Shown here: positions 1 to 64,000 of the stretch, one piece after another | Numbering within the stretch: position 1 is the stretch's first letter | Layout of the letters: each line of letters begins with the position of its first letter | Virus record (IMG/VR): IMGVR_UViG_3300010965_000004 | Location: 44,708 to 108,707 of that record | Direction: 5' to 3' (one strand) | DNA length: 64,000 nucleotides | Origin: a virus | Lineage: Duplodnaviria; Heunggongvirae; Uroviricota; Caudoviricetes | Notes under the pieces: model-generated | What the model was told of the DNA's origin: nothing | The model's database searches: none | The model's input: the letters and a program-made list of their open reading frames with translations, nothing else | Translations under genes and position numbers: made by a program

Positions 1-445
1 TGATTAGGAGCAAAGTCTGTTATGTAGTTGGGAGTTCCTTTAACATGATAACACCCCATGCAGGCGCTTAGCCCATGAGCTACGTATCCTTGAATTACAT
101 TTGTTTTTGCAACATAGTCAGTGCTATTAAGAATATTTTGTATTGGGTTGGAATTATTATATCCTTTACCAACCAAAGTACTTCTCCTAGGATCAACAGG
201 AGATAAATGTGAGGAATCAATAACCCCGCTGGATTTTCTATGTAGTAATTTCCAACCACTTTCCATTCCCCAAATAGCCATTGCTACATAAAGAATATCA
301 GGAGCAGTCTTTAATAAAGGGAAGTATTGGTCGATGCTTTTCTTCGTAATGTCAGCAAGAGTTATCATATAGCTATTATCACTAGCTGGTTTACTCTGTT
401 TTACATTTTTAGAGTTGTTAGCAAGTTTAGCAGTGCTATCCGCCA
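1..445 (-). CDS. hypothetical protein, partial (3' part runs off window start)
   Basis: minus-strand reading frame open to position 1, ATG at 443-445; no recognisable motif. Confidence 0.35.
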
Positions 446-2269
446 TTAGTATCGCCCTTTTCCACCTTCACCAAACTCATTACCAATCATGTAAGGAGCT
501 ATAGGATCCGTTCCATGTACCGAAGATTTCTGTCCAAGAGCAGCAGCTTCTTGAATTGTATGGTGTAACCTATTGAAAGATAACTTGGAAACCCAGTTCT
601 TATCTAGCATCTTCAAACTTTGCAAGCCAGGAACTAGAGCCTGAATCTTGAGCCCCGAGTTACTAATTGCTACTTGCTTAATATCCTTAGCTGCCAAATC
701 ATCCAAATGGTTCTTAGTTAGCAAGGTCCCAGGGGTAAGGTCTAATAGATTTTCCGCTAGGGTTTCATTCTCAGCTTTTTCTAAAGGAACTACTTTAGAG
801 TGTTCTCTTAAGTAATGAGCAATAACTCCTACATCTACCTTATCCCCTGGTAAGAATCCACTCTCGCCGGGATCTACAATTTCATTGTACTTTATCATGT
901 TTCTAGCAATAATATCAAAGTGACGTGGGTCTAATTGAGCATTACGAGAATAAATCTCCCTCATCTTGTTAGCTAGATAAATTCTACCTGCGCCAGCTCC
1001 TTTAAGATCAACCAATTCCCTAGGGTTAGCTGTACCAGTAGATAACATATCTCCGACTCTAACCGTATCCCCTACTGCTACAGTAGGCTCCTGGAAATTA
1101 GGGATGAAGTGATTGTGACCATCAACGTCTACTTCCCAGTCTTTCAGAGAGGTTTGAGTTAAAGATCTTACCTGCCCATTTTTCTTTGATATAGTAGCTT
1201 CGTCTTGGAAGTTTTCTGGGTTGGATAAAAGGTTATTAGCTTCTTCATAAGGATTGCGTTGTTTACCAGCAACTCCACCTTGGTGTTTTGTTCCCAACAT
1301 TGCCTGGGTTAAAACTTCAGAAACTGACTGAGCTGCAATAACTCCAACGTTCTGTCCAATGAACGGAAATTCTCCATTAGCGGCTAACCCATAACACTTC
1401 TGGCAAATACCTTCCTTGGCTTTGCAAGTCATAGGACTACGAGCCACTATGAATTTCTTTCCGTCTGCTCTTTCTTGTTTAAAATAAGCTTCATCAATAG
1501 TTTTACCAGTTGAGACCTCTACTCTACCAACGCAAGATAACTTGTCTGTGATAGGGATAGGAATACCTGTCTTAGAACCACAGTCAGGTTCTGTGATGAT
1601 TTCATGGAAGACGGTAGGGGTTAGTTTTTTAAACAGCGCACCAGGCTTCTCTGTTGATAACTGGGACATAACAGTAGAAGCTCTACCCCCATAAGAAGTG
1701 GCTAAGTGTTCTGCATTAGATAAGCCCTCAGCATAAGAATGGCGAATCATAAGGGGAATAGGAATACCTTTTACATCAGCGGCCATCAAAGGAGATGCTG
1801 TTCCTTGTTGAAGCTGAGCCGGATTACCACGAGCTCCAGTTTTTGACATTCTAGCGGCGGTTGACCCCCTTGAGACCATATACGCTAAATTCTCTTTTGA
1901 TAATCGTCCTGAATAAATCCTAGCCAACTCGTTAAGTTGTTTAGCCTGTTCCATCTTAGGAAGACCTTTTTTAAGAATCTCTGTAAGTTTAATTTCAAAT
2001 TCAGAAAATAATACCTGTCTTTCATCAGAATCATTTAAATAATCGGATAGTGGGGTTGTTGCTCCTATTTCAGTAGCTTTATTAAAGAACAATTTACCTA
2101 ATGAATTGATAATTTCGGGGCCTTTATCCCCGCCATGTTCAATCAAGATATTAACTAATTCTGACATACCTTTTTTGTCTATAGGATTGTATAAATCAAA
2201 TTTATCCTGGGAAGCTTTGTTAGGTAACATGCCTTTGATAAGCAGTGCTCCTGGCGTGGTAATTGTCAT
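446..2269 (-). CDS. rpoC: RNA polymerase beta' subunit, C-terminal module (trigger-loop region)
   Basis: 607 aa; motif IAAQSVSEVLTQAMLGTKHQGG resembles beta' G/trigger-loop AAQSIGEPGTQLTMRTFHxGG; lacks DxDGD so is the C-terminal half. Confidence 0.7.
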   Translation of the reverse strand: MTITTPGALLIKGMLPNKASQDKFDLYNPIDKKGMSELVNILIEHGGDKGPEIINSLGKLFFNKATEIGATTPLSDYLNDSDERQVLFSEFEIKLTEILKKGLPKMEQAKQLNELARIYSGRLSKENLAYMVSRGSTAARMSKTGARGNPAQLQQGTASPLMAADVKGIPIPLMIRHSYAEGLSNAEHLATSYGGRASTVMSQLSTEKPGALFKKLTPTVFHEIITEPDCGSKTGIPIPITDKLSCVGRVEVSTGKTIDEAYFKQERADGKKFIVARSPMTCKAKEGICQKCYGLAANGEFPFIGQNVGVIAAQSVSEVLTQAMLGTKHQGGVAGKQRNPYEEANNLLSNPENFQDEATISKKNGQVRSLTQTSLKDWEVDVDGHNHFIPNFQEPTVAVGDTVRVGDMLSTGTANPRELVDLKGAGAGRIYLANKMREIYSRNAQLDPRHFDIIARNMIKYNEIVDPGESGFLPGDKVDVGVIAHYLREHSKVVPLEKAENETLAENLLDLTPGTLLTKNHLDDLAAKDIKQVAISNSGLKIQALVPGLQSLKMLDKNWVSKLSFNRLHHTIQEAAALGQKSSVHGTDPIAPYMIGNEFGEGGKGRY

Positions 2270-2290
2270 ATGAGATTCCTGTGTTGTATT

Positions 2291-2312
2291 TTGGTATAAG
2301 TATTTTAGAAGA
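2291..2312 (+). promoter_or_regulatory. conserved phage promoter (TGGTATAAG extended -10 + TAGAAG)
   Basis: TGGTATAAG at 2291-2299, 45 nt upstream of ATG 2344; RBS TAGGAGCCAA. Confidence 0.5.
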
Positions 2313-2343
2313 TTAACCTTAGATAGTCAACTTAGGAGCCAAA

Positions 2344-2949
2344 ATGAGTAAACACCGTGGGTATATCCAATTAGCAGATCCTATACCCGTAGAACCCATT
2401 GTTGAAGCAATGAAACGAGGGGAGGAATTCTTTCATGTTAAAGGTATTGGGGATGTTAGTATTTCCTCAACCAGACTAATGACCTATACAAAGGGAACAA
2501 CCTGTGTTACTTGCGGGATTCAAGCAAGTTTCTTTATTTTTGAAAAACAGAAAAAAATGGGTGGGAGAGGCCATTTAAATTTATATGTTGATCGGGGTAA
2601 AGATGGATTAACGATGATGACCTCAGACCATATTATAGCAAAGTCTAGGGGGGGAGCTAGAAATGGTCTTGAAAATCGTCAACCTATGTGTTGTACCTGT
2701 AACCAAAAAAAGGGCAATTTGTTACCCGGAGAGGTTGCTCCTCCTAAAAAACTAAGAAACAAAAAAAATCCTTTTGGAATAAAGGTTTGTTTAAAAAAGT
2801 TTTTGGAATTACCTATACATTTTAAAAGGGGTATGCCTTTAGAAACATTTTATAAACAACGGGCTCTAAGGTTATACAATCTTCTAAAGTTAGAACACTT
2901 GCTTTCCGAAGAAGAAAGATTTGTCTTTCGTAATTCCGGTTTGGTGTAA
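2344..2949 (+). CDS. HNH endonuclease
   Basis: 201 aa; ...SDHIIAKSRGGARNGLENRQPMCCTCNQKKG HNH-type motif; own promoter; sits between the two beta' ORFs. Confidence 0.65.
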   Translation: MSKHRGYIQLADPIPVEPIVEAMKRGEEFFHVKGIGDVSISSTRLMTYTKGTTCVTCGIQASFFIFEKQKKMGGRGHLNLYVDRGKDGLTMMTSDHIIAKSRGGARNGLENRQPMCCTCNQKKGNLLPGEVAPPKKLRNKKNPFGIKVCLKKFLELPIHFKRGMPLETFYKQRALRLYNLLKLEHLLSEEERFVFRNSGLV

Positions 2950-2951
2950 GA

Positions 2952-2981
2952 AAAAGCCCGGTTTGAATCCGGGCTTTTTTA
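2952..2981. terminator. bidirectional rho-independent terminator
   Basis: AAAGCCCGG-N8-CCGGGCTTTTTT hairpin with T-run, between convergent genes. Confidence 0.6.
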
Positions 2982-3560
2982 ACTAGGCATATCTGGCCAA
3001 GTTCTATTACTTTTTCTAACATTATCTGGTTTTGGTAATAATTGCAAGTTAGCTTCGCAATGTAGTCCACAAACTATTTCAGATTTCAATGGAACTATAT
3101 GATCTACTTGAATTTCTATACCTTGTTTCTCTGATTCTATTTTTGCTAATTTATAAAAACTATTAATTTTATCTTGATTGGCCCACGATGGAGTAGCTTG
3201 TTTTTGGCTGGCTCGATATTTTGCTCTCCTAGCATTATTTAATTCTGGAAATTTTTGCTGATAAAGTTGCTTACGTTCTTTTTGATAAGGAAGGGTTTCA
3301 TAGTAATGTTCTTTACCTCTAGCCTTTTTTCTAGCAGTTCGTTTTTCTAAAACATGTTTAGGAGGATTCTCTAAGTACTTTCTGTTATTCTCTAATTCAT
3401 GTTGTCTATTAGCCTCGTAATGGGCTTTTCTATAAATCTTTTGACAGGATATACAAGTGTACTTAAAACCTTTGGTAAAAGGTCTATTATCTTTATTAAA
3501 ATTTTCTGAGGTTAAATCAAAATCTTTTTTACAATGGTTACACTTTCTCTTTTCTATCAT
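2979..3560 (-). CDS. HNH homing endonuclease
   Basis: 193 aa; C-terminal HIVPLKSEIVCGLHCEANLQLLP HNH motif, N-terminal CxxC zinc ribbon; paralog of 9932..10522; overlaps end of beta'N ORF. Confidence 0.65.
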   Translation of the reverse strand: MIEKRKCNHCKKDFDLTSENFNKDNRPFTKGFKYTCISCQKIYRKAHYEANRQHELENNRKYLENPPKHVLEKRTARKKARGKEHYYETLPYQKERKQLYQQKFPELNNARRAKYRASQKQATPSWANQDKINSFYKLAKIESEKQGIEIQVDHIVPLKSEIVCGLHCEANLQLLPKPDNVRKSNRTWPDMPS

Positions 3561-4695
3561 TTTCTTCTATTTCCACTGGAGTATTTTCTTTAATTGTACC
3601 AGCTTTTAAGGCATTGAGGCAATCTTGTTCAGTTTTAAATTTAACTATTTCTTGCTTATTATCATGTTCAGTCATAAACATTGACCCTAAGACAGCCTCG
3701 TGGCTTGGCATTATCATAGATTGGCCTAAACCACGTCTATAGTCATGGATTTGGTGCATAGGCAATAACTTGTTCTTAGCTTCCTGAACGGCTTCTGGAG
3801 TCATAGGAGTATGCAAGGTTAGCGCATCCCCGTCATAGTCCCCAGCAAACAGAGGCAAGTGCATTGGATTCAATCCCAATGTGCTACCATTGATAGGAAC
3901 AGGATAAACAGCCGTGATATTAGACTTCATTAGAGTCGGGGCTCTATTAATAATCAAAGGAATGTTTTTTATAACCTTGTTAAAACTATGCGTTGCAGCT
4001 GGAGTTCTTTCTGTCCAGGCTTTTTCAGAGTTAACGTAGTCATAGCCTTGTTTAGCCAAGTCACGCAGAATATGGAACTTGTACATCGTCCAAAGCATGT
4101 CTCTAGGAACAGCAGCTTCGTTAAATCCTAAGTTAGGTTCAGCGTAAATCGTCGCACGTCCAGAGAAGTCTTGTTTCTTAGAAAGAACCTTATTATGGAA
4201 CAGGCCAGTCTTAGGCCCGCCAGTTCCGGCGACTTGACGGAGAAGTCCTTTAACCCCTCTACCTTTGGCATTGGGAGAAATAGCTTCACCAAGTCCTACA
4301 ATTGCTTTAATACCGTTGTAAGCATCTGCTCGCTCTTTAACCAATTCGTCTGGATTCAAATGATCTATAACTTCTTTCAAGGAATTGTTAACGGTCATGT
4401 GATCTTTATACAGCTGGTTAATATCAGCAAACTCAATACGGTTCCCCCCCATTATAGTAGCTGGACGAACCTGTGGAGGAACCACCGGAAGATACTTAAG
4501 AATGTATGCTTCCTTAGCACTCAGTCCAGTATTTTTTAACCCGTTGAGGAACTTGATTCGTTTAACCAAGTCATCTTTCTTGGAGACAGACTTGACCGTT
4601 TTGATTTCTTCAATCAAAGCTGGCATCTTGGTTTCTGGTTTAACGTGAGAGAGCATTGCCGAAAAAGCATGGCCTCCAACTAATAGTTCTGACAT
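3538..4695 (-). CDS. rpoC: RNA polymerase beta' subunit, N-terminal catalytic module
   Basis: 385 aa; PLFAGDYDGDALTLH matches the beta' Mg-binding NADFDGDQM motif. Confidence 0.7.
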   Translation of the reverse strand: MSELLVGGHAFSAMLSHVKPETKMPALIEEIKTVKSVSKKDDLVKRIKFLNGLKNTGLSAKEAYILKYLPVVPPQVRPATIMGGNRIEFADINQLYKDHMTVNNSLKEVIDHLNPDELVKERADAYNGIKAIVGLGEAISPNAKGRGVKGLLRQVAGTGGPKTGLFHNKVLSKKQDFSGRATIYAEPNLGFNEAAVPRDMLWTMYKFHILRDLAKQGYDYVNSEKAWTERTPAATHSFNKVIKNIPLIINRAPTLMKSNITAVYPVPINGSTLGLNPMHLPLFAGDYDGDALTLHTPMTPEAVQEAKNKLLPMHQIHDYRRGLGQSMIMPSHEAVLGSMFMTEHDNKQEIVKFKTEQDCLNALKAGTIKENTPVEIEENDRKEKV

Positions 4696-6600
4696 TTAAA
4701 ATCCTAAGATTGTATCTAAATAAAGACCTAGTCCTGCTAACTTATTAAATCCTTGTGGATGAGCTTTAAACTCCCTAAAGGCGGCATTCACTTTAGCCAT
4801 AGTTTCAGGGTTTCCTCCCCTATCAGGATGATGTTTCATAGCCATTTTCTTATAATGCTTAGAAGCTTCTGCTTTAGTTTTAAATCCTCCAACAGGAGCC
4901 CCTAAATCTTTATAAATAGTCCCCATATCTTTAGGACCATTGGGATTTCCAAAACCCCTGGATCTTTGTTCATTATAATATTTGAAGAAGTCATTAAATT
5001 GAGGACCGGAACTAGAACCAGAAGCGGAGGCTTTATTCCTTGCCCTATTAATAGTCTGGTCAAAGTTTCTAGAGTATCTAGACCCAGGTTGCAATATCTT
5101 CTTCATGGTCTTTACCTTTGATAAATCCCTAGCTGTATTACCTCCTAGAAATGCACCTGCTACAGCGCCAGCAGCCGTTCCCCAAAGTTTTTCTTCTCGG
5201 GTAGTATCTCGTTCTACTGTTTTGAAATCTTTTTGTTCTGTTACTTTGCCCTGAGATAAAGCTGCTCCAGTAGCTCCTCCTGTTAACCCACCGATAATTC
5301 TACCGGCCAATACGGATTTGTTACCCATTCTTCTAGTTAAAGTATCTATTGCTTTTCTAGGATCTGCATAAACAGCTTTCTTTTCTATTGGAGTATCTTT
5401 ACCTTTCATTAAATGCAAGGCTAACGCTGAAGCTGCAACCCCGCTACCGTAAGATAACATATTTTTTGCTGCTACTCCTGTTAGGAATTTTTTCTTCATC
5501 GCGGAAGTACCATGTTGCTTAAGCATTTTGTACCCATGATAATTAGCAGCAGCTTCCCCTCTTAACATTGGGGCAGCAGTTATAATAGGAGCTGTCCAGG
5601 CATAGTCCTTTGTCTTATCATTTTGTAGCATTAAACCACCAGCCATCGCACCTAACCCCATTTTATGAGCTCTAGAGGATAGTCTATAACTTGTTTGTTT
5701 TAAAGAATTAACGAATTTTGATTTACCCTCAAAGTCTTTAGCATGGCCTAACTCATGCAAGGCTATATCTAAATTTCCTACCTTTTTACCAGTGAAGGGA
5801 CTCTTCATATTAATATAGTTCTTCTTCATAGGATTGTTAAAATGGTTACCTGCTTGTTCTTTCCACTCTTTAACCCCAGGTATATAATCTATAATGGACT
5901 TACTTGAAGTAAACTTTTTAAGGGAAGCTCTTACTTTATCATTAGCATATGCAGGACCTGACTTTGATAATATTTCATCAAATGCTTTAGCAGCGCCCCT
6001 ATTTCCACCAAAAGCTTTAGTAGATGAAAAAGTAGTATTTAAACCTTTGTTATCTTTAAGTATCTTTTTCCAAGTAGACTTATCAGTTCCTGGCTTCGAA
6101 TTCAAAGACGTTAAAACGGGTATAGCCCCTAGATTACTAGCAACAGCTCCTACCCCAACAGCACCAGCACCTTTTAAAGCACCAGCTACATAATCAGGTT
6201 TTTCTTTTTTCTCAGCAATCTTTTCCAAGTACTTATTCACATTAGCCTTTTTTTGCATATGATCCATCAAAGCATATCCCGCTGCTCCGCCTCCAGCAGC
6301 TCCAGCGGCTCCTCCTAAGATCTTTCCTGCTCGATAATGAGTTTGCAAACTTTTAACAGCATTTCGTAAGGCTTCTGTAGATCCTTCGGCATGAAAGTCA
6401 TTACCTTTAAGACTAGCAAAAGAAAGCCCTTTACCTACATTTTTAAACTGTTTGCGGGCTCCAATCCTCATTCCTATTCTACCACCTTTATTTCTTAAGG
6501 CCAACGCTCCTAAAGAGCCAAGCCCAATTCCTGCAACTACTTTAGGAAGAAAATCTTGACTTTCTTTCTCAGCAATCTTCTCTAGGTACTTATTCATCAA
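4696..6600 (-). CDS. J-domain protein with HExxH (zincin-like) motif and Gly-rich repeats
   Basis: 634 aa; C-terminal KHYKKMAMKHHPDRGGNPETMAKVNAAFRE = DnaJ J-domain with HPD; internal ALHELGHAKDF; duplicated N-terminal NKYLEKIAEK segments. Confidence 0.5.
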   Translation of the reverse strand: MMNKYLEKIAEKESQDFLPKVVAGIGLGSLGALALRNKGGRIGMRIGARKQFKNVGKGLSFASLKGNDFHAEGSTEALRNAVKSLQTHYRAGKILGGAAGAAGGGAAGYALMDHMQKKANVNKYLEKIAEKKEKPDYVAGALKGAGAVGVGAVASNLGAIPVLTSLNSKPGTDKSTWKKILKDNKGLNTTFSSTKAFGGNRGAAKAFDEILSKSGPAYANDKVRASLKKFTSSKSIIDYIPGVKEWKEQAGNHFNNPMKKNYINMKSPFTGKKVGNLDIALHELGHAKDFEGKSKFVNSLKQTSYRLSSRAHKMGLGAMAGGLMLQNDKTKDYAWTAPIITAAPMLRGEAAANYHGYKMLKQHGTSAMKKKFLTGVAAKNMLSYGSGVAASALALHLMKGKDTPIEKKAVYADPRKAIDTLTRRMGNKSVLAGRIIGGLTGGATGAALSQGKVTEQKDFKTVERDTTREEKLWGTAAGAVAGAFLGGNTARDLSKVKTMKKILQPGSRYSRNFDQTINRARNKASASGSSSGPQFNDFFKYYNEQRSRGFGNPNGPKDMGTIYKDLGAPVGGFKTKAEASKHYKKMAMKHHPDRGGNPETMAKVNAAFREFKAHPQGFNKLAGLGLYLDTILGF

Positions 6601-9600
6601 ATCCTCACAGTTCTAACAGTCTTTTCATTTGAAGTATCTACTATTTCAAAAGTACCTTCGCCTAGATCCTTGACTCCGTATTTACCGCTGGTTATGTTAT
6701 CAAACTCAACGGTACTAAGACCAAGAACACTCTTCACAGGATTTTCGAAAACTGGGTTTACAACAGGTTCAGCTAACTTATAATGACTCCACTTATCACC
6801 ACGTAAGCCCCCTGTTATAACCTGGTCAAATAACCCACCATCTTCTGGCTCAAGGTTTTTAGCATTAAGCATTGAAGGTTCTTTTAGTTCCCCGTTGCTT
6901 TGATCAAGAATATCATGATCGGTTAAAGGTATGGCTGTAATGTTGTCTCTATCAATTTTAACATTAACCCCTGAACCTCTCAGGTAATCAAGAAACTTTT
7001 TCGTAGCAAAAGTAGTTTTGGGTTTAGGTAAAGGTTCCCCTCTAATAAACTTAGACCAGTACTCGTCATTCTGCTCGGATTTAACGGTACCAATCTCTTT
7101 TAGATTCTTACGGGCATCGGAACCAAGAAGTCCCAACATTTCCATATATCCAACAGATTTGGAACCTTCTTCACCGCCTTTGGTTGGCTGCATAACATTA
7201 TCGTAGCCCCCAACGTTTCTAGCTGAGTAGTTCTGGTCTGTAGTCTTGTATAGTTTGATAATATACTGTGGCCCATTAAAAATCTGGCCGAATGAATGGC
7301 CGGTCTTAGGGTCAACAAGTTCATTAGTATCGCTTAGACCATGCTTAGCTAACTCATCCTTCAAATTCTGAATGTTATTTCCAGACTCGAAGTTCTTCAC
7401 CTCATAGACCTTGCCAGTTTTCTGTGCAATCTTACCAGCGACAGTTTCCATGATCTGTCCAAGGTTGATACGAGAAGTAACAGAGGCAGGATTAAGAACC
7501 AAGTCAACAGCCTTGCCAGTTTCCTTGTTGGTAGGCATTTCATGATCTTCAAGGATCAAGGAAACAATACCCTTGTTACCGTGAAGGCCAGTTAGCTTAT
7601 CTCCAACTTCCAGGGCCTTTACACTTCTAAGAAGAATTCTGACTGACTTGCTTTCTGTGTGAGAATCAACAACTTCTCCATTCTCTTCGTGATTCCAAGG
7701 CTCAATAATAAGACGATAAGGATTAACTAGGCTCTTATGTAAACGACCAAGCAATCTATCTTCGGGAGTAGGTTCACGCTTTTCAAGAATAGCAACAACC
7801 GGATCATTATAATTCATGATCATTCCAACTTTGGCGTACCCCTGGTCATCAAGTTTTTCTAATTGATCAGGTGTAAACTTACCAGGAAAGTATCTCTTTA
7901 AAAGAGACTTACGGGCAACTGTGTTTGGGTTAACTTCATAGTCAATCTTATAGGCATGGTGAGAACTTAAGCTATCGGCAGCAGTTCTGGAGATAACGAT
8001 TCCGTCTTCATGGTTGTAGCCTTTATAAGGCATATAGGCCGCAGTAAGGTTTTTGCCTAAGGCTAGACTTCCCCCCTTAGTGTAGTTGTTCTCAAAAAGA
8101 GGTTGATTTTCATGAACTTTATCCCCAACTTTAACTAAAGGAATTTCATCATCATGAAACCCTTTCATGTTAAAGGGTAGATTCTTTACCGCTACCACTT
8201 TATGGATAACTCCGCTATCTCCTTGAATTTGAATTTCTTTGTTACTCACTTTCAGAACAACTCCATTTTCAGGAGAAGCAGTGGCCAATACTTCATTTAA
8301 CTTTTTAACGAAAGGTCGCCCTTTACTATCCAAAGTCTGAACCAAAGGGGCTTCTCTTTCAACTAAGGAAAGCGCTTGCGGAATAGCCTTACCAGCCATA
8401 GTTAAACGGCCAGGGTGATTTGAATTAAGGAAAGGAACTAGATTAGTTGTAACTGTATATAGATCGGTAGCATCATTTAGCCAGTAATCTACTTTGGCCT
8501 TGGGAACACGTTTCATTTCTCCATGATCTTGCGCTTCAATCATACCAGTTTTGTTCTTCTGGTCAGGAAAGCCAATACAAGAATTCATTACTTCAGTTAC
8601 AGAGATGTGTTTAACTTTGCCAGCTTTATCAATAACCTTAGCATATAAGTGACCCTCTTCGTCTCTAGCCGAAGAAATAGTAAAACGCTGATCGATACCT
8701 GCATGTCCTGACTCAGGGGTTCTAGAAGGGTCAAGGATTCCTAAATGGGAAGGGTCAATATTACGTGCAGCCATAGGCACACCACGTTCATCCCCAATAC
8801 CGCCTTCAGCTGGTCCTAAGATTGTACACTTACCTACATTTTCCAGACTTTCGATAGGATTTGTTTCAGATGGGGTTGAGATAAGTGAACTAGCTTGTAT
8901 ATATGCAGAGTAAACTTTATTAAAGGGTTTGGATGGAACTGCATCGGTAATTCTTGGTTTGTTTTGGTCAATCTTTTCCAGACCAAAAGTTAGCTTGTTC
9001 TTAACTCTACGAACCGTTTCGTGTTCCTTGGCAAAACGAGTACGAAGGAAGTCAGGTAGATTCTGAACTCTCTTAAACTGTAAGGAGTCACGATTGTCTT
9101 CCTGTCTTTCACCTTTGTGTACTTGAACCAAATTACGAAGGGTGTAAAGAATAGCTTCTTTAGTAACACCTGTAAAGGATTTTCCTAAAGTAGCTTGTGT
9201 GGTTTCTGCGCTTAGCTGAGACTGTTCAAGGGAAGTACGAAGTTCGGACGACATAAGTTCTAGACTTGGGTTTTCATTTTTGCTGTAAACCATTCTAGAA
9301 TATAGATTGCGAACTGTCTTTTCTTCCTTACCTGCTGTATAAGCGATGTTGGCATCCCAAACATCAGCTGGAATGTACTTCTCAGCTTCAGACTTTGTTA
9401 CTCCAAAGACATGAGTTAATAGTGGTCCTACAGGAGTGTGAGAGCTACCAACCTCTAGGAAGAAAACTTTGGTTTTTGGGTCCAGTACAATACGGAAGCT
9501 TGCACCTTTGGCTGTATTAAAGTGAGCTTCGAGTTCATTTGTATTTTCTCGTAAACGGGTATAAACCCCAGGTAATAGTTGTAGTTGATTTGAGACATTA

Positions 9601-9935
9601 TAATTATTTCCCTTCAAAAGTAAAGTATGCTTCGTGGTAAGGTAAAAGGAGTCCATGAGAGGAAAATCTTTAACATGGTCTACCACCTTACCAGTAGTTT
9701 TAGAGATGAGGGTCAAGTCTCCTTTAATAGGATAGGTTAATGACTTCGATTTAAGAATAGCTTCTTTTTCGTCAATATGAGTAAAAGGTTTAGGGTGAGC
9801 TTTAATGTTGTCTATAGATAATGTATAAAATTTTCCTTCTATTGGGAATGATTTGGCCAAACTTTCCACCAAAGCTTTATCCGCTCTTTCGTTAATAGCC
9901 TTGGGAGACGAATAAATAGGGGTTAATTTTGTCAT
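6597..9935 (-). CDS. rpoB: RNA polymerase beta subunit
   Basis: 1112 aa; LHGNKGIVS...VDLVLNPASVTSRINLGQIMET matches beta RHGNKGVIS...[21 protein letters not shown]. Confidence 0.8.
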   Translation of the reverse strand: MTKLTPIYSSPKAINERADKALVESLAKSFPIEGKFYTLSIDNIKAHPKPFTHIDEKEAILKSKSLTYPIKGDLTLISKTTGKVVDHVKDFPLMDSFYLTTKHTLLLKGNNYNVSNQLQLLPGVYTRLRENTNELEAHFNTAKGASFRIVLDPKTKVFFLEVGSSHTPVGPLLTHVFGVTKSEAEKYIPADVWDANIAYTAGKEEKTVRNLYSRMVYSKNENPSLELMSSELRTSLEQSQLSAETTQATLGKSFTGVTKEAILYTLRNLVQVHKGERQEDNRDSLQFKRVQNLPDFLRTRFAKEHETVRRVKNKLTFGLEKIDQNKPRITDAVPSKPFNKVYSAYIQASSLISTPSETNPIESLENVGKCTILGPAEGGIGDERGVPMAARNIDPSHLGILDPSRTPESGHAGIDQRFTISSARDEEGHLYAKVIDKAGKVKHISVTEVMNSCIGFPDQKNKTGMIEAQDHGEMKRVPKAKVDYWLNDATDLYTVTTNLVPFLNSNHPGRLTMAGKAIPQALSLVEREAPLVQTLDSKGRPFVKKLNEVLATASPENGVVLKVSNKEIQIQGDSGVIHKVVAVKNLPFNMKGFHDDEIPLVKVGDKVHENQPLFENNYTKGGSLALGKNLTAAYMPYKGYNHEDGIVISRTAADSLSSHHAYKIDYEVNPNTVARKSLLKRYFPGKFTPDQLEKLDDQGYAKVGMIMNYNDPVVAILEKREPTPEDRLLGRLHKSLVNPYRLIIEPWNHEENGEVVDSHTESKSVRILLRSVKALEVGDKLTGLHGNKGIVSLILEDHEMPTNKETGKAVDLVLNPASVTSRINLGQIMETVAGKIAQKTGKVYEVKNFESGNNIQNLKDELAKHGLSDTNELVDPKTGHSFGQIFNGPQYIIKLYKTTDQNYSARNVGGYDNVMQPTKGGEEGSKSVGYMEMLGLLGSDARKNLKEIGTVKSEQNDEYWSKFIRGEPLPKPKTTFATKKFLDYLRGSGVNVKIDRDNITAIPLTDHDILDQSNGELKEPSMLNAKNLEPEDGGLFDQVITGGLRGDKWSHYKLAEPVVNPVFENPVKSVLGLSTVEFDNITSGKYGVKDLGEGTFEIVDTSNEKTVRTVRI

Positions 9936-10522
9936 AGTATTTCCTCAATAAATTTTGAATGCTTTTGCAAATTTTCTTTTGCTTGTATAACTCTTAGATT
10001 GGTCTCTACATGCAAACCACAAACTAATTTTCCTTTTAAAGGAATTATATGGTCTACATGATGTTCAATACCCGTTTCTAAAGTAAGTCTATCTCGTTCT
10101 TTATATATCTCTTTTATCGATTCTTTATTAGCCCAAGAGACAAAGGCTTTTTCTAGATGTAAAGTTCTTTTTCTAGATTTCGAAATATAATATTCCTTAT
10201 CTTTTAGGTATCGTTTTTTTGATCTTTCTTTTTCGTACTCTGGATTATTTTTCAACCATAATTTACGAGTTATTTCACAAGATGTTCTATTATCCAAATA
10301 ATATTTTTTGGAAGCTAGTTTTTTAGTTTCTTTGTTATCTAAATAATACGTTTTTTTCTGTTGTAATATTTCTTCTCGTTTTTTTTCGTATCGCTCTTTA
10401 TCTTGATCTTTGCGACACGACGAGCAACAATAGTATAAACCATCAGAAGTTTTTTTGTCTTTAGGAAAATTTTCCAAAGACTTTTCTTCCTTACATTTAT
10501 TACAAACTTTTGTTTCAGTCAT
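9932..10522 (-). CDS. HNH homing endonuclease
   Basis: 196 aa; HHVDHIIPLKGKLVCGLHVETNLRVIQ HNH motif, N-terminal CxxC; paralog of 2979..3560; ATGA overlap with rpoB start. Confidence 0.65.
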   Translation of the reverse strand: MTETKVCNKCKEEKSLENFPKDKKTSDGLYYCCSSCRKDQDKERYEKKREEILQQKKTYYLDNKETKKLASKKYYLDNRTSCEITRKLWLKNNPEYEKERSKKRYLKDKEYYISKSRKRTLHLEKAFVSWANKESIKEIYKERDRLTLETGIEHHVDHIIPLKGKLVCGLHVETNLRVIQAKENLQKHSKFIEEIL

Positions 10523-10778
10523 TTTTTTCTAGATAACTTATTATAACAAAATATTGAGTCATAAATCCCATTTTATCCTTTGTTAAAAGGACAATATCAT
10601 CACCGCGTATAGCTCTTGTCTCAATATCTGATAAAGAAGTTAAATCCCCTAAATCGTCTAAATCAAATTTTCCATATTTAACCGAATACCCTTGTAAATA
10701 CTTCTGGGCATTTCCACCCAGCTTATCCGTAATTCCCGGCATCGATAGTTCTTCTGTCATCATTCCTGGCATACTCAT
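10515..10778 (-). CDS. hypothetical protein
   Basis: 87-aa ORF in operon context, no motif. Confidence 0.35.
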   Translation of the reverse strand: MSMPGMMTEELSMPGITDKLGGNAQKYLQGYSVKYGKFDLDDLGDLTSLSDIETRAIRGDDIVLLTKDKMGFMTQYFVIISYLEKND

Positions 10779-12589
10779 TTAGGTGCTCCTTGATCCTTTG
10801 GTTTTGCTGGCTTCTCTGATTTACTAGGTGCTTGTCCAGATTGACCTTGTCCTCCTGGTTGCCCCGGTTGTCCAGGTTGCCCAGCAGAGCCACCTTGTCC
10901 TGGCTCCTTGACAGGTTTACCATCTGGGCCAATTTCTGGTTGGGCAGAAGCTGCTGTCTCATCCAGAATCTTAGCTGCCAGCAAATAGATAGTATAGTTT
11001 TCAGTCTTAAGCTGGTTAAGCATACTCATTCGTGTCATTTCATCAGCAGGATAAATCTGTTCAGCAACTGCTTGAGCTTGCAACATAATTTCTTTATAAC
11101 CGTCGTTTCCTTCCATTTGTTGTCCGAGGTCCTTAGCAGCAACAAAGTGAGCTTGATCATTTTCGTATTGAGTTTCAATTGCCACTCTTGTTCTTGTAAC
11201 AGACTCTTCCTTGATTTTTTCCTGTTCTTGATTGAAGTCAAGACCAATTTCTTCAAACAGAGTAGTTTGAGAAGCCAATCCACCTTGAGCCAATTGCGAC
11301 AACAGAACCTTGAAATTATCATCGTCAAGTAACTTAAATGGAACCAGACCAACATCAATCTTTTCCAGAGTTAAGTAGGCAGCAACCTTATCCACTACCC
11401 ATTCAATTAAATCAGTTAATCTACCGATATAAGAAGTAAGTAGATTCTCCATCATCCTTAGACCAATACTACTACTGGTCCAATTTGTGGTTCCACTTAA
11501 CAACTCCATTGAAACCCCAAGGGATAACAAAATACTTTGTTCAGCTTGTTGAATTTCTTGGGCAACTAAAAGGTTCTTCCCTTCTCCTCCAATCGGAGTA
11601 TACCCAACTGGAGTCGGGGCAATAAGTATGTGATTCTTATCTCTCTTATGTAAAAGAAGAGCCTGTTCCATGTTGGTCTTAAAAGTACGAAGACTCATAG
11701 CAATAACAGGATCAGAGTTTCCAGTTTGAGCCTGTGGGAAAATAACACGTAAAGGGTTTAAATATTCCGTAGCAATAGCTTCATTAGCCTTACGCAAAGT
11801 AGCTTGATAGAAAACCAAGGAGAACAAGGAAAGAAGTGGGGGAATAGCAATTCCCTCAACGGAACCTCCAGAGGAGATATTCTTTAAATGGAATAAGCTA
11901 CCCTTATCAAATTTAAAGTCCTGGTTGTGTCTAACGGCTTCAACAAATTCCCAAGGAATTGAATCTACAAATAATCTATCTCCCTTTTGAATCTTCAGCT
12001 TTACAGAGTTAGGAATCTTGTAATAAAACTCGCTCTCTCCAGTAATAGGGTTATGGCTAACTGCTATATGTTCCGGGTTCCACTTGATGAAGTTCATATC
12101 CTCAATAGCTAACGACTTAGTATCTCTTCGTTTAAAGATACCTGTGAAATTACAGTGTGGGCATGAGCCACTAAACTGGTATTGTTTAAAAACTAACCAC
12201 GGAGCTTTTTTTACATTATATACAGCTTTGCACATAGGACATTCAATTTCTCTATGAATAGGGAAGTAGATTGAAACAAAGACATTACCTAAGGTAAAGA
12301 AATCGAAGCCAGCATCCTGTAAAGCCTCTTTGAGCTTGAACGATTTTACAATTTCCTTGTAACGTTTCTTTGTTCCTTCTTGTTCTGTATTGAATGTGAA
12401 TTCGGTAATAGGATAGGTCGCCAACTTTCTGATAACTTCAGAAGTAGTAGGAGACTGTATAGTAATATACCTAGCCCAACGAATAACATCGTGTAAGTTT
12501 CTTGGTACGAATTGATTAGCGACAGTGAACCAAGGGTTAGTTTGTTGCCCACCTTGACCCTGTTGGAACGGTAAATTTGGAATGTCCAT
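10775..12589 (-). CDS. hypothetical protein with zinc ribbon and Gln/Pro/Gly-rich C-terminal tail
   Basis: 604 aa; CPMCK...CPHCN ribbon; tail GQPGQPGQPGGQGQSGQ; first gene of the minus-strand RNAP operon. Confidence 0.45.
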   Translation of the reverse strand: MDIPNLPFQQGQGGQQTNPWFTVANQFVPRNLHDVIRWARYITIQSPTTSEVIRKLATYPITEFTFNTEQEGTKKRYKEIVKSFKLKEALQDAGFDFFTLGNVFVSIYFPIHREIECPMCKAVYNVKKAPWLVFKQYQFSGSCPHCNFTGIFKRRDTKSLAIEDMNFIKWNPEHIAVSHNPITGESEFYYKIPNSVKLKIQKGDRLFVDSIPWEFVEAVRHNQDFKFDKGSLFHLKNISSGGSVEGIAIPPLLSLFSLVFYQATLRKANEAIATEYLNPLRVIFPQAQTGNSDPVIAMSLRTFKTNMEQALLLHKRDKNHILIAPTPVGYTPIGGEGKNLLVAQEIQQAEQSILLSLGVSMELLSGTTNWTSSSIGLRMMENLLTSYIGRLTDLIEWVVDKVAAYLTLEKIDVGLVPFKLLDDDNFKVLLSQLAQGGLASQTTLFEEIGLDFNQEQEKIKEESVTRTRVAIETQYENDQAHFVAAKDLGQQMEGNDGYKEIMLQAQAVAEQIYPADEMTRMSMLNQLKTENYTIYLLAAKILDETAASAQPEIGPDGKPVKEPGQGGSAGQPGQPGQPGGQGQSGQAPSKSEKPAKPKDQGAPK

Positions 12590-12673
12590 ATAATATCCTA
12601 ATAAGTTTAACTATTTTATTTTAAGACAATTGAAGACATAAGTCAAGAATAGTTAGATTACGTTAAAACCTTG

Positions 12674-12695
12674 TGGTATAAGAAGTACAGAAGGG
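12674..12695 (+). promoter_or_regulatory. conserved phage promoter
   Basis: TGGTATAAG at 12674-12682 before gene 12716. Confidence 0.45.
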
Positions 12696-12715
12696 AAAAT
12701 TAACTTGGAGGAATC

Positions 12716-13177
12716 ATGAATAAAGAATTCAAAGAGGTCTTAGCAGAAGCAATAGAGGGGTGTATAGATTTTGAGTACTCATTTTGTCACTCTATGTGCA
12801 ACCTTCAACCTGGGGAACAATGTACCTGTAAGGAAGTGTGCGAAAAGTTAAATAACCGGGAGCAATCCTGGTATAAGGAAAGTGTAGAGATTAATAGCTC
12901 TGCGCCAACATCATCAACTACTGAGGAGCCAATCCAAATGAACGACGAAACGAACACCCCGAACAACGAACAATCGACGGCTAGCAAGGCCAAGGAAGCA
13001 GCTGGTAAGGCCAAGGAATCGGTCAAGGGTTTCTGGGCGGCAACGAAGGAAGGCTACATGAAGTATCGCGGCACGATCAACATGGCCGTCGGCATCGCCA
13101 TTGGCGTGGCCAGTACCGTGGCCTATGATCAGCGCAAACAAGCTGCTCCGGCGGCAACCGAAGGCTCCGAGTCCTAA
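12716..13177 (+). CDS. hypothetical protein (Cys-rich N-part, GC-rich C-part with hydrophobic segment)
   Basis: 153 aa; strong composition shift to GC-rich codons after ~12950; RBS GGAGGAATCATG. Confidence 0.4.
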   Translation: MNKEFKEVLAEAIEGCIDFEYSFCHSMCNLQPGEQCTCKEVCEKLNNREQSWYKESVEINSSAPTSSTTEEPIQMNDETNTPNNEQSTASKAKEAAGKAKESVKGFWAATKEGYMKYRGTINMAVGIAIGVASTVAYDQRKQAAPAATEGSES

Positions 13178-13285
13178 ACGGGATTCCCTGGGCTGGCTCT
13201 CCTAACAAGGGGAGTCAGTCCTTGTGTCTTTCGGAGTTTCTTTTTTTAATAAATAAAGGTATAATTACAATACGAAAGGAAGACT

Positions 13286-13621
13286 ATGATTTCATTTTTA
13301 ATCAAAGATAATGATGGGATACGCAAGTTTCTCGAGGGAGACGATGAGTATATACCTACATCAGAACTATGTTATCTTCACACTCACACTCTTATCAGAC
13401 CTAACTTTTTAACTGAGATACAAGATCTGGTTGAAAAGGTTGGTGAGAAGATAGTTGCCAAGAACATTACCGGCAAACCAATAGACACCCTTGAAGAGTT
13501 AGCTATAAAAATAGGGCTAGAATTGAGTGACGGATCTCTTTCGAATGAGGGAGCCAAGTCAGTTCTTTTCTCCCTTCGCAGACTTTATAAGCTTTGTAAT
13601 GACTTGGACAAAAAACTATGA
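13286..13621 (+). CDS. hypothetical protein
   Basis: 111-aa ORF. Confidence 0.4.
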   Translation: MISFLIKDNDGIRKFLEGDDEYIPTSELCYLHTHTLIRPNFLTEIQDLVEKVGEKIVAKNITGKPIDTLEELAIKIGLELSDGSLSNEGAKSVLFSLRRLYKLCNDLDKKL

Positions 13622-13797
13622 GTCAAGAACGAGATACCTTTGCAAAGGTTGAATGGAGAATAGATGATATTCTTACTTTGAAACCTGATTGGACCGAAGA
13701 GCAGTGTATAGAGTTCCTGGAAAGAATCGAAACGAATCTCCAGGATAGAATGATAGAACGTGGCTGGGATGTAATAGAATGTCTTTTCCCTAACTAA
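13618..13797 (+). CDS. hypothetical small protein
   Basis: 59 aa, ATGA-coupled to upstream ORF. Confidence 0.3.
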   Translation: MSQERDTFAKVEWRIDDILTLKPDWTEEQCIEFLERIETNLQDRMIERGWDVIECLFPN

Positions 13798-13819
13798 TAA
13801 ACAGATACAAAGGATTATT

Positions 13820-14011
13820 ATGAATTCTGAAGATGAACTGATCGAGTTTTATAAAGACCACGATATTATTATTGAGACTGATCTCTTAGGAGACTTCTAT
13901 GCTCATGACCCGTTGTGCATATTTTTTAGTCCATCCTTTACTACTGTTCCTTCAGTCAATTCATGGATGTCATTAAACCTTGCTTCTTTACGAAAGAAAC
14001 TAACACTATGA
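13820..14011 (+). CDS. hypothetical protein
   Basis: 63-aa ORF. Confidence 0.3.
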   Translation: MNSEDELIEFYKDHDIIIETDLLGDFYAHDPLCIFFSPSFTTVPSVNSWMSLNLASLRKKLTL

Positions 14012-14493
14012 GATACAAAGGTAAATTGCTTCTGGAGTTTACTAAGGAAGGCGTTTGGTTTCCCTATAAAGGAGATGAGGTTCTACGCTCTTGGCCTTGG
14101 AAAAAGATAGATGGGAATAACAAGTATAGGTGTTCGTCTCGTCTTGGTTCTTATTTAAATTTTGCTAACTATAAAGCTAGCCTTGATGAACGAGGAGTAG
14201 TAAATGGAAAAATTACAGGGTTTAGCCTATCTCATATTATTCTTAATTGGGCTGGCATTCATCTGCGTAGCGGTTTTAACGTGGTACTTTTTGATGTTAA
14301 TGTTAATAGTCGTAACTCTGACTTTTGGGACCGTATACCGGATTTTCAAAAGAAGCAGTTGACTAAGGATGTTGTAGTATTGAATTGCAAGGATATGAGA
14401 GAGGTTAAGCATCTTTGTGATTCCATTAATATGGACTTTGCTATTGCATTAGGGTTTGATCATGGTCGATTGAAGTGCTGGAATGAAGACTAA
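14008..14493 (+). CDS. hypothetical protein
   Basis: 161 aa from ATG 14008 (ATGA-coupled); the track's longer 13963 start is less likely. Confidence 0.4.
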   Translation: MRYKGKLLLEFTKEGVWFPYKGDEVLRSWPWKKIDGNNKYRCSSRLGSYLNFANYKASLDERGVVNGKITGFSLSHIILNWAGIHLRSGFNVVLFDVNVNSRNSDFWDRIPDFQKKQLTKDVVVLNCKDMREVKHLCDSINMDFAIALGFDHGRLKCWNED

Positions 14494-16493
14494 TGATAAT
14501 ACAAACTACAGCAGATGGTAAGAACGTATTATTTAACCCAGAGAACTTAAAGGAACGAAGACTTCTAGAAGCAATGCCTGCTTTCTCTAGGCAGGGGTTG
14601 AATATCTTCGTTCCCAATAAGAAGAGTATTGTCTATAACCTATATACTCGCTGTCGTAAGAAAATCAAGGATATAAAATATACCTCTGAAATCAAAGCTT
14701 TACTAGAGGGGGATATCAAGTTAAAAGAGATTCCTTCAGAGTTTCTATTCCACACAACTCCCTTACCACATCAACTAATTGCTCTACGGTTCGCTTACAC
14801 CTTTGGGTGCTTTGGGCTACTACTAGAACCTGGACTTGGTAAGACCAAGATTATCCTGGATTTTATCTGGTTGATGCAATTAAAGAAATCTTTGATCATC
14901 TGCCCTAAGCCCCTTCGCTTCGTATGGGAAGATGAAGTTGTCAAACATAGACCTGAGCTAAAGATATATGTTATTAAGACTACTGATTGGGAATTAGAGA
15001 AGAAGGAAGTATTGGCTGCGGATGTAGTTGTCATTAACTATGATAAAGCAGTTGCTCTCCTGGAAGTTCTGCAGAAGCTCCAGTTCGATTTCTTAGGAGT
15101 AGATGAGGGACTCATCAAGAATCCTTCTACGGATCGAACCAAGGCCATTACAAAGCTTTCTAAAGGCATACCTGCTCGTAGTATTATGTCAGGAACTCTG
15201 GTTAACAACTCCCCGCTAGATATCTTTGCCCCTATCAGAATGATTGAACCTTCTCTGGTAGGAGAGGCATTTGGAAAGTTTAGAGACGAGTATGCAATCG
15301 CCAGTAGACATAACAGATACATTACTGTTGGGTACCGAAATGTAAACGAGGTTAAGGACATACTAAGTTCTTGTAGTATCATAATGAAGAAAGAAGAATG
15401 GTTAAAAGATCTTCCGCCAAAAGAGTTTAAACATATATACGTTCAAATGGGGGATCAACAACGTGATTACTACCAAAAGTTAGCGAACAATTATCTTCTA
15501 CAACTTGAAGATTTAGGAGCTGAAGTAGAAGTAGATAACCCTTTAACCGTCCTTATAAAACTAACCCAAATTTCAAATGGTTTTCTTTACTATCAGGAAG
15601 ACACAGATGAAACTTTAGAAGAGTTATACGGAAATGAACCAAAACGCAAAAGCAAGATTGACAGAAAGACTTATTTCTTCGAAGAACAACCAAAAGCCCT
15701 TGCCCTCATCAGTCTCCTCCGATCCGATAACTTTAAGTCGGAAGTCAACGCTGTCGACTTGGGAGAAGACAATAAGGCTAAACGCAACAACCCTAATGAG
15801 CACCCCTTACCACTTTTCGAGGGATCTACACACAGGGGAGCTACGAAGCATAGTGAAATACTTCACCCGAAGAGAGTTGGAAAATATAACTGGAAGATTG
15901 TTACCAAGGGATGCAATACGAATCTTTATAATGGATGCCTTTATTCACGACATCCAAAGAAACTTTCTACCAAACGTAAGTCTGTTACAAATAATGTGTT
16001 ATTTGAACCCGGTGCTAGACGAGCGATTATCTGGTTTAACATGGCCGCTGAGCTCAGTATCCTGGAGTCACATCTACGTGCGGCTGGAATATCCTTCCTT
16101 ACAATTTCAGGTGGAGATGGTCAATTAGGAGAAAAGGTTCATAGATTCAATAAAGATCCAAGTATAGGATACTTGTTATGTCAAGCTAAGACAATTAATT
16201 ACGGCGTGACTATTATGGGATCTGATGATGAAAGAGATGAGGATGCTTTACGAGAATTTGATTCGTTGGTTTCCGATGAAATCTTCTATTCTCAAAATTT
16301 CTCTCTTGAGGTCTTTCTACAACAGCAAGACCGCATTCACCGTATTGGACAAACACGTACATGTAGGTATTGGATTTTGTTAACTAACTCCCCTATTGAA
16401 CGTAGGATAGCTGAAAGACTGGAAGAGAAACTTCTTTGTAATAAAGAGATTCTAGTTGACATTTCCAAAGCACTTGACCTAAACGATTTATAA
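14493..16493 (+). CDS. SNF2-family helicase
   Basis: 666 aa; LLLEPGLGKTK (motif I), VDEG (II), QQQDRIHRIGQTR (SNF2 motif VI). Confidence 0.75.
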   Translation: MIIQTTADGKNVLFNPENLKERRLLEAMPAFSRQGLNIFVPNKKSIVYNLYTRCRKKIKDIKYTSEIKALLEGDIKLKEIPSEFLFHTTPLPHQLIALRFAYTFGCFGLLLEPGLGKTKIILDFIWLMQLKKSLIICPKPLRFVWEDEVVKHRPELKIYVIKTTDWELEKKEVLAADVVVINYDKAVALLEVLQKLQFDFLGVDEGLIKNPSTDRTKAITKLSKGIPARSIMSGTLVNNSPLDIFAPIRMIEPSLVGEAFGKFRDEYAIASRHNRYITVGYRNVNEVKDILSSCSIIMKKEEWLKDLPPKEFKHIYVQMGDQQRDYYQKLANNYLLQLEDLGAEVEVDNPLTVLIKLTQISNGFLYYQEDTDETLEELYGNEPKRKSKIDRKTYFFEEQPKALALISLLRSDNFKSEVNAVDLGEDNKAKRNNPNEHPLPLFEGSTHRGATKHSEILHPKRVGKYNWKIVTKGCNTNLYNGCLYSRHPKKLSTKRKSVTNNVLFEPGARRAIIWFNMAAELSILESHLRAAGISFLTISGGDGQLGEKVHRFNKDPSIGYLLCQAKTINYGVTIMGSDDERDEDALREFDSLVSDEIFYSQNFSLEVFLQQQDRIHRIGQTRTCRYWILLTNSPIERRIAERLEEKLLCNKEILVDISKALDLNDL

Positions 16494-16552
16494 AGTTAAA
16501 ATATCAATTCCAGGGCTGGATAGAGAAGCGATTCACTATCTAGCCTTTCTTT

Positions 16553-16580
16553 TGGTATAAGGAATTTGGAAGTAGAATAA
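16553..16580 (+). promoter_or_regulatory. conserved phage promoter
   Basis: TGGTATAAGGAATTTGGAAGTAGAA; RBS AAGGAGCCCAA. Confidence 0.5.
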
Positions 16581-16607
16581 ATTAACCTTTAACCAAGGAG
16601 CCCAATA

Positions 16608-16901
16608 ATGAGCGGTTATATAAACAGAGAAAAGGAACTCATTGACTTCAATGTTAATGACGAGGAACATCTCTATGCAGCGTCTTTGCTAGATATGGAT
16701 TGCAAACAACATCCCACCTTACGGTTTGCAATTCGTCCGCCTTTTCGCACGGTGGTTGACATGGCTAGATACGATATCTCCATGAAGACCTACCAGGACA
16801 TAAGGAGTATGCGTAATGCAAAATCTGAAAGCCCTGATAGCAACCTTAGCAATGTTGTTGTCCCTACTAAACCCAGCCTTCGGGCGGTCGTCAATACCTG
16901 A
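16608..16901 (+). CDS. hypothetical protein
   Basis: 97-aa ORF; 3' end overlaps SLT gene by ~85 nt. Confidence 0.3.
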   Translation: MSGYINREKELIDFNVNDEEHLYAASLLDMDCKQHPTLRFAIRPPFRTVVDMARYDISMKTYQDIRSMRNAKSESPDSNLSNVVVPTKPSLRAVVNT

Positions 16902-17502
16902 CCTCCCAGATAGATTGGTAATCGCTGCCGAAATGGTGGCATTCCATGATTTTCCTAAAGTGGTTGATATCTTGGCAATTGCCTTAATTGAATCCACCTT
17001 TAATGAAAGAGCCCAGAACAAGGTATCTAAGGGAATCATGCAAGTGAATCACGGACCTTGGGAGTTATTCGCCAATGTCCAAGCAGGAGTAAAACTGCTT
17101 AGAGAATATTATGAGATTCTCGGCAGCATACCTGCTACAGTCCAAGCTTACAACGTGGGAATCGGAGCCTACCTTAAAGGTAAACGAGTTCCCTCCTATC
17201 TAGCCAAATGGAGAAAAGCACATGAGCAAGTTTCTCAAAGGTATACTAACCGGCTTTTTCTTGGGAATAATCCTAATATCACTTTGTTACGAAGTGATCG
17301 GGTACCTGGAATTACCGGAAGTGTACTGGTCACAAACTTCCAATTCGCCGGTGAAGATTCGCTATGCGAATGGAAAAATCGAGAATGTGGAGAAGTCCAC
17401 GAAGCTCCCGGAGAAGTACCAACAGATCTGGGTGAAGTAGTTTTACAAACTGTGAAGGAGCCAATATGGGATTCGTCTTCTGGTTCTTCGTCGGACCCAT
17501 GA
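16816..17502 (+). CDS. lytic transglycosylase (SLT-domain endolysin) with signal peptide
   Basis: 228 aa; signal-like N-terminus; ESTFNERAQNKVSKGIMQVNHG = SLT catalytic motif; RBS AAGGAG; C-terminal ~90 aa low complexity. Confidence 0.6.
   Translation: MQNLKALIATLAMLLSLLNPAFGRSSIPDLPDRLVIAAEMVAFHDFPKVVDILAIALIESTFNERAQNKVSKGIMQVNHGPWELFANVQAGVKLLREYYEILGSIPATVQAYNVGIGAYLKGKRVPSYLAKWRKAHEQVSQRYTNRLFLGNNPNITLLRSDRVPGITGSVLVTNFQFAGEDSLCEWKNRECGEVHEAPGEVPTDLGEVVLQTVKEPIWDSSSGSSSDP
17222..17440 (+). CDS. hypothetical membrane protein embedded out of frame in 3' end of SLT gene
   Basis: 72 aa with N-terminal TM helix (FLKGILTGFFLGIILISLC); alternative frame inside 16816..17502. Confidence 0.3.
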   Translation: MSKFLKGILTGFFLGIILISLCYEVIGYLELPEVYWSQTSNSPVKIRYANGKIENVEKSTKLPEKYQQIWVK

Positions 17503-17584
17503 TCATATTTCTAGCATGGGTTCTGTTGGCGTCTGTTTTCATGGCGCTACTCCGAGGAATATTTGGAGGAAGTAAATAAGAAAG

Positions 17585-17621
17585 CTGCCAAATTCTGAAA
17601 CTAGGATTTGGCAGTTTTTTA
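17585..17621 (+). terminator. rho-independent terminator
   Basis: CTGCCAAAT-loop-ATTTGGCAG + TTTTTT. Confidence 0.55.
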
Positions 17622-18130
17622 TCCAAATGACAGAATGACAAATTTTTGTCGGAAAATACATACCCATAGTAAAAAATTTCCCATTTCACACTAAAAAATA
17701 TTTCAGTAGAAAATGCACTACTTTGGTGCAACTGAAGGGAAACCTAGTCCCTATTATATATATATTATATTTATAAAAATAATTATATATATATAAGGAC
17801 ACTGTCTGAATTATTTTTTAGTGTGAAATAAGTTTTTTTTGTAAAGGTAGGTATATGTTTTGGAAAAAAGCTGTCATTTTGTCATTTTTAATGTATTTAC
17901 TTTAATATTCAAATACTTAGCTCATGACAGTTCCCTGACAGAATGACAGCACTTTGTCACGAGAGAAGCTATTACCTTTGTTTGTTAGGTTTCTTGTTAA
18001 GCTTCTTCTGACAGAATTTTGTCGCTTTTTTGGTCTAATGACAGTTCTGACAGTTAGTGACAGAATTTTTTGTCAGTAAACTGTCATTGTGATATAATTA
18101 TTAGATGGAACTAGAATGTGAACTATGTAA
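17620..18130. repeat. non-coding AT-rich region with repeated TGACAGAAT / CTGTCA elements
   Basis: at least 4 copies of TGACAGAAT (~17627, 17937, 18010, 18060), GACAG palindromes, (TA)n tract at 17755-17795; no ORF. Confidence 0.5.
18064..18099 (+). promoter_or_regulatory. sigma70-type promoter (TTGTCA -35, 17-bp spacer with TGn, TATAAT -10)
   Basis: TTGTCAGTAAACTGTCATTGTGATATAAT upstream of gene 18216, overlapping the CTGTCA repeats. Confidence 0.5.
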
Positions 18131-18215
18131 GAAAATTTTCTATAAACCTGCTTGCTAGGCTAAAAGAGTAAAAAGAAATTTTTGCTCTAAAGAATGTTAT
18201 GATAAAGCTCAGAGT

Positions 18216-18605
18216 TTGCCAGGTAAGTTATGTAAAATTTGTGGTAACTACTTTAAACCTAAAGGTAGAGGGGATAGGTTTGTTACTTGCCCTACTGAAG
18301 AATGCCGAAGAAAAAATAAACAGGCCATAAATAATGGTAATTGGAAAGGTGGTAAAACTTCTTCCCGAAAACGGGAAATGTCTACAAAGGAATACAAGGG
18401 GTGGAGGAAGAGTGTATTCACTAGAGATAACTTTACCTGTGTTTTATGTGGTAAACGTGGTGGTCCTTTGGAAGCGGACCACATTAAACCTTGGGCTTAT
18501 TTCCCAGATCTTAGATATGATACATATAATGGCAGAACTCTTTGTAGAGATTGTCATAAAACAACATTTAAAGAGGTGTATAAATGGCGGGATATATTGC
18601 AGTAG
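18216..18605 (+). CDS. HNH endonuclease
   Basis: 129 aa; CVLCGKRGGPLEADHIKPW...GRTLCRDCH HNH motif. Confidence 0.65.
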   Translation: MPGKLCKICGNYFKPKGRGDRFVTCPTEECRRKNKQAINNGNWKGGKTSSRKREMSTKEYKGWRKSVFTRDNFTCVLCGKRGGPLEADHIKPWAYFPDLRYDTYNGRTLCRDCHKTTFKEVYKWRDILQ

Positions 18606-18898
18606 ATTTAGATGGAACCCTAGCTGAATATCATGGATGGGGCCCAATAGGTAAGCCAATACCTTTAATGGTTAATAGAGTAAAGTTCTGGCTCTCGAGA
18701 GGAATCGAAGTCAAGATCTTTACGGCTAGAGCGGTAGACCCAGCTTGGGTACCAGAGATTAAAGCCTGGTGTAAGCAACACATTGGTACTGAACTAGAAG
18801 TAACCAATGTTAAAGACTTGGCTATGATTGAGTTGTATGATGACCGAGCTAGACAAGTTGAGTTCAATACTGGACGAGTTATAGGAGAAGACATATGA
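18584..18898 (+). CDS. HAD-family phosphatase (Pnk-phosphatase-like)
   Basis: 104 aa; VDLDGTLA motif I. Confidence 0.45.
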   Translation: MAGYIAVDLDGTLAEYHGWGPIGKPIPLMVNRVKFWLSRGIEVKIFTARAVDPAWVPEIKAWCKQHIGTELEVTNVKDLAMIELYDDRARQVEFNTGRVIGEDI

Positions 18899-19070
18899 GC
18901 AATGAAACTGTACTTTACCCAAAAGCAGATGAGGTCATAAAGCTTTATCTCTCTGGAAATTGGGTTATTATTAGTAAGACAGATCAGTATAACCCTTTAA
19001 CCCCAGACTTACGCGGATGGGAAATTACTTGTAATGGTAACGTTACAGTACACCAGGATGGTATATGAAA
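18897..19070 (+). CDS. hypothetical small protein
   Basis: 57 aa, ATGA-coupled on both sides. Confidence 0.3.
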
Positions 19071-19631
19071 CAATACTTAGACGTAATGAAAACCATTTTA
19101 CTGAATGGTAGTGACTGGCAGGAGAATAGAACTGGTATTAGAACTAGGATGATACCCGGGGCTATGATGCAATTTAACCTAGCAGATGGATTTCCCGCAG
19201 TAACAACTAAGTGGTTAGCTTTTAACGCGGTTAAAGGGGAACTACTGGGATTTCTCCGTGGATACACCTCAGCAGCTCAATTCAGAGAACTTGGTTGTAA
19301 GATCTGGGATCAGAATGCTAATGAGAACGAAGCCTGGTTAAAGAATCCTAATCGTAAGGGGGAAGATGATCTTGGATACATCTATTCCAGACTCTGGAAT
19401 GATATGCCTCATGATTTGGTTACTAGCAAATGGAATCAAATTGATAGGCTTATTGATGGTATCAAAAAAGATCCAACCTCTCGCCGTTTAATTGTATCAG
19501 CTTGGCATCCAGAAGTTTTTGATCGTGCAGCGCTTCCACCATGTCATGCTCTATTCCAGGTCATCATTGAGCAGAGTACGAAGAAGATGCATATGACTAT
19601 GTATCAGCGCAGTTGTGATTTTTTCTTGGGT
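19065..19631 (+). CDS. thyA: thymidylate synthase, exon 1
   Basis: RTGIRTRMIPGAMMQFNL...VSAWHPEVFDRAALPPCHALFQ...YQRSCDFFLG; exon ends with U at 19631. Confidence 0.8.
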
Positions 19632-20611
19632 AAAGGTCTGCCCCTTTAAAGAGTAATCTTTATAGCAAATTTTTCTAAACGGTGAAACTCCAAATTGGAC
19701 AACCCCGTACTAACTTTAATATAACAAACTATCTATTTAATATGTTAAACTATAGTATAACTATAGGGTTTCATATGAATGGGTTTATTTATATAATTTT
19801 TAATACTGAAAATAAGAAGTATTACCTAGGATCAACTACTAATATTGAGACTAGATTTAAAATGCATCTTTGGAAATTAAAAAAAGGCGTACATCATTCT
19901 TTGCATTTACAAAATGCCTGGAATAAGTATGGTGAATCTTCTTTTGTATTTAAAGTATTATATGAATCAATGGATGTAAGATTAGATGAACAAAATGAAC
20001 TAAATCAGCTAGACTATAGCAAATCTTATAACATATCACGATCTGCTACAGGAGGGAATGATGCAGTTAAATTTCATCCTAATTATGAAGAAATAAAACA
20101 AAAAATATCAATTTCTAAGAAAGGGAAGATACCAACTAATAGAGTTGAGATTTCTGTTGATGGTATTATATATCCTTCCTATGCACATGCTAAAAACTCT
20201 TTAAATATACCTATAGTCACTATAAGATATAGATGCTTGTCTAAAAATTCTAAATTTGAAACTTGGTTTATTATGGGACGTAAAAAGGAAAAAGAGTCTT
20301 TGGTTAGACAGGGTTCAAAACATGGAACCCAAATTATATGTGATGAGAAAGAATTTGATTCGTATGCTGAGGCTGCTAGATTTTATAAATTAAGTATAAC
20401 AGCTATACAACATAGGGTTTCTTCAAAAAATTATCCAAATTTTATATTAAAAAATGTGTAACGACTATCGAACGCTTATAGCTAGTAGAGTACACCGAAG
20501 TCGGTGGAAACGGAAAACATCCTTCTAGGATGATGATATAGTCTGATCTATATAGTAATATATAGCTGCTTAATTGCGGGGTAAAATTAACGAATTTACC
20601 TGAACAAAGTG
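19632..20611 (+). mobile_element. group I intron in thyA
   Basis: ThyA continuity (..CDFFLG | VPFNIASY..) restored by removing ~980 nt; 3' core GATGATATAGTC resembles group I S/P7 element; intron ends in G. Confidence 0.65.
19775..20461 (+). CDS. GIY-YIG homing endonuclease (intron-encoded)
   Basis: MNGFIYIIFNTENKKYYLGSTTNIETRFKMH = GIY-YIG motif; inside thyA intron. Confidence 0.7.
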   Translation: MNGFIYIIFNTENKKYYLGSTTNIETRFKMHLWKLKKGVHHSLHLQNAWNKYGESSFVFKVLYESMDVRLDEQNELNQLDYSKSYNISRSATGGNDAVKFHPNYEEIKQKISISKKGKIPTNRVEISVDGIIYPSYAHAKNSLNIPIVTIRYRCLSKNSKFETWFIMGRKKEKESLVRQGSKHGTQIICDEKEFDSYAEAARFYKLSITAIQHRVSSKNYPNFILKNV

Positions 20612-20890
20612 GTACCTTTTAACATCGCCAGCTATGCTCTCTTATTGGAACTTATCTGCAGGGTTACTGGTTATACTCCCGGTGTCTTTACTTGGTTTGG
20701 GGCAGATGTACATCTGTACGAGAATCAACTAGACCAGACGAGAGAGCAGTTAAGCAGGGAACCTTTGCCACTTTCTAAATTAGATATTAGTAGGACGAGT
20801 TTTGCAACTCTAACAGAAATAGAACCAAGTGATGTGTACTTGTTTAATTATCAGCATCACCCAACTATTTCAGCACCTATGGCGGTTTAG
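20612..20890 (+). CDS. thyA: thymidylate synthase, exon 2
   Basis: VPFNIASYALLLELICR...GADVHLYENQLDQTREQLSREPLPLSKL matches ThyA C-terminus. Confidence 0.8.
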   Translation, partial: VPFNIASYALLLELICRVTGYTPGVFTWFGADVHLYENQLDQTREQLSREPLPLSKLDISRTSFATLTEIEPSDVYLFNYQHHPTISAPMAV

Positions 20891-20907
20891 TATAAATCTC
20901 AGATTTC

Positions 20908-20997
20908 TGGTATAAGGTAATTGTAGTAGTACTCCCTTTCGACAGCAGTTGGGTCGTTTCAACCTAGCATTCAATCCCTAATGATTGCTAGGTCTTT
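20908..20997 (+). promoter_or_regulatory. conserved phage promoter followed by hairpin + T-run (leader structure)
   Basis: TGGTATAAGGTAATTGTAGTAG; then CCTAGCA..TGCTAGG hairpin + TCTTTTTTT before ATG 21017. Confidence 0.45.
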
Positions 20998-21016
20998 TTT
21001 TGGGTAAAGGAATATT

Positions 21017-21229
21017 ATGAACATTGAAACTGTTAGTATTTTAGGTATTAAGACTCAAGACCCGAATATTCGTGGTAGATTGTATCTTTCAGAAGAGGGA
21101 GACTTAACTAAAGATATTAGAAAGGCAAAGCTGATACCGCACGATAACAAAAAGCTGGAGAAAGCTTTGATGGAAGTAAAAGCGTTTTCTCCGAACTACT
21201 TCAAAGAAGAAATTATTCCTTATTATTGA
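21017..21229 (+). CDS. hypothetical protein
   Basis: 70-aa ORF. Confidence 0.35.
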   Translation: MNIETVSILGIKTQDPNIRGRLYLSEEGDLTKDIRKAKLIPHDNKKLEKALMEVKAFSPNYFKEEIIPYY

Positions 21230-21236
21230 GACTACT

Positions 21237-21950
21237 ATGATTAAAAGCATCTCTGATCTTTCTTTAGATGAGATTACCTGGTTCACTGCAAAGATTGATG
21301 GGTTTACTTGGGCTAGAAACGGCTCAAAGAGAAGTGGTGATTCCTATAAACAAAAAGGGGAAAAGTCGGATTGGGAACTGGGTACTCGAGCTTTTATATG
21401 TAGATCCAAAGCTAAAGACTTGGATAAGAACATAAAGAACTGGGATGGCTGGTTCAGATCTGATCTTACAGAACCACTAGCAAAGGCTGCCTATTATGAC
21501 GTTCCTAAATATGTTACTTCTTGGGTAGATAGTGGTCCTCTTCTCGAGCAAGCTATGTTACGTGGTATGTTGATAGAGTCTATTGACTGGGACAGATACG
21601 ATAATTTACCTCGTTTCAAGGCATCATACAGTAAATGGGAAAATTGTTATCGTGGTAATACCTTTCTTGAAGCAGGGCTTCGTTGTTATATTGCATCCGT
21701 CTATGGGGAGGAACTCAGTGTTGACCAGTTTTATGATGCTCCACAAGTTCCGGTGTTTATAAAGATCGTCAAGACTTGCACGGGGAATAAGTTTCCATAC
21801 GGAAACCTCGGAAAAGAGAATGATGAGTTTGTAACTCAATTCCTTGGCTCAATTTTTCCGGCAGTTAGATCAAATATGAATTACTACAAGTTACCTAATG
21901 GTATGCTTGTTCATGTCTATAACTCTTTCGAGGTCAAAGTACCAAAATGA
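21237..21950 (+). CDS. hypothetical protein
   Basis: 237-aa ORF, ATGA-coupled to rnlA. Confidence 0.4.
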   Translation: MIKSISDLSLDEITWFTAKIDGFTWARNGSKRSGDSYKQKGEKSDWELGTRAFICRSKAKDLDKNIKNWDGWFRSDLTEPLAKAAYYDVPKYVTSWVDSGPLLEQAMLRGMLIESIDWDRYDNLPRFKASYSKWENCYRGNTFLEAGLRCYIASVYGEELSVDQFYDAPQVPVFIKIVKTCTGNKFPYGNLGKENDEFVTQFLGSIFPAVRSNMNYYKLPNGMLVHVYNSFEVKVPK

Positions 21951-23101
21951 AAATCAATAGCACACTTAAGCTTTATGAAAACCTGATGGATCTCTGTAAG
22001 ACAAGTGAGACTTTTTACTTTTCTGACCAAGGCCCGTACCGAGTTTTCAATTATCGTCTTGCTTCGTACTCAGACTGGCTTTTGTCTGATGCTTTGGAAG
22101 CTAGAGGGATAATGTATTATCTAGAAGACGGTAAAGAGCCTAAGCTTATTTGTCGCCCTTTCAAGAAGTTTTTCAACAGGGATGAAAATCCTTTGACGAT
22201 GAACTTGGATCTCTCCAGAGTGGTTAAGGCAGCTATCAAAGAGGATGGGTCTTTAATCACTTCTTTTATTGAACCTTATACTGGTAAGCTTAGAGTTAAG
22301 TCAAAGCAAAGCTTAACATCCGAGCAGGCGGTAATGGCTCAGGCTTTCCTGGATAGTCCAGAAAATCTTCGTTTAAAACTTGAGGTAGAAGACCTTACTG
22401 GGCCTGGCTATAAAACTGTAATGATGGAACTGGTTTCCCCGGCCAATCGTATTGTTTTAGAATACCCTAAAACCGAACTTAGGGTAATTGGGATACGAGA
22501 TACGGAAACAGGGGAGTTACTAGAACGAGACCAATTAGATCCGGTAGGTTTTAAAGAAGTTAGAAATCGTTGGGTATTCGAACAACATGGTTTCTTACAA
22601 AATCCTCCCGGAGGAAGTGCAGCTTTTGTTGAATCCGTAGCTGCTCAAGCAGGTATTGAAGGTTATGTCTTTACCCTTGAAGATGGAACAATGTTTAAGG
22701 AAAAGACCAACTGGTACAAGTCCTTGCATCACCTTAAAGACTCAGTAAGCTGCGAACGTTACTTATTCGACGCTATTATTGATGAAACAGTAGATGATGT
22801 TAAAACCATGTTCCGAACCGACGAGTTTACCATGAAGCGTATTACTGATATGGAAAACTTGGTTATTCCTAAGTTCAATTCTTTGATTAAGACTGTGGAG
22901 GATTTTTATGCTGCTCATGTTTTACTCGAAAGAAAAGAATACGCGATACTTGGTCAAAAAGAATTGGGTAACCTTTTCAATTTGGCAATGGGAAAATACA
23001 CGGGTAAAGGACTTAATTATAAGGACTTTGCTAAAAAGTACCGGAAAGAAGTTTTTGGTATCGGAGAGAAAGTTTATAACGAAGAAAATGGAGAAGATTG
23101 A
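21947..23101 (+). CDS. rnlA: RNA ligase 1 (T4 RnlA-like)
   Basis: 384 aa; LMDLCK, ASYSDWLLSDALEARGIMY, KFFNRDENPLTMNLDL, adenylylation motif KEDGSL, NRIVLEY - collinear with T4 Rnl1. Confidence 0.85.
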   Translation: MKINSTLKLYENLMDLCKTSETFYFSDQGPYRVFNYRLASYSDWLLSDALEARGIMYYLEDGKEPKLICRPFKKFFNRDENPLTMNLDLSRVVKAAIKEDGSLITSFIEPYTGKLRVKSKQSLTSEQAVMAQAFLDSPENLRLKLEVEDLTGPGYKTVMMELVSPANRIVLEYPKTELRVIGIRDTETGELLERDQLDPVGFKEVRNRWVFEQHGFLQNPPGGSAAFVESVAAQAGIEGYVFTLEDGTMFKEKTNWYKSLHHLKDSVSCERYLFDAIIDETVDDVKTMFRTDEFTMKRITDMENLVIPKFNSLIKTVEDFYAAHVLLERKEYAILGQKELGNLFNLAMGKYTGKGLNYKDFAKKYRKEVFGIGEKVYNEENGED

Positions 23102-23104
23102 TTA

Positions 23105-23527
23105 ATGAAAAAGCTGATATTGTTACGTGGTCTTCCAGGAAGTGGGAAGACTACGTTTGCGGAGTTCCTGTGTGACTTCCTTTTACCCGACTTACCTGTT
23201 TACTGCTTTGCTGCTGATGATTACTTCACAGATGAGGAAGGTAATTATAACTTTAAGGTTGACAAACTCGGAGCAGCTCATGCTCAATGCTTGAATAATA
23301 CCGTAAATATTATGCAGGATTGGAAATCTGGGGATGAGGCGGTAATCCTGGTTCACAACACCTTCACAACAGAGAAGGAATTGGAGCCCTACATTACTGC
23401 TGCTAATGGTTTCAAATTTGAAATCATTTCCATTGTCTTTGAAAATCGTCATGGTACAAAATCCGTACATAAGGTTCCCGATGAAGTCATGGGGAAAATG
23501 AAAAACCGATTTAAGGTGAGTTTATGA
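23105..23527 (+). CDS. pnk: polynucleotide kinase, 5'-kinase domain (separate ORF)
   Basis: MKKLILLRGLPGSGKTTFAEF P-loop, matches T4 Pnk N-terminus. Confidence 0.75.
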   Translation: MKKLILLRGLPGSGKTTFAEFLCDFLLPDLPVYCFAADDYFTDEEGNYNFKVDKLGAAHAQCLNNTVNIMQDWKSGDEAVILVHNTFTTEKELEPYITAANGFKFEIISIVFENRHGTKSVHKVPDEVMGKMKNRFKVSL

Positions 23528-23994
23528 AAAAGAGCGTAATATTTGATGTGGATGGGACTCTAGCAGATGCCAATCATCGCTTGCATTTCATTAAAGGTGA
23601 TAAAGATTCTGGTAAAAGGAATTGGGGAGCCTTTTTCAGGGAAGCGATAAAGGATAGTCCTTACGAGCATGTCAGATTAATGAATCACTTTTTTGATGAT
23701 GCTGGGTTCTTTATCTACTTGATTACTGGCCGCCCTTCTAATCTCAGAAAAGATACTGAAGATTGGTTAGCAAAACATAACATTCGCTATGATTCTTTAC
23801 TTATGAGACCGGCTACAGATCGTAGACCAGACTATGAATCTAAGAAGGATCTCTTTGTTCAAGAGGGTATCAATAAAGACGAAGTAGTTTGTGTATTTGA
23901 GGATCGTCTTCAAGTTGCCAAGATGTGGAAAGAACTTGGGCTCCAGGTTTGCGTCTGTGGTGAAGATTGGTTAATCGGGGATTGGAGTAAATAA
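23524..23994 (+). CDS. pnk: polynucleotide 3'-phosphatase domain (HAD; separate ORF)
   Basis: VIFDVDGTLA, LITGRPS, FEDRLQVAKMWKELGL match T4 Pnk C-terminal phosphatase; ATGA overlap with kinase ORF. Confidence 0.75.
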   Translation: MKKSVIFDVDGTLADANHRLHFIKGDKDSGKRNWGAFFREAIKDSPYEHVRLMNHFFDDAGFFIYLITGRPSNLRKDTEDWLAKHNIRYDSLLMRPATDRRPDYESKKDLFVQEGINKDEVVCVFEDRLQVAKMWKELGLQVCVCGEDWLIGDWSK

Positions 23995-24212
23995 TGGGAA
24001 TAGTAGTAATCAAAGATAAAGAATACTATCGTCCAACTGATTCAATAAATTCATTAAGAGAAGATATAGGGACTCCGCGTAATATGTTAGATGATACTTC
24101 CTGTGGAAATATGTATAGGTCTGATATATACGATTATATAAAGCAATTAGAAGAATTGGTATTCGCTAGTCCTGTACCAATAACTGAAAATCAAGTTAAA
24201 CGAGTTATATAA
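23994..24212 (+). CDS. hypothetical protein
   Basis: 72-aa ORF. Confidence 0.3.
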   Translation: MGIVVIKDKEYYRPTDSINSLREDIGTPRNMLDDTSCGNMYRSDIYDYIKQLEELVFASPVPITENQVKRVI

Positions 24213-24224
24213 TCTCCTAGTTTT

Positions 24225-24300
24225 CGGTATAAGAGTTGTGGTAAAATAAATGTCCTGCCTAGATAATTCTAGGTGGGACTTTCTTTTTTTAAGTAATAAA
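24225..24300 (+). promoter_or_regulatory. promoter variant (CGGTATAAG) followed by hairpin + T-run leader
   Basis: CGGTATAAGAGTTGTGGTA; CCTAGATAATTCTAGG hairpin + TTTCTTTTTTT before nrdJ ATG. Confidence 0.4.
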
Positions 24301-24314
24301 ATAAAGCAATAAAT

Positions 24315-26942
24315 TTGGCAATAATAAAACAAGAGGATAAAATGCAAGAACAAAAACCGAATCCCGGAACCAAGTTTCAAGACATCTTTTCGGAAGAAGT
24401 TTGGAGATCTACTTATAAAGATCACAAGGATACAGATGTAAATGACACATTCAGACGTGTTGCAAAGAATATAGCTTCTGCAGAGGCCACTCAAGAGCTA
24501 CGTGCAGAATGGGAAGAGAAGTTTTATGATCTCCTTACAGACTTCAAAGGGGTAGCTGGTGGACGTATAACGGCCAACGCGGGCACAGAATGGGCCGGTA
24601 CGACGTTTGCAAACTGTTATGTAGGCCCACTACCAAATCAGGATTTGGATTCAATAGAGGGCATCTACAAGGTCTTGCTGAACCAGGCTCAAACACTAAA
24701 GTCTGAAGGTGGCTGGGGAATGGACTTTTCCTGGATGAGACCCAGAGGTTCCTTTATTCACGGTATCGGAGTTGAGTCTCCTGGTTCTGTGCGTTTTATG
24801 GAAATCTTTGATAAGAGCTCCGAAATTATCACGGCGGGTGCTGGTAAGAAATCTTCTAATGTAAAGAGTAAAGAGAAGATTCGTAAAGGAGCTATGATGG
24901 CTACCTTAGGAGTTTGGCACCCAGACATTATTGAGTTTATCACTGCCAAGCAAACTAGCGGTAGACTAAGTAAATTCAATATGTCAGTGAACTGCACAGA
25001 CGAGTTTATGAGAAGAGTTAATAGGATCAATGCAATAGAAAGTGGTAAAGAACTTACTGTTGTTCCAACGCTTACTGAAATTTACAAACTCAATGATGTT
25101 GAGACTTGGGATAAATGGAACCTCTTTTTCCCCGATACCAAGCACTCTGCTTATAAATCCGAATGGAACGGGGATATAGTTCTTTGGAAATCAAAGGGTT
25201 ATCCTGTAAACGTTTACCAAACTGTGTCGGTCAAATGGTTGTGGAATCTGATTATGGAATCCACTTATAATCGCAATGAGCCAGGTGTCCTCTTTCTGGA
25301 TCGTGCTAACTACTTTAGTCCTTTAAACTATGCTGAAAGAATACTATCTACCAATCCTTGCGGCGAACAAACTCTTGCTCCTGGTGGTGTTTGCTGTCTT
25401 GGTACAATTAATCTTACTCAGTTTATCAATGATGACCTCACTGGGTTTAATTTATCTTCCTTGGCTAAGTATGTCGGTTATCTCGTTAGATTCCTTGATA
25501 ACGTCAATTCTATTAGTGATGCTCCTCTCCCAGAGTATATAGATTCAATGCGTAAAAAACGTCGTATTGGTTGCGGCGTTATGGGTTGGGGTTCTGCTTT
25601 ATTCATGCTCAAAGTACGGTTTGGATCAGAACGTGCTGCAGAGCTTCGTGAACAAGTAATGTCAACTTATGCAAGAGCAGCTTATATGGCTTCTATTGAT
25701 CTTGCAAAAGAGAAAGGAATGTTTGAATATTGTGTTCCAGAAAAACACGCTGAAGGAGTTTTCGTTAAGTCTCTTAATTTGCCTGAGGGATATACTAATA
25801 AACTTCGTACTACCGGTATCCGCAATAGTTCTTTGCTTAGTGAGCAGCCTAACGGTAATGGCAGTATTTTCGCCAATATCGTCACAGGAGGTATTGAACC
25901 GGCTTTCATGGCCGAATACGTTCGTACTGTTATTGTTAATGGTATACCTGACTGCCTTGTCGGGCATACACCTAATCTCAACGCTGGGGAGATGGTGGAA
26001 ACTGATGTCTTTAACTTTGTCAAAGAAGGAGACGAAGACATACTTAGTGGAATTGGATCCGATGGGGTACGGTATAAAATTGACAGAAACAGAGGACTCA
26101 CAAAAGAAGTCTTGTGTGAAGACTTCGGAGTTCGTTACCTCAAAAGGCGAGGGGAATGGGAGCCTACAGCAGATTACGCTGTCACAACAACTACCTTAAC
26201 CGTTGAAGACCACGTTAATGACTTAGAAGGCTTCGCTCGTTGGACAGACTCTGCTTGTTCCAAGACTTGTAACATTCCTTTTGATTATCCTTTTGAAGAT
26301 TTCAAAGACCTGTATCTTAAGGTCTATAACACTGGAGTAATCAAGGGGTTCACGACGTATCGTGCTGGTACAATGACCTCAGTTCTTTCTGCAGTTAAGG
26401 AAGAAGCTGACACTGAGGAAGAAATCATTCTTGAGAATATACAATTGCCTGACTCTTTACCCGCGACTCTTAAAACAATTAGAGCCGAGGCAAAGAAATG
26501 GTACTTAACGATTATCTTGAATGAGTCCCAAACCAAGCCAGTAGCTTTATTTGCACACACTAATCATCACGAAAAGAGCGTAACTGCAACAGATGCTCTA
26601 AGTGTATTGCTGGAATTGGCTACCACCAAAGGTATTCCTGAGAACCATATTGAAACTACTATTGTTAAATCTGGTAATGATACCAACACAACGAAAATTT
26701 GTCGTATGATTTCTTTGTGTTTGCGTCATGGTATTCTAATCAGAAATGTAGTTCATGCCTTGGAGAGAGTTGATTGTATTGCAGGCAGCTTTGTATTCCA
26801 TATTCGTAAGTTTTTGGCTACCTTTATCAAAGATGGTGAAAAAGTACAAGGCGTGGTTTGTAGTGCGTGTGGGTCAGATAAGATTGTCTACCAGGAGGGT
26901 TGCAAGATTTGTATTTCTTGTGGCTCAAGTAAATGTGGTTAA
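24315..26942 (+). CDS. nrdJ: ribonucleotide reductase, class II (adenosylcobalamin-dependent, NrdJ-like)
   Basis: 875 aa; NPCGEQTLAPGGVCCLGTINL active-site motif typical of class II RNR. Confidence 0.75.
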   Translation: MAIIKQEDKMQEQKPNPGTKFQDIFSEEVWRSTYKDHKDTDVNDTFRRVAKNIASAEATQELRAEWEEKFYDLLTDFKGVAGGRITANAGTEWAGTTFANCYVGPLPNQDLDSIEGIYKVLLNQAQTLKSEGGWGMDFSWMRPRGSFIHGIGVESPGSVRFMEIFDKSSEIITAGAGKKSSNVKSKEKIRKGAMMATLGVWHPDIIEFITAKQTSGRLSKFNMSVNCTDEFMRRVNRINAIESGKELTVVPTLTEIYKLNDVETWDKWNLFFPDTKHSAYKSEWNGDIVLWKSKGYPVNVYQTVSVKWLWNLIMESTYNRNEPGVLFLDRANYFSPLNYAERILSTNPCGEQTLAPGGVCCLGTINLTQFINDDLTGFNLSSLAKYVGYLVRFLDNVNSISDAPLPEYIDSMRKKRRIGCGVMGWGSALFMLKVRFGSERAAELREQVMSTYARAAYMASIDLAKEKGMFEYCVPEKHAEGVFVKSLNLPEGYTNKLRTTGIRNSSLLSEQPNGNGSIFANIVTGGIEPAFMAEYVRTVIVNGIPDCLVGHTPNLNAGEMVETDVFNFVKEGDEDILSGIGSDGVRYKIDRNRGLTKEVLCEDFGVRYLKRRGEWEPTADYAVTTTTLTVEDHVNDLEGFARWTDSACSKTCNIPFDYPFEDFKDLYLKVYNTGVIKGFTTYRAGTMTSVLSAVKEEADTEEEIILENIQLPDSLPATLKTIRAEAKKWYLTIILNESQTKPVALFAHTNHHEKSVTATDALSVLLELATTKGIPENHIETTIVKSGNDTNTTKICRMISLCLRHGILIRNVVHALERVDCIAGSFVFHIRKFLATFIKDGEKVQGVVCSACGSDKIVYQEGCKICISCGSSKCG

Positions 26943-26981
26943 ACCCAGCCCCTTCGGGGACTTTTCTATTGGGAGTCGAGA

Positions 26982-28196
26982 ATGGTAACAAATACAGGGC
27001 TACCTAATAGGGCCTTTGATAATGCGCAGATAACAAGAGATACAGGTGGGGGAGGAGCAGGAGGAGTTGGGGTAACAGAAACTTTTAATGGAACTGAATA
27101 TCGTCCTGGAGATTTTATAAGAGTTACTGTTCCTGCTGAGCCCATTAGAAATATTGTCTGGGAAACCGACCCTAATTGGGCGTTGAATCCTAACCTCAGA
27201 CCTGGGCTTAGACCTGAACCTATACGCAGGCCAGAGCCCTTTGTTGGGGGTATAGACCTCAATGATGTTCTAGTAGAGCCAGCTAGATATACCCCTATTC
27301 GTAATCCAGCAGAACTTGGGTATAACTTCTTTACGGGGGTTAGACAACGTACCCCAAATCAGCGTAAGTCACTTAGTAGTAAGTCTAGACAGAGAAACAA
27401 GGCATATTCTTCCGGGCTGCTCCTTGCTTTTAAGACGGGTAAGACGATAAAGGGTAGATGTTTTAGCTATACTCTCCTCGGCGGTATTGGTACATGGAGA
27501 GTATATGACCATGTTGTTGTCCAGTCGAAATGGAAAGTCAATACTGTTATAGAAATAACTCTATCTGTCCCAGCTGGAGTAGACTCAAATACTTTGAATA
27601 GGGTTAGACTCCTATTCAGAAGACTAGGATTTGGTGCCAAACGTTACCGGGCTTTTACTGTAGTAGAATCAAAGGGTTGGTTTGAGGTTATGGAACAAGG
27701 TGGAACTTGCCGAGTTCCTTCAGAATCATTTCCAGAAGTTCTACCAATTTTTAGATTTAAGGATTGGGAACAGCTTGATCTTATTCCTGAAACTATGTTC
27801 GTAGAATGTGAAAGATTGTACGAAGAGGAAAAAGAAGCAAAGAGAATTGCCGAACAAAAAGCCAAGTTGGATGAAATCAAAAGACAGTTGGTATTAGAAC
27901 AAAGCAAAGCTTTTAGAGCTAAGCCTCAACCTCCTTACACAAAAATTAAGTCTGGAGGATTTTATAGTAATGCTAGTCAGGCTAATCAAAACCAACAGAG
28001 TTTAGAGGAAAGGGCAAGAGGAATTTTCAATAGTCAGTTGGCAGGAGAAATTTACCCAACCGGCTTTAATAATGGAACTTTTACTTTAGGATTATCAAAT
28101 GGAACTTCAGCAACAACAACTATCTCCTCGGGAACAACTTTCTTTAACCCCCACTACTACACCTATAACACCACAACTGGTACTACAGGGACTTGA
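26982..28196 (+). CDS. hypothetical protein (Gly/Thr-rich termini)
   Basis: 404-aa ORF; no motif. Confidence 0.4.
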   Translation: MVTNTGLPNRAFDNAQITRDTGGGGAGGVGVTETFNGTEYRPGDFIRVTVPAEPIRNIVWETDPNWALNPNLRPGLRPEPIRRPEPFVGGIDLNDVLVEPARYTPIRNPAELGYNFFTGVRQRTPNQRKSLSSKSRQRNKAYSSGLLLAFKTGKTIKGRCFSYTLLGGIGTWRVYDHVVVQSKWKVNTVIEITLSVPAGVDSNTLNRVRLLFRRLGFGAKRYRAFTVVESKGWFEVMEQGGTCRVPSESFPEVLPIFRFKDWEQLDLIPETMFVECERLYEEEKEAKRIAEQKAKLDEIKRQLVLEQSKAFRAKPQPPYTKIKSGGFYSNASQANQNQQSLEERARGIFNSQLAGEIYPTGFNNGTFTLGLSNGTSATTTISSGTTFFNPHYYTYNTTTGTTGT

Positions 28197-28743
28197 AGAA
28201 TATCAAAAACTGGCTCTTGTAACTAAAGTAAAGTCAGGCAATAGTCTAGAAGACTTTAAACACGTGGCTTGTGGTTTAGTTACTGAAATAGGAGAAATCG
28301 TTGACAACTACAAACGTCATTGGTTCTACAAAAAGGAGTTAAACCTAATAAATCTTAAGGAAGAAGTAGGGGATTTACTCTGGTATCTGGCAGTTGGGTA
28401 CTATGCCTTAGATCTTCCCATTCCAGATCAACCCTGGGAAGATATAGCTGAATTAGAAGTTCCCAGTAAAGACTTGATTATTGCCAAGTTAACTAGGTAC
28501 GCCATGAATCCTCTAGCGGTAGCTCTTTCTGTTCCAGAGGAAGTATTGGAAAGCAACTTGGACTATGACTTGCGACAGTTACTTTACTTTCTGCATTATT
28601 TTTCTATCCTTCATGGTTTTACTCTAATGGAAGCTGCAACTGATAACATCATAAAGCTCAAAAAGAGATTTCCTGAAGGATACACCCAGTTTCATGTTTT
28701 GAATAGAAACGTGGCTAATGAACTTTCACATATAAAGGTATAA
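28099..28743 (+). CDS. mazG: MazG-like nucleotide pyrophosphohydrolase
   Basis: EEVGDLLWYLAVGYYAL MazG signature; ATG 28099 overlaps upstream ORF by 98 nt, true start uncertain. Confidence 0.55.
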   Translation: MELQQQQLSPREQLSLTPTTTPITPQLVLQGLEEYQKLALVTKVKSGNSLEDFKHVACGLVTEIGEIVDNYKRHWFYKKELNLINLKEEVGDLLWYLAVGYYALDLPIPDQPWEDIAELEVPSKDLIIAKLTRYAMNPLAVALSVPEEVLESNLDYDLRQLLYFLHYFSILHGFTLMEAATDNIIKLKKRFPEGYTQFHVLNRNVANELSHIKV

Positions 28744-28744
28744 A

Positions 28745-29866
28745 ATGGAACGAAAACTCGTTACAGTAAGAACTGTTTCAGAGCTTGTGCCTATTGAGGG
28801 AGCCGATTTTATTGAAATCGCTAAAATCGATGGGTGGCAATGCGTAGTAAAGAAAGGTGAATTTGCAGTAGGAGAGAAAGGACTTTACTTTGAGATTGAC
28901 TCTTTTCTTCCTGAAGAGGATGAACGATTCAAATTCTTGGAAAAGAACTTTACCAACTATAAAAATAGGCGGGGCGCTCGTATTCGTACTATTAAGTTAA
29001 AGGGGCAACTTTCACAAGGATTGTTGCTTCCCTTAGAGGACTTCCCAGGTTTAATTCAGAAAAATTGGGGAGGAGTATTTGATGATAAGGATTATTCTGA
29101 ACAACTCAAGGTTACTAAGTGGGAACCACCAGAGGCTAATACCGGTGGTAACAACAAATTAACTTGGCTGGGAAGAAAAACCAAGAAGCTTAAATACACC
29201 TGGCTTAAGCCTTTCTTTAACTGGTTAGAGATTAGGTATCCTAACATATTTGCCAGGGGTGGATCCAGGAAGTTCCCTGACTATATACCTAAGACTGACG
29301 AAGAGCGAATTCAGAATCTAATCAATAAGTTAGATCGTACTTTTGATGAATTTTATGAAGCTACTGTTAAGCTAGATGGTTCCTCAATGACTGTTTACCA
29401 TAATCGTGGTAAAACTGGGGTTTGTTCCAGAAACTTTGAATTAGTTAAGGACCCAGAAAACAAGTATTGGGCAACCGCTTTAAAGTATAACATTCCCGAT
29501 GAGATTAAGAAACTGGGTATGAATATTGCAATTCAAGGTGAACTAATGGGCCCTGGTATTCAGGGGAATAAAGAGGGTTTAAAGACGTATGACTTCTTTG
29601 TTTATAAAATCTGGGATATTGACGCTCACGCTTACTTAAGTAATGTAAGACGGGATATAACCTGTGCTAATCTTGGATTAAAACAAGTACCTAGCCTTGG
29701 GTACCATCAGCTGAAAGAATTTCCGGATATTAATGCATTCTTAGCGTTCTCTGAGGGACCCTCACTTTGTTCTGAAATGAGAGAGGGAGTTGTATTCTCT
29801 AAGCTAGATTGCACTCATAGTTTCAAAGTGGTTTCTAATAGTTTTCTACTTAAATATAAGGAATGA
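28745..29866 (+). CDS. ATP-dependent RNA/DNA ligase (Rnl2/Rnl5-like nucleotidyltransferase)
   Basis: 373 aa; motif I ATVKLDGSS, motif IV EGVVFSKLD, IAIQGELMGPG; N-terminal extra domain. Confidence 0.6.
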   Translation: MERKLVTVRTVSELVPIEGADFIEIAKIDGWQCVVKKGEFAVGEKGLYFEIDSFLPEEDERFKFLEKNFTNYKNRRGARIRTIKLKGQLSQGLLLPLEDFPGLIQKNWGGVFDDKDYSEQLKVTKWEPPEANTGGNNKLTWLGRKTKKLKYTWLKPFFNWLEIRYPNIFARGGSRKFPDYIPKTDEERIQNLINKLDRTFDEFYEATVKLDGSSMTVYHNRGKTGVCSRNFELVKDPENKYWATALKYNIPDEIKKLGMNIAIQGELMGPGIQGNKEGLKTYDFFVYKIWDIDAHAYLSNVRRDITCANLGLKQVPSLGYHQLKEFPDINAFLAFSEGPSLCSEMREGVVFSKLDCTHSFKVVSNSFLLKYKE

Positions 29867-29867
29867 T

Positions 29868-30122
29868 ATGACAGAAGCAGAATTTAAAGCCTGGTTTAAG
29901 GGCTTCTCTGAAGCTATGGGGCAAAACCAATTGCCTACATTTGAACAATGGAAACGTATTAAAGAAGAAATTGGGAAACTTAGATCAAGTCCCCAACCGA
30001 CTCCTTTACCTTATCCTACCCCGTACTTCCCCCCAGGAGTAAGAAATCCTTTGGGTCCTGAGAAGTACTATTTAAATGAGCCTTACAAAATTACTTGTGA
30101 TGCGGCTTTAAATAGATGGTAA
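29868..30122 (+). CDS. hypothetical protein
   Basis: 84 aa, Pro-rich C-part. Confidence 0.35.
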   Translation: MTEAEFKAWFKGFSEAMGQNQLPTFEQWKRIKEEIGKLRSSPQPTPLPYPTPYFPPGVRNPLGPEKYYLNEPYKITCDAALNRW

Positions 30123-30128
30123 TTTAAA

Positions 30129-30153
30129 GAGGGGTTTTTACCCCTCTTTTTTT
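30129..30153 (+). terminator. rho-independent terminator
   Basis: GAGGGGTTTTTACCCCTC + TTTTTTT. Confidence 0.65.
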
Positions 30154-30172
30154 AGATTCGAATACCCCGTTT

Positions 30173-30195
30173 TGGTATAAGGAATGTGGAAAGAA
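30173..30195 (+). promoter_or_regulatory. conserved phage promoter
   Basis: TGGTATAAGGAATGTGGAAAG; RBS TAGGAGCCAATCATG. Confidence 0.5.
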
Positions 30196-30224
30196 ACACA
30201 TCATAAACAACCTAGGAGCCAATC

Positions 30225-30587
30225 ATGAAATCGTTGAAATCGTTCTTCATCCTGCTGCTTATGGCGGTGGGTGTTTTGCTGTCTGTTCCGGCACAGGCCG
30301 GGAATCCCAAGAATGAGTGGTATGCGTTTGGCGGAAAAATCTACTGTATGGATAACGAGTCCGACAGAGAGAAATTGACTGCGTATTTGGATGGTCTTTC
30401 AAATGAAGCAGGGAAGAAAACGGGCCAATGGTCCGTACCAATGGAAAAAAGGTTCATTGACACAAGCCAAGGAAACGCCCTTACATGTTCTGTTCGGGGC
30501 CGATGGAACGCTGCTGTCTCTGGTTTTATGCCTTGGCCCAACACGGAAGAGTGTGTGAAGGGTGTACGACGGGACTGTAGTCGCTAG
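30225..30587 (+). CDS. secreted Cys-containing protein (signal peptide), GC-rich moron
   Basis: 120 aa; MKSLKSFFILLLMAVGVLLSVPAQA signal peptide; ~52% GC versus phage ~38%. Confidence 0.5.
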   Translation: MKSLKSFFILLLMAVGVLLSVPAQAGNPKNEWYAFGGKIYCMDNESDREKLTAYLDGLSNEAGKKTGQWSVPMEKRFIDTSQGNALTCSVRGRWNAAVSGFMPWPNTEECVKGVRRDCSR

Positions 30588-30616
30588 TTAATCATCCACC
30601 ATCAAAGGAGCCAAAA

Positions 30617-31018
30617 ATGGGTGACGACGTTCTACTTCCAGTGAAAAACTGGGAGGACCTCTACAAGGAGCTTGGATACATCTCCGCCTGCAGAACTCTG
30701 ATTTGGAGCTTCAACCACGATATCACTCTGGTTGCCAAGCACCCGAATCCAGAGTGCACCTTTGAAACGCTGGTAGCAACCTTCAGAAATCCGGAGACCA
30801 GCGTTCTGCATTGGTGTGTCTGTATCCTGCTTCCTGATGGCTTGCGGGTAAGTCGTGGTATTGGCGTTTATCAGGATGATTCGGATGACATGATTACGGA
30901 AGATAACTACTCCCGTAGCCTGGAAAGCCCAATCTTCTCTGTGGAACCCACGGACGACGAGCTCAAAGAAGAAGCCTGGCAAGTAATCGCCAACTTCCTC
31001 GAAGCATCTGGGGCGTGA
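30617..31018 (+). CDS. hypothetical protein, GC-rich moron
   Basis: 133 aa; RBS AAAGGAGCCAAAAATG. Confidence 0.45.
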   Translation: MGDDVLLPVKNWEDLYKELGYISACRTLIWSFNHDITLVAKHPNPECTFETLVATFRNPETSVLHWCVCILLPDGLRVSRGIGVYQDDSDDMITEDNYSRSLESPIFSVEPTDDELKEEAWQVIANFLEASGA

Positions 31019-31095
31019 ACACGAAGGTATGAATCAGGGGTTATGATCCTGGTTCTTTACCCCAAACGCTTTGTTTGAATATTGGGTTAAAATCC

Positions 31096-31118
31096 TGGTA
31101 TAAGAAGAATGTAGAGAA
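31096..31118 (+). promoter_or_regulatory. conserved phage promoter driving tmRNA
   Basis: TGGTATAAGAAGAATGTAGAGAAAG - best match to consensus. Confidence 0.5.
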
Positions 31119-31185
31119 AGTTAGATGTCTCTATAAAATCCGGACTGCCCTTTGGGTGGTGGAATAATCCGGCACGAAGACCACT

Positions 31186-31270
31186 ATCCTTTGGGTCTTC
31201 AAAAAATGATCGTAAACCTTTCCAAGGAAAGGTCTGTTGGACGCGGGTTCGACTCCCGCCAGCTCCACCA
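31186..31270 (+). ncRNA. ssrA: tmRNA acceptor piece (3' tRNA-like half: T-arm + 3' acceptor strand + CCA)
   Basis: GGACGCGGGTTCGACTCCCGCCAGCTCCACCA near-identical to the E. coli tmRNA 3' end; lies upstream of the GGGGCUG 5' end, so the gene is permuted. Confidence 0.6.
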
Positions 31271-31353
31271 AAAAAACCTAGATTGGCTTAGTTGGCTAAA
31301 GCTAATTTTCTAAACTACGTGTAAGTCGTAGTGCCTGTTAGGGTTTTTCTGAT

Positions 31354-31640
31354 GGGGCTGTACCTGGTTTCGACAGCGGATTGATGTACGAAGAGTAGGC
31401 GATCCGAGGGGCATTCCTCGTAAAAATAGCAAATGCAATAAATGCCGCTAATGATAGCAGCTTCGCCCAGGTCCGCCTCGCGGCCTGATAGGTGAATGGG
31501 GTAGCCACTCTAATATCCAATAGCATAGGTATACTATGCGTTGGTGTGTTAGCCTTATTAACCAAAGGTGGCAACAATTCTACTCTGTATCTGCCGAGGG
31601 GAACCGTTCAACGAACAATAAATCTTCGTTGTTACCAAGT
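31354..31640 (+). ncRNA. ssrA: tmRNA coding piece (5' acceptor strand GGGGCUG, tag reading frame, pseudoknot region); 3' boundary approximate
   Basis: GGGGCTGTACCTGGTTTCGAC...; CTCGTAAAAATAGCAAAT then GCA AAT GCA ATA AAT GCC GCT AAT GAT AGC AGC TTC GCC CAG GTC CGC CTC GCG GCC TGA = ANAINAANDSSFAQVRLAA*; G3:U70 with acceptor piece. Confidence 0.55.
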
Positions 31641-31949
31641 CGGCGGCGTCATAACCAGGAACTAGCAATCCTGTACGCCATAGGTTGTCACGGCAATAGC
31701 TGTTGCAGAGGGAAAAACGTAACCCCTTTTTCATGCCTAAAAAGGTTTTAGATAGGGACTTCACGAAAAGTCGGGGCCAAACCAAAGGACCTACAACTAT
31801 TGAGGGCTGGAACTCCCTTTCTTAGGAAAACGTCGCTTACGTCCAGGTAAGAGGAGGAAATGTTTTTAACCTTCGCTCTTAGCAAATCCTCACCTGATTA
31901 TAGTGTAGTACCTATCTAAAACCTTTTCTCAATGCCCTAGTTGCTAAAC

Positions 31950-31972
31950 TGGTATAAGCAATGTTTATGAGC
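31950..31972 (+). promoter_or_regulatory. conserved phage promoter
   Basis: TGGTATAAGCAATGTTTATGAG; structured leader before GTG 32079. Confidence 0.4.
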
Positions 31973-32078
31973 ACTCAAGCAAAGGTCGACTGCTGCTTGA
32001 GGATCTCGGGATGTTTGCCGACGGGCATGGAGGTTCGATTCCTCTCTAGGGCAGCCTAACAATCACAGGAGAAAAAAT

Positions 32079-32294
32079 GTGAACTTAATTTTGGATTTTA
32101 TTCAAGGGTTATTGGTCACAACTATGATCCTTTGTGTAATCCTTCTGGTTAGAAATCAATGGGTTTACAAACAACGTGGCAAATTTCTTGACGATCATGG
32201 ATGGAGAGAATATAATCAGTTGCTCTCCTATAATGACATGATGTTCAAATGGTGGGTTTGGGACATTAACAAGCTCAGAAAATCCAACCTTTAA
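32079..32294 (+). CDS. small membrane protein
   Basis: 71 aa, GTG start, TM helix ILDFIQGLLVTTMILCVILLV; RBS AGGAG. Confidence 0.35.
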   Translation: MNLILDFIQGLLVTTMILCVILLVRNQWVYKQRGKFLDDHGWREYNQLLSYNDMMFKWWVWDINKLRKSNL

Positions 32295-32471
32295 CCCTTT
32301 TGCAAAGGACAGGTGTTTGATTGTGCACGGAGGGCCCCATCCCCTAGTCTGTACACTTAACCTGAGCACTTGAAAACTCGGGACTATCACTACGTTCGAT
32401 ACGTAGCCTTTGCACCCCTTCCATCGTTGGCCCCAAATCCAAGATTCTATCTTGGTTGGTGGCACCCCCGT

Positions 32472-32508
32472 CCCCCGGTCTATTAAGCTAGGCCGGGGGA
32501 TTTTATTT
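32472..32508 (+). terminator. rho-independent terminator
   Basis: CCCCCGG-loop-CCGGGGG + ATTTTATTT. Confidence 0.5.
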
Positions 32509-32517
32509 AGGATAATC

Positions 32518-33150
32518 ATGAGCAAAACTTTAGGCGAATTACTGAAAGAAAAGTTTGAGGAAGCAGACAGGAAGGCTGGAGTTGTTCGCGTCATTAGGCT
32601 TCCATCTGTTAACCATTTTTACCCTGAAGATCATTTTCTCGATAGCCAAATTTGTGTTATTGGTGGTTCCAATCCTTGCAACGAAATTTCTCTCTCACAA
32701 AGGAGCAACAACATGGACGTACAAAAACTCATCAACCTGGCCGATCCGAGCTGGAAGAAGGACATGGAGGATCTCGGCCTTGTTTCCAACTCTGTCGATG
32801 GCGACGAGCTCACTGCGGAACTTCAACGCCAGATCGAAGAAGACCGTTCAAAGGCCGTCAAGCAGGCCGCTACCGAAATTCTGGCTCTTGGCCGTCGCAA
32901 GCAGAGCTATCTGAACCAGCGGCTGCTTGAACTTCGTGAAGTCCGGGCACAAGAAAAGCGTATCCTGGTCGACATGAAATCCATCGAGGAAGCCTGGGTT
33001 TACGGGCAAAAGACCCGGAATTACATTCCGCTTGGTCTGAAGGTCGGCTCCATCAGCTTCTTCCAAGTCCAGGGTATGGATTCGGCCTTGCTCAAGGTTC
33101 AGCCTCTTCCGGCTGAAGCCAAACCGGAAGCCAAACCAGAAGCCAAGTAG
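32518..33150 (+). CDS. hypothetical protein; GC-rich C-terminal part may be a separate gene from 32713
   Basis: one frame 32518-33150; AT-rich to 32712, then RBS AAGGAG + ATG 32713 and GC-rich coding (MDVQKLINLADPSW..., C-terminal AEAKPEAKPEAK). Confidence 0.4.
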   Translation: MSKTLGELLKEKFEEADRKAGVVRVIRLPSVNHFYPEDHFLDSQICVIGGSNPCNEISLSQRSNNMDVQKLINLADPSWKKDMEDLGLVSNSVDGDELTAELQRQIEEDRSKAVKQAATEILALGRRKQSYLNQRLLELREVRAQEKRILVDMKSIEEAWVYGQKTRNYIPLGLKVGSISFFQVQGMDSALLKVQPLPAEAKPEAKPEAK

Positions 33151-33548
33151 TCTGCTAGGGACAGTCCCGCGAATGCCGGGACCGGGAGGATGATTTGGAA
33201 ACGTTTACTCCAGTCCTCCCGCTCCGCTTAAGGATTGCTTTTACCAGTTATGCAATGCCTATGTTCAGCTAATTCGCTTACGAAAACTAGGTCTGAACTT
33301 ATTAAACTGGAAATTATATATAGTAACACCTAAATGAGACTAAGTGGCCTGACCGCCAAGCTTCATGCACAAAAGTCATCCAACCTGGTAGATCCTTGTG
33401 ACAGTCTAGGTTAAGAGAAATCGAGGGGCTTGAATTACTTATAGTTTGAATACTATATATTGGAACTAGCTCCTAAGACTAATCTTATCCTGCCTTGAGA
33501 AGTTTCAGTACAGGATGGGATGCCATCTTTAATTAACAAGGAATTTAT

Positions 33549-34046
33549 ATGGAATACGCATTACTGTTTTATGGGGTTTCAATTTTGAATAACCTCAAGG
33601 ATATTTTTGGGATATTTGAATTCCTCTTCACCGTGGCAGTAATCATCCTTTTCATTGCTCGGCTCATTTGCTGGACTGAAAGATGTGACAGTTGGGAAAA
33701 GGATAAAACAGATGAGGAATTAGCTCCAGGCTTTAAAGCAACTCACGGAGCTATTAAGAAAAGCTTTACCGCTTTTTTGACATTGCTCATTGTTGTTTTC
33801 TTTCTTGATGCTATCCTTCCATCCAAGAAAGACGCAATGGTAATTGTTGCTGGGATCGGGGTGGTAGAAGCGATAAAATCAGAAACCGTTAAATCGGTTG
33901 GTTCAAAGTCTGTTGCTGTAGTTGAAAAGTGGCTGGATGAACAATTGGCGGAAACTGGTAAGAAAGCCGTTAATGAAGCGTCAAAAGCTGCTGTTGAAGC
34001 TGGTAAGGAAGCTGTAAAAGAAGCTGTAAAAGAAGTACTGAAGTAA
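33549..34046 (+). CDS. membrane protein with Lys/Ala/Glu-rich C-terminal repeats
   Basis: 165 aa, two TM helices, C-terminal KAAVEAGKEAVKEAVKE. Confidence 0.45.
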   Translation: MEYALLFYGVSILNNLKDIFGIFEFLFTVAVIILFIARLICWTERCDSWEKDKTDEELAPGFKATHGAIKKSFTAFLTLLIVVFFLDAILPSKKDAMVIVAGIGVVEAIKSETVKSVGSKSVAVVEKWLDEQLAETGKKAVNEASKAAVEAGKEAVKEAVKEVLK

Positions 34047-34109
34047 ACGTTGCATGTTAAGGGGAATACTCCCATTTTCTTTCGTAGTTCAATCCGTAAG
34101 GAGTCACAA

Positions 34110-34532
34110 ATGTCACAAGAGCAATTGTTGAAAGCTGCTGTTCCCTCATTGGCCGAAGAAATCGGTACCGCTGGTGCCAATCTTCCCAATCTCGCTGGCC
34201 TCGCCTCCGCCGCTATCGCCAAAGCCCAGGAAGAACTGGTCAAGGGCCTGACCGCTGAGTTCGAAGTTGTCATGGTTGCCGCCGATGCCAAGATCGAAGG
34301 TCTTGTCAATCAGCGTACCTCCCTGCAAAAGTCCCTGGACAAGGTCAATGCCGATATGTCGGCCACGGTTCTGAAAAAGACCTTTGCCGCCCAGACCAAC
34401 AACCTGTTCCCGCTTCGCAAGGACATCGGTATGCCGACCAATCCTTCGATCCTGGCCCGGTTCCCGAAGATCGACGCCGTTCCCGAAGACTGGGTTCCCA
34501 CCGTTACCTCCGTGGTTCCGGCTGCACGGTAA
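34110..34532 (+). CDS. hypothetical protein, GC-rich moron
   Basis: 140 aa from ATG 34110 (RBS AAGGAG); ~58% GC. Confidence 0.45.
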   Translation: MSQEQLLKAAVPSLAEEIGTAGANLPNLAGLASAAIAKAQEELVKGLTAEFEVVMVAADAKIEGLVNQRTSLQKSLDKVNADMSATVLKKTFAAQTNNLFPLRKDIGMPTNPSILARFPKIDAVPEDWVPTVTSVVPAAR

Positions 34533-34547
34533 CACGATAACACGATT

Positions 34548-34624
34548 TGCGGGATAGAGCAGTTGGTCAGCTCGTTAGCCTCATAAGCTAAAGGTCAGGG
34601 GTTCGAGTCCCCTTCCCGCTACCA
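34548..34624 (+). tRNA. tRNA(CAU) Met or Ile2
   Basis: cloverleaf; anticodon loop CTCATAA; T-arm AGGGGTTCGAGTCCCCT; CCA encoded; U1-U72 mispair. Confidence 0.65.
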
Positions 34625-34975
34625 GTGTTTTTAATAAGCAGACTTCCCATAATGATTCCTCTCATATGGTGAGAAGCTAGTCCAGGAGTGGACTCTGCCA
34701 AATAACTCAGCAACTGACCAGTGAAGGTCAGTTTCTAGAGAGCGTAGCTCATGCAGAATAACTGCGACTACTGAATCGGATGGCTCCTATAGGTAAGAGC
34801 TACGTTCTCCAGAAACTGACTAACAAACGAATTACAAGTAGAAGTCCTAGCGGGTATATGTGCCCCTACGCTGGGGTGGATGTATCCGGTGGCCTGGCAG
34901 CTACGAGAACATTTCATGCCAGGGGATAGGAGGACTAGGATGACTACTTGGGATTTCAACTAGGGAAAATTATGA
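34625..34975 (+). ncRNA. candidate structured non-coding RNA
   Basis: ORF-free; nested inverted repeats incl. a 22-bp near-perfect pair CAGTTTCTAGAGAGCGTAGCTC / GAGCTACGTTCTCCAGAAACTG and CCTGGCA..TGCCAGG. Confidence 0.3.
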
Positions 34976-35163
34976 AAAAAACTGTTTTGATATCTGATGT
35001 TCAAGTGGTAATTGAGGAACTTCGTAAAGTTGCGGATGCTGAACAGACAAATATTCAACAATGTAATTACAGAAACGATAGAACAAGTGCTGAATATCAC
35101 TCTGGGGTAAGACTAGGAATTTTGAATTCCTGTTTGTCCCTAGAGCGTTCACTCCATATTTAA
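34972..35163 (+). CDS. hypothetical small protein
   Basis: ~63 aa from ATG 34972. Confidence 0.3.
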   Translation: MKKTVLISDVQVVIEELRKVADAEQTNIQQCNYRNDRTSAEYHSGVRLGILNSCLSLERSLHI

Positions 35164-35338
35164 TCCAACCCCTGACTGTGGCCACGGTCTTGGCAAGGAA
35201 ATCTTGAAAGGATTAAACGTGTACAGACTAGAGTGTTGCACCAGGCTACTAGTTCCAAGAGCCTGCCAAAAAGGAACACCCGGCAGTTGACCAGCGTCAT
35301 GAACTGGGATATACTATTAGGGTTGAAAAAAGAAAGTT

Positions 35339-35373
35339 GCCCGAGTGGGGAAATTGGTAAACCCAGCGGACTT
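35339..35373 (+). tRNA. tRNA-Leu(UAA) 5' exon (acceptor, D-arm, anticodon stem 5' strand through U34)
   Basis: GCCCGAG-T-G-GGG-AAATTGGTAAA-CCC-A-GCGGA-CTT; pairs with 3' exon at 36110-36159. Confidence 0.7.
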
Positions 35374-36109
35374 TACTTCTTTTGTAAATTTTATGTTAAA
35401 ATATGTGTATACCTAAAAGGAACACATATGGAAAGTTTAATTTGCAAAGAATGCGGTGATCAAAGAGAATCTGGTAGACGTTTATGTAAAAAATGTAATT
35501 CACGGAGGATAAATTCCTATCCAAGATACACTTGGACAAAAGAATGTCCTGCTTGCAAAAATGAATTTCAAGCTTGGAGAAAACATCAGTTATTATGTGT
35601 GGGTTGTTATAGATTATCCGACGAACTAAGGTCGAAATCTTTAAGCACAAATAATTATGTCTATCTGAAGCAGCCCGGAAGAACCGAACATAGATTTATT
35701 GCAGAAACTGTACTGGGACGTAGCTTACAAACTAATGAGCTAGTTCATCATATTGATGATAACCCAAAAAACAATGATGTAATAAATTTACTGATTTTGG
35801 ATAGAAGGGCACATGGTCGGTTACATAGGTATCTTGATCAGCAAAGAGTCATATTGGAGAAATCCAATAGTGAGAATTTCGAGAATTGCTGGAAAGCCCT
35901 TATAGCTCCTATGACTACAACATGGTTGGAAACGACGGGTGTGAAAGTTATAAAACTATGGGAGATTGGGTAATCAGCAGCCGAGCCTCTAAAGTGAAAA
36001 CAATGGGGAAGGTTCAGAGACTATGCACGAAATACCTGACCATTTAGTTGAAGGTAATGATATAGTCCAGACTACAACAGAAATGGCTAATGAAAATTAG
36101 AGTAGTAGG
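35374..36109 (+). mobile_element. group I intron in anticodon loop of tRNA-Leu(UAA) (between U34 and A35)
   Basis: exons assemble into a perfect type II tRNA; intron 3' core GTTCAGAGACTATG (R-like) and AATGATATAGTCC (S/P7), terminal G. Confidence 0.7.
35428..35973 (+). CDS. HNH homing endonuclease (intron-encoded)
   Basis: 181 aa; N-terminal Cys clusters; ELVHHIDDNPKNNDVINLLILDRRAHGRLH HNH motif. Confidence 0.65.
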   Translation: MESLICKECGDQRESGRRLCKKCNSRRINSYPRYTWTKECPACKNEFQAWRKHQLLCVGCYRLSDELRSKSLSTNNYVYLKQPGRTEHRFIAETVLGRSLQTNELVHHIDDNPKNNDVINLLILDRRAHGRLHRYLDQQRVILEKSNSENFENCWKALIAPMTTTWLETTGVKVIKLWEIG

Positions 36110-36159
36110 AAAATCCGCCGCCTTTTGGCTTACCGGTTCGATTCCGGTCTCGGGCACCA
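36110..36159 (+). tRNA. tRNA-Leu(UAA) 3' exon
   Basis: AAAA-TCCGC-var arm-ACCGGTTCGATTCCGGT-CTCGGGC-A-CCA; TCCGC pairs with GCGGA, CTCGGGC with GCCCGAG. Confidence 0.7.
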
Positions 36160-36203
36160 ATAACCAAAGGAACTCACAGTTCTTTTTTTCCTTAGGAAAG
36201 TAA

Positions 36204-36671
36204 ATGATTTTTCTAGACCTAGATGGAACCGTAGCTAATTTCAACAAGAAGGCCGGAGAGGTCTTGGGTGAAGAATTTGAGGGTTGTAATAATGACATAG
36301 CCTGGGAAACATTAGCCAAGTATTGTCCAACTCTATATCGTGACCTGGAACTTCTTCCAGATGCCCAGGAACTCATTAACTTTATATGGCCACAACATTT
36401 TGAGATTCTCACTGCTATTCCTAAAAAGGCTATTTTCCCAAATGTAACCCAACATAAAAGAGACTGGGTTAGGAAGAATATAGACCCCAAGATTTACGTA
36501 AATTTTGGACCATATTCCATAGACAAACAATATCATTGTCGCAATAATAGCAATGTGTTAATTGATGACAATCATATGTGCGTTGATCAATGGATAGGAG
36601 CCGGAGGAATTGGCATACTTCATACCGATGCTAAATCCACGATTCGGGAACTGAAAAAAATAGGATATTAG
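36204..36671 (+). CDS. HAD-family 5'(3')-deoxyribonucleotidase-like protein
   Basis: 155 aa; MIFLDLDGTVA motif I, VLIDDN motif. Confidence 0.5.
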   Translation: MIFLDLDGTVANFNKKAGEVLGEEFEGCNNDIAWETLAKYCPTLYRDLELLPDAQELINFIWPQHFEILTAIPKKAIFPNVTQHKRDWVRKNIDPKIYVNFGPYSIDKQYHCRNNSNVLIDDNHMCVDQWIGAGGIGILHTDAKSTIRELKKIGY

Positions 36672-36672
36672 G

Positions 36673-36695
36673 CCTTTTCTTGGTATAAGTATATT
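36673..36695 (+). promoter_or_regulatory. conserved phage promoter
   Basis: TGGTATAAGTATATTGGAAGAG. Confidence 0.4.
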
Positions 36696-36799
36696 GGAAG
36701 AGATAATCGGTGTTAAAATACCTTTAAGAGACTCCTCTTATTGATTGACATTCTCAGTCCTTCCAAATCCCCCCTTTTTAGTTTTAGCTCAGGCTTGTT

Positions 36800-36867
36800 C
36801 ATATAATGGCTTATTATGCCGGGTTGTCTCCTCGGTCATAAGAGTTCGATTCTCTTACAGGTAGCCA
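36800..36867 (+). tRNA. degenerate tRNA-like element (possible tRNA-Asp GUC remnant) ending in CCA
   Basis: CCGGG-TTGTCTC-CTCGG anticodon-arm-like hairpin, AAGAGTTCGATTCTCTT T-arm, ACAGGTA-G-CCA; no canonical D-arm or 5' acceptor strand. Confidence 0.25.
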
Positions 36868-36885
36868 TATTTTATTGGAAAGAAA

Positions 36886-37257
36886 ATGTTAGACATGCGT
36901 AGTCAATCAGTAAATGTGAATCGTCTTGCCCTTCTTGTAGCCTTGAAGGAAAATCGTCAGCAACACCAGAAGATTTACCTTGCTGCAATTGCCGATTTCA
37001 AAAATGAAAAGCTTCAAGCATTGCGCGTGGCAATGGCTGAAGTGGAAAAAGATGAACACCCAGAGAAGTCTAATCTTACCGTTAGCGTACCCAAGCCAGT
37101 AAGTTATCTGAAAGATTATGACCAGGTAATTGATATGATGGAAATGAGTGTTGATGAAAATATCAACCTTGACTCCGCTTCATTCCAAGCATACGTCAAA
37201 GATAACTGGTCTTGGAAAGGTAGTTTCGTTACAATGAATGCCAAATACATTAGCTAG
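36886..37257 (+). CDS. hypothetical protein
   Basis: 123-aa ORF. Confidence 0.4.
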   Translation: MLDMRSQSVNVNRLALLVALKENRQQHQKIYLAAIADFKNEKLQALRVAMAEVEKDEHPEKSNLTVSVPKPVSYLKDYDQVIDMMEMSVDENINLDSASFQAYVKDNWSWKGSFVTMNAKYIS

Positions 37258-37298
37258 TAACTATGTACGGATGCTCTTTAACAAAATGAACGTAGTAT

Positions 37299-37374
37299 GC
37301 ACCTATCGTCTAATGGTTAGGACAAGAGGTTTTCAACCTTTAAATCGTGAGTTCGATTCTCCGTAGGTGTACCA
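37299..37374 (+). tRNA. tRNA-Glu(UUC)
   Basis: acceptor GCACCTA/TAGGTGT, anticodon loop TTTTCAA, CCA encoded; T-stem only 3 bp. Confidence 0.55.
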
Positions 37375-37392
37375 ACAAAAAAACAAATACTT

Positions 37393-37469
37393 CTCCCGTT
37401 CGCCTAGTTGGTATGGTACCTGGTTTGGGGCCAGGAATAAGGTTGGTTCGAGACCAACACGGGAGACCA
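37393..37469 (+). tRNA. tRNA-Pro(UGG)
   Basis: CTCCCGT/ACGGGAG acceptor, CCTGG-TTTGGGG-CCAGG anticodon arm, GTTGGTTCGAGACCAAC T-arm, CCA. Confidence 0.65.
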
Positions 37470-37486
37470 ATATTTTAAGGAAATGT

Positions 37487-37717
37487 ATGCTTTTTAACGA
37501 AGAAAGTATATTCGACATTATGACAGATATTGAAATTAAGGTAGACGAATACCTAACTTGGTACAGAACCAAGGTTCCAAAAAGCATTCGTTTCCTAGTG
37601 TTTTATTTAACCACCCCACTTTGGGTTCCTGTGGTACTTATATTAGGAGCTATTACCCTGCTGTTGGGAGGCTTAATCCTTGGTGGCATAGAACTTTGGA
37701 AAGACTTTGATAAATGA
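37487..37717 (+). CDS. small membrane protein
   Basis: 76 aa from ATG 37487; C-terminal TM helix; the longer track ORF 37367.. overlaps tRNAs and is rejected. Confidence 0.4.
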   Translation: MLFNEESIFDIMTDIEIKVDEYLTWYRTKVPKSIRFLVFYLTTPLWVPVVLILGAITLLLGGLILGGIELWKDFDK

Positions 37718-37914
37718 CAACAGAACTAGAAAAGATCTCTTTTACCTTAACGAAGCAAGAGATCAAAGATTTAAACAAATACAGAAAACAGTTCCCAGAC
37801 GAAGACCTTTTTAGTTTCAAACTAACTCCGACAGGTGTTGGAATTACTGTAGAAGTTAAACCAAAAGAGTTAGATGAGCCTTGGGAAAACATCTCGGATT
37901 TTGCATCGTGGTAA
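37714..37914 (+). CDS. hypothetical protein
   Basis: 66 aa, ATGA-coupled. Confidence 0.35.
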   Translation: MTTELEKISFTLTKQEIKDLNKYRKQFPDEDLFSFKLTPTGVGITVEVKPKELDEPWENISDFASW

Positions 37915-37917
37915 TTT

Positions 37918-37991
37918 AGGGGAGTCGCCAAGTGGTAAGGCACTGGACTTTGACTTCAGCACCGGTGGTTCGAATCCATCCTCCTCTGCCA
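37918..37991 (+). tRNA. tRNA-Gln(UUG)
   Basis: D-arm TCGCCAAGTGGTAAGGCAC as in E. coli tRNA-Gln; anticodon loop CTTTGAC; GGTGGTTCGAATCCATC; CCA. Confidence 0.65.
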
Positions 37992-38001
37992 AAAGGAAAA
38001 T

Positions 38002-38202
38002 ATGAGTAAAATACTTATACACCCGGAGTTAATAAAATTAGCTCGAATTCTCTATGTAGCTGATATTGATTATGAAGATAATAAAGGGAGTTCAAGCTGG
38101 TTGGAATTTGCGGATAGAGCAAGAGAAGCTCAAGCTGCCTTCAGAGCCAAACGCCAAGAATTAGAAGATGCTGGAGTTGAAATCTGGGGTGATTGTCTTT
38201 AA
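38002..38202 (+). CDS. hypothetical protein
   Basis: 66-aa ORF. Confidence 0.35.
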   Translation: MSKILIHPELIKLARILYVADIDYEDNKGSSSWLEFADRAREAQAAFRAKRQELEDAGVEIWGDCL

Positions 38203-38280
38203 ACAAAGGAGAACTAACCATGTTTTTAATGAAAGAAGCAACTGCTCTGCATTAGATTTTCTAATGAAAGGAGTAGTAAA

Positions 38281-38616
38281 ATGTCAAGAACCAAACGCAG
38301 AACAAATATTCGACCTCCTCAATGGATCACCCACGATTACGACTTCGTATGGAGAGACCTAGGGGATGGGTATCAATGGAGGGAGTGGTCTCATATCCCT
38401 CTCGAAGGCAAAGAGTTAGCCAAGTCATTATCCAAGTTTCATGGAGATCATGGCTACGCCTTATATGCTTGTGGTAGTGGTCCAGGGAAACTTTTCCTGA
38501 GACAAGAGCAAAAGAAGTACAGGGCTCAGGCTAAACAAGAGTTATTTAACTTTATCAAAAACCCTGACTACGAAGTAATGATCTTAGACAATCCTAAGTT
38601 GCCTTATTGGGATTAA
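38281..38616 (+). CDS. hypothetical protein
   Basis: 111-aa ORF, RBS GGAG. Confidence 0.4.
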   Translation: MSRTKRRTNIRPPQWITHDYDFVWRDLGDGYQWREWSHIPLEGKELAKSLSKFHGDHGYALYACGSGPGKLFLRQEQKKYRAQAKQELFNFIKNPDYEVMILDNPKLPYWD

Positions 38617-38621
38617 ACGTT

Positions 38622-38706
38622 GCGAGTGTGGCGAAATTGGTAGACGCACTGGATTTAGGTTCCAGCGCTGTAAGGCGTGAGGGTTCGAGTCCCTCTTCTC
38701 GCACCA
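38622..38706 (+). tRNA. tRNA-Leu(UAG)
   Basis: type II; GCGAGTG-T-G-GCG-AAATTGGTAGAC; anticodon loop TTTAGGT; long variable arm; GAGGGTTCGAGTCCCTC; CCA. Confidence 0.7.
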
Positions 38707-38714
38707 GAAATAAT

Positions 38715-38793
38715 GCCCCCATAGCTCAGTCTGGACTAGAGCAATTGCCTACGAAGCAAAAGGTCGGGAGTTCGAATCTCTCTGAGGGTACCA
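38715..38793 (+). tRNA. tRNA-Arg(ACG)
   Basis: TAGCTCAGTCTGGACTAGAGC D-arm; anticodon loop CTACGAA; GGGAGTTCGAATCTCTC; CCA. Confidence 0.7.
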
Positions 38794-38933
38794 AACTAAA
38801 ACCTAGGTCACACTAGGTTGGATGTTGTTATTACACCGTGGCATCAATAGTAACTTAGTGATTAACCTCTAATGTGAACAGAGAAATTGCAAACGGTTCC
38901 GTCTCTTTAACTTCCTTAAATAAGAGTAATACA

Positions 38934-39356
38934 ATGTGTTGTTCAAATGAACCCAGTCGTGTTCGTGAAATTCTCAAGAAATTCAGTCCTGATGATTTTC
39001 TCATTGGGTACAAAATTTATTGTTTCAGCAAGCTGGGAAAGCATAAGATCCACAGTCCATACTATCAGCATGAACTCAGTCTCGGGGATCTGGTTTCTGG
39101 TGTTGTAAAATCAGATGCTTGGAATGCAAAGCCCTGTCTTAATTATAACAGTATTTATAATGGCATTCACTTCTATAAAGAAGAGAGGAATGCTAAATAT
39201 TACTGTCAAGGAGAAACAGAAATTAGGTATATCAAAATCTATGCCCAAGTCAAAGACTTGATTGGGGTAGGGGATATTGACGCAGTCTTCTCCAAGATCT
39301 ACCTAGATAGGGACTCCGTACTGGAAGCCCTCAAGTCCAGAGGTATGTACAAGTAA
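38934..39356 (+). CDS. hypothetical protein, 'MCC' family paralog A
   Basis: 140 aa from ATG 38934 (MCCSNEPSRVREILKKFSPDDFLIGYKIY...); ~45% identical to 39481..39909. Confidence 0.45.
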   Translation: MCCSNEPSRVREILKKFSPDDFLIGYKIYCFSKLGKHKIHSPYYQHELSLGDLVSGVVKSDAWNAKPCLNYNSIYNGIHFYKEERNAKYYCQGETEIRYIKIYAQVKDLIGVGDIDAVFSKIYLDRDSVLEALKSRGMYK

Positions 39357-39363
39357 GAAAAGT

Positions 39364-39439
39364 GGGGGTGTAGCTCAGTTGGGAGAGCGGAAGCTTTGCA
39401 AGCTTTAGGTCGCGGGTTCGATCCCTGTCACCTCCACCA
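39364..39439 (+). tRNA. tRNA-Ala(UGC)
   Basis: GGGGGTG acceptor with G3:U70; anticodon loop TTTGCAA; CGCGGGTTCGATCCCTG; CCA. Confidence 0.75.
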
Positions 39440-39480
39440 AAAAAAACCAATTTTAATCCTAAGTCTAAAAGGAAAATAAC

Positions 39481-39909
39481 ATGTGTTGTATAAGTAATAG
39501 TACGTCAGTCAAAGAAATATTAAGCAAATTCCAACCTAATGATTTCCTTATTGGATACAAGGTTTATGATTTTTATAATGGGAAGTCTGATTCTGTTGGA
39601 CCAAGAATACTAACCCCACACAGGTCAGCAAGGCTATCTTTAGCAGAGATAGCTTCAGGGATAGTGGTATCTGACTCCTTAAAAAAAAGCGCTTATATCT
39701 CTAATATAGCAATTTATAGGGGAATACATATCTATAAAGAAGAGGGAACTGCTAAAAAAGTAATTGACGGTAGTTACACCAGGAAATATATCAAGGTTTA
39801 TGGTCAAGTAAAAGATTTACTTGGTGTAGGATATAACGACGCAGTTTTCCACAAGATCTACTTGGATAGGGATTGGCTGGTAGAAGCCTTACAGTCCAAG
39901 AAAATGTGA
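39481..39909 (+). CDS. hypothetical protein, 'MCC' family paralog B
   Basis: 142 aa (MCCISNSTSVKEILSKFQPNDFLIGYKVY...); paralog of 38934..39356. Confidence 0.45.
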   Translation: MCCISNSTSVKEILSKFQPNDFLIGYKVYDFYNGKSDSVGPRILTPHRSARLSLAEIASGIVVSDSLKKSAYISNIAIYRGIHIYKEEGTAKKVIDGSYTRKYIKVYGQVKDLLGVGYNDAVFHKIYLDRDWLVEALQSKKM

Positions 39910-39911
39910 TT

Positions 39912-39987
39912 AGTTCCTTAGCTCAGTTGGTAGAGCGCCTCCCTTACAAGGAGGATGTCGGCGGTTCGAGACCGTCAGGAACTACCA
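39912..39987 (+). tRNA. tRNA-Val(UAC)
   Basis: AGTTCCT/AGGAACT acceptor; anticodon loop CTTACAA; GGCGGTTCGAGACCGTC; CCA. Confidence 0.7.
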
Positions 39988-40056
39988 AACCATATCCTGC
40001 ATCTCCGGGGGATTGAGGTGTAGAGCCTATGGCGTAGCTCGATAGGCACCTACAAC

Positions 40057-40131
40057 GTAGCATTAGTTCAGTGGTAGAACATGGGGTTGTGGTCCCCAGT
40101 GTCACTGGTTCAATTCCAGTATGCTACCCCA
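40057..40131 (+). tRNA. tRNA-His(GUG)
   Basis: GTAGCAT/ATGCTAC acceptor; anticodon loop TTGTGGT; ACTGGTTCAATTCCAGT; C73 + CCA; base at -1 is C, not the usual encoded G-1. Confidence 0.65.
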
Positions 40132-40209
40132 GTTTCCACGAGGAGTTTGGTATCGTCCCACATTTAAACTTGAATGGCTTACTTGTCGTGATACCCGTGG
40201 AAAAAGAAC

Positions 40210-40284
40210 AGAGGAGTAGTGTAGTTGGAAACATATCAGTCTCCAAAACTGAAGTCCGGGGCTCGAATCCCTGCTCCTCTGCCA
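40210..40284 (+). tRNA. tRNA-Trp(CCA)
   Basis: AGAGGAG/CTCCTCT acceptor; anticodon loop CTCCAAA; CGGGGCTCGAATCCCTG; CCA. Confidence 0.65.
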
Positions 40285-40302
40285 ACCAATAAACGAGGTT
40301 TT

Positions 40303-40644
40303 ATGATTTATATCGCAGCCCCATATTCTCATCCTGATGAAGAAGTGATAGAACACCGGATGAAAGTAGTACAGAGAGCTATAGCAAAATACATGAGCCT
40401 TGGAGTTCACGCTCTTAGCCCTTTGCTTGCTCACCACGTTTTGAACGAGGGTATAGAGCTTCCCACTAACTATGAATTCTGGCAGGATTATTGTAAAGAC
40501 ATTCTGGTTAGGTGTGATTCAATGAAAATTATTACCTTACCTGGTTGGAAAGAATCAATTGGGATAGCAGATGAAATCAAATGCTGTCAACGAAATCATA
40601 TGCCCTTTTCTAATGTAACAGAAGAATGGGTAATGGAAGTTTAG
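40303..40644 (+). CDS. hypothetical protein (nucleoside 2-deoxyribosyltransferase-like fold suggested)
   Basis: 113 aa from ATG 40303; MIYIAAPYSHPDEEV resembles the N-terminal motif of that family; weak call. Confidence 0.35.
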   Translation: MIYIAAPYSHPDEEVIEHRMKVVQRAIAKYMSLGVHALSPLLAHHVLNEGIELPTNYEFWQDYCKDILVRCDSMKIITLPGWKESIGIADEIKCCQRNHMPFSNVTEEWVMEV

Positions 40645-40710
40645 CTCAGTTGGTAGAGCAAAGTGTTGATAACGCTTAGGTCGATGGTTCGATCCCATCA
40701 ACTTCCACCA
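40635..40710 (+). tRNA. tRNA-Ile(GAU)
   Basis: GGAAGTT/AACTTCC acceptor; anticodon loop TTGATAA; GATGGTTCGATCCCATC; CCA; overlaps stop of upstream ORF. Confidence 0.7.
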
Positions 40711-40717
40711 AATACCT

Positions 40718-40793
40718 GGACCTGTAGCTCAGTAGGTAGAGCACTGGATTGAAGATCCAGGTCGCGTTGGTTCGATTCCAACTGGGTCCACCA
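40718..40793 (+). tRNA. tRNA-Phe(GAA)
   Basis: GGACCTG acceptor; anticodon loop TTGAAGA; GTTGGTTCGATTCCAAC; CCA. Confidence 0.7.
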
Positions 40794-40804
40794 AGGAATT
40801 TTTA

Positions 40805-40954
40805 TGCAAACAACTTGCTCTAAGTGTTCAAAGCCAATCGAGAAAGATCGACTAGAAAAGGGAACTATTCTCTGTCTTAGTTGTGAAACGGATTGGTGGC
40901 ATCATGCTTTAGAAATATTAGGACCAATGCTAGAAGCTTGGTTGAAGAAATAAG
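40805..40954 (+). CDS. small zinc-ribbon protein
   Basis: 49 aa; CSKCSK...CLSCE two CxxC pairs. Confidence 0.3.
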
Positions 40955-41041
40955 GGAGTGCGGCTACGATGGTGGAGTAGCAGCGGATTGTAAATCCGTT
41001 ACACAGAAACTCAGAAGGTTCGAATCCTTCCACTCCCACCA
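40954..41041 (+). tRNA. tRNA-Tyr(GUA)
   Basis: type II; GGGAGTG/CACTCCC acceptor; anticodon loop TTGTAAA; long variable arm; GAAGGTTCGAATCCTTC; CCA. Confidence 0.7.
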
Positions 41042-41063
41042 ATAACTACTTTTCGAGGTTTTT

Positions 41064-41504
41064 ATGTACGAACGTGGCGAAATGCTTAGTAATATGATCC
41101 TGTTTGCAACTAATAAACATTCAGGACAATTTGACAAATCCGGCCAGCCCTACATCCTTCATCCTCTTCGTCTTATGTACATGTTAAAGACTGAAGACGA
41201 AGAACTACAATGTATTGCTCTTGGTCATGACCTTGTAGAAGACTGTGACGTTACCTATGTAGACTTGGCTAAACAAGGTTTCTCTCATAGAATTATTCAA
41301 GGAATCAGAGACTTAACTAAAGTTCCTGGAGAAACCAGAGGGGAGTACCGGGCCAAAGTCAAGTCCAATCCTGATGCCATTAAGGTCAAGATGTGTGACC
41401 TACGTCATAACTCTGACATAACACGGTTGAAGGGCTTGACTCCAGCCGATATTGAACGTACTATCTATTATCATGAATTCTATACGGAACTTAAAAACCT
41501 ATGA
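41064..41504 (+). CDS. HD-domain small alarmone hydrolase (RelA/SpoT hydrolase-domain homolog)
   Basis: 146 aa; KHSGQFDKSGQPYILHPLRL...ALGHDLVEDC matches the (p)ppGpp hydrolase HD motif. Confidence 0.6.
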   Translation: MYERGEMLSNMILFATNKHSGQFDKSGQPYILHPLRLMYMLKTEDEELQCIALGHDLVEDCDVTYVDLAKQGFSHRIIQGIRDLTKVPGETRGEYRAKVKSNPDAIKVKMCDLRHNSDITRLKGLTPADIERTIYYHEFYTELKNL

Positions 41505-41675
41505 AACAATATAAGTTAACTATACTCATAACAGAAGGTAGTGATGAGTTCTGGGAAAGTCTCAAAACAACTGAAACAACCGGTTGTGACGAAATACTAG
41601 AAGAAGTAAGGTCTGCCTTGGATGAAGCCGGGATAAATTCTAAAGTGGCTCTAACTTCTTTTACAGACGATTAAA
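41502..41675 (+). CDS. hypothetical small acidic protein
   Basis: 57 aa, ATGA-coupled. Confidence 0.3.
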
Positions 41676-41677
41676 AT

Positions 41678-41753
41678 GCTGCTTTAGCTCAGTTGGTAGA
41701 GCTCCTGCCTTGTAAGCAGGAGGTCATCCGTTCGATTCGGATAGGCAGCACCA
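41678..41753 (+). tRNA. tRNA-Thr(UGU)
   Basis: GCTGCTT acceptor; anticodon loop CTTGTAA; ATCCGTTCGATTCGGAT; CCA. Confidence 0.7.
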
Positions 41754-41775
41754 ATAAACAAACTAAGGAAAAATA

Positions 41776-41997
41776 ATGGGAGTTATACCACAGGTAAAGA
41801 TAAATCCAAATACCAAGTTTCTTCTAGAAGTCCAAAGGATTACCAAAGAAGCTGCGATTGAGTTAGAAAATTCTCAGAACAGATTAACTAGTGCTTCTGG
41901 TAGCAATATGCTTATGATGCTAACTATGACGGATACCTTGGTTACATATACTATGTCTCTAGAAGAGCGTATTGAAAAGTTGGAAAGAGAGAGATGA
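41776..41997 (+). CDS. hypothetical protein
   Basis: 73-aa ORF. Confidence 0.35.
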   Translation: MGVIPQVKINPNTKFLLEVQRITKEAAIELENSQNRLTSASGSNMLMMLTMTDTLVTYTMSLEERIEKLERER

Positions 41998-42326
41998 ACA
42001 CTCCTGACGTATGGGTAATTATAAAAGTTACTCCAACTGGGGAAGCTCCCATTTATAGGGTCCTAGCTGGTTGGTATGGTGGATATATGGGTGGTGACGC
42101 TTGGCAAATAAACAGTGGTATTGTTTCTTACACCAAGACTAAAACTTTCTTTGACTTTCATGGGGCAAGTGGAAGCGTGTATCGTTGCTTTCCTCATAGT
42201 GAGAAACTAAGTGGGTTAACCCAGTCAATCCTAACTCGCTTTACAAACCAAATGCAAGAATCTGGCAAGGGAACTATTGAAGTGGTTCCCGTAGCGGAAG
42301 TTTTCAAAGCCTTAAAGAAAAAGTAG
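41994..42326 (+). CDS. hypothetical protein
   Basis: 110 aa, ATGA-coupled. Confidence 0.4.
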   Translation: MNTPDVWVIIKVTPTGEAPIYRVLAGWYGGYMGGDAWQINSGIVSYTKTKTFFDFHGASGSVYRCFPHSEKLSGLTQSILTRFTNQMQESGKGTIEVVPVAEVFKALKKK

Positions 42327-42331
42327 TATTT

Positions 42332-42407
42332 GCGAGTGTAGCTTAATTGGCAAAGCAGCGGACTTTTAATCCGTTGAGTGTGAGTTCAAGTCTCACCACT
42401 CGTACCA
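42332..42407 (+). tRNA. tRNA-Lys(UUU)
   Basis: GCGAGTG acceptor (G1:U72); anticodon loop CTTTTAA; GTGAGTTCAAGTCTCAC; CCA. Confidence 0.7.
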
Positions 42408-42414
42408 AATTAAA

Positions 42415-42439
42415 GGCGGAGTTCTCTTCTCCTTTTTTT
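42415..42439 (+). terminator. rho-independent terminator
   Basis: GGAG-TTCTCTT-CTCC + TTTTTTT. Confidence 0.5.
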
Positions 42440-42449
42440 ACCTAAAACC

Positions 42450-42472
42450 TGGTATAAGTAAATTGTAGAAAC
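42450..42472 (+). promoter_or_regulatory. conserved phage promoter
   Basis: AAAACCTGGTATAAGTAAATTGTAGAAAC; RBS TAGGAGCCAATCATG. Confidence 0.5.
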
Positions 42473-42489
42473 TTACTTAGGAGCCAATC

Positions 42490-42678
42490 ATGTTTGCTGA
42501 AATGTCAAGAAACATTCTGTGGTTCATAGCCGCAGACAAAGCTTTATTCATGTTCGGAATTTTGGTGTTCCTCTGGGTCTTTGGGGCAGCAGTAATGCTT
42601 CTTCAACTTCTGCCAGAAAAGCGGATGTCCATCAAGGAAAAGCTTATTGTTGCTTTGCTTTGGGTCAGCCCGATATGA
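42490..42678 (+). CDS. small membrane protein
   Basis: 62 aa, two hydrophobic segments. Confidence 0.4.
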   Translation: MFAEMSRNILWFIAADKALFMFGILVFLWVFGAAVMLLQLLPEKRMSIKEKLIVALLWVSPI

Positions 42679-42833
42679 ACCTACTAGGCATCATTGTATT
42701 AATAGATTGTTGTTTTCTGTTAATGCTTTGGGTAATAGTAGGGTTCTTGCGGAAAAGCCAAGAAACCGAAGAAAACATCAACAAAGACTTCTCTCCATGC
42801 TGTGCACCAATGTATCATGACTGGGAAGTGTAA
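42675..42833 (+). CDS. small membrane protein
   Basis: 52 aa, ATGA-coupled, one TM helix. Confidence 0.35.
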   Translation: MNLLGIIVLIDCCFLLMLWVIVGFLRKSQETEENINKDFSPCCAPMYHDWEV

Positions 42834-42879
42834 ATACGACTTTGCTGAAGGGGATAACTCCCTTTTCAGCAGGGTTAAT

Positions 42880-42965
42880 TTTACCCAGCTACTTCCAGCG
42901 ACTAAGTCAACGGGGCCTTTCCCCGCTGGATACGCGGAAGTAGCTTGGGTTCCCCCAGAGTTGTG
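42880..42965 (+). ncRNA. candidate structured RNA element (nested helices)
   Basis: AGCTACTTCC/GGAAGTAGCT (10 bp) enclosing CCAGCG/CGCTGG enclosing GGGG-CCTTT-CCCC; GC-rich, no ORF. Confidence 0.3.
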
Positions 42966-43116
42966 ACGATAAGGACCTCCAAAATCCTATTCCGAGTTTT
43001 ATAGTCAGGCCGCAAGCTAGTCTACGTTAATAGCGCAAACTACAGCCTGTGAGGGACAGAAACTGGGGGGGAGAAGCTGTACCTTTGTTTAAATCGTAGT
43101 CTTTTTAGGAGCTATC

Positions 43117-43308
43117 ATGGCAACTGCACTAACAAAGAATCACCTCGTCAAGTCCTGCGGCTTTCCCTTTTCGGTTGACCGTGAAGTCTGGGAAGAAGAT
43201 GGCAAGCACCTGGTGCCTATCCGTGGAGTTAAAACCCATGAGCAAGGTACGAAGTTTCTCGAGAACACCAAACAAACCGGGGTTGTGACGAGTTTGAAAC
43301 TGAACTAA
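43117..43308 (+). CDS. hypothetical protein, GC-rich
   Basis: 63 aa, RBS TAGGAG. Confidence 0.4.
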   Translation: MATALTKNHLVKSCGFPFSVDREVWEEDGKHLVPIRGVKTHEQGTKFLENTKQTGVVTSLKLN

Positions 43309-43325
43309 AAACACGACCACATTTA

Positions 43326-43403
43326 CTGCCAGTAGCTCAGCTGGACAAGAGCAGGGGGCTTCTATCCCCAAGGTCGGGAGTTCGAATCTCTCTTGGCAGG
43401 CCA
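43326..43403 (+). tRNA. tRNA-Arg(UCU)
   Basis: CTGCCAG acceptor; TAGCTCAGCTGGACAAGAGC; anticodon loop CTTCTAT; GGGAGTTCGAATCTCTC; CCA. Confidence 0.65.
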
Positions 43404-43459
43404 GTTATATAACCAAGTTTTCGTGCCCGAAAGGGAACTTTTGAAGAAAGAAGAAGGAA

Positions 43460-43714
43460 ATGGCAAAAGAGAAGAAAGCTGCTCCTGCAGCAGTTAACAC
43501 CAACGCTATCCGCAGGGATAGCAACAGGGCCATGAGGCTGAAGCAGCACCTGGCTCGAGTTGCGCGTAAACAAGGGAACCCACCAAAGGTTGCTCGTGGA
43601 ACCAAACGGGCCAAACGCCGTGAGGCAGCTGCAGTCTCTGGGATTGCTGGAGACAGTTTCCCTGAGCGTTGGAAGAAATTCTGCGACAAGGAAAAGGGTA
43701 TTCAGGTCCAATAA
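43460..43714 (+). CDS. small basic (Lys/Arg-rich) protein, GC-rich
   Basis: 84 aa; possible nucleic-acid-binding protein. Confidence 0.4.
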   Translation: MAKEKKAAPAAVNTNAIRRDSNRAMRLKQHLARVARKQGNPPKVARGTKRAKRREAAAVSGIAGDSFPERWKKFCDKEKGIQVQ

Positions 43715-43756
43715 GGAAAGGCGGCTAATCCCCGTCTTTTTATCTAAGGAAATAAC

Positions 43757-44023
43757 ATGGAACAAAGAATAGTATGTGCTGCTGAACGGCATAAACTAAC
43801 CAAACAACTTATCCTAGGGGTAAGACATAGTGATGAACTTATGCATACCCAAATTGATACTACATTTAATCACAACTGGGAGTCAGGGTTTGTTGATAAC
43901 AGAGGACAGTTCCTAACCAGGACTGAAGCCTGGAAAGTAGCTCACGAAGCTGACCAGATTATCAGACGTTGTGGTGGCGATGACACTAACGGCGGAACTC
44001 TTTATAGTGAGAATTTATATTAA
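43757..44023 (+). CDS. hypothetical protein
   Basis: 88-aa ORF. Confidence 0.35.
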   Translation: MEQRIVCAAERHKLTKQLILGVRHSDELMHTQIDTTFNHNWESGFVDNRGQFLTRTEAWKVAHEADQIIRRCGGDDTNGGTLYSENLY

Positions 44024-44298
44024 TGGCTTTTGAACATATCAAAACTAAATATTCTGTTTGTCGTAAACCTCACAGATGTATCTGGTGCGGAGCTCAAACA
44101 GAAGCTGGAGAAGAAGCTGTATACCGAGCTTACAAGATAAATGGAGACTTTGTTGATGACTACATGCATCCAGAATGTTATGATGCTATGAATGACAGTA
44201 CTCAAGACATGGATAATGACGAGTTTCTGCCTTATGAAGCATTACGGGGTAAAACAATAGCCGAGACGGAAGAAATACAACTAAAACAGAGGAGCTAA
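44023..44298 (+). CDS. hypothetical Cys-containing protein
   Basis: 91 aa; CRKPHRCIWCG...HPEC. Confidence 0.35.
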   Translation: MAFEHIKTKYSVCRKPHRCIWCGAQTEAGEEAVYRAYKINGDFVDDYMHPECYDAMNDSTQDMDNDEFLPYEALRGKTIAETEEIQLKQRS

Positions 44299-44757
44299 AT
44301 GATATATTGCCCAGGATGTAAATTAGAAAAAGAAAGAATAGAATTTCATAATAATAAAAGTCGTCCTAATGGGTTATCTTGTTATTGTAAACTCTGTACC
44401 AGCATAAATAATAGACAGAGAAGAGGTTTACCGGAATCTTCTATTAGACAACGAAGTGCTTTTATTAAATGGAAATATGGTATTTCACAAGAAGAATACT
44501 TAAAATTATTAAAAGCCCAAGATTTCAAATGTGCTATTTGTAAAACTCCACATGAAGAGGTTAGGAGACCAGGTAATCTAAAGCATGATGGGGTTTCATA
44601 TGGTCTTTGTATAGATCATAATCACATAACCAATAAAGTTAGAGGGCTTCTTTGCAATCAATGTAATAGAGCCCTCAGGTTGTTTAAAGATAATTTAGAA
44701 TTTCTTCAAAATGCTATAGAATACCTAAATACTACAGGAGAAAGAGATGCATCATAA
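44299..44757 (+). CDS. HNH endonuclease, T4 endonuclease VII-like
   Basis: 152 aa; CIDHNHITNKVRGLLCNQCNRALRLF matches the endo VII DHDH..GxVRGLLCxxCN motif. Confidence 0.6.
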   Translation: MIYCPGCKLEKERIEFHNNKSRPNGLSCYCKLCTSINNRQRRGLPESSIRQRSAFIKWKYGISQEEYLKLLKAQDFKCAICKTPHEEVRRPGNLKHDGVSYGLCIDHNHITNKVRGLLCNQCNRALRLFKDNLEFLQNAIEYLNTTGERDAS

Positions 44758-44816
44758 ACGGGGAAGATCCAGAAATCAACGAGCAGGGTGCAAGCTTTGT
44801 AAGCCAAATAAGATCA

Positions 44817-45107
44817 ATGGTTGGAATAAGAGAACTAAGCCTGGACATACCGGGTTTAGTAACCAAAAACAATGGGTTCTTAGTGAAGGAGATATTAAAC
44901 ATGACTGGTGAACGAATTTTTGTATTTGGCAGTAATCTCTCTGGAATACATGGTGCAGGAGCTGCTCTTTTTGCTCTTAGAAATTATGGAGCCGTCTATG
45001 GAATTGGAGCTGGGCCTACGGGAAATGCGTATGCTATTCCTACGATGGTTAAATGTAGTGTACTTCAGAAGTTTATTGGAACTTTCTTATTTATATTATC
45101 TTATTAA
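44817..45107 (+). CDS. hypothetical protein (Gly-rich nucleotide-binding-like segment); possibly the 5' part of a frameshifted gene
   Basis: likely start ATG ~44898 (MTGERIFVFGSNLSGIHGAGAALFA...); C-terminal 15 aa look non-native. Confidence 0.3.
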   Translation: MVGIRELSLDIPGLVTKNNGFLVKEILNMTGERIFVFGSNLSGIHGAGAALFALRNYGAVYGIGAGPTGNAYAIPTMVKCSVLQKFIGTFLFILSY

Positions 45108-45429
45108 TAATAAAATTGAATACGAATCTGGAGAATTACAAAAACACGGCATACCCTATAGCATAGATTTAGTAGATAGAATTTATTATCCAGATTTTAT
45201 ATTAGTAAAAACTGGAGAAGTTATCGAAATTAAACCTAAAAAGTTAATTAATACAGAATTAAATAAAGCAAAGTTTGATGCCGCTTCTAAATTACACTCA
45301 GAAAAATTCAAAGTTTTAACGGAAGAGAATTTAGAACCAATTACAAAAACTACTGTGCAAGATTTAATTAAGTCAGGTAACCTTGTTTTTTTGAATAAAG
45401 TAAAAATAAAGATGAAAAATGGCTACTAA
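44908..45429 (+). CDS. PD-(D/E)xK nuclease-like protein (C-terminal part); N-terminal part of the ORF is overlap artefact
   Basis: C-terminal IYYPDFILVKTGEVIEIKPKK = PD..(D/E)xK-like motif; no canonical start near domain start ~45100. Confidence 0.3.
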   Translation: MNEFLYLAVISLEYMVQELLFLLLEIMEPSMELELGLREMRMLFLRWLNVVYFRSLLELSYLYYLINNKIEYESGELQKHGIPYSIDLVDRIYYPDFILVKTGEVIEIKPKKLINTELNKAKFDAASKLHSEKFKVLTEENLEPITKTTVQDLIKSGNLVFLNKVKIKMKNGY

Positions 45430-45955
45430 GAAATTAAAAGTTATAAATATACTAGGAGGACCAGGTACTGGTAAAAGTACAGCACGAGCCGGGCTCTTTA
45501 ATTTGATGAAGACAGCTGGTATTAACTGTGAAGAAGTAACAGAATACGCTAAGGATTTAACCTGGGAACAAAGCCTTGACAAAATGGCGGACCAGCTTTA
45601 CATCCTGGCAAAACAGAACAGAAAACTCGAACGTTTAAAGGGGAAGGTCGAGTGGGTAATCTCCGATTCCCCCCTTTTACTGAGTTTACATTATGCCCCA
45701 TTGGATTACTTCCCTGAAACATTCCAAAATCTTGTCAAAGAACTCTGGGGATCTTATGACAACTATAATCTCTTTATTAAACGTAGCAAGCCTTATAATC
45801 CTGTTGGTAGAAACCAAACAGAAGAAGAAGCAAAGAGAATCGACCTCCAAATAATGGACATGTTGAACAAGAACAACTACAATTTCATTGTAGTGTCCGG
45901 TGAAAAACCTCACGAAACAATTTTTAATATGCTGCATCAGCTAAGGAGTATTTAA
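45419..45955 (+). CDS. P-loop NTPase / nucleotide kinase-like protein
   Basis: 178 aa; VINILGGPGTGKST Walker A. Confidence 0.5.
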   Translation: MATKKLKVINILGGPGTGKSTARAGLFNLMKTAGINCEEVTEYAKDLTWEQSLDKMADQLYILAKQNRKLERLKGKVEWVISDSPLLLSLHYAPLDYFPETFQNLVKELWGSYDNYNLFIKRSKPYNPVGRNQTEEEAKRIDLQIMDMLNKNNYNFIVVSGEKPHETIFNMLHQLRSI

Positions 45956-46149
45956 TGACAACACGAGTAATAATTAAAAGTCCTGAAAAAAATCATCAGG
46001 ATATTTTGGTAACAATCTTGAGTACTTCCATAACCAGAGATAGGCTTCCTTTGCCTCATGCAATACGGATTACAGATGGCCAAGAAGTAGAATTTAACGT
46101 CTATGGTTCCCAGTCTCTTCTGATTGAAGAAGTAGAGAAAGAGGTATAA
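45955..46149 (+). CDS. hypothetical protein
   Basis: 64-aa ORF, ATGA-coupled. Confidence 0.35.
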   Translation: MTTRVIIKSPEKNHQDILVTILSTSITRDRLPLPHAIRITDGQEVEFNVYGSQSLLIEEVEKEV

Positions 46150-46161
46150 CCAGGTTTTAAC

Positions 46162-46251
46162 GGTAGGATGGATGAGCGGTTTAAATCACTAGTCTTGAAA
46201 ACTAGCGGTCCTGAAAGGGGCCCCTGGGTTCGAATCCCAGTCCTATCGCCA
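46162..46251 (+). tRNA. tRNA-Ser(UGA)
   Basis: type II; GGTAGGA acceptor; anticodon loop CTTGAAA; long variable arm; CTGGGTTCGAATCCCAG; CCA. Confidence 0.65.
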
Positions 46252-46281
46252 AGGAACAAAAAAACATAACAGTGGTTCTCA

Positions 46282-46446
46282 TGGATAAATATGAATTGTT
46301 AAAAGAGCTAGGAAGTTGGGAACCTTCCGAACAGTTTTGGGAAGAGTTAAAACAACGTCTAATAGAAATTGAAAAAAAGTTTGAACAAGAACGAATAGCC
46401 TCAACTCCCGATGAAGCTTGGTATAACCGTAGGTATGACATATGAA
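46282..46446 (+). CDS. hypothetical small protein
   Basis: 54 aa. Confidence 0.3.
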
Positions 46447-46622
46447 CGAAGACCTTATCTTTCGGTTACGAAAAAGAGCAGAGATACGCAGGCAGATTCC
46501 TACACGCAAAAGTGTTCAAGAAGACAAGCCAGATAGAATCTCTGATTTACTAGAAGAAGCAGCAAATGCTTTAGAACAAGCTAATATAAAGCCTGTACTA
46601 GAGCCTCCATTTGGGGTTTAGA
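46443..46622 (+). CDS. hypothetical small protein
   Basis: 59 aa, ATGA-coupled. Confidence 0.3.
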
Positions 46623-46625
46623 TTT

Positions 46626-46716
46626 AGAAAGGTGGCAGAGCTGGTTTAATGCAACGGTTTGCTAAACCGTCGGTCCCGCAAGGGGCCCAAGGGTTCGAAT
46701 CCCTTCCTTTCGACCA
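46626..46716 (+). tRNA. tRNA-Ser(GCU)
   Basis: type II; anticodon arm ACGGT-TTGCTAA-ACCGT; AAGGGTTCGAATCCCTT; CCA; A1-G72 mispair. Confidence 0.6.
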
Positions 46717-46721
46717 GGATT

Positions 46722-46795
46722 GCACACGTAGCCAAGGGGATAGGCAGGGGATTGCAAATCCTCTTACGGGAGTTCGATTCTCTCCGTGTGCTCCA
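46722..46795 (+). tRNA. tRNA-Cys(GCA)
   Basis: GCACACG/CGTGTGC acceptor; anticodon loop TTGCAAA; GGGAGTTCGATTCTCTC; U73 + CCA. Confidence 0.65.
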
Positions 46796-46802
46796 AAAAC
46801 TA

Positions 46803-46825
46803 AAGCCCACAACGGGCTTTTTTTA
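46803..46825. terminator. bidirectional rho-independent terminator
   Basis: AAGCCC-ACAAC-GGGCTT + TTTTTT between tRNA array (+) and convergent HNH gene (-). Confidence 0.6.
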
Positions 46826-46826
46826 G

Positions 46827-47387
46827 TTAAAACAAATTTTTGAAAAACTGTATTCCTCTATATATTAATACTTTTATAATAAAGGCAAGGAACTCATCTT
46901 CTAAGTTATCCCCCTTGGCCATGTTAGATTGGCTCGTTAGAAAGTAACAATTTTCTAATGTAGATAGCCCACCTTTTGATACTGGAATTCTGTGGTCTAA
47001 GTGATAGGTTTCTGGCTTGGTAATATCTATCCATTCCCCCGTTAGATAATCTCTTGGTTCTCGAATAGCTAGTAGTTCTTCTTTAGTAAAAGGCAGAGAT
47101 TCGTTTTCTCCCCTATTACAAAAAATTCTAATCTTCTTTTCTAAAGGTCCAACGTCCTTTTTCTTTCTTTCTTCTGCCCAACCTTCTGGGTCATCCACAA
47201 ATTTAATTCTCTGTTTTACTGCATCTACAGAAACCCCCATGAGTTGGGAAATTTGCTTGGGGGAAAAGCCTCTATAGGTTAAGGCCATAATACACTCGAG
47301 ATGTTCAGGTTTTAAATTAGTCCTGGGTTTGAAAAAGGGTATGACAATATCAGGTACATCTACTGCTAAGGTGGTTTGTTGTTGCAT
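46827..47387 (-). CDS. HNH endonuclease with N-terminal HTH domain
   Basis: 186 aa; HLDHRIPVSKGGLSTLENCYFLTSQSNMAKGD HNH motif; N-terminal LTYRGFSPKQISQLMGVSVDAVKQRI HTH. Confidence 0.6.
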   Translation of the reverse strand: MQQQTTLAVDVPDIVIPFFKPRTNLKPEHLECIMALTYRGFSPKQISQLMGVSVDAVKQRIKFVDDPEGWAEERKKKDVGPLEKKIRIFCNRGENESLPFTKEELLAIREPRDYLTGEWIDITKPETYHLDHRIPVSKGGLSTLENCYFLTSQSNMAKGDNLEDEFLAFIIKVLIYRGIQFFKNLF

Positions 47388-47451
47388 TTGGTTTCCTCAA
47401 ATTTAAAACCAAATGATATCACACCTATATTTAAATTCCAAGCTTTTAATT

Positions 47452-47475
47452 TGGTATAAGAACAATGTAGAGAAA
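47452..47475 (+). promoter_or_regulatory. conserved phage promoter
   Basis: TGGTATAAGAACAATGTAGAGAAATAC. Confidence 0.5.
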
Positions 47476-47476
47476 T

Positions 47477-47545
47477 ACTTAAATAGCTAATTGGTTAAGC
47501 GCAACTAACGTTGAGTAATAGGTTCGAATCCTATATTAGGTATAG
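47477..47545 (+). other. tRNA-derived fragment (D-arm-like + T-arm, no anticodon arm)
   Basis: TAGCTAATTGGTTAAGC D-arm-like, ATAGGTTCGAATCCTAT T-arm, ATTAGGT 3' strand; middle folds only as CAAC-TAAC-GTTG. Confidence 0.25.
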
Positions 47546-47576
47546 CCCGTGAGGGCAATTCTTTTATCCCAAACCA

Positions 47577-47651
47577 GGGTGTATAGTTCAGGGGTAGAAC
47601 ACAGGACTCATAATCCTTAGGTCCCTGGTTCGAAACCAGGTGCACCCACCA
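47577..47651 (+). tRNA. tRNA(CAU) Met or Ile2 (second copy)
   Basis: GGGTGTA acceptor; anticodon loop CTCATAA; CCTGGTTCGAAACCAGG; CCA. Confidence 0.65.
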
Positions 47652-47669
47652 AATTTTAGACGAGGTTAT

Positions 47670-47828
47670 ATGACCGAAGATCAATTCCAAGCTTTATTGC
47701 ATTATATCGACCTCAAGGTAAGCTACGAAAAAAGGGCCTCTGCCTTGGGCTTCTTAGCTCTTGACGTTGCTGAAAGAGAACTCAGAGAACTTCTGGTCCC
47801 AAAATTGGTAAGTAGCTCAGTGGGATAA
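47670..47828 (+). CDS. hypothetical small protein
   Basis: 52 aa from ATG 47670 (RBS GACGAGG); 3' end overlaps tRNA-like gene. Confidence 0.3.
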   Translation: MTEDQFQALLHYIDLKVSYEKRASALGFLALDVAERELRELLVPKLVSSSVG

Positions 47829-47889
47829 TAGAGCGCGTGGAGAGATTCTAGATAACCACGAGGTCGTTGGTTCGAGTCCAACCTTACCA
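47805..47889 (+). tRNA. aberrant tRNA-like gene with 15-nt anticodon loop and no encoded CCA
   Basis: perfect stems TGGTAAG/CTTACCA, GCTC/GAGC, CGTGG/CCACG, GTTGG-TTCGAGT-CCAAC; anticodon loop AGAGATTCTAGATAA. Confidence 0.4.
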
Positions 47890-47907
47890 TTATTAATTGA
47901 GGTAACT

Positions 47908-48159
47908 ATGTTTCGTAAATTACTCTGCTGGCTTGGTAGTCACGGCCCCAATTGGCATGGCAACGAAAGTTGTAAAGCCAGTTCCCGCGATGGGAACGTT
48001 CCCTTCAATAGAACATGTTTGTTCTGTGGGGAAGTATGGTACGGTACCCAGGTTTATGGTCGTTATACACGCTACCTTGGGGATTGGAAAACGAAACAAC
48101 AACTGATAGCTACCGGCGAATGGAGGGAGCTTACTAAACATAAGGAGAAGCCATGTTAA
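47908..48159 (+). CDS. hypothetical Cys-containing protein
   Basis: 83-aa ORF, RBS GAGG. Confidence 0.4.
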   Translation: MFRKLLCWLGSHGPNWHGNESCKASSRDGNVPFNRTCLFCGEVWYGTQVYGRYTRYLGDWKTKQQLIATGEWRELTKHKEKPC

Positions 48160-48467
48160 AACCTGGTGACTTAGTAATGATAGTGAAACCCAGGGAATGT
48201 TGTGGTAGTACTAATACCTTGGGAGCAATACGAACAGTTTCTGACAGACTTCCCAGTGATGAAGCAATGTGCAGAACATGTGGTTTTATTAGTAAAACTG
48301 AAGGGTATATTCCCCTTAATGACAACACTGTTTGCGAGTCCAGTCGTCTCAAGAAAATCGAGCCGGGTAATGGAGTTGACGAAATAATCCGCATTGCTGG
48401 CCTTCCAAAGAAAATACCAAGGAAGAAGCTAATTTTTCACCTAGATCCTAAGAGGTTAGCCTTTTGA
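48153..48467 (+). CDS. hypothetical protein
   Basis: 104 aa, overlapping start. Confidence 0.4.
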   Translation: MLKPGDLVMIVKPRECCGSTNTLGAIRTVSDRLPSDEAMCRTCGFISKTEGYIPLNDNTVCESSRLKKIEPGNGVDEIIRIAGLPKKIPRKKLIFHLDPKRLAF

Positions 48468-49186
48468 AAATCCTGTCCAAATTCCAAGACTACTACGATT
48501 CAGCCCTGGCCTTTGGACAGGACGAAAGCATAGTCTTTAAAAGATTCAAAGAGGAATCAGAGTTAGGTAAAGATGAAAAGATTCCTTTTGATCTTCCCCT
48601 AAAATGTCCATGCAATGATCGTTGGTTTGCCGGATTTGATAAGCATTTACCCAATTGCTATCTTTCCAATTTTGTAATTGCTTTTTGTGGAAAGCTCTAT
48701 TATGGGGTAAGATTGGAATACTCCTTCATGTCAAAGGAAGGTATTACCACTTCTGAAGGTACTCAGCATTTTTACTCTAAGGAATCATTTGACAAATTCC
48801 TTTTAAGTAAAGGAGTTAAGAGTAAAGAACAAAAGAAAAGTTTTGTTCCTTTCTGGGAAAAGAAAGTTCCTTTGGGATATCTAGAAGACCAAGGATCTGA
48901 GGAGTTGAAAGAAAAGCTTATTGAAAACAAAGTCGTGGTGGCGTCTTGCATAGAACCTTCAGCTTTATATTTAGGAGGTAAAATCTTCACCCTCAACCCT
49001 CGCCTCAAAGACTTTGACTTTATCAAGATGGTTGACCCTTATACCGCCTACCAAGAACTCAGCATGTATATAGGCGGAATTTTAGCCCCAGAGTCAAAGC
49101 CAATGATTCAAGTTTCAGATAAGGATCGGGTTCAGCAACATGGATTCGATAAGTGGAGTTTCAGAAAAATGCCTGAGAAAATGTAA
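48464..49186 (+). CDS. hypothetical protein
   Basis: 240 aa, ATGA-coupled. Confidence 0.45.
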   Translation: MKILSKFQDYYDSALAFGQDESIVFKRFKEESELGKDEKIPFDLPLKCPCNDRWFAGFDKHLPNCYLSNFVIAFCGKLYYGVRLEYSFMSKEGITTSEGTQHFYSKESFDKFLLSKGVKSKEQKKSFVPFWEKKVPLGYLEDQGSEELKEKLIENKVVVASCIEPSALYLGGKIFTLNPRLKDFDFIKMVDPYTAYQELSMYIGGILAPESKPMIQVSDKDRVQQHGFDKWSFRKMPEKM

Positions 49187-49203
49187 TCTTAATTGGAGGC
49201 GCT

Positions 49204-49380
49204 ATGTTTGGCATGTTAGAAAGTTTGGCAAAAGCTGTGGTAGGGGTTGTAGTAGAAACTCCAATTGCAGTGGTTAAAGATGTGGTTACCCTTGGTGGCG
49301 CTCTCACTGACCAGGATGAGCCAAGTACTGTTACTGCTTTGAAAAAAGTGGTGAAAAACGTTGGAGACTCTACAAAATGA
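49204..49380 (+). CDS. hypothetical small protein
   Basis: 58 aa. Confidence 0.3.
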   Translation: MFGMLESLAKAVVGVVVETPIAVVKDVVTLGGALTDQDEPSTVTALKKVVKNVGDSTK

Positions 49381-49475
49381 CAGTAGAGATAATTCAAGCT
49401 ATAGGGCAATACATAATCTCACCTATTTGCGTTCTTGGTGGACTATTTGTTTTTTTCTGGTTTTTATCGAGGTAA
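49377..49475 (+). CDS. very small membrane peptide
   Basis: 32 aa, one TM helix, ATGA-coupled. Confidence 0.25.
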   Translation: MTVEIIQAIGQYIISPICVLGGLFVFFWFLSR

Positions 49476-49478
49476 TTT

Positions 49479-49814
49479 ATGGCTATCAACCCAAGACCAC
49501 CAAGACCAGAGAGTGTTCCAGATATGGCCGTGGAAGAAGTCAATGCGCCTCCCCGAGGTTCAGATTGGCCCTTCCCGGTAGGAAATCCGGTACGCAAAGC
49601 TCCCGTTAGTACCTCCGTAACGGAGACAAAAGAGTTTGCTCCCTTTAAACTTTCTCTTCTTATAAATACAGAGGAAGAAGCGAAGTTTCTAAATACCTTG
49701 GTTGCTGCTGAGTTAGTGGCATCAAAAGGCTTCGGAGGATTCTCCAGTACTAATCAGGCAAAAACAATAAAGTTGTTAAAAGAGCTACAATCCGCAATCC
49801 AAAGACATCTCTAA
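49479..49814 (+). CDS. hypothetical protein
   Basis: 111 aa, Pro-rich N-terminus. Confidence 0.4.
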   Translation: MAINPRPPRPESVPDMAVEEVNAPPRGSDWPFPVGNPVRKAPVSTSVTETKEFAPFKLSLLINTEEEAKFLNTLVAAELVASKGFGGFSSTNQAKTIKLLKELQSAIQRHL

Positions 49815-49826
49815 TCGGGGAAACAC

Positions 49827-50036
49827 ATGAAAGAACTTTTTGTTGTAAAAAATAGAAGCGGGGAAATCGTTAAAGGCGGCTTCAATCAAAAGGAAGGTGC
49901 CAAGAGATCTCGTGACCGCTTCCAAGCTGAAACCAAAGAAGGAATCCCCGACGAAAGATCCAATCACCACAACTGGTCCTTCTTCGTTGCTCCAGGAAAA
50001 GATCATCATCGTATGGAACCGAGGAGGGACTTATAA
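49827..50036 (+). CDS. hypothetical protein
   Basis: 69 aa; stop TAA is in frame with the pilin-like sequence that follows. Confidence 0.35.
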   Translation: MKELFVVKNRSGEIVKGGFNQKEGAKRSRDRFQAETKEGIPDERSNHHNWSFFVAPGKDHHRMEPRRDL

Positions 50037-50272
50037 AATCAAGACACCGAGGGTTTACTCTCATTGAACTGTTGATCGCAGTTTCTATAATAGGGATTAT
50101 AACAGCAGTAGCTATCCCTCATTTTCAAGGAAAGACTTTTGAACGGGAAGGTCCCCCAAAAAACACCGCTTTTCCTTCTTGTCAAAAAGGTTATCTATTT
50201 GTTCAAGCAGTAAGAAATGGCCCTTTAACGCAGGTTATGGGTCAAGATGGAAAACCAGAAACCTGCAACTAA
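50036..50272 (+). pseudogene. type IV pilin-like gene lacking a canonical start (class III signal motif)
   Basis: ...NQRHRG|FTLIELLIAVSIIGIITAVAIP = prepilin motif G|FTLIEL + hydrophobic helix; no ATG/GTG/TTG upstream of the motif; separated from upstream ORF by a single in-frame TAA. Confidence 0.4.
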
Positions 50273-50303
50273 CCTCAACTTCATCGTAAACAAAGGAAAT
50301 AAA

Positions 50304-51113
50304 ATGGGTAAGCTCCACGAACTCCTGGCAGTTGAAGCCAGTAACGAAGCCGCTGCAACGGCTCTCATCGGCCAAACGACTAATACCTTCAAGAGCAAGG
50401 AAAACTTGTTCAAGGGTAAGGCTCGTACTCTGCAGATGTTCGGCAAAAACGAACAGAACCAGATCGAGATGACGGCCATCGAAGCCAAGAACTACCAGAA
50501 TCTTCTGGTCTCGGCAACAATCCCCGACAGCCTGAACTACATGGCCTGTGTTCTGGCTGACTACTACGATGTGGTAGCCCAGAAGGAACTGACCAACCAG
50601 CTGGCCAAGGCTGATGTGGTTATTGATGGCAAAGTCATCATCGAAGGCGTTCCGGCCACGTTCCTGCTTGGTATGGAAACCAAGCTGAAGACTCTCCGCA
50701 ACGTGTTGGATGAAATTCCGACGATGGCTCCGGGGATGCTGTGGAAAGAGGCTACTGAAATTGGCCGGTTCATCTACAAGACGGACCCGATACGGGATAT
50801 CAAAACGGAGAAGATGACGGATCACAAAATGCTCCCGCAACCGAATCCTAACATCCCGGTTCAGTACGTTCCCATCGAGTCGTCCAAGAATGTTGGCGAG
50901 TACACCGAAGTCAACTTCACCGGCCTGATCAACTCGGCTGACAAGGCCAAGCTCATCGAGCGTCTTGACTCCCTGCTGAAGGCAGTGAAACAAGCTAGGC
51001 AACGTGCCAACAATGTTGATGCTTCGACCACCAAGGTTGGGGACAAGATGATGGGCTACCTCTTGGGTGCCTGGTATGACCGTTCCAAGATGAACGTCGA
51101 GGCGAAAGTCTAA
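50304..51113 (+). CDS. hypothetical protein, GC-rich moron
   Basis: 270 aa from ATG 50304 (RBS AAAGGAAAT). Confidence 0.45.
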   Translation: MGKLHELLAVEASNEAAATALIGQTTNTFKSKENLFKGKARTLQMFGKNEQNQIEMTAIEAKNYQNLLVSATIPDSLNYMACVLADYYDVVAQKELTNQLAKADVVIDGKVIIEGVPATFLLGMETKLKTLRNVLDEIPTMAPGMLWKEATEIGRFIYKTDPIRDIKTEKMTDHKMLPQPNPNIPVQYVPIESSKNVGEYTEVNFTGLINSADKAKLIERLDSLLKAVKQARQRANNVDASTTKVGDKMMGYLLGAWYDRSKMNVEAKV

Positions 51114-51169
51114 GATGTTCTCCCCGCTAGTCAATGGCCGATTAGCGGGGATTTTCAACAGGAGTAATC

Positions 51170-51349
51170 ATGCGATTCTTGGCTGTACCTGCTGTTATCT
51201 TAATTCTAACCTGGATCATTCTATGGTTCTGGAAAGAGTGGAGTCATGTACCAACCTGGAAAAAAATAGGGACAATTGCCGTATGTTCTCTTGGAGCTTT
51301 GCTTCTTTCCGCTGGTATCATCTTTCTCATCGTCATTGTTTTCAACTAG
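51170..51349 (+). CDS. small membrane protein (NfeD-like partner of SPFH gene)
   Basis: 59 aa, two TM helices, RBS CAGGAG; immediately upstream of SPFH gene. Confidence 0.4.
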   Translation: MRFLAVPAVILILTWIILWFWKEWSHVPTWKKIGTIAVCSLGALLLSAGIIFLIVIVFN

Positions 51350-51357
51350 GAGCTGAA

Positions 51358-52155
51358 ATGAAACGACTTTTTCTTCTTGCAGTAGCAGCATGTTTGGTTC
51401 TACTTACCGGCTGCACCCGTATCGAAACGGGGCATACCGGAGTACGAGTTTCCTTCAATGGAACCTACGAGCCAACGGAACTAGGGGTTGGGTATCACCA
51501 GACCATCATCGGCCATATCAAGGAATACGTCAGTAATGAAATGACGATTGCCTTGGATAATCTTCATCCCCAAACCAAGGATAAGTCCAATCTAGAAGAC
51601 TTGGATTTGGCCTTCACATACTCTGTGGATCCTTCCTATATCTCGGAAGCCGTCAGCAGATATAAAGGCCGGGATCTTCAAGTAGGTCAGGACACCTACC
51701 CTCTTGGTCAGTATGTTGCCAGTATAGTCCAGACTTCTATCACGGATGTCTTCAGTCATTATGATGCTTTAATGGCGAACGATAACCGCGAAAAAATCCG
51801 GGAAGAAATCAGAGCTCAAACGATAAAGCTCCTGGCTGAAGAAAAACTGGAGGGTAAAGTACGAATCCACCAGATCTTCATCAAGAATTTGCAAATTGCC
51901 AAAGCTTTACAGGCATCGGCTCAAACGGTGATCACTGCCCAGAATGATTTCAAGGCCAAGGAATTTGAAGTTCAAACGGCCAGAAAAGAAGCGGAGCGAT
52001 TGGTCCTCCTTTCGGCTAACAAAGCCAATATCGAGTACATGAACGCCAAGTCTCTCAGCGATATTGCTGAAGGTATCAAGACCGGCAAGGTTCATACCAT
52101 TGTTGTTCCGTTCGATTTCAAGGGTATCGTGAACGTTCCGAATTACGCCAAGTAA
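51358..52155 (+). CDS. SPFH/band-7 (stomatin/prohibitin-like) lipoprotein
   Basis: 265 aa; lipobox LLTGC; SPFH-like core IGHIKEYVSNEMTIALDNL..., coiled-coil C-part. Confidence 0.55.
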   Translation: MKRLFLLAVAACLVLLTGCTRIETGHTGVRVSFNGTYEPTELGVGYHQTIIGHIKEYVSNEMTIALDNLHPQTKDKSNLEDLDLAFTYSVDPSYISEAVSRYKGRDLQVGQDTYPLGQYVASIVQTSITDVFSHYDALMANDNREKIREEIRAQTIKLLAEEKLEGKVRIHQIFIKNLQIAKALQASAQTVITAQNDFKAKEFEVQTARKEAERLVLLSANKANIEYMNAKSLSDIAEGIKTGKVHTIVVPFDFKGIVNVPNYAK

Positions 52156-52201
52156 CAAGTATCCCGCTGGCCTTAGGGCTGGCGGGGTCTAAGGAGTAGA
52201 A

Positions 52202-52498
52202 ATGAAAAGAAGCACCGAAAAAACATTCTTCTGGGGATTTGCTCTTTTAATACTCGTGGCCTTCTTTATTTCAGGGTGTAGTAAACCCGCTGAAACAGTT
52301 TCATCCACTTCAAATCCTGAAGTCAATGTTGGAAAACTTTTCACTTATGATGGGTGTACCGTTTACAGGTTTGGCGATGTAGGGTACAGTCACTATTTTG
52401 TAAAATGTGAAGGGCAAAACTCAAGTACTAGTTTTAGAATGAGATATTGTGGAAAAAACTGTCGTAATCCAGAAAGCATTACAACAGAGCAGTTATAA
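52202..52498 (+). CDS. small lipoprotein
   Basis: 98 aa; signal + lipobox FFISGC; RBS TAAGGAG. Confidence 0.5.
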   Translation: MKRSTEKTFFWGFALLILVAFFISGCSKPAETVSSTSNPEVNVGKLFTYDGCTVYRFGDVGYSHYFVKCEGQNSSTSFRMRYCGKNCRNPESITTEQL

Positions 52499-52524
52499 CG
52501 AATTTAAACAAACACGCTTAGGCG

Positions 52525-52547
52525 TGGTATAAGATAATTGTGGTAGA
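52525..52547 (+). promoter_or_regulatory. conserved phage promoter
   Basis: TGGTATAAGATAATTGTGGTAGA. Confidence 0.45.
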
Positions 52548-52666
52548 TTCATCGTTGTTGTTGCTGTGACCGAGAAGGTGTATAACCCACTTTCTTTACT
52601 TAGCTTTATCGTTTTGCCACAGTAGCTTCAATAGTGTTCCAGTAATAAAAGAAGCAACTCTAAACT

Positions 52667-52764
52667 CAGATTGGTCCCTGGTTCAATCCCAGGCAAGCCC
52701 GCAAAAAGTCTTGGCAATAGCTAGGGTTTTTCGTGGGCTTGTAGCTCAGTGGTAGAGCAATTTG
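52667..52764 (+). ncRNA. tRNA-like gene 'Y' in permuted order: 3' half (anticodon 3' strand, T-arm, 3' acceptor) upstream of 5' half (acceptor, D-arm, anticodon 5' strand)
   Basis: CAGAT-TGGTC-CCTGGTTCAATCCCAGG-CAAGCCC then 33 nt then GGGCTTG-TA-GCTCAGTGGTAGAGC-A-ATTTG; acceptor 7/7 plus extra AAAAA/TTTTT pairing. Confidence 0.4.
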
Positions 52765-52810
52765 TTCACTTGTCCCCGAAGAGTTGTCTATCTAAAAACG
52801 AGGAATGCGA

Positions 52811-53023
52811 AAACTCATAAACCTGCTGGTTCGAGTCCAGCCTTCCCCACAAAGAGCCCCGCCGCCGCAGTACCCAACATCTTAGCGTTCGACCCCGGTC
52901 TATAAGACACTCCTCCAAGAGGATACCTTCGGGCTACGAGCTAAGTAACTTGAGTTTCGCCTGCGGCTGGGTTCTTTGTGGGGAAGTAGACAAATTGGTA
53001 AAGTCAACTATTATTGAAATAGT
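52811..53023 (+). ncRNA. tRNA-like gene 'X' in permuted order with 14-bp extended acceptor helix and ~120-nt structured intervening loop
   Basis: GCTGG-TTCGAGT-CCAGC-CTTCCCCACAAAGA ...120 nt... TCTTTGTGGGGAAG-TA-GAC-AAATTGGTAAA-GTC-A-ACTAT-TATTGAA-ATAGT; perfect 14-bp pairing; inner GCCGCAG/CTGCGGC helix. Confidence 0.4.
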
Positions 53024-53076
53024 CAACTATTATTGAAATAGTCAACTATTATTGAAATAGTCAATTATATGAATAG
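53003..53076 (+). repeat. 19-bp tandem direct repeat x3.9 (GTCAACTATTATTGAAATA)
   Basis: copies at 53003, 53022, 53041 + degenerate 53060; unit equals the D-stem 3' strand + anticodon stem-loop of tRNA-like X. Confidence 0.8.
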
Positions 53077-53224
53077 GGGTCCGGCCCAGGCTAGTGGTCG
53101 GATCCCGCCTAAAGCTCTCTCAACTTGCTATAGCAAGGAAATGGTACCCAAACTCCCCAGTTATGGCCCGAATATTTCAGAGAGAGCTTCAGACGGGATT
53201 AAAACTTATTCAGAAGGAGAAGAA

Positions 53225-53413
53225 ATGAATCAAGAATCTTGGGTCATCGTTTGGATTGTAGGAATGCTGTTTAGCCTTGTGTTCATTTATATGACCATAG
53301 GGTATACAGGTTTGTGTTGTATGTTTCCCGAAGGTAAACGTTGGTGGCATACCCCATCAGAGCTTCTTTCCTTATCTTTTTTTGCAGCTCTAATTCACTT
53401 TCATCCATTCTAA
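53225..53413 (+). CDS. small membrane protein
   Basis: 62 aa from ATG 53225 (RBS AAGGAG); the track's earlier 53069 start lies in a structured GC-rich leader. Confidence 0.4.
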   Translation: MNQESWVIVWIVGMLFSLVFIYMTIGYTGLCCMFPEGKRWWHTPSELLSLSFFAALIHFHPF

Positions 53414-53422
53414 AGGACTATT

Positions 53423-53638
53423 ATGTGCCGTCAATCAAAAAATCGTAAACAAGCAGCTCGTTCCAAACAGGCTCGTGGTGAGAAGGCAAGACAGCACTTT
53501 GCTGAAGGCCAGGCTCACATGAAATGTCCACACCAACAAGTGGCCCCGTGCTGGCTGGTACCAAATACCAAGAAACGCAGCTGGTGGAACAAGAAAGCTC
53601 CGTCAGTAACTCGTCGTGATCTTGGTCTGAGCGACTGA
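53423..53638 (+). CDS. small basic protein, GC-rich
   Basis: 71 aa, Lys/Arg-rich. Confidence 0.35.
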   Translation: MCRQSKNRKQAARSKQARGEKARQHFAEGQAHMKCPHQQVAPCWLVPNTKKRSWWNKKAPSVTRRDLGLSD

Positions 53639-53640
53639 TC

Positions 53641-53949
53641 ATGAAACCCTTGTCCAAGATGCACCGAAGGGTTCTGGATAAGAAAAACGGGCTTAACGTT
53701 AGTTCTCTTGTGCCCCCAAAATACAAGATTACTGCTGGCAAAGGTAAAAAGGGAAGAAACTGTAACGTTACTGCCTGCCAGCAGTTAGGTGCTACGTGGT
53801 ATAATCGAGTTATGAAAGCTTGGTATTGTCCACGTTGCGCTCGGGAAATAAATCTCTGGTCGGTTAAAGATGGTCATGGAGAAATCTGTGCCCTTGATCC
53901 AGAAGCAGAGGTTATCTACGACGCAGAGCCAGAAGAAGTAATCACATAG
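53641..53949 (+). CDS. zinc-ribbon protein
   Basis: 102 aa; CNVTAC...CPRCAREI...GEICALD Cys clusters; ATGA-coupled. Confidence 0.4.
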   Translation: MKPLSKMHRRVLDKKNGLNVSSLVPPKYKITAGKGKKGRNCNVTACQQLGATWYNRVMKAWYCPRCAREINLWSVKDGHGEICALDPEAEVIYDAEPEEVIT

Positions 53950-53956
53950 TAACCGA

Positions 53957-54046
53957 GCGGGTGTGGCAGAGCCTGGTTTATTGCACCTGCCTTCCAAGCA
54001 GGAGGTGTTAACTCATCCACGAGTTCGAATCTCGTCACCCGCTCCA
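53957..54046 (+). tRNA. type II tRNA with anticodon loop CTTCCAA (anticodon UCC by position); identity uncertain, Sec/Ser-like architecture
   Basis: GCGGGTG/CACCCGC acceptor, 3-4 bp D-stem with long loop, CCTGC-CTTCCAA-GCAGG, 16-nt variable arm, ACGAGTTCGAATCTCGT, U73 + CCA; loop differs by one base from tRNA-Sec CTTCAAA. Confidence 0.45.
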
Positions 54047-54062
54047 CCAAACAAGGAAGAGT

Positions 54063-54260
54063 ATGAATTTCTTTTTAATAAGCCTAGTTATTATCCTGGC
54101 TGGCAGTGGGTTTTTGTATTGGCGCTACACAAAGGCTACCCAATTAACCAGGGATGCTTTATGGGAAATGATGGAGATTAGTGTTGTAGCATTAGTTTCG
54201 CTGAGTGTAGGTATTTTACTCATTATGAACATAATTCACTTTTTCAGAGGTATTTCATGA
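54063..54260 (+). CDS. small membrane protein
   Basis: 65 aa, two TM helices. Confidence 0.4.
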   Translation: MNFFLISLVIILAGSGFLYWRYTKATQLTRDALWEMMEISVVALVSLSVGILLIMNIIHFFRGIS

Positions 54261-54844
54261 AACGAACTTTGCTTTTCCTCGTAGTTTGTATCTCAATGTT
54301 CCTCTCTGGCTGTGGCTACAACAGCTTCCAAACCAAGGACGAACAAATCAATGCGGCTTGGGCCGAAGTTGTAAACCAGTACCAACGTCGTATGGACTTG
54401 ATTCCGAACCTCGTGGCTGTCGTTGAAAAATACGCTTCCCATGAAAAGGATACGTTCGTTGGTCTTGCTGCTGCCAGAGCTTCGGCTAGTGCGGTGCAAG
54501 TAACCCCAGCTTTGATGAACGATCTTACCGCCTTCAAGAAGTTCCAGGCTGCTCAAGGTGAAATCGGCCAATTCCTTTCCCGTTTGATGGTGGTCAAGGA
54601 ACAATACCCAGAACTGAAAGCAGACAAACGGTTTGCTGAACTCCAGGCCCAGCTTGAAGGTGCGGAAAATCGTATCACAATTGCACGTAACCGGTACATC
54701 AAATCTGTGCAGGAATACAACATACAGATTCGTCAGTTTCCAACCAATCTGACAGCTATGGTGTTCAGCTACGAAGCCAAACCTCAATTTACAGTCGAAA
54801 ATGAAAAGCAGATCTCGACTGCACCTAAGGTCCAATTCAAATGA
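54257..54844 (+). CDS. lemA: LemA-family protein
   Basis: 195 aa; N-terminal TM/lipobox (LSGCGYNSFQ); ...INAAWAEVVNQYQRRMDLIPNLVAVVEKYASHEKDTF... typical LemA. Confidence 0.6.
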   Translation: MKRTLLFLVVCISMFLSGCGYNSFQTKDEQINAAWAEVVNQYQRRMDLIPNLVAVVEKYASHEKDTFVGLAAARASASAVQVTPALMNDLTAFKKFQAAQGEIGQFLSRLMVVKEQYPELKADKRFAELQAQLEGAENRITIARNRYIKSVQEYNIQIRQFPTNLTAMVFSYEAKPQFTVENEKQISTAPKVQFK

Positions 54845-55875
54845 AAAGACTACAACGTATCTTTGTAGCATTCTGTGTAGTATACACAATGCTATACTTT
54901 ACTGGCGTTGTTGCTAGTAAAGCGGTTATCCCATCCAAGCCTTCTGTCGGCTACGTCCTTGACCAAACCGGCACTTTGACTCAGGCTGAGATTCAGAAGA
55001 TCAACTCTGTGGCTAACGTCTTAGAAACTTCCAAAAAGGTTTCGATGGCTACTCTTATTATCTCCACTACCAATGGGGAAGCAATCGAGCAGTATGCTCA
55101 TCGTGTAGCCGAGAAGTGGAAGCCAGGAATTGATGGGGTCGGCAAAGGTGCCCTCCTTGTTATTGCCAAAGCTGACCGGAAATTCAGGGTGGAAGTGTCA
55201 AGAAACCTTGAAGGGGAATGGCCTGATGGTGCTATCAAAAATGTCCTTGATTCAAACAAGAAGTATTTCAAGGATGGAAAATTTGGTGATGGTATCGTGG
55301 CCGTTATCTCAGCTCTGACAGCCAGGGCTGAGGCACCAGCTCCTGCAGCTGTGGCAGTAGCCTCAGCCGATGAAGGAGTTGATCCTTTGTGGTGGGTTGG
55401 TCTTTTCAGCGTTATTCTCATAGCTTGTATCCTTGTGTACCATTTCTGGACCAAGGCACAAGAGGAAAAACGCCGTGAAGAACAGGAAGCTGCTGATCGT
55501 AAATGGCAAATGGACTTGGAAGCAATGAGAAAACAACGGAAAATAGCGGAGCAACGGGAATTGATACAAACAACTTCCACTCCATATGTCAGCCCGACAG
55601 CCAGGCCAAATATCAGAGTAACCCCAAGCACTTTGGTTGCAGCTGCTGCGGTTGCTGGATTGGCTGGGGCTGCTATCAGTAAGCCAAAGCCAAAACCTGC
55701 TCCGGTGCGGAGATCAGAACCAGAGCCTGAGCCGTATCGCTCGTCGTATCGCTCGTCTTCTTCTGATGACTCCAGTTCGAGATCATCGTCCTCATCGTCT
55801 TCTGATTCCAGCTCTTTCTCCAGCTCGTCGTCTTCGGACTATAGTGGTGGTGGCAGTAGCAGCAGTTTCGACTAA
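54841..55875 (+). CDS. TPM-domain (TLP18.3/Psb32/MOLO-1) protein with TM segment and Ser-rich tail
   Basis: 344 aa; GYVLDQTGTLTQAEIQKIN...GALLVIAKADRKFRVEVSRNLEGEWPD = TPM domain; ATGA-coupled to lemA; C-terminal poly-Ser. Confidence 0.6.
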   Translation: MKRLQRIFVAFCVVYTMLYFTGVVASKAVIPSKPSVGYVLDQTGTLTQAEIQKINSVANVLETSKKVSMATLIISTTNGEAIEQYAHRVAEKWKPGIDGVGKGALLVIAKADRKFRVEVSRNLEGEWPDGAIKNVLDSNKKYFKDGKFGDGIVAVISALTARAEAPAPAAVAVASADEGVDPLWWVGLFSVILIACILVYHFWTKAQEEKRREEQEAADRKWQMDLEAMRKQRKIAEQRELIQTTSTPYVSPTARPNIRVTPSTLVAAAAVAGLAGAAISKPKPKPAPVRRSEPEPEPYRSSYRSSSSDDSSSRSSSSSSSDSSSFSSSSSSDYSGGGSSSSFD

Positions 55876-55884
55876 GTAGTTATA

Positions 55885-55911
55885 AAGGGGGATTCACTTC
55901 TCCCTTTTTTT
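55885..55911 (+). terminator. rho-independent terminator
   Basis: AAGGGGGA-TTCACTTC-TCCCTTT + TTTTT. Confidence 0.6.
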
Positions 55912-55921
55912 ACCCAAAACC

Positions 55922-55945
55922 TGGTATAAGTAAGTTGTAGAAGTA
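55922..55945 (+). promoter_or_regulatory. conserved phage promoter
   Basis: AAAACCTGGTATAAGTAAGTTGTAGAAG; RBS AAGGAGCCAGTTATG. Confidence 0.5.
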
Positions 55946-55967
55946 ATCATTTACTAAGGAGCCAGTT

Positions 55968-56192
55968 ATGAATGTTTCTGTGACTACTGTAGATATTTCA
56001 AAAGCCGGAGAGCAATTAAGTCGAGCTTTCCGAGAGCAAGAACTACAAAGAAAAGAGCAGCTCCTAAAGGGTAAACTCTACCGAAAAAAACAAGAAAGAA
56101 TGAGGCTGGAAAATGAAATCCCCATTCTGGAAAGAGAACATATTGCAATTCTCTTTGTGATGAACAGAGAAGGAATTACCGTAAGGAGTTGA
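55968..56192 (+). CDS. hypothetical coiled-coil protein
   Basis: 74-aa ORF. Confidence 0.4.
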   Translation: MNVSVTTVDISKAGEQLSRAFREQELQRKEQLLKGKLYRKKQERMRLENEIPILEREHIAILFVMNREGITVRS

Positions 56193-56202
56193 TTGATTTT
56201 AA

Positions 56203-56228
56203 AGCCAGGATTCTCTGGCTTTTTTTAT
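56203..56228 (+). terminator. rho-independent terminator
   Basis: AGCCAGG-ATTCT-CTGGCT + TTTTTTT. Confidence 0.6.
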
Positions 56229-56240
56229 AGGTGAACAACC

Positions 56241-56951
56241 ATGAAACTAATAGATTTAACTAATGAAACATTTGGAAGTTGGAAAGTAATAAAACGAGGA
56301 ACCGATCTAAATCAAAAACCAACCTGGATTTGTAAATGTGCTTGTGGGGTAGAAAAAGAAGTTCTAAGTAGATCCTTGAGAAGAGGGAGTTCTACCTCCT
56401 GTGGATGTTCCAAAGCCATAGATATGACAGGGATAAAGATGGGAAGGCTACTTATCTTAAATAGATCAGGCTCTTTGGTTAATTCTTTAGGTGAAAAAGA
56501 AGCAGCATTATGGAATTGTAAATGTGACTGTGGAAAAGAAACTGTAGTTTCCGGGAATGATCTACGTAGTGGCCACACTAAGTCTTGTGGGTGCTTACAA
56601 AGAGATACTGCCGCTTCTTCTAAAACAACAAGCGGACAATACCTAGCCGGAGAAATGAGTCCAGCCAGAAGTGAAGATCTTAGAACTTGGAGATCTTGGA
56701 TTTCTATGTTACGCAGATGTTATAGCTCCTATAGTAATAGATACAAATATTATGGGGAAAGAGGTATTACCGTATGTGATAGATGGAACCCGCAAAAAGG
56801 AGGAACTTTTTTAAATTTTCTTTCCGATATGGGAACTCGCCCAATAGATAAAACCCTAGATAGAAAAAACGTAAATTCTAATTATGAGAAGTCTAATTGT
56901 AGATGGGCTACTAATAAAGAACAGGCTAATAATAAAAGGAAAAGTACATGA
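56241..56951 (+). CDS. Cys-repeat (zinc-ribbon repeat) protein, possibly endonuclease-associated
   Basis: 236 aa; repeated W.CKC.CG.E..V modules; YYGERGITVCDRW. Confidence 0.4.
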   Translation: MKLIDLTNETFGSWKVIKRGTDLNQKPTWICKCACGVEKEVLSRSLRRGSSTSCGCSKAIDMTGIKMGRLLILNRSGSLVNSLGEKEAALWNCKCDCGKETVVSGNDLRSGHTKSCGCLQRDTAASSKTTSGQYLAGEMSPARSEDLRTWRSWISMLRRCYSSYSNRYKYYGERGITVCDRWNPQKGGTFLNFLSDMGTRPIDKTLDRKNVNSNYEKSNCRWATNKEQANNKRKST

Positions 56952-58573
56952 GTTCTATCTTAGATCATTCCCCTCTACCAACTATACGAAATTCCCAACG
57001 GGAAGTACTTAAAGCCATAGAAAAAGCATACGGGGAAGGGTATAGAAATGTACTTTTAGAAATGAGTGTTGGTGGTGGGAAAAGTTTCGTGGCAGTAGCT
57101 GCGGCTAAATACTATAAGACAGCCCATATACTAACTCCTCGTAAAAGTTTACAGGACCAGTATTCAGAAGATTTCCGTTCACACCAAGTGGTGCTAATGA
57201 AGGGGAGATCCTCTTACCCTTGTACTTACCCTTCCGCAGATTACAACAAAGCTTTACACAAGCATGTTACTGATGAAATCCGTACAGGGGGAATAGTGCA
57301 GCCTACAGGAACAGAGTTATCCTGTGCAGAGGGTCCTTGCCTGGCTTCCAGGGTGGCTATAGCTCCCTGTACGGGGTTTCCTTTACCAGGAGAGGCAGCT
57401 AAGTACCCTTGCCCATATCACGTTGCTATAGACGTGGCTCAGTCCCACAAGATAATCGTGCACAACCTTCATTCCTTCATTTTCCAAGCCTACTTCACGG
57501 GAAGGTTTGATCAGAGAGAATTAATAGTTATTGACGAGTGCCATGAAATGGAAGGAATTGTTAGGGGATTCGCTTCCAAGAAAGTCTCTATCCCAAAGGT
57601 AATAAAGGATGAAGACATGCCTTTACCCGGAGTCCATAAAACGTTAGAGAGTTGGTCTGAATGGTTTACCCAGTTCAGGAATTTGTTCAAGACTAAGTTA
57701 GACCAATTTGGGGTTAGTGAACAAGAGCGATTTGAGGAACTGTTGCAAGAGCTATGTGACTTGTCAGATCAGTTTGGAGAGAAGTTTGTTTGTGCCATTG
57801 AAAAAGATACACTAAGTAAGAGAACTAAGTTTACCTTCACTCCAGAACAGGTTGGTAACCTTACTAATAAGTTTATGTTGAACTTTGGTAAGAAGCGCTT
57901 GCTTATGTCAGGGACAATTTACAACAAATCTTTATATTGTAAAAACAATGGGTTAGACGAAGAAGAAACTTGTTTCATTAGAATAGGATCCAGCTTTCCA
58001 AAAGCTAACAGACCTATTTACTTTAAAGATGAATACAAAGTTGACACTTCTCATAAACTCTGGGATCAGAATTTCAATGAGATGATCACAAAGATCAAGT
58101 CTATTATGACCATCTTTGATGATGCTAAAGGTCTTATCCACACCCCTTCCTACTTGGCGTCTATTATGTTGAATAACGCCTTAAGAAGTACGGGTAGAAT
58201 GGTTACTCACACTAAAGATGACTTCAACCAAGTGCTACAACAGTTTTATGCTTGTGAAGAGCCCAAAGTTCTTCTTTCCCCTACCTGTCAACAAGGCGTT
58301 GATTTTAACTATGACAGAGCCAGGTTTCAGATCATCTTAAGAGTTCCATACCTCAATACCTCTGACCCCTTTGTGGAGCATAAGGTAAAGAACGATTTCC
58401 CTTGGTACAACTATCAAGCTCTGGTTACTTTTGGTCAAGAGATTGGCCGTATTAACAGAGCTGATGATGATTATGGGGTAACGATTTTAATGGATGAAAG
58501 GTTTGGTAAGTTCATTTCCAAGAATAGGAATGTTCTACCAAAATGGTTAATAGAAGCAATTATTTATAAGTGA
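56948..58573 (+). CDS. SF2 DEAD/DEAH-box helicase, Rad3/XPD/DinG-like with putative Fe-S Cys cluster
   Basis: 541 aa; LEMSVGGGKS (Walker A), VIDECHEMEG (DExH), four Cys between motifs I and II. Confidence 0.55.
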   Translation: MSSILDHSPLPTIRNSQREVLKAIEKAYGEGYRNVLLEMSVGGGKSFVAVAAAKYYKTAHILTPRKSLQDQYSEDFRSHQVVLMKGRSSYPCTYPSADYNKALHKHVTDEIRTGGIVQPTGTELSCAEGPCLASRVAIAPCTGFPLPGEAAKYPCPYHVAIDVAQSHKIIVHNLHSFIFQAYFTGRFDQRELIVIDECHEMEGIVRGFASKKVSIPKVIKDEDMPLPGVHKTLESWSEWFTQFRNLFKTKLDQFGVSEQERFEELLQELCDLSDQFGEKFVCAIEKDTLSKRTKFTFTPEQVGNLTNKFMLNFGKKRLLMSGTIYNKSLYCKNNGLDEEETCFIRIGSSFPKANRPIYFKDEYKVDTSHKLWDQNFNEMITKIKSIMTIFDDAKGLIHTPSYLASIMLNNALRSTGRMVTHTKDDFNQVLQQFYACEEPKVLLSPTCQQGVDFNYDRARFQIILRVPYLNTSDPFVEHKVKNDFPWYNYQALVTFGQEIGRINRADDDYGVTILMDERFGKFISKNRNVLPKWLIEAIIYK

Positions 58574-58935
58574 AAAACATGGACTTAAACGTTTTGGAAG
58601 TTGAGTTGGAGATAGCTAGAAAGATCTTCTGGTTATTAAAAAACGATTATATCTTCTTGACTGAATATAATCACGGAAAAGAGGGCTGGGATGATGGTGC
58701 TTACCCTGCCATAAACTGCAATGATATTTTTGTTCCAGGAGCTCACTCTCAGAATTTACCAGCAGAGGACTTGGACAAATACATTGACTGTGTAAAGAAG
58801 TTTCCTGAGTATGGCCAGTATGCCTGGTGTGGATTTAAGCTTAATGCAAATCCTTGGCGTTGGACGGAAGCCCAAAAGAAAAATCCGGAATATTACAAAG
58901 CCCTTCAGTACTTAAAGGATAAATATGATAACTAA
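58570..58935 (+). CDS. hypothetical protein
   Basis: 121 aa. Confidence 0.4.
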   Translation: MKNMDLNVLEVELEIARKIFWLLKNDYIFLTEYNHGKEGWDDGAYPAINCNDIFVPGAHSQNLPAEDLDKYIDCVKKFPEYGQYAWCGFKLNANPWRWTEAQKKNPEYYKALQYLKDKYDN

Positions 58936-59094
58936 AACACTAAGAGATGAGTTTGCTATGACAGCTCTGATAGGAATGACTAATGTGGGGATTTCCCCTC
59001 AGTCTATGGGGCATGTAGCAAAAACATGTTATGAAATGGCGGATGCCATGATGAAAGCTAGGGAAAAAGACTTTTGTACAAGGGAGCCTGATTG
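58924..59094 (+). CDS. hypothetical small protein
   Basis: 56 aa. Confidence 0.3.
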
Positions 59095-59304
59095 AAAGTA
59101 CAGATAGTAACCAACAATAAGGGTGAGGGTGACTACTTCTATATCTTCTTAGATAATAAACAAATAGAGTCAGGCCACTCTTTAAGTATGTACCATTGGT
59201 CGGAGGTACTTAAAAGAATCCAAGGATACAGAGAAGTTGAATACAAAGATTTAACTGATGAAGAGTTTGAGGCATGGCAACTTGAACTTGAAAACTCTTT
59301 TTAA
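59092..59304 (+). CDS. hypothetical protein
   Basis: 70 aa, TTG start. Confidence 0.3.
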   Translation: MKVQIVTNNKGEGDYFYIFLDNKQIESGHSLSMYHWSEVLKRIQGYREVEYKDLTDEEFEAWQLELENSF

Positions 59305-59321
59305 ACAACCGCCTCCCCTTC

Positions 59322-59345
59322 TGGTATAAGGATAAGGTAAAGGCT
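59322..59345 (+). promoter_or_regulatory. conserved phage promoter
   Basis: TGGTATAAGGATAAGGTAAAGG. Confidence 0.45.
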
Positions 59346-59398
59346 TAGCAGCCACTTCAATTTAACCTAATTACCAGGGGAGGTTATAGGTAGATGAT

Positions 59399-60229
59399 AT
59401 GGAAAAAAGCAGTCCAGTAGTAGCATTTGAACAAGGAGAGCTAGACTGCAAGCCTATCTATTTAGGATTTTGCGGTAAAGAATCCTCGTATTGGTTTTAT
59501 GCATTAAAGCAGGGGGTGCCTAGATTTCTCAAGTATGTTAGTTATTTTCATTGGGATCGTGGGCCACAAGAAGTTCTCAGTATGAAGCCTCTACCTTTGG
59601 AGGTGGAATCCGAATTAAAACAATTTCTAGAAGGAGTGCTTGGATATGAATTCAAGAAGCGAAGAAAGAACAGCAGAGATAGCGAGGCCTTTAGGGTCTT
59701 CCGAAGTCCCGGTGACATTAGTCAAGACTTGCAAGACAAGAAGCCTAAGCGTCCTGCCAGGACACAGGGAATTCAGAGCGATTCAGCTCGAGGAGGATCA
59801 AACGAAGTTGTTGGATGTCCTTCCGTCGATCCCGCTCCTGGACGAGAGATTTCACGAAGCCCACTCGGTCCAAGACGAGAGTCCAAACGACGTGGACATG
59901 CAGTGTCTGTTGGGAATGCCCCCAAGGGGATTGTACCACCCCCTGACGTATCGATAAAAGAGGTTCTGCCAGTACCCCAACCTCTTGTTCCACCTGAACC
60001 AAAGAGGCGTGGCAGACCTCCTAAGAAACAAGAGGTTTCTATTGTTCCAACCATCGTTTCCAGTAACGTGGTTGTAACGGAAATCCAGGAACCGCAACAT
60101 GTTAAACGTAAATACACACGCAAACCAAAACCTGATGGACTGGAATTGGGGAGCGTGGGACTACTGATTCCTCAACCGGAGTTAGTTATTAAGAAAACCA
60201 GAGGCAGACCTAGATTGGTTAAGCCATAG
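59399..60229 (+). CDS. AT-hook-containing basic Pro-rich protein, GC-rich moron
   Basis: 276 aa; KRRGRPPKK and TRGRPRL AT-hook-like motifs. Confidence 0.45.
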   Translation: MEKSSPVVAFEQGELDCKPIYLGFCGKESSYWFYALKQGVPRFLKYVSYFHWDRGPQEVLSMKPLPLEVESELKQFLEGVLGYEFKKRRKNSRDSEAFRVFRSPGDISQDLQDKKPKRPARTQGIQSDSARGGSNEVVGCPSVDPAPGREISRSPLGPRRESKRRGHAVSVGNAPKGIVPPPDVSIKEVLPVPQPLVPPEPKRRGRPPKKQEVSIVPTIVSSNVVVTEIQEPQHVKRKYTRKPKPDGLELGSVGLLIPQPELVIKKTRGRPRLVKP

Positions 60230-60301
60230 TTTTCAAAAAGGGGCTGGCGGAAACTGGATGAAACCATTCCCCCTTTTTTAGTCTATACAAGGATTCGTTT
60301 A

Positions 60302-60325
60302 TGGTATAAGGTTGATAGAGGGTAG
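60302..60325 (+). promoter_or_regulatory. conserved phage promoter
   Basis: TGGTATAAGGTTGATAGAGGG; RBS AAGGAGCCAACATG. Confidence 0.5.
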
Positions 60326-60358
60326 GGCCCTATCTTCTAAAACCTTTAAGGAGCCAAC

Positions 60359-61246
60359 ATGAACGCAAGAGCACAAACTCCCAGGCCACTGAAAATTTTC
60401 TGGACCACACGGGAAGTAAACGAAGTAGTGGCTAAAGCCGCCGAGCTTATTATGGCAGGCAATCCTCCTTTATATAGTGGGGAGATTGCGTATGGGCAAG
60501 TAGTCTTACAAGCTCAGAGTTTCTTGCCAGTTGAACGGCGTCGTCCCCACAACAGTATCAGCTCAAACACTACTATCTTCAAACGGTTAATTGCAACCGA
60601 GATTGACCGAGTAACCGAGGCCAACAAGAGGGCAGTCCAAGAGGCACATGCTGCTGAAGAAGCTGCGGCTGATGTTGCTGCGATAACCCAAGATACAGAG
60701 TCTGCTCCCCCCATTCGTAGTCTGTCTTTGACAGAGCTTCATACACAGTTGGTTTCGTCCATTGAGCAAATGGGTCAAGTCTACAAGGACTTGTTCATTG
60801 CAACTATGCTCAAGGCTGCGTCTGAAGGTTTCAACGAGGTGAATGACTCTATCAAATCCGTCACAGCCACCTTACCAAAGGGACCAATCACCATCCATGC
60901 CCACCAGGAAGTATCGGCCTTTGGTACAGTCCCACGGGGCGCGGTTGAGGTTAAAGCCCACCGGGAAAAGATCATAATTCTCGGAGGTAATGAAAAAGGG
61001 GCCGAACACGTTGTGATCGAAAATGGGTTGGATGATGTCTATAAAATCTCTTATGAAGATGATAGCAGCGTAGATAAAGCTGCTTTGGCCGGTGCAGATC
61101 ACATTGTTGTTAGAGTAAGGTTCTGTTCCCACAGCAAGGTAACTGCTCTACTTAGCACGGTTCCTAAAGACAAGGTTAAATTCATTGAGAGTACATCAGC
61201 TCAGAAAGTAAATGACCATTTGCTGGAGAGATTCGCCAGCATCTAG
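60359..61246 (+). CDS. hypothetical protein
   Basis: 295 aa. Confidence 0.45.
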   Translation: MNARAQTPRPLKIFWTTREVNEVVAKAAELIMAGNPPLYSGEIAYGQVVLQAQSFLPVERRRPHNSISSNTTIFKRLIATEIDRVTEANKRAVQEAHAAEEAAADVAAITQDTESAPPIRSLSLTELHTQLVSSIEQMGQVYKDLFIATMLKAASEGFNEVNDSIKSVTATLPKGPITIHAHQEVSAFGTVPRGAVEVKAHREKIIILGGNEKGAEHVVIENGLDDVYKISYEDDSSVDKAALAGADHIVVRVRFCSHSKVTALLSTVPKDKVKFIESTSAQKVNDHLLERFASI

Positions 61247-61260
61247 ATCGTACTAGAAGC

Positions 61261-62049
61261 CTACCTACCCAGGTAAGCTTCTTTTTTACCCAACTTCTCC
61301 CGTAACATGGCAAGACCTTCAGTTTTAATTCGTTGTATGTCTTCTTTTGGTATTTTCAAAGCTTTTGCCATCTTAGCGGGAGAATGTTCGGAATCGTCTT
61401 CTAGGCCGAAACACCTAGCTACTACTTCTCTGTGAGGTGAAGGTAAAGAAGCTACTGCCTTCCAAACCTTGTTATCATCCATTTGTTTTTGGAGTGTTTC
61501 TCCAATTGGATCAATTTCAAATTCGTTTTCGTCTAAGTCATCTATGTAGTAAGTTAGATAACGAGTAGTATAAAGCTCTTTTACATCCTTCTTTGGAACT
61601 TCAGGAAACTCTGCACAAACTTCTTCCAAAGTCATCTTTTCATTGTTGTCGATTAGTCTCTGTATTCTGGATGCTAACTGCTGTTTCCAGATAGGTAAAG
61701 AGACTATTCTCATCATAGACATAGTCTTCAAAATACGTTGATTTACCCACCAACCAGCATAAGATAAGAACCTTACTTCTCGGGAGAAATTGAACTTGTT
61801 AAACCCTACTACTAAACCTTCATTAGCCGCTGATATAAGGTCAGCAAACATGCCTGGATCGTTTCTAGAATACTTCTTTGCTTGATTGAATGCGAACCTT
61901 AAATTAGCTTTGATAATACGGTCCTTAATACGTTCCTTTTCTTTTTCAGTAGTAGTCTTATTAGTGTATTTTTCGAATAAAGAATACTCTTCTTCCTTTT
62001 TTAAGATTGGATGTTTGCATATTGAAGCATAATATAGGGAGAGGTCCAT
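61261..62049 (-). CDS. sigma-70 family RNA polymerase sigma factor
   Basis: 262 aa; RFLSYAGWWVNQRILKTM = region 2.4-like; C-terminal region-4-like HTH. Confidence 0.55.
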   Translation of the reverse strand: MDLSLYYASICKHPILKKEEEYSLFEKYTNKTTTEKEKERIKDRIIKANLRFAFNQAKKYSRNDPGMFADLISAANEGLVVGFNKFNFSREVRFLSYAGWWVNQRILKTMSMMRIVSLPIWKQQLASRIQRLIDNNEKMTLEEVCAEFPEVPKKDVKELYTTRYLTYYIDDLDENEFEIDPIGETLQKQMDDNKVWKAVASLPSPHREVVARCFGLEDDSEHSPAKMAKALKIPKEDIQRIKTEGLAMLREKLGKKEAYLGR

Positions 62050-62144
62050 AATTTGTCTTTCTTGTCAAGTACTTATACTACGTATTTGAAGTAGTTTAAT
62101 TTCTATTTTTAATTTTGTCAAGTATATAATAAAACTACTTTCTT

Positions 62145-62170
62145 TGGTATAAGAAATATGGTATAATATT
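62145..62170 (+). promoter_or_regulatory. tandem extended -10 promoters (TGGTATAAG and TGGTATAAT)
   Basis: TGGTATAAG 62145-62153 and perfect TGGTATAAT 62159-62167 upstream of gene 62225. Confidence 0.5.
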
Positions 62171-62224
62171 TATAATAAAAAAACTAAAATATAAATATAT
62201 AACCTGTAAATTTGAGGAAAGCAT

Positions 62225-63145
62225 ATGACAATAAAAACTCTTCTTTGCCCCGTTTGTAAAAAAGAATTTACTAAGTACGTAAAACCCGAAATCAAAATAA
62301 GTTTCTGTTCTAAGGAATGCCACTGGGAATATAAACGAGGTAAACCATTGACCGAAATCCATCGTAAAAATTTAGTTTCTAGAAAAGGATCAAAGGTTTC
62401 CATAGAGACAAAATTAAAAATGAGTAATTCTCACAAACAAAGATTTTTAAATAATCCCCATCTTTTGAAAGAAAGAAGTTTACAAACTAAACAAAGATAT
62501 TTAGATAATCCTGAACTACGCATTATTTCCGGAAATATTAATCGCGGCAAATCTTTAACAAACGAACATAGAACAAAAATTGGAAAATCTAATTCCGGTA
62601 AAACACGAACTAAAGATTGTAAAGAAAAGATGAAAAATTTAGCAAAGGAAAGATACACTAAAGACCCCTCCCTAAAAGAAAAAATTAGATCAACAAATGA
62701 AGCAATAGGTAGATACAAATCTTTAAAGGAACTTACTAGTATTGAAATTTTTTATAGAGAAGCTAATTGGGTAAGACGGATGTTTGAACTTATAGAGGAT
62801 AAAACTTCTTCCTCTAAATTATCCGATTTAGGGGTTTTCAATCCTAAAAAGAATACAAAAGGGGTTGTGCGGGACCATATATACCCCAGAAAACTAGGAT
62901 ATATTAAAGGAGTCTTCCCAGAAATACTTAGACACCCATGCAACTGTAAATTAATTTCTAATATTGAAAACATAACCAAAAAGGATCATACAATACTAGA
63001 TGAGTCTAACCAATCTTTAGAAGAGCTTTTTTCAAAAATAGAAACCTATTCTAAGGATTGGTTTGAACAAAAAGTTGTTCTTGAACTTATAAATAAATAT
63101 AGGTTAGGAGAACGTTGGATTGATAAATATAAGGAAATAAAATGA
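62225..63145 (+). CDS. HNH-type homing endonuclease with NUMOD3-like DNA-binding repeats
   Basis: 306 aa; three KGSK.S.ETK.KMS..HK-type repeats; C-terminal DHIYPRKLGY...HPCNCKLISN HNH-like. Confidence 0.5.
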   Translation: MTIKTLLCPVCKKEFTKYVKPEIKISFCSKECHWEYKRGKPLTEIHRKNLVSRKGSKVSIETKLKMSNSHKQRFLNNPHLLKERSLQTKQRYLDNPELRIISGNINRGKSLTNEHRTKIGKSNSGKTRTKDCKEKMKNLAKERYTKDPSLKEKIRSTNEAIGRYKSLKELTSIEIFYREANWVRRMFELIEDKTSSSKLSDLGVFNPKKNTKGVVRDHIYPRKLGYIKGVFPEILRHPCNCKLISNIENITKKDHTILDESNQSLEELFSKIETYSKDWFEQKVVLELINKYRLGERWIDKYKEIK

Positions 63146-63242
63146 ATAAAGGAAATATGTCCGAGGTGTTCTTCACCTCGGACTCCTAGCTCACTTTGGG
63201 CACAGCAACATAATTAAGTATTGTAATAGGCCATTCACTTCC

Positions 63243-63727
63243 ATAAAAGAAATGGACGAAATCTTAATCGAAAACTGGAATAGTGTAGTTAAACCTAAAG
63301 ATACTATATACCATCTAGGAGACGTTAGCTGGTATGGATCAGATACCACAAATACGATTTTTAAGCAGTTAAACGGACATAAACACCTGATCCTAGGCAA
63401 CCATGACCACTTGAAAAACCTTTCTCCTTACTTTGAAACTATCACTGATTACAGGCTAATCAAGGTTCAAACTCTGCCTATTGTCCTTTTTCATTATCCC
63501 ATTCTATCCTGGAATCTACAGAATCATGGATCGCTTCATTTACATGGCCATACCCACGATACAATAGACAATTGTGGAATCCTTAGATTTGATGTTGGAG
63601 TTGATTCTTGGAACATGAAACCAGTTAATTTAGAACAAATAATTAATCTTATTCCAACAAGATTAGCTCAAAATCCTAGTAAGCTTCAACGTCCTGTTGA
63701 AAAGTTTGATGCTATGTATAAAATTAT
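63243..63727 (+). CDS. calcineurin-like metallophosphoesterase; reading frame continues without stop into GC-rich sequence
   Basis: HLGDVSW, LGNHDH, LHLHGHTHD metallophosphatase motifs; AT-rich phage codon usage up to ~63727. Confidence 0.5.
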
Positions 63728-64000
63728 TGGTGAGATAAGAGTGACCACAGTGCGTCCTGCAAACCTAGAACAACTCAAAGCCATCGAGACAGCAGCGGCT
63801 GCGCATGGACCTGCACGTATCTTGATGCAAATCGCCGGCATCGGCACCGCCAAGCGTGTGGTGGGCAAAGACGGCAATGCTGCGCCATTAGAAGACTTCA
63901 TCAAAGTGGTCAATGTCAACTTGGTGGGCACCTACAACGCAGCGCGTTTATTTGCTGCAGCAGCCGCCAAGCTCGACCCACTCGAAGACGGTGAGCGTGG
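63728..64000 (+). CDS. fragment of bacterial SDR (3-hydroxyacyl-CoA dehydrogenase-like), fused in frame, runs off window
   Basis: ~62% GC; LMQIAGIGTAKRVV...LEDFIKVVNVNLVGTYNAARL matches the SDR NAGI...VNLxGxF region; lacks the N-terminal Rossmann motif. Confidence 0.45.

Follow-up and report, generated by a model that had tools for sequence, protein, structure and literature searches.

Gene content of the polymerase locus

The window, meaning the whole stretch of 64,000 nucleotides that was analysed (IMG/VR record IMGVR_UViG_3300010965_000004, positions 44,708 to 108,707), contains the RNA polymerase (RNAP) module of an Arash-like large myovirus, situated within a block of virion genes and adjoining the portal gene. 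The comparison drew on about 50 contigs of related phages (Salmonella phage Arash, Vibrio phages and IMG/VR contigs, the L numbers below). The two large subunits of the phage RNAP are encoded as three proteins, i.e. beta fused to an N-terminal piece of beta' (beta::beta'N), a middle piece (beta'mid) and a C-terminal piece (beta'C). The features of the locus, together with a sigma factor gene found elsewhere in the window, are as follows:

10775..12589, minus strand: portal protein gene (phrog_2739 portal), first of the run of minus-strand genes that holds the RNAP genes (context)
10515..10778, minus strand: small conserved ORF of 87 aa (found by tblastn at this position in most split-subclade loci)
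9932..10522, minus strand: HNHc, putative free-standing HNH/EndoVII-like homing endonuclease gene (phrog_1035, 6e-24)
6954..9935, minus strand: beta portion of the beta::beta'N fusion ORF, about residues 1-994 (Pfam Rpb2_6, 5e-56)
6597..6953, minus strand: predicted beta'N portion, about residues 995-1112 of the fusion ORF plus stop codon (profile and Rpb1_1 matches)
4696..6597, minus strand: ORF of 633 aa, apparent in-frame fusion of three leader-bearing genes (ORF reading, HMMER relatives)
6241-6597, minus strand: part 1 of the 633-aa ORF, Gly-rich
5398-6240, minus strand: family A module of the 633-aa ORF, with HELGHA...RGEAAAN motifs (HExxH module)
4699-5388, minus strand: family B module of the 633-aa ORF, glycine zipper and J-domain with HPD
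3538..4695, minus strand: beta'mid, 385 aa (Rpb1_1 and Rpb1_2)
2979..3560, minus strand: HNHa, putative free-standing HNH/EndoVII-like homing endonuclease gene (phrog_26577, phrog_1035)
2951..2981, no strand assigned: hairpin resembling a bidirectional terminator, separating the convergent HNHa and HNHb (folding prediction)
2344..2949, plus strand: HNHb, HNH endonuclease gene (Pfam HNH, 3e-8; 15 PHROG HNH families)
2302..2330, minus strand: putative sigma-70-like promoter, TTGACT-17-TAAAAT, ahead of beta'C (consensus match only)
446..2269, minus strand: beta'C, 607 aa (Rpb1_5, 1e-17)
61288..62049, minus strand: sigma-70-family factor gene (Sigma70_r2 6e-8, r4 3e-4; phrog_351 4e-29)

All six ORFs of an earlier note on this DNA (446-2269, 2344-2949, 2979-3560, 3538-4695, 6597-9935 and 9932-10522) were recovered, and its proposal of a phage multisubunit RNAP module was borne out by the Rpb1/Rpb2 Pfam searches that it had suggested, which returned Rpb2_6, Rpb1_1, Rpb1_2 and Rpb1_5. 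The portal protein is 46% identical to Arash gp204, annotated 'portal protein', and its gene is syntenic across about 45 relatives. The 87-aa ORF at 10515-10778, for which no family match was found in Pfam or PHROG, lies directly upstream of beta in relatives lacking the HNH insertion. An assembly artefact was ruled out, because the contig of the window was recovered from two samples and the order beta, leader-bearing gene, beta'mid was repeated in the independent metagenome contigs L006 and L031.

Composition of the three polymerase proteins

The product of ORF 6597-9935 is a protein of 1,112 aa, in which the match to Rpb2_6 spans residues 594-920. The motif GDK..HGNKG of the catalytic double-psi beta-barrel region (Rpb2 domain 6) is present, and the homologous beta of Arash aligned to solved beta chains with E-values down to 7e-72. 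The C-terminal approximately 118 residues of this ORF are assigned to the N-terminus of beta' (about residues 15-170 of E. coli beta', minus the Cys4 zinc-binding domain); scores were modest, and three independent sequence tests agreed. A profile of the region matched residues 8-65 of about 55 solved beta' chains (E 1e-3), and beta'N alone matched positions 13-49 of Pfam Rpb1_1 with 16.8 bits. When beta'N and beta'mid were joined in silico, a single Rpb1_1 match over positions 13-264 was obtained, with 53.6 bits vs 39.8 bits for beta'mid alone. The order beta followed by beta'N could also be observed in the naturally fused ORF of L058 and in Arash gp206. The four cysteines of the beta' N-terminal zinc-binding domain are absent, the corresponding segment GGLFDQVITGGLRGDKWSHYKLAEP containing no Cys; none of the 27 aligned relatives carried a Cys at this segment, indicating a loss common to the whole clade. 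The earlier note had described beta as intact, which holds for beta itself, and beta' as split into two ORFs. The split is genuine but, because the 'beta' ORF also carries the beta' N-terminus, beta' is in three pieces, the first of them fused to beta.

The beta'mid protein, equivalent to E. coli beta' from about residue 175 to 555, contains the catalytic DYDGD (residues 286-290, within AGDYDGDA at 284-291) as well as NRAPTLM and the clamp helices. It was matched by Rpb1_2 (1.5e-15) and Rpb1_1 (4.6e-10), its residues 6-343 aligned with residues 180-515 of E. coli beta' (E 1e-43), and it has its own ATG, with an AGGA ribosome-binding site ahead of it. The beta'C protein extends from about E. 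coli beta' residue 570 to the end and contains the F-loop, bridge helix and trigger loop. It aligned to solved beta' chains with an E-value of 3e-46, the alignment including the ...AAQS..E..TQ....T.H.GG... region, and is 50% identical to Arash gp216; the DYDGD and trigger-loop regions lie in the ORFs to which they had previously been allotted.

The second break had been equated with the rpoC1/rpoC2 split of cyanobacteria and plastids. In both systems the protein is divided after the catalytic double-psi beta-barrel, into a part bearing D(Y/F)DGD and a part with bridge helix and trigger loop, rpoC1 encoding gamma and rpoC2 encoding beta' in cyanobacteria. By alignment, however, the phage break is placed about 25-60 residues N-terminal of the cyanobacterial one, close to it and not at the same position: residues 8-14 of cyanobacterial beta', at its N-terminus, aligned to residues 26-30 of phage beta'C, and beyond the last aligned position some 70 residues of cyanobacterial gamma remain, as against about 14 of beta'mid. 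An origin independent of the cyanobacterial split is probable for the second break, since a single ORF covers beta and beta' in the distant relatives L058 and L059; the tree has an uncertain root. Unlike the cyanobacterial and plastid genes, the phage gene has an extra break near residue 170, with the first piece fused to beta.

Origin of the breaks and contents of the junctions

The relatives form a graded series. In L058 and L059, beta and beta' are one polypeptide, encoded by a single ORF of 2,463 aa; in L057, L046 and the Arash-like clade, beta::beta'N::beta'mid is fused (1,438-1,559 codons) and beta'C is separate where found; and in the clade of the window there are three ORFs. In a neighbour-joining (NJ) tree the three-piece state formed one monophyletic clade including the window; the tree was rooted with the single distant sequence L057, and the direction of fission rests on tree and parsimony. 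Because of the graded series and the monophyletic three-piece subclade, the breaks are regarded as inherited gene fissions and not as introns or inteins. It is very probable that this is a three-polypeptide RNAP, in which the ancestral beta-beta' fusion gene was continuous, both beta' breaks are heritable fissions of it, and the junctions were later filled with accessory DNA.

The same breaks were found in more than 30 relatives, with unrelated genes in between. Junction 1 (before beta'mid) spans 11 nt to 8.2 kb and junction 2 (before beta'C) 22 nt to 9.6 kb among the relatives, and in those without insertions the stop and start codons are overlapping or adjacent at the breaks. Genes on the opposite strand often occur in junction 2, and structural-like proteins and peptidases are among the junction contents.

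In the window, junction 1 is filled entirely by the 633-aa ORF at 4696-6597. Its ATG overlaps the beta stop codon (TGATG) and its TAA directly precedes the next ATG. An exhaustive HMMER search yielded 258 relatives, falling into two families of free-standing proteins (A and B) which match query residues 120-397 and 404-632 and which both begin with MNKYLEKIA, so that the ORF reads as an in-frame fusion of three genes, each with an N-terminal MNKYLEKIA leader. Shorter homologs occupied the same slot in L006, L031 and L054. A profile of the J-domain family matched the J-domains of Sis1 and DnaJ (E 6e-6), DNAJA1 and large T antigen (E up to 1e-3), and the signature of helix II, HPD and helix III was present, with HPD invariant in 14 relatives; as a single sequence the module reached 21.2 bits, under the Pfam cut-off of 27.8.

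As had been noted earlier, HNH genes stand beside the RNAP genes. HNHc, inserted between the 87-aa ORF and beta, overlaps the beta start by 4 nt, and HNHa overlaps the last 23 nt of beta'mid. The two are paralogs (34% identity, E 4e-23), both matching phrog_1035 'endonuclease VII' and phrog_26577 and both carrying a DH..P...N His-Me motif (DHI.P...GLH...NL); neither gene reaches the level of Pfam detection. GC contents were 0.281 for HNHc, 0.308 for HNHa and 0.366 for HNHb, vs about 0.40 for neighbouring genes. HNHc was absent from the equivalent position in most relatives and present in L014; only L010, L011 and L019 had an HNHa homolog immediately before beta'C; and no HNHb homolog was found in related loci. 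HNH homologs at equivalent sites were limited to L010, L011, L014, L019 and L026. Sporadic distribution, intergenic placement beside conserved genes and deviant composition are all features by which free-standing homing endonucleases are recognised. From these comparisons the HNH genes are seen as selfish secondary colonists of existing junctions and not as the cause of the breaks, because most relatives sharing the breaks have no HNH gene there. In co-infections, HNH-free alleles of the conserved RNAP genes next to them would probably be cut, allowing the HNH genes to home.

Between the convergent HNHa and HNHb, the predicted hairpin has a stem of 11 bp and a U-tract on either strand, with free energies of -16.7 and -20.5 kcal/mol and z-scores of -4.1 and -3.6. 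The TTGACT/TAAAAT hexamers upstream of beta'C recur upstream of the portal gene (12618-12646). The promoter is a consensus match and the terminator a folding prediction, and a phage RNAP may not follow such signals.

The reading that follows the earlier note, i.e. an intact beta and a beta' split once at the rpoC1/rpoC2 position as in jumbo phages, with HNH genes at every junction marking or causing the split, is improbable. It accounts for the separation of the DYDGD and trigger-loop ORFs, for a break after the catalytic double-psi beta-barrel as in cyanobacteria and jumbo phages (PMC7598289), and for HNH genes in the gap and upstream of beta. The beta' N-terminus within the 'beta' ORF, however, implies two breaks, and the second is offset from the cyanobacterial one. 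HNH genes are not at every junction, since junction 1 holds the 633-aa non-HNH ORF that had been overlooked, and both breaks occur in relatives mostly devoid of HNH genes, L007 and L022 approximating the HNH-free ancestor. The likeness to jumbo phages also failed: beta is unsplit, there is a sigma factor gene, and the sequences are akin to cellular and not to jumbo-phage RNAPs.

That 446-4695 (or 3538-9935) is one gene, in which a self-splicing intron or intein restores a continuous beta', appears highly unlikely, even though homing elements do invade the RNAP genes of relatives: the beta genes of Vibrio phage D181 and L036 each contain a group I intron that carries a homing endonuclease, the DYDGD motif of L058/L059 is the site of an intein with a LAGLIDADG-type domain, and the window itself has a group I intron at 35823-36090. 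Rfam models run over 1-12700 gave no intron match even at E<=1, while the introns of D181 and at 35823-36090 were both detected as positive controls. No intein domain or motif was found by Pfam in the ORFs of the RNAP module including the 633-aa ORF, which has free-standing homologs. The intervening ORFs, among them those between 2269 and 3538 where continuity had been questioned, are out of frame and have their own start and stop codons, one being on the opposite strand; a bidirectional terminator is predicted in the gap; and in the relatives that share the breaks, more than 30 in number, unrelated genes separate the pieces by 11 nt to 9.6 kb. Equally unlikely is decay, in which the fragments would be pseudogenes of a host-captured RNAP that no longer make an enzyme. 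The gene is indeed fragmented and invaded by mobile genes, and the beta' zinc-binding domain is lost. The three ORFs are, however, full length with intact catalytic and structural motifs, the pieces are kept as ORFs with 45-78% amino-acid identity in about 50 relatives, the zinc-binding domain is missing throughout the clade, and homologous proteins are reported as abundant in Arash virion preparations.

Under the preferred reading of inherited fissions, a continuous beta-beta' fusion gene would have broken twice, into pieces that each have their own start codon, and accessory DNA would then have settled in the broken junctions. In the window, junction 1 would have received the 633-aa fusion and junction 2 the convergent HNHa and HNHb with the bidirectional terminator, HNHc being inserted upstream of beta.

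Relation to known polymerases and possible virion cargo

Arash and the Vibrio phages D69, D148 and D181 belong to the same lineage, with 45-57% identity in portal, beta, beta'mid and beta'C. They share the gene order by the portal gene, the beta::beta'N fusion, the break before beta'C and the sigma-factor genes. Whereas beta::beta'N::beta'mid is one protein of about 1,525 aa in these phages, in the window it is cut again and a 1.9-kb gene is inserted. The Arash record labels gp206 merely 'subunit beta', and the RNAP passages of the Arash paper (PMC10585845) mention neither fusion nor split.

Fusions of rpoB and rpoC occur in Helicobacter and Wolbachia, where the beta C-terminus is covalently joined to the beta' N-terminus and the full beta' follows. 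In the window, by contrast, only about 118 residues of beta' stay attached to beta.

The lineage resembles the multimeric-RNAP-encoding Caudovirales (mReC; Weinheimer & Aylward 2020, PMC7481178), which are likewise metagenomic tailed phages of about 100-200 kb whose beta and beta' are recognisably homologous to the cellular subunits. The mReC TerL family PF03237 was matched by the TerL of Arash (23.9 bits vs a cut-off of 22), in which the test was made as the window holds no TerL gene. The mReC capsid protein is PF07068 (T4 gp23 type), whereas Arash gp226 weakly matched PF05065 only, the capsid gene of the present phage being outside the window. Subunit fusion or fragmentation is not described in PMC7481178, and IMG/VR sample identifiers of this lineage were absent from its supplements. 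Because the capsid families differ and the sample identifiers are absent, the lineage is likened to mReC and not assigned to it.

The RNAPs of jumbo phages (phiKZ, AR9) are also alpha-less and built from fragments, the virion enzymes having N-terminal, middle and C-terminal beta' pieces, and a virion-packaged form exists (PMC7598289). They differ in their split beta, extreme divergence and lack of sigma, while the RNAP of the window has an unsplit beta and a sigma-70-family gene and aligned well to cellular RNAPs. With tblastn, jumbo phages gave only matches of E ~1e-8 over 20-27% of beta, and in sequence the enzyme stands far nearer to the cellular RNAPs than to the phiKZ/AR9 type.

The sigma-70-family protein encoded at 61288-62049 is 40% identical to Arash gp196 and is the probable specificity subunit of this RNAP. 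No alpha or omega subunit was found among the subset of window ORFs scanned or in the part of the Arash annotation covered. The three polypeptides would assemble post-translationally into an alpha-less core, with the sigma-70-type factor directing promoter choice. Arash gp206, gp216 and the sigma factor gp10 are given among the most abundant proteins of virion preparations in the sections consulted of PMC10585845, where carry-over of abundant proteins is also considered possible. By extrapolation from Arash, whose proteins are 50-54% identical, it is probable that virions carry the RNAP to serve early transcription.

The MNKYLEKIA leader is common to at least 14 unrelated protein clusters around the RNAP genes, and its codons vary synonymously. 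N-terminal instances numbered 20 in 596 kb of the split subclade vs 0 in 429 kb of the fused subclade, and the leader family was absent from Arash and the Vibrio phages. Compared with the capsid-targeting sequence (CTS) of T4, MKTYQEFIAE, the leader MNKYLEKIAE is identical at 6/10 positions and, as in the T4 internal proteins, a leader of about 10 residues stands at the N-terminus of many unrelated proteins from a variable region. In the ORF of the window it ends in I-A-E, consistent with the L/I-x-E cleavage rule of T4 gp21; I-A-E occurs twice in this 633-aa ORF and not in most other leaders, Glu at position 10 being mostly not conserved. Unlike in T4, neither a T4-type (S77-type) prohead protease nor a gp23-type capsid protein was recognised in the lineage. 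It is tentatively suggested, by analogy and as a doubtful possibility, that the leader might be a capsid-targeting signal like the T4 CTS, loading unrelated proteins into the virion with the RNAP for injection; the breakpoints could then be hot spots at which cargo is stored and shuffled, and the 633-aa ORF a polyprotein cut at two KIAEK sites, between E and K. If so, the leader cargo would include J-domain proteins, HExxH proteins and SNF2 helicases, a fast-evolving set. The RNAP locus itself illustrates the stepwise break-up of a polymerase gene through evolution.

Gene layout and subunit composition of the RNA polymerase

The RNA polymerase (RNAP)-related ORFs were all found on the minus strand, in a single run beginning at the portal gene. 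Pfam and PHROG scans bore out the RNAP and HNH assignments of the earlier note. All ORFs that it had listed were present, but it had omitted the ORF at 4696-6597.

Genes of the RNAP module (coordinates in the window, strand, identity and, in brackets, the scans giving the assignment)
10775-12589, minus, portal gene, start of the run
10515-10778, minus, 87-aa ORF
9932-10522, minus, HNH-type gene (PHROG)
6597-9935, minus, 'beta' ORF, 1,112 aa (Pfam and PHROG)
4696-6597, minus, 633-aa ORF
3538-4695, minus, DYDGD ORF, 385 aa (Pfam and PHROG)
2979-3560, minus, HNH-type gene (PHROG)
2344-2949, plus, HNH gene (Pfam and PHROG)
446-2269, minus, trigger-loop ORF, 607 aa (Pfam and PHROG)

The 633-aa ORF occupies the entire space from the 'beta' to the DYDGD ORF. 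Its ATG overlaps the 'beta' stop codon by one base (TGATG), and its TAA directly abuts the start codon of the DYDGD ORF, upstream of which is an AGGA. The same contig carrying the module was assembled from two samples. A near-identity nucleotide search of 50,697 phage records with the entire module gave no match, so its relatives are known at the protein level alone.

The closest deposited relatives were Salmonella phage Arash and Vibrio phage D181 (identity ~53%), in which a single ORF of ~1,525 aa corresponds to 6597-9935 and 3538-4695 together. The alignment of this ORF to solved beta' chains begins only at E. coli residue 177, and the first ~170 beta' residues must therefore be located elsewhere. 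A profile of the C-terminal 173 residues of 'beta' from 27 relatives matched ~55 solved beta' chains (best E 1e-3), all at the extreme beta' N-terminus, residues 8-65. The last 167 residues of the 'beta' ORF alone matched positions 13-49 of Pfam Rpb1_1 and the 385-aa ORF alone matched positions 158-264 (39.8 bits); joined in silico, the last 133 residues of 'beta' and the 385-aa ORF gave a single match spanning positions 13-264 (53.6 bits). In the distant relative L058, Rpb1_1 positions 7-255 directly follow the beta domains within one ORF. Three independent tests agree in placing the beta' N-terminus in the final ~118 residues encoded by 6597-9935. The enzyme is thus encoded as beta::beta'N (6597-9935), beta'mid (3538-4695) and beta'C (446-2269). 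Cellular beta' carries a four-Cys zinc-binding domain, which was absent across the whole clade.

Residues 6-343 of beta'mid align to E. coli beta' 180-515, and beta'C picks up at about residue 570. The first break falls at the site of the lineage-specific insertion of ~290 residues in Thermus beta'; position 6 of beta'mid aligns to Thermus residue 456 in the full-length chain and to residue 165 in a deletion construct. This coincidence suggests that the first break lies at a surface position tolerant of interruption.

Origin of the breaks and of the genes between the pieces

IMG/VR was scanned with an alignment of beta'mid, which yielded 66 loci, ~50 of them of the same lineage, and their ORFs were analysed. 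Loci L058 and L059 encode beta-beta' as one ORF of 2,463 aa. In L057, beta::beta'N::beta'mid is fused (1,438 codons), and no beta'C was found nearby. Locus L046 and the Arash-like clade carry the same fusion (1,511-1,559 codons) with a separate beta'C, and the three-ORF form is shared by a clade of ~30 loci, the window included. In a neighbour-joining tree of beta and beta'mid the three-piece state was monophyletic and nested among the fused forms; as the root was a single distant sequence, we only infer that the direction of change was fission. In relatives free of insertions the stop codon of one piece adjoins or overlaps the start codon of the next, e.g. TAAAATG in L007 and ATGTGA in L029, and the pieces there are ordinary translationally coupled genes. 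Among relatives the gap between beta::beta'N and beta'mid (junction 1) measures 11 nt to 8.2 kb and that between beta'mid and beta'C (junction 2) 22 nt to 9.6 kb, with opposite-strand genes frequent in the latter; among the proteins encoded in the gaps are a papain-like peptidase and head-decoration-like and tail-fibre-like proteins. The comparison argues that both breaks are inherited fissions.

The earlier note had raised the possibility that an intron or intein restores continuity across the beta' pieces, which did not hold. An Rfam search of positions 1-12700 (E<=1) gave no match, and the positive controls, a group I intron in the beta gene of phage D181 (100.7 bits) and another in the window at 35823-36090, were both detected. 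The ORFs between the RNAP pieces are out of frame or on the opposite strand. Between the convergent HNH genes lies an 11-bp GC-rich hairpin with U-tracts on both strands, and a TTGACT-17-TAAAAT site is located upstream of beta'C. On these grounds a continuous beta' transcript or polypeptide is very unlikely, and the pieces are read as separate genes. An extended promoter common to the portal gene and beta'C was also considered and rejected, since the hexamers alone match.

The HNH-type genes at 2979-3560 and 9932-10522 are paralogs (E 4e-23), and the gene at 2344-2949 belongs to a distinct HNH subfamily. The GC content of the three genes was 0.28-0.37, compared with 0.40-0.41 for the RNAP genes. 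HNH homologs were found upstream of beta'C in loci L010, L011 and L019, upstream of beta in L014 and on the opposite strand in L026; most genomes sharing both breaks had no HNH gene at the equivalent positions. The HNH genes would fit free-standing homing endonucleases colonising pre-existing junctions beside highly conserved genes.

Homing elements of all three classes occur across the lineage: free-standing HNH genes, group I introns with an endonuclease (D181 and L036) and inteins (L058 and L059). The D181 intron (L002 13518-13798, RF00028) splits the beta gene at residue 505/506 and contains a homing-endonuclease ORF; a beta-gene intron is also present in D148 and the IMG/VR locus L036 and missing from the close relative D69, and is thus polymorphic among close relatives. 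The intein of L058, also present in L059, spans approximately residues 1441-1825 of the 2,463-aa ORF (L058:6752-14143), is inserted at the catalytic DYDGD motif and carries an Intein_splicing domain and a Hom_end domain of the LAGLIDADG type. The group I ribozyme of the window (plus strand, 74.5 bits) overlaps a fourth HNH gene at its end (35233-35973, plus; HNH_3, 1.4e-6), and an ORF for an NT5C-like nucleotidase follows downstream (36204-36671). The window also encodes a phage permuted tmRNA (31208-31488, plus; RF04321, 116 bits), whose tag peptide was given by ARAGORN as AANDSSFAQVRLAA. At 34548-54046 (plus), ARAGORN detected 22 tRNA genes covering 20 amino acids, with small ORFs interspersed; Rfam likewise gave 22 tRNA matches, overlapping the ARAGORN set only in part. 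The GC content of this region is higher than that of the rest of the window.

The 633-aa ORF and its leader peptide

A word-indexed search and tblastn against phages suggested that the 633-aa ORF was a true orphan, which was rejected when an exhaustive HMMER search yielded 258 relatives. Three further readings, intein, intron ORF and read-through extension of beta, were likewise rejected, since the ORF at 4696-6597 lies in a different frame with its own ATG and TAA, intein and ribozyme signals are absent and its homologs are free-standing. The 258 relatives are free-standing proteins and divide into two families. Residues 120-397 are matched by family A (~255-305 aa), which has the invariant motifs HExGHA and R.E..A(N). 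Family B (~170-260 aa) matches residues 404-632 and has glycine-zipper segments and a J-domain with invariant HPD; its profile matches the J-domains of Sis1, DnaJ and T-antigen (E 6e-6). Members of both families begin with MNKYLEKIA, and copies of this leader are found in the 633-aa ORF at residue 1, at residue 120 and, degenerate, at about residue 402. Because of these repeats and the free-standing families, the ORF is read as an in-frame fusion of three formerly separate genes. Shorter homologs occupy junction 1 in the nearest relatives L006, L031 and L054. An AlphaFold model of the family A module (5398-6240) was confident (pLDDT 88) and all-helical, and had no structural neighbour in PDB or BFVD; no enzymatic family is claimed. 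Family A is a widespread phage protein family and makes up about half of the 258 cluster representatives matching the ORF.

The leader, M(x)NKYLEKIA, stands at the N-terminus of ORFs from at least 14 clusters that lie near RNAP genes and are unrelated to one another (window 4696-6597; loci L004-L054, e.g. L016:13472-14932, L010:11975-13339 and L048:13787-14758). HExxH proteins, SNF2-type helicases and J-domain proteins are among them. It was confined to the three-piece subclade, with 20 N-terminal instances in 596 kb against 0 in 429 kb of the fused subclade. A conserved DNA cassette, i.e. a promoter, ribosome-binding site or recombination box, was rejected as an explanation: leader codons vary at synonymous sites, and the DNA upstream is unrelated between copies. 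For the same reasons selection is concluded to act on the leader peptide itself. The capsid-targeting sequence of T4, MKTYQEFIAE, has 6 of 10 residues in common with the leader, and the I-A-E at the end of the window leader is consistent with L/I-x-E, the rule for the T4 prohead protease. Against a strict analogy, the Glu is not conserved in most leader copies. Searches for a T4-type head protease and a gp23-type capsid protein in support of this analogy found neither. A role of the leader as a packaging signal is conceivable, though less likely than not.

Relation to known polymerases and proposed function

RNAP large subunits are known in split form from cyanobacteria, plastids, archaea and jumbo phages, and it is debated whether such splits arose through intron or homing-endonuclease mobility or were inherited from a split ancestor. 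The earlier note had likened the present split to those of cyanobacteria and jumbo phages. The resemblance stands for the second break, just after the catalytic barrel, but its position is offset, and it is probably of independent origin. The jumbo-phage enzymes (PMC7598289) differ further in their split beta, extreme divergence and lack of a sigma factor. The phage lineage itself is already known, Arash having been published in 2023, and may belong to the mReC clade (2020), although its IMG/VR sample identifiers gave no match in the mReC supplements. Subunit fusion or fragmentation is not mentioned in the mReC paper (PMC7481178), nor is it in the RNAP passages of the Arash paper (PMC10585845).

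In Arash virion preparations gp206, gp216 and the sigma factor gp10 were among the most abundant proteins, gp206 having the highest spectral count overall, and several products of the Arash beta'mid-beta'C gap were also scored as structural. The window encodes a sigma-70-family protein (61288-62049, minus) that has regions 2 and 4 and shares 40% identity with Arash gp196. The clamp-helix region, the docking site of sigma, is preserved in beta'mid. A homolog of gp10, the second Arash sigma found in virion preparations, is absent from the window. Three polypeptides would form an alpha-less core, in which the beta::beta'N tail would remain as a tether linking beta and beta'; the phage sigma would direct this core, and the enzyme is probably packaged for early transcription. 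A SNF2-family helicase of 666 aa (14493-16493, plus), homologous to Arash gp198, has an extra segment of ~97 residues relative to Arash, where tblastn splits the match at 15719/16011.

The leader peptide is a separate lead, possibly towards a signal for protein packaging in a phage group that has been little studied. For the polymerase, one clade offers a graded natural series, from a 2,463-aa chain with an active-site intein through two-protein to three-protein forms. It adds a second permissive site in beta', at the position of the large Thermus insertion, and indicates that unrelated and mobile genes land in a break once it exists and do not create it. With only a short covalent beta::beta'N tether left in a presumably alpha-less enzyme, it would be possible to test directly how tethering contributes to assembly.

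Follow-up and report, generated by a model that had tools for sequence, protein, structure and literature searches.

In the circularly permuted ssrA gene of Caulobacter crescentus, Keiler, Shapiro and Williams reportedly showed in 2000 (cited in PMC9004378), a single precursor yields separate acceptor and coding RNAs that act jointly in trans-translation. That gene is alpha-type and chromosomal, and its homology with the locus described here is limited to the tRNA-like core; we have adopted its two-piece tmRNA, by analogy, as a working model. Stenotrophomonas and Xanthomonas, hosts of phages considered below, probably have one-piece tmRNAs of their own.

Two-piece tmRNAs are already known in phages, and the present gene is a further example. 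A survey of 18,146 genomes found tmRNA genes in 402 phages, 53 of these genes being two-piece (PMC9004378). In the Methylophilales phage Melnitz and in pelagimyophages the two-piece tmRNA lies downstream of an early promoter, and these genes were described as being of the alphaproteobacterial type, each with a glutamine riboswitch coupled to it (PMC9004378). Our gene, like that of Melnitz, is a phage-encoded permuted ssrA behind a promoter, but it is beta-type, and Rfam searches of its leader and trailer found no riboswitch or other known RNA at E <=1. Beta-type permuted tmRNAs with a related tag are present in the Stenotrophomonas maltophilia Menderavirus myophage Marzo, in Xanthomonas phage X1 and in the IMG/VR contig L072 (IMGVR_UViG_3300047548_000225), and genes of this kind occur on several IMG/VR phage contigs. 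An earlier note on this DNA had called a phage copy unusual; these occurrences in isolated Stenotrophomonas and Xanthomonas phages, together with the documented two-piece phage tmRNAs (PMC9004378), do not bear this out. The note's further suggestions, that the copy reflects host range or a means of countering ribosome-stalling defences, are speculative.

The Marzo gene (MZ326868, CPT_Marzo_112) scored 119 bits with RF04321 and 94.6 with beta_tmRNA, its best clade model, and the paper on Marzo found it to resemble an entry that RNAcentral labels S. maltophilia 'Betaproteobacter-class' SsrA. As in our phage, the gene is permuted with the acceptor first, lies in the tRNA cluster of a large lytic phage and encodes a tag, VAANDDSYTVRIAA, that is clearly related to our AANDSSFAQVRLAA. 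The acceptor domains are 83% identical, the region from G1 to the stop codon about 70% and the 3' domains about 40%. Unlike ours, the Marzo gene lacks both a promoter and a leader of its own and is situated between a tRNA-Leu, which adjoins P2c, and a tRNA-Thr; its spacer is 57 nt rather than 83 nt, and the phage is T4-like, 54% GC and unrelated to the present one. Marzo was the only Menderavirus scanned, with Moby, Mendera, IME-SM1, YB07, BUCT608, Ps15, Bhz51 and Yut2/3 matched only over a short T-arm stretch, and a tmRNA is annotated in only some Menderavirus records.

The tag closest to ours, ANDAFFGEVRLAA, with one Ala codon fewer, was that of L072, whose gene scored 99.5 bits with beta_tmRNA, above the gathering score. 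Both genes are beta-type and share the resume context (AUAAAU followed by GCN) and the architecture of the PK1 hairpin. In L072, however, the extended -10 promoter TGTATAAT directly precedes P2c, with no 97-nt leader, and the 92-nt spacer is unrelated in sequence to our 83 nt. The L072 contig is phage-like (PhoH, endolysin, MazG, homing endonuclease), and no proteins common to it and our window, the whole 64,000-nucleotide (64-kb) stretch of DNA analysed, were detectable.

The window derives from a large, previously unsequenced phage that is distantly like Salmonella phage Arash. ARAGORN called a permuted tmRNA at 31178-31579 on the + strand, and the Rfam covariance model RF04321 (tmRNA_permuted) matched over its entire length (model positions 1-213/213) with 116 bits against a gathering score of 47 (E 6e-22). 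These significant permuted-model matches substantiated the proposal of the earlier note that the phage carries a circularly permuted, two-piece ssrA gene. The acceptor piece is encoded 5' of the coding piece on the same strand (Table 1). Its 3' end, ...CAGCUCCACCA, has its last nucleotide at 31270 and closes the sequence GGACGCGGGTTCGACTCCCGCCAGCTCCACCA (31239-31270, + strand); the end had been placed correctly before, and the start, at 31236, 3 nt too early. The sequence GGGGCTGTACCTGGTTTCGAC begins at 31354 on the + strand, leaving 83 nt between CCA and G1, close to the 85 nt or so estimated previously. The strands GGGGCUG and CAGCUCC form 7/7 pairs of the acceptor stem, among them the G3:U70 pair that had been said to be kept between the pieces, and the ACCA end is encoded. 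The occurrence of these tmRNA elements at 31178-31579 is far beyond chance.

Table 1. Positions of the promoter, RNA pieces and structural elements of the permuted tmRNA locus, numbered from the first letter of the window.
Feature	Position	Strand	Part or basis
Phage promoter	31073..31119	+	Recurrent motif
-35-like element GTTTGAAT	31073-31080	+	Promoter
Extended -10-like element TGGTATAAG	31096-31104	+	Promoter
Conserved start region TGTAGAGAAA	31110-31119	+	Promoter
5' leader, promoter to acceptor domain	31111..31207	+	Fold; three hairpins
Acceptor piece core	31208..31270	+	Rfam alignment, co-fold, covariation in 20 sequences
P2c 3' strand GAUCG	31208-31212	+	Acceptor piece
Local hairpin ACCUUUC/GAAAGGU replacing helix P2b	31216-31233	+	Acceptor piece
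P2a strand UCUGUUG	31233-31239	+	Acceptor piece
T arm, loop UUCGACU, T stem 5 bp	31243-31259	+	Acceptor piece
Acceptor 3' strand CAGCUCC	31260-31266	+	Acceptor piece; then encoded ACCA 31267-31270
Intervening segment	31271..31353	+	Structured; ends in UUUCUGAU just 5' of G1
Coding piece 5' part	31354..31443	+	Rfam alignment, co-fold, covariation
Acceptor 5' strand GGGGCUG, G3 of G3:U70	31354-31360	+	Coding piece
Invariant UGGUUUCGAC	31366-31375	+	Coding piece
P2a strand CAGCGGA	31374-31380	+	Coding piece; P2a 7 bp
P2c strand CGAUC	31400-31404	+	Coding piece; P2c 5 bp
PK1 hairpin CGAGG/CCUCG	31405-31420	+	Coding piece; A-rich run ending AUAAAU further 3'
Tag reading frame	31444..31491	+	ARAGORN; Rfam alignment; homologous tags
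Coding piece 3' domain, PK2-like	31492..31579	+	ARAGORN 3' limit 31579; folds; motif comparison
GGGG	31494-31497	+	3' domain
Stem GCCAC x GUGGC, with inserted hairpin	31500-31504 x 31568-31572	+	3' domain
Weak A/U-rich hairpin CAACGAA-loop-UUCGUUG	31609..31631	+	Folds

Pairing between the two pieces was evaluated in 20 distinct viral permuted tmRNAs, over 24 pairs of the core helices and with both slid and shuffled controls. Covariation was strong: pairing cells amounted to 94.2% in these sequences versus 46-58% in the slid controls, 16/24 pairs showed changes on both sides, and none of 500 shuffles reached the observed values. The G3:U70 pair was invariant (20/20), and the alignment showed that the sequence of this phage forms all 24 pairs. 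In addition, when the acceptor and coding pieces were folded jointly, as had been suggested, the acceptor stem and P2a were recovered between them. Helix P2b is absent here, with two P2b pairs marked as non-canonical by Rfam.

The order of the pieces could also be read as a one-piece tmRNA beginning at 31354 that happens to follow an unrelated tRNA-like fragment, such as the remnant of an attachment site. Temperate phages often carry fragments of the tmRNA 3' end as attachment sites, and several of the matches in deposited phages (P2-like phages of Salmonella, Klebsiella and E. coli) were of this kind, one being annotated as a repeat_region. However, no acceptor 3' strand complementary to GGGGCUG was present in the window downstream of 31354; the sole match without mismatch to CAGCYCCNCCA in the window was the upstream acceptor strand, which answers the objection that the earlier note had raised against its own claim. 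The acceptor stem of the tRNA-like element at 31934-32053 is self-contained, the element pairing with itself, and the tRNA-like 3' end that RF00023 places downstream of the tag, paired with the 5' end, was absent. There was likewise no standard tmRNA call, ARAGORN reporting a permuted gene; beta_tmRNA was the only tRNA-clan Rfam family kept as the best overlapping match; and the P2a and P2c strands matching those of the coding piece come from the upstream piece as well. Based on the missing downstream acceptor strand, the self-paired element and the covariation between the pieces, we rejected the one-piece gene, to which we assign a vanishingly small probability.

Among the clade-specific models, beta_tmRNA (RF01850) was the best, with 77.2 bits, a score below its gathering score of 84; the alpha and cyano models scored lower still and were suppressed by the clan rule. 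All four beta signature motifs were identified: UUUnnGAU before G1, UGGUUUCGACAG, UAAAUGCN at the resume codon and the GCCUUnUUACCAAAG loop of the 3' domain. Comparison with the beta consensus and with L072 showed that the loop motif GCCUUAUUAACCAAAGG in the 3' domain matches the beta-type GCCUUGUUACCAAAG. On these sequence criteria the gene is beta-type and divergent. An alpha-type assignment, to one of the lineages named previously, was rejected, as the alpha model scored below beta_tmRNA. A bacterial beta-type gene in the MAG JAJXVG010000008 has the same gene order as ours and shares with it UGGUUUCGACAG, the UAAAUGCC resume context, the UUUnnGAU leader that precedes G1 and, in the 3' domain, the GCCUUnUUACCAAAG loop. 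It scored 323 bits with RF01850, as against 77.2 here; its spacer measures about 35 nt, its promoter immediately adjoins P2c, its P2b is well formed, a strong terminator is present and the tag, ANDEHFAIAA, has 10 residues.

The tag consists of 14 codons encoding AANDSSFAQVRLAA, followed by tandem UGA and UAG stops. Between 31429 and the TGA at 31486-31488 the frame is indeed open, as noted earlier, and reads ANAINAANDSSFAQVRLAA* with the second stop, TAG, immediately after. The proposed start of the tag at 31429 was not upheld: Rfam, ARAGORN and the closest relatives all assign ANAIN to the upstream leader/PK1 region. Based on the Rfam consensus alignment, which places UAAAUGCC on the consensus resume context, on ARAGORN and on the closest relatives, translation most likely resumes at GCC 31444, directly after AUAAAU, to give AANDSSFAQVRLAA; GCU 31447 is the less likely candidate. 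This alanine codon lies 3' of PK1, and the tag ends with a hydrophobic ...LAA before the stop. The loop GGCAUU of the coding-piece hairpin can be read as complementary to both AAUGCA (31432-31437) and AAUGCC (31441-31446), and would form the pseudoknot PK1.

The promoter of the tmRNA is a near-consensus copy of a motif that recurs in this phage (consensus tTTAnAT-N12-TGGTATAAG-nAaa-TGtAg), from which transcription would start at about 31110-31112. In the 64-kb window, TGGTATAAG was found in 16 copies on the + strand and none on the - strand, which supports the earlier view that the tmRNA is placed behind a recurrent phage promoter; most copies lie 25-110 nt 5' of ORFs or RNA genes on the + strand. 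The longer element TGGTATAAG-N5-TGTAGAGAAA (31096-31119) had six matches at <=3 mismatches, all on the + strand, where 0.02 were expected.

The leader between promoter and acceptor domain folds at -28.9 kcal/mol (z = -2.4), carries CCUUUGGG in two of its loops or stems and has no match in Rfam. The segment between the pieces is also structured (-23.6 kcal/mol, z = -3.3), with none of 200 shuffles folding as well, and the UUUCUGAU leader 5' of G1 is conserved in the alignment of beta-type phage copies. Going by the known biology of two-piece tmRNAs, this segment would be removed in processing. Neither the leader of about 97 nt nor the long spacer has a counterpart in the relatives, and the mature ends are therefore uncertain. 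The hairpin beyond the 3' domain is possibly the 3' end or a processing site; it is not a convincing intrinsic terminator, and a terminator scan called none there.

The functional elements are intact (the T loop UUCGACU, the encoded CCA, the invariant UGGUUUCGAC, U(-5)A(-4) ahead of the resume codon, the LAA end and the double stop), despite coding-piece identity of only about 70% to the nearest relatives. Taken together, the sequence features make it highly probable that this is a genuine and probably functional beta-type permuted ssrA gene in a large, virulent-type phage distantly related to Arash.

Searches for a close relative of the exact gene among deposited phages, GTDB and metagenomes found none. 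Deposited phages gave no close DNA relatives, only tRNA and T-arm matches. In GTDB, nothing matched when both a tag beginning with AAND and the resume context were demanded; a looser scan recovered a single canonical beta-type MAG (JAJXVG010000008, above) that is not especially close, and a metagenome scan with a 23-nt 5' core yielded one unrelated contig. Exact protein matching pointed only to a 13.4-kb Logan contig from run ERR2583787, whose sequence stops at the tmRNA. With nothing close from the GTDB scans, inference of the host from the tmRNA failed. Of the neighbouring genes, the RNA ligase had 8 related loci, none with a tmRNA, the 404-aa protein had no relatives that we could find, and ribonucleotide reductase (RNR) had 15 related loci with neither tRNA nor tmRNA. 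Portal relatives at 59% identity were found, the tmRNA region lying outside their 10-kb flank. No tmRNA was detected in Arash at 30-130 kb, which includes the syntenic region, or in Vibrio phage D69 at 45-95 kb.

The absence of the gene from the scanned syntenic regions of the nearest isolated relatives and from the 15 RNR loci, and a score below the beta_tmRNA gathering score, would fit a recently captured or decaying ssrA copy without a role for the phage. We consider such a passenger very unlikely: the gene is too divergent for a recent capture, with at most 83% identity in the acceptor piece and about 70% in the coding piece to all copies found, and it retains every core-helix pair and the known functional elements, with compensatory differences from its relatives, as well as a near-consensus phage promoter of its own.

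The surroundings of this probably functional gene point to its role. Phage genes in the window encode a portal, RNAP beta and beta', RNR, Rnl1, Pnkp and an RNA ligase; the virion of Arash contains the phage's own RNA polymerase. The tmRNA heads an island for translation and RNA repair with at least 22 tRNAs (ARAGORN count for the window), a T4 Rnl1-like and a second RNA ligase, and a polynucleotide kinase/phosphatase. Because of this position, its role is most likely to maintain a working pool of ribosomes during infection, when mRNAs and tRNAs of both host and phage are being cut. The TGGTATAAG-class promoter would drive a single precursor comprising leader, acceptor piece, 83-nt spacer and coding piece. 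By comparison with Caulobacter and other two-piece tmRNAs, host enzymes would cut this precursor, RNase P acting 5' of G31354 and 3' trimming proceeding to CCA 31270. The two RNAs would then be held together by the 7-bp acceptor stem, P2a and P2c, the helices supported by covariation. Host AlaRS would charge the molecule by way of G3:U70, and SmpB with EF-Tu would deliver it to ribosomes stalled on broken mRNAs; translation would resume at GCC 31444 and add AANDSSFAQVRLAA, whose ...LAA end should direct the product to ClpXP-type proteolysis. A tblastn search of the 64-kb window with an approximate E. coli SmpB query, a weak negative, found no smpB, and host SmpB would therefore be required.

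The RNA might instead be made for a main task other than generic ribosome rescue. A CDS-less tmRNA-like RNA of mycobacteriophage DS6A, cited in PMC11915505, reportedly inhibits endogenous tmRNA in E. coli, and selective tagging for amino-acid recycling was proposed for phage Melnitz (PMC9004378). The tag of our phage also exceeds the common beta-type ANDExFALAA by 4 residues. However, its frame is intact, with the canonical Ala resume codon, AAND start and LAA end of rescue-competent tmRNAs, and the sequence bears no sign of a lost mRNA function; we therefore regard a different main task as quite unlikely, and ribosome rescue as the preferred reading.

A wider interpretation, which we offer tentatively and judge rather improbable as a whole, is that beta-type permuted tmRNAs constitute a phage-borne lineage that is passed horizontally between large phages unrelated to one another, for the most part irrespective of which form of ssrA the host itself has, the two-piece form being favoured by shared tRNA processing and the gene here having gained a promoter and a regulatory leader. 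The phages concerned are the T4-like Menderavirus, Xanthomonas jumbo phages, IMG/VR phages with tRNA arrays and the present Arash-like phage. What may favour the two-piece form is that its maturation relies on the enzymes that also process the tRNA arrays around it. The gained, structured 97-nt leader with its duplicated CCUUUGGG could be a regulatory element, much as the tmRNA of Melnitz is coupled to a riboswitch.

With this gene the few two-piece tmRNAs known from phages gain a divergent and well-delimited member, and they now reach a lineage whose isolated relative, Arash, shows none in the regions scanned. The form of a tmRNA gene is, by itself, no guide to the host. Such genes are unannotated in many deposited phage genomes, Xanthomonas phage X1 and several Menderavirus records among them, and routine scans with permuted models would therefore improve phage annotation. 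Large phages build their translation-maintenance islands, with tRNAs, tRNA repair enzymes and a rescue RNA, from separately acquired parts.

Analyses of the window with two independent tools, ARAGORN and the Rfam tmRNA_permuted model RF04321, confirmed that this phage carries a two-piece, permuted tmRNA gene. ARAGORN called a permuted tmRNA with the tag AANDSSFAQVRLAA followed by two stops, and RF04321 matched over its entire length, with 116 bits where its gathering score is 47 (E 6e-22). Every sequence element described in the earlier note was found on the + strand, with the exception that it had started the tRNA-like 3' end (GGACGCGGGTTCGACTCCCGCCAGCTCCACCA) 3 nt too early. The CCA of this end lay 83 nt upstream of the 5' end of the coding piece (GGGGCTGTACCTGGTTTCGAC), and the acceptor stem formed by the two (GGGGCUG with CAGCUCC) had seven pairs, including the G3:U70 already noticed. 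A one-piece tmRNA preceded by an unrelated fragment was refuted, as the only mismatch-free CAGCYCCNCCA in the 64-kb window was the upstream copy, and the sole tRNA-like element downstream paired its own acceptor stem (GCCCUAG/CUAGGGC). The interpretation was supported with three corrections: to where the tag begins, to the lineage and to the rarity of such genes in phages.

Co-folding of the two pieces recovered the acceptor stem and helix P2a, both formed between the acceptor and coding pieces. Covariation was scored in four helices (acceptor stem, T stem, P2a and P2c) across 20 distinct viral permuted tmRNAs, using the acceptor domain together with nucleotides 1–55 of the coding piece. Paired cells made up 94.2% of this alignment, compared with 46–58% when the partner columns were slid, and 16 of the 24 pairs had changes on both sides. 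The observed pairing and covariation values were matched in none of 500 shuffles, and the G3:U70 wobble was kept in all 20 tmRNAs. The window tmRNA formed every one of the 24 scored pairs. Helix P2b was absent from it, with a perfect local hairpin (ACCUUUC/GAAAGGU) in its place; a comparable hairpin of different sequence was found in the retrieved locus L008.

The reading frame from 31429, which had been taken as the start of the tag, was indeed open as far as a TGA with a TAG directly after it. However, the Rfam alignment had the conserved UAAAU directly 5' of a GCC further downstream, ARAGORN concurred, and the closest relative (L072, a permuted tmRNA on a phage-like IMG/VR contig) had the resume context ...CUAUAAAU before GCA AAU GAC. 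Based on these findings the resume codon was assigned to this GCC and the encoded tag to AANDSSFAQVRLAA; a start at 31429 was rejected, ANAIN being upstream leader. The GCU that follows may instead serve as the resume codon, on the model of -1 triplets like the GUC of E. coli and of Marzo, a Stenotrophomonas phage.

An alpha-type lineage was not borne out. The best clade-specific model was beta_tmRNA (RF01850) at 77.2 bits, slightly below its gathering score of 84, and beta-type signatures were present, namely an UUUCUGAU leader 5' of the first nucleotide of the coding piece (G1), UGGUUUCGACAG, UAAAUGCC and an GCCUUAUUAACCAAAGG loop in the 3' domain. The tmRNA database holds 79 phage sequences (PMC11915505), and its paper reported that clade models usually score above RF04321. 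The opposite was found for the window gene, which indicates that its non-tRNA parts are strongly divergent.

The view that such a gene is unusual in a phage also did not hold. Buchholz et al. (PMC9004378) described a two-piece tmRNA in phage Melnitz and counted 53 two-piece forms among 402 tmRNA-bearing phages of 18,146 genomes, for the most part from aquatic samples. A stringent pattern describing the permuted gene order matched 57 stretches in IMG/VR, most of which were permuted tmRNAs by ARAGORN; two had no call and one was a standard tmRNA after a tRNA. Several permuted tmRNAs lay inside tRNA arrays (L003, L005, L021, L055, L070 and L073). The L072 tmRNA had the tag ANDAFFGEVRLAA and scored 99.5 bits with beta_tmRNA. 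The annotated tmRNA of Marzo (MZ326868, genus Menderavirus) was permuted and of beta type, with 119 bits for RF04321, 94.6 bits for RF01850 and the tag VAANDDSYTVRIAA, and was packed exactly between tRNA-Leu and tRNA-Thr; its authors likened it to the “Betaproteobacter-class” SsrA of S. maltophilia in RNAcentral (PMC8928761). Xanthomonas phage X1 had an unannotated permuted tmRNA, called by ARAGORN and by RF04321 (76.6 bits). Other Menderavirus records matched over a T-arm stretch only, and several of these genomes, namely Moby, Mendera, IME-SM1, YB07 and BUCT608, had no annotated feature under this short match. Since the annotated tmRNA of Marzo, to which they are closely related, contains the matching stretch, these genomes probably hold an unannotated copy. 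The acceptor domain of the window gene was 76–83% identical to those of L072, Marzo and X1; identity was about 70% over the stretch running from G1 to the stop, and about 40% for the 3' domain. The gene is therefore a divergent new addition to a phage-borne family that was already known.

The phage promoter claimed ahead of the tmRNA proved to be recurrent. The motif TGGTATAAG occurred 16 times in the window, on the + strand only, preceded at about 12 nt by a -35-like TTTAnAT and followed at about 5 nt by a purine-rich TGTAG (tTTAnAT-N12-TGGTATAAG-N5-TGTAG), and most copies stood before + strand ORFs or RNA genes. The earlier note's exact promoter string had two copies only, one of them directly 5' of a tRNA-like element. 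The motif can be read as an extended -10 element, TG-n-TATAAG. The final T of a -10 hexamer is usually invariant; since this one ends in G, we infer that these promoters may be read by a sigma factor or an RNA polymerase of phage origin, by analogy with the virion RNA polymerase and sigma factor of Salmonella phage Arash. No family promoter was found in the - strand block at 1–12.6 kb (RNA polymerase subunits, portal), which is therefore presumably served by another promoter class. Between promoter and P2c was a leader of about 97 nt with three hairpins (fold z -2.4), and the spacer was also well folded (z -3.3); neither was seen in the relatives. A terminator scan and folding found no convincing terminator 3' of the gene, only a weak hairpin.

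Features of the window and of two other phages (window positions unless a phage is named)
Feature	Position	Strand	Details
Permuted tmRNA, ARAGORN	31178-31579	+	
RF04321 match	31208-31488	+	
tRNA-like 3' end	31239-31270	+	
5' end, G1	31354	+	start of coding piece
Resume codon GCC	31444	+	alternative GCU, 31447
Tag stop TGA	31486-31488	+	
Weak hairpin	31609-31631		
Promoter family, examples of 16	2292, 12674, 30173, 31096, 42450, 47452, 55922, 59322, 60302, 62145	+	motif match
Exact promoter string	31096-31119; 47452-47475	+	
RNA repair set	21947-23994; 28745-29866	+	T4-type
tRNA-like element	31934-32053	+	120 nt; Rfam tRNA 32 bits; fold z -2.3; ~350 nt 3' of tmRNA
tRNA-like element	47477-47542	+	66 nt; Rfam only, 37.6 bits
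tRNA-like element	52735-52849	+	115 nt; Rfam only, 36 bits
tRNA-Leu(UAA)	35339-36159	+	exons 35339-35373, 36110-36159
Group I intron of tRNA-Leu	35374-36109	+	736 nt
HNH homing-endonuclease ORF	35233-35973	+	likely ATG near 35429
tRNA genes, ARAGORN	34.5-54 kb	+	22 of 22 on + strand
X1 permuted tmRNA (L076, OQ427096)	~120.98-121.43 kb		
Arash group I intron match	~88.26-88.53 kb (L030 8257-8528)	-	58.9 bits

Three tRNA-like elements were observed. In the one nearest the tmRNA, already mentioned as having its own acceptor stem, the acceptor, D and T arms were well formed and the variable arm made a hairpin, but the place of the anticodon loop was taken by an extended hairpin (about 44 nt); ARAGORN in intron mode read it as a tRNA interrupted by 39 nt. 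A mini-intron, a degenerate tRNA and some other tRNA-like RNA are all candidate explanations for this element, which may be co-transcribed with the tmRNA. In the 115-nt element the 5' half and the T arm were normal, about 45 nt were inserted and the acceptor stem was imperfect; this and the 66-nt element may be degenerate or unusual tRNAs. In addition, a tRNA-Leu(UAA) was split at the classic site between U34 and A35 of the anticodon, where the cyanobacterial and plastid tRNA-Leu intron also sits; the group I intron is preceded by U, ends in G and carries a homing-endonuclease ORF. Splicing in silico gave a perfect 85-nt tRNA-Leu(taa) by ARAGORN. Standard ARAGORN overlooked this gene, which raises the tRNA count of the phage to 23 or more.

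The window is phage DNA and also encodes a portal, large proteins resembling RNA polymerase beta and beta', a ribonucleotide reductase (RNR) and an SNF2 helicase. No close DNA relative was found among 50,697 deposited phage records. The nearest isolates at the protein level were Arash (RNA polymerase beta 54%, portal 47% identity) and Vibrio phages D69, D148 and D181; two IMG/VR contigs had portals 59% identical to that of the window. The only exact-protein match was a 13.4-kb Logan contig (run ERR2583787) whose sequence breaks off at the tmRNA. Arash, described as an orphan myovirus, has 21 tRNAs and carries RNA polymerase beta and beta' together with a sigma factor inside its virion (PMC10585845); its RNA ligase and tRNA array are in an order matching the window. 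No tmRNA was found in 30–130 kb of Arash or in 45–95 kb of D69. An Rfam group I intron match in Arash sits between ORFs annotated “DNA polymerase theta” and “DNA polymerase nu”, which suggests an intron-split polymerase gene annotated as two.

Directly upstream of the tmRNA/tRNA island lies an RNA repair set, comprising a T4 Rnl1-like ligase, a polynucleotide kinase/phosphatase (Pnkp) split into an AAA_33 kinase and a HAD phosphatase, and another RNA ligase, this one of PHA02142/RNA_ligase type; it is consistent with the countering of anticodon-nuclease defences. The window has the permuted gene order, the pairing that joins the pieces, intact identity and decoding elements, a promoter motif and adjacency to tRNA and RNA-repair genes. 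It is very unlikely that the tmRNA gene is a non-functional passenger. By the two-piece tmRNA biology reportedly established in Caulobacter by Keiler et al. in 2000, a single precursor would carry both pieces, RNase P would cut 5' of G1, and the 3' end would be trimmed to the CCA. The tmRNA would be alanylated via G3:U70 and brought to stalled ribosomes by SmpB and EF-Tu, translation would resume at the GCC, and the ...LAA tag end would direct the product to ClpXP-type degradation. A dominant-negative or re-tagging role is very unlikely next to this ribosome-rescue function. A more speculative and rather unlikely reading is that beta-type permuted tmRNAs are a phage lineage spreading horizontally, whatever form of ssrA the host has, and that the additional structured leader in the window is regulatory. 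The likely benefit to the phage, a hypothesis that fits the co-location of Rnl1, Pnkp and the tRNA set with the tmRNA, is that ribosomes would stay available during mRNA and tRNA cleavage in infection.

Follow-up and report, generated by a model that had tools for sequence, protein, structure and literature searches.

Group I introns are excised by a two-step, guanosine-initiated mechanism. The intron of the Anabaena tRNA-Leu(UAA) gene is approximately 250 nt long and is not known to contain an ORF, and the phage introns of Staphylococcus phage Twort nrdE and DW2 have traditionally been labelled IA2. In Synechocystis, a group I intron in the anticodon loop of tRNA-fMet has its own tRNA-gene-directed homing endonuclease, I-Ssp6803I (PMC3984707, PMC13011429). 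Bacteroidota tRNA-Leu(UAA) harbors a group I intron of more than 500 nt that encodes an HNH-family enzyme (mSystems 2026, PMC13011429); the same survey of tRNA introns named PF01844 for the Patescibacteria tRNA-Asn enzymes only, and gave no Pfam family for the Bacteroidota one. This 2026 survey covered bacteria only, and a 2014 review placed all phage introns then known in protein-coding genes, despite the many tRNA genes of phages (PMC3984707). Beyond that review and the bacterial survey, no paper describing group I introns in phage tRNA genes was found, and the papers on Agrobacterium phage Atu_ph07, on huge phages, and on jumbo phages did not mention tRNA introns. The mechanism of splicing and homing is well known, and its context in a phage tRNA gene is undocumented.

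The locus described here is very probably a mobile, self-splicing intron of group I within the only tRNA-Leu(UAA) gene of the window (the whole 64,000-nt stretch of DNA that was analysed), as judged from its sequence (Table 1). A preliminary description had placed an intron at 35374-36109, between anticodon positions 34 and 35 of this gene, and both points were borne out. In intron mode, ARAGORN called one tRNA with a 736-nt intron over 35339-36159, and the joined exons formed an 85-nt tRNA-Leu(taa) with a long variable arm and an encoded CCA. The split gene was missed by default ARAGORN and by the Rfam tRNA model. The joined exons aligned from position 1 to 85 (100% coverage, 82% identity, E 2e-15) with annotated, intron-free tRNA-Leu genes of PA5oct-like and phiKZ-like phages, which fixes the exon junction independently. 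The 5' exon ends in ...GGACUU, with the 5' splice site after U35373, and the 3' exon starts with AAAAUCC. The spliced-exon junction reads ...GCGGACUU/AAAAUCCGC..., and the intron-less junction sequence is GCGGACTT/AAAATCCGC (slash, junction).

The window is phage-like and contains genes for a portal protein, ribonucleotide reductase, and RNA ligases, as well as an array of 22 tRNAs, in which the split gene is the sole tRNA-Leu with a UAA anticodon. Its RNA polymerase beta-like subunits are approximately 54% identical to those of Salmonella phage Arash. A permuted tmRNA is also present in the window; the permuted form occurs in cyanobacteria and alphaproteobacteria. A megablast search of the locus against deposited phages gave no match, and relatives of the downstream gene, sought in IMG/VR for an empty site in a sister phage, were not found. 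With no close relative of the phage found, it was not possible to demonstrate an empty site in a sister genome. Two flanking elements are tentative: sigma-70-like sites were no more frequent in the region than in shuffled sequence, and only the position of the promoter candidate is suggestive, while the terminator-like hairpin falls below the G+C rule of the terminator scan.

Table 1. Features predicted at the split tRNA-Leu(UAA) locus, in order of position in the window.
Feature	Position	Strand	Basis
Candidate sigma-70-like promoter TTGACC-17-TATACT, ~24 nt upstream of the tRNA (tentative)	35287-35315	+	10/12 consensus positions
tRNA-Leu(UAA) gene, split by the intron	35339-36159	+	ARAGORN intron mode
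5' exon: acceptor strand, D arm, anticodon-stem 5' strand; last bases C32 U33 U34	35339-35373	+	Sequence, ARAGORN, exon alignment
Group I intron, 736 nt	35374-36109	+	ARAGORN intron mode, Rfam RF00028, covariation model
L1 (P1 loop), 471-nt insertion with endonuclease-gene codons 1-139	35374-35844	+	Guide-sequence position relative to the 5' splice site
Hairpin AUAUGUGU...ACACAUAU enclosing AAGGA and the first start-codon base	35401-35428	+	MFE -18.6 kcal/mol, z = -3.2 against shuffles
HNH homing-endonuclease ORF, 181 aa	35428-35973	+	Pfam HNH_3, PHROG HNH families, homologue alignment, codon-position conservation
Internal guide sequence AGAGUC, P1 3' strand	35845-35850	+	Pairing with exon GACUU (35369-35373) and intron U35374
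P2 hairpin, 7 bp, GAAA tetraloop (35859-35862)	35852-35869	+	7/7 pairs compensatory; 97.9% of cells paired
P3 5' strand AUUUCG, partner 36028-36033	35876-35881	+	5/6 pairs compensatory
P4 5' strand UGCUGG, partner 35974-35979	35887-35892	+	100% of cells paired
P5 (35896-35899 with 35968-35971) and P5a/b/c extension (35906-35964), GAAA-capped P5c (35925-35936)	35896-35971	+	Covariation model helices 4-8
P6 (35980-35982 with 36011-36013) and P6a (35986-36008)	35980-36013	+	Covariation model helices 9, 10
P7 5' strand GAGACUAU, bulged A36018	36017-36024	+	Invariant; 97.3% of cells paired
P3 3' strand CGAAAU, P8 following at once	36028-36033	+	No room for P7.1/P7.2
P8 hairpin	36034-36055	+	3/4 pairs compensatory
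P7 3' strand AUAGUCC	36062-36068	+	Covariation model helix 11
P9.0 (36071-36075 with 36102-36106), 5 bp, around P9 (36087-36100, GAAA tetraloop 36092-36095)	36071-36106	+	Helices 13-15
Terminal guanosine (omega-G), 3' splice site after it	36109	+	G/AAAATC (slash, splice site) conserved in >80 related loci
3' exon: A35 A36, anticodon-stem 3' strand, long variable arm, T arm, acceptor strand, encoded CCA	36110-36159	+	Sequence, ARAGORN, exon alignment
Weak terminator-like hairpin GAACU-CAC-AGUUC then U7, shortly after the tRNA (tentative)	36170-36189	+	Read from sequence

The group I core that had been proposed from first inspection was recovered by a covariance search, in which the Rfam Intron_gpI model (RF00028; gathering score of 50 bits) matched 35823-36090 at 74.5 bits (E 4.4e-17). 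Every helix of the P3-P4-P5-P6-P7-P8 core, including the P3/P7 pseudoknot, is intact in the window sequence. The two elements initially noted as R- and S-like turned out to be J6/7 with the 5' strand of P7 (GTTCAGAGACTATG) and J8/7 with the 3' strand of P7 (AATGATATAGTCC), and the U closing the 5' exon and the G ending the intron were likewise located at U35373 and G36109. A hand-built P2-P9 model had 94.7% of cells paired over 21 relatives, as compared to 29-40% for slid partners, with compensatory changes at 42 of its 70 pairs; none of 500 shuffles reached the observed values. Support in the relatives was poor for the first P3 pair and the outer P5 pair, and the tetraloop receptors in P8 and P5 show only a loose likeness to the canonical 11-nt motif. 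The predicted guanosine-binding pair is G36019-C36067, which we take by analogy with G264-C311 of Tetrahymena.

The position of P1 is less conventional. The GAGUC guide (35846-35850) lies 472 nt from the 5' splice site, and the U-1•G wobble of P1 (GACUU/GAGUC) is predicted to involve U35373 and G35846. The Rfam model misplaces P1 because of this distant 5' strand; its placement at 35827-35850 is a forced-hairpin artefact with many non-canonical pairs. Two pairings close to the 5' splice site, UUUAC/GUAAA (35384-35388) and ACUUU/AAAGU (35432-35436), were also rejected, since they set an A, not a G, opposite U-1 and are contradicted by the family alignment, in which the guide that covaries with the exon lies just 5' of P2. 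The guide follows its target exon at three insertion sites, being GAGUC for exons ending in GACUU, GGUC for those ending in GACU, and GGUCCC for those ending in GGGAUU.

The intron ORF had been described as encoding an HNH homing endonuclease, and this assignment agrees with matches to Pfam HNH_3 (PF13392; 29.0 bits, cut-off 24.8) and to several PHROG HNH families (best E 1e-13). In the predicted product, two CxxC pairs occur together with an HH..N..N..H..H motif, and the ribozyme core encodes the C-terminal tail. Six homologues at 38-53% identity share the zinc-ribbon cysteines and the HNH His/Asn residues, with H107, H108, N116, N120, H129, and H133 invariant. A sequence search against solved structures yielded no relative at E up to 1, and the DNA target of the endonuclease is therefore not predictable. 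Far from being a separate insert, the ORF begins in the P1 loop and runs on across the guide, P2, P3, P4, and the P5 extension; its final 43 codons overlie the ribozyme from P1' to P5. Within this overlap, conservation at third codon positions was 0.70, as compared to 0.74 at both first and second positions, whereas the corresponding values upstream of the overlap were 0.43, 0.50, and 0.58. Third positions that are as conserved as the others indicate that RNA, not protein, sets the constraint in the overlap. The Shine-Dalgarno sequence of the ORF, AAGGA (35415-35419), is enclosed in a predicted hairpin, around which an outer stem pairs 35380-35390 with 35438-35448. This structure would probably keep endonuclease translation low, letting splicing go ahead. 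Among related loci, L006 contains a 754-nt intron with an endonuclease gene, whereas introns L133, L141, and L163, in near-identical exon contexts, are 323-333 nt long and lack the gene, although they keep a remnant of the 3' part of the ORF. This pattern fits a cycle of endonuclease gain and loss.

In the proposed pathway, the gene would be transcribed as an 821-nt precursor, and the ribozyme core (35845-36109) would fold into P2-P9. The AGAGUC guide would reach 472 nt back to pair with GACUU and the first intron base, setting U35373 opposite G35846. The P7 site would bind a free guanosine, which would attack after U35373; G36109 would then take its place there, and the released 5' exon would attack after G36109, joining U34 to A35 in an 85-nt tRNA-Leu(UAA). 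The 3' exon has no complement beside the guide sequence, so that no P10 is possible, and it is presumably the anticodon stem (GCGGA with UCCGC) that keeps the exons aligned. Zaug et al. (listed in PMC3984707) reportedly showed such an anticodon-stem requirement experimentally in 1993 for the pre-tRNA-Leu intron of Anabaena. The HNH enzyme encoded in the P1 loop would cleave those tRNA-Leu(UAA) alleles of co-infecting phages that lack the intron, and the intron would then be copied in through repair of the break. Because the last 43 codons overlie the guide, P2, P3, P4, and P5a-c, a translating ribosome would have to unfold the ribozyme.

It is highly improbable that the intron has ceased to splice and has left a dead tRNA-Leu(UAA) pseudogene. 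Formation of P1 has to span 472 nt, a distance that may retard folding or call for help, and translation of an ORF that overlaps the core could block folding; nevertheless, no core helix is disrupted, the sequence retains the U•G wobble, the bulged A of P7, and the terminal G, and compensatory changes in many relatives of the same architecture indicate selection on structure. Furthermore, the exons form an intact tRNA-Leu with 82% identity to functional phage genes, and it is the only one with a UAA anticodon in the array. More weight may be given to a real ribozyme with an ORF that is no longer an active homing endonuclease, either decaying or kept for a purpose such as assisting RNA folding, yet this is also unlikely. 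The ORF is full length and has a good ribosome-binding site, its zinc-ribbon and HNH residues are conserved among the six homologues, and upstream of the overlap its third codon positions vary more than the first and second, as in a translated gene. Points in favour of an inactive ORF are the endonuclease-less and frameshifted versions in relatives (L133, L141, L163, and L143), a Pfam score barely above the threshold, the lack of a relative among solved structures, and the dictation of the last 43 residues by RNA. A mobile intron that splices and encodes its own endonuclease is the reading that we prefer.

The ancestry of this mobile intron was considered separately. The preliminary description gave it the insertion site of the ancient cyanobacterial/plastid tRNA-Leu(UAA) intron; a likeness to IC3-like tRNA-Leu introns was borne out for the insertion site and the 3' domain but not for P4-P6. 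The P4-P6 domain (35882-36013) was 78% identical to that of DW2 over 111 nt and 73% identical to that of Twort nrdE over 113 nt, and the 3' segment (36057-36109) was 75-82% identical to IC3-like tRNA-Leu introns (Atu_ph07, LR756501, and the IMG/VR locus L005). By sequence comparison, the ribozyme is a mosaic of a phage-type P4-P6 and an IC3-like (Azoarcus-like) 3' domain. The intron is not simply the cyanobacterial tRNA-Leu intron; it has the insertion site and 3' domain of the IC3-like tRNA-Leu introns without belonging wholly to their lineage. An assignment of the core to IA2, prompted by BLAST matches to Twort- and SPO1-like phage introns, was rejected, as the core shares only P4-P6 with them, lacks P7.1/P7.2, and has an IC3-like 3' domain. 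The IA2 elements P7.1/P7.2 lie between P3' and P8, where in the window P8 directly follows P3' and 37 nt separate P7 from P7'. These elements were reportedly regarded by Michel and Westhof in 1990 as the defining feature of IA.

In favour of a direct offshoot of the ancient IC3 intron, acquired from a host tRNA gene, are the identical 34/35 insertion site and, as in the Azoarcus and Anabaena introns, the GAAA tetraloops on P2 and P9 and a P9.0 beside the 3' splice site. The identity of the 3' domain to IC3-like tRNA-Leu introns and the permuted tmRNA in the window also speak for this origin, which we nonetheless consider quite improbable. The P4-P6 domain is not compact as in the IC3 lineage, its P5a/b/c (35906-35964) being supported by covariation and absent from the 37 IC3-like phage tRNA introns compared, and it instead resembles that of Staphylococcus phage protein-gene introns. 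The J6/7-P7-J7/3 signature is GUUCAGAGACUAUGCACG instead of the GUGUAGAGACUAGACGG of the IC3 lineage. In addition, the subfamily was detected in 33 IMG/VR contigs but in only 7 of 185,579 species genomes, none of which was cyanobacterial, and other members are located in DnaK-like and polymerase-like genes.

Group I introns in phage tRNA genes had been called rare, which is true of the published record and not of the sequence data. Simple pattern scans identified unannotated tRNA introns in more than 100 IMG/VR contigs, and Agrobacterium phage Atu_ph07 and the huge-phage assemblies LR756501 and LR756503 (identical here) contain unannotated ones too; the assembly LR756511 probably carries one as well. 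Introns in phage tRNA genes have gone unreported, but they are not rare. A joint reading of the data, which is tentative and open to considerable doubt, combines an overlooked reservoir of phage tRNA introns, a recombinant ribozyme that is retargeted, and a switch between translation and tRNA maturation. Such introns would have been overlooked because tRNAscan-type annotation skips them. The ribozyme would have combined a phage-type P4-P6 with the P9 domain found in tRNA-type IC3 introns, and the lineage would move among anticodon loops (34/35, 33/34), a tRNA D-arm, and protein genes by changing its guide. With the endonuclease gene grown over the ribozyme from P1' to P6, its translation and tRNA maturation would be mutually exclusive; if true, this exclusivity could serve as an intrinsic switch, timing homing relative to the supply of tRNA-Leu during infection. 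Phage tRNA counts and codon-usage arguments miss intron-split tRNA genes, over which short ORFs are mis-called. The mosaic ribozyme with its overlapping endonuclease frame offers a compact natural case for intron retargeting and for competition between translation and RNA folding.

Several known systems share parts of this architecture. The window intron and the Anabaena-type tRNA-Leu(UAA) intron have in common the host gene, insertion between U34 and A35, U at -1, a terminal G, GNRA-capped P2 and P9, a similar P7'-P9.0-P9 layout, and the lack of a usable P10, with exon alignment dependent on the anticodon stem. On the other hand, the window intron has a P5a-c extension of approximately 60 nt, a different J6/7-P7 signature, and an endonuclease gene; it is phage-borne, and bacterial genomes hardly contain its subfamily. 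The IC3-like tRNA-Leu(UAA) introns of phages, found in the Agrobacterium jumbo phage Atu_ph07 (MF403008; 278 nt), the huge phage LR756501 (205 nt), and dozens of IMG/VR contigs, share with it the site, the guide logic (UGAGU or GAGUC), and the 3' domain. These introns are compact (190-280 nt), lack an ORF, and are Azoarcus-like throughout, whereas the window intron falls in a second subfamily, whose P4-P6 domain is of the phage type.

The Twort nrdE and DW2 introns are phage-borne like the window intron and share its P4-P6 domain, including P5a-c, at 73-78% identity; however, they interrupt protein-coding genes, and their 3' ends are unrelated to that of the window intron. Their stretch from P7 to P7' is roughly at least 90 nt, in contrast to 37 nt in the window, which fits the presence of P7.1/P7.2 in the former and their absence from the latter. 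The Twort nrdE intron also carries an HNH ORF, although this is located in the P6 region and not in the P1 loop. The Bacteroidota intron, compared here by its description, likewise resides in tRNA-Leu(UAA) and encodes an HNH enzyme, but it is chromosomal and its enzyme has no stated Pfam family, whereas the window enzyme matches PF13392. The Synechocystis tRNA-fMet intron differs from the window intron in its tRNA, in its insertion site (33/34), in its PD-(D/E)XK enzyme, and in being bacterial and not phage-borne.

The window carries a tRNA-Leu(UAA) gene interrupted by a 736-nt group I intron. The gene escaped both the Rfam tRNA model and ARAGORN with default settings, which list 22 other tRNAs and one tmRNA in the window; ARAGORN in intron mode called a single tRNA spanning exactly 35339-36159, with joined exons forming an 85-nt tRNA-Leu(taa). 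In a search of deposited phages, the joined 85-mer aligned over bases 1-85 with annotated tRNA-Leu genes that have no interruption, from PA5oct-like and phiKZ-like phages (82% identity, E 2e-15), a full-length match indicating that the exon junction is right. The split gene proposed in the preliminary description was thus confirmed. No close relative of the window phage providing an empty site was found among deposited phages or by a downstream-gene search of IMG/VR. Phage-like genes in the window included a portal protein, ribonucleotide reductase, helicases, and two RNA ligases, and its split RNA-polymerase beta-like subunits were ~54% identical to those of Salmonella phage Arash and Vibrio phages D181 and D69. 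The RNA ligase genes lie near the tRNA array and may help to repair tRNAs cut by host anticodon nucleases; a permuted tmRNA gene lies directly upstream of the array.

Features of the window and of related intron loci
Feature	Coordinates	Strand	Remarks
tRNA-Leu(UAA) 5' half	from 35339	+	35 nt; ends ...GCGGACUU
Intervening stretch	35374-36109	+	736 nt; last base G
tRNA-Leu(UAA) 3' half	to 36159	+	50 nt; starts AAAAUCCGC; closes with encoded CCA
Hairpin	35401-35428		contains AAGGA ribosome-binding site and AUG; z = -3.2
HNH ORF	35428-35973		stop codon 35971-35973, within P5 3' strand
Rfam group I match	35823-36090		74.5 bits (threshold 50), E 4.4e-17
Guide sequence	35845-35850		AGAGUC
P4-P6 domain	35882-36013		DW2 78%, Twort nrdE 73% identity over ~110 nt; subfamily A tRNA-Leu introns, no alignment
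P7'-P9.0-P9 end	36057-36109		DW2 and Twort nrdE, no alignment; subfamily A tRNA-Leu introns, 75-82% identity
RNA ligase	21947-23101	+	PHROG 562 (T4 gp63-like, E 6e-95)
RNA ligase	28745-29866	+	PHROG 968 (E 8e-90)
Permuted (two-piece) tmRNA	31208-31488	+	Rfam RF04321, 116 bits; tag peptide (ARAGORN) AANDSSFAQVRLAA
"tRNA-Ser with 683-nt intron"	31276-32052		ARAGORN intron mode; probably spurious
Weak tRNA match	47477-47542	+	66 nt, 37.6 bits
Rfam tRNA match	52735-52849	+	115 nt, 36 bits; no ARAGORN call; apparent ~40-nt insert in anticodon region
"tRNA-Gly(UCC)"	53957-54046	+	90 nt; long variable arm, class II body with Gly anticodon
L144 tRNA-Leu(UAA)	8870-9703		747-nt intron
L144 tRNA-Thr(UGU)	10973-11718		671-nt intron
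Atu_ph07 split tRNA-Leu(UAA)	L127 1241-1602 (MF403008 about 112890-113250)	-	278-nt intron
LR756501 split tRNA-Leu(UAA)	L128 1321-1611		205-nt intron
Kolpuevirus "frurule" helicase (L129)	OQ198718 about 76482-76539		intron with GIY endonuclease
HTVC120P capsid gene	MH598807 19651-19807		intron

The Rfam match lies above threshold, but its placement of P1 as a local hairpin was discarded for its many mismatches. In related introns, a short conserved block directly 5' of P2 varies with the target exon, being GAG(U/C)C for tRNA(UAA) split at 34/35 (exon end ...GACUU), GGUC for the 33/34 split (...GACU), and GGUCCC for a DnaK-like gene (...GGGAUU). The window guide pairs with GACUU and U35374, with U35373 and G35846 forming the canonical U-1•G wobble of P1. 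This position makes the 471 nt from the splice site onward the P1 loop, which contains most of the endonuclease gene. Helices drawn 3' of the guide were P2 (GAAA loop), P3, P4, P5, P6, P6a, P7 (bulged A), P8, a P5a/b/c extension in three parts whose tip is capped by GAAA, P9.0, and P9 (GAAA loop). Across 21 aligned relatives, standard pairs occurred in 94.7% of cells, against 29-40% when 3' partners were slid by one to three columns, a measure favoured by drawing the model partly from the window sequence. Compensatory-pair counts are free of this bias; changes occurred in 42 of 70 pairs, and 0 of 500 shuffles reached the observed values. The P3-P7-P9 core is therefore present on structural alignment. 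P8 directly follows P3', so the window intron cannot accommodate the P7.1/P7.2 helices seen in subgroup IA.

The ORF in the intron matched Pfam HNH_3 above cut-off and several PHROG HNH families, bearing out its description as an HNH endonuclease. It shares two CxxC pairs and an HH...N...N...H...H motif with six homologues (38-53% identity), whose tail is strikingly conserved (...QRVILEKS..ENCW..LI.P.TT.WLE...VKV.KL.EIG). This tail is the translated guide sequence, P2, P3, J3/4, P4, P5, and P5a-c; the overlap with the ribozyme is 129 nt in the window, and in four relatives (L003, L006, L136, L147) the ORF extends further, ending 4-14 nt short of P7. Mean pairwise identity at codon positions 1, 2, and 3 was 0.74, 0.74, and 0.70 in the overlap, and this near equality indicates that the RNA rather than the protein explains the conservation. 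Upstream, the values were 0.50, 0.58, and 0.43, and the least conserved third positions show that this part behaves as a translated gene. Two other loci (L001, L004) carry a second, unrelated HNH ORF in the same P1 loop, also terminating inside P2. At near-identical exons, L006 has a 754-nt intron with the gene, and L133, L141, and L163 have 323-333-nt introns without it that keep its last codons, the expected sign of endonuclease gain and loss. Translation of T4 intron endonucleases is repressed, and the hairpin over the ribosome-binding site and AUG suggests similar repression here.

By sequence and covariation, everything required for both transesterifications is present and the guide register is correct. 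A 5-bp anticodon stem can form between the two exons; inspection of the intron and exon sequence found no P10 complement adjoining the guide. Following established group I chemistry and Anabaena pre-tRNA work (reportedly that of Zaug et al. in 1993), used as an analogue, guanosine would attack after U35373, G36109 would be exchanged into the P7 site, and the exons would be ligated to tRNA-Leu(UAA). The HNH enzyme would cut intron-less alleles of co-infecting phages, and repair would then copy the intron in. More speculatively, translation of P1'-P5 and ribozyme folding might be mutually exclusive.

A scan of IMG/VR with the 3'-end motif returned at least 120 stretches, and six further loci brought the tabulated set to 126. 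Among these listed loci, about 85 continue with AAAATC(C/T) and thus into the 3' exon of a tRNA with anticodon UAA, most others with 3' halves of tRNA-Met/Ile2(CAU), tRNA-Arg(UCU), or tRNA-Leu(CAA), and a few with protein-coding sequence. Some IMG/VR contigs may include host flanks; spot checks of L003 and L006 gave phage-type genes. Subfamily A introns are short (190-280 nt) and mostly lack an ORF; along their whole length they look like the IC3 introns of Azoarcus and Anabaena, as judged against the sequences CAAAUUCGGUGAA..., GCCGAGCCAAGC..., and GAAGGUGUAGAGACUAGACGG. Subfamily B, which includes the window intron, has GGUUCAGAGACUAUGCACG and the P5a-c extension, and was found in 33 IMG/VR contigs. 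Of 185,579 species-representative genomes only 7 have it, and one or more of these hits come from a phage-like tRNA array that was placed in a MAG bin. Subfamily B occupies tRNA(UAA) at 34/35 and 33/34, and DnaK-like and polymerase-like genes. In Bdellovibrionales and Halobacteriovoraceae MAGs (L161, L165, L166), a subfamily B intron ends directly before ...GAGACGCGCTGGACTCAAAATCCAG, where the insertion appears to lie in the D-arm region of tRNA-Leu(CAA), not the anticodon loop. One viral contig (L144) carries two long intron-bearing tRNA genes next to each other. Unlike bacterial tRNA-Leu, which belongs to class II, the UAA-anticodon tRNAs of L023, L024, L030, L037, L048, L053, L066, L083, L086, and L102 are of class I, with a short variable arm; IC3-like introns split these, too, at 34/35.

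Deposited phage genomes with such introns were, by BLAST, the cultured Agrobacterium jumbo phage Atu_ph07 and the 735-kb uncultured phage LR756501 (identical to LR756503), both with unannotated IC3-like introns in tRNA-Leu(UAA); LR756511 probably carries a tRNA intron as well. The presumed rarity of phage tRNA introns thus holds for deposited genomes but not for viral metagenomes, in which they are plentiful. The Atu_ph07 gene is overlaid by "hypothetical protein" calls, one CDS spanning its 3' part, and the 33 published tRNAs (tRNAscan-SE) probably omit it. A useful side-result is therefore a blind spot in tRNA annotation. The Atu_ph07 and huge-phage papers took tRNAs from tRNAscan-SE and leave introns unmentioned. 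All phage introns known by 2014 lay in protein-coding genes (PMC3984707), and no later literature report of phage tRNA group I introns was found.

Introns at 34/35 of tRNA-Leu(UAA) have been known since 1990. The kind is therefore already known, including an HNH-bearing example in Bacteroidota reported in 2026 (PMC13011429); the structural details of note are the overprinted ORF and the mosaic core. Judged by its architecture and by the identity of its segments, which match different partners, the window intron is a mosaic. The suggested kinship with IC3 introns stood for the insertion site and 3' domain, but not for the P4-P6 domain, which resembles the DW2 and Twort introns of Staphylococcus phages. 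Cultured phages also have introns with an IC3-like 3' domain in protein-coding genes, namely the replicative helicase of a crAss-like Kolpuevirus and the capsid gene of Pelagibacter phage HTVC120P, so the tRNA-type core is not limited to tRNA genes. In Bacillus phage introns, too, the 5' and 3' parts match different subgroups, and the 1990 subgroup scheme has been argued to suit phage introns poorly (PMC11878797).
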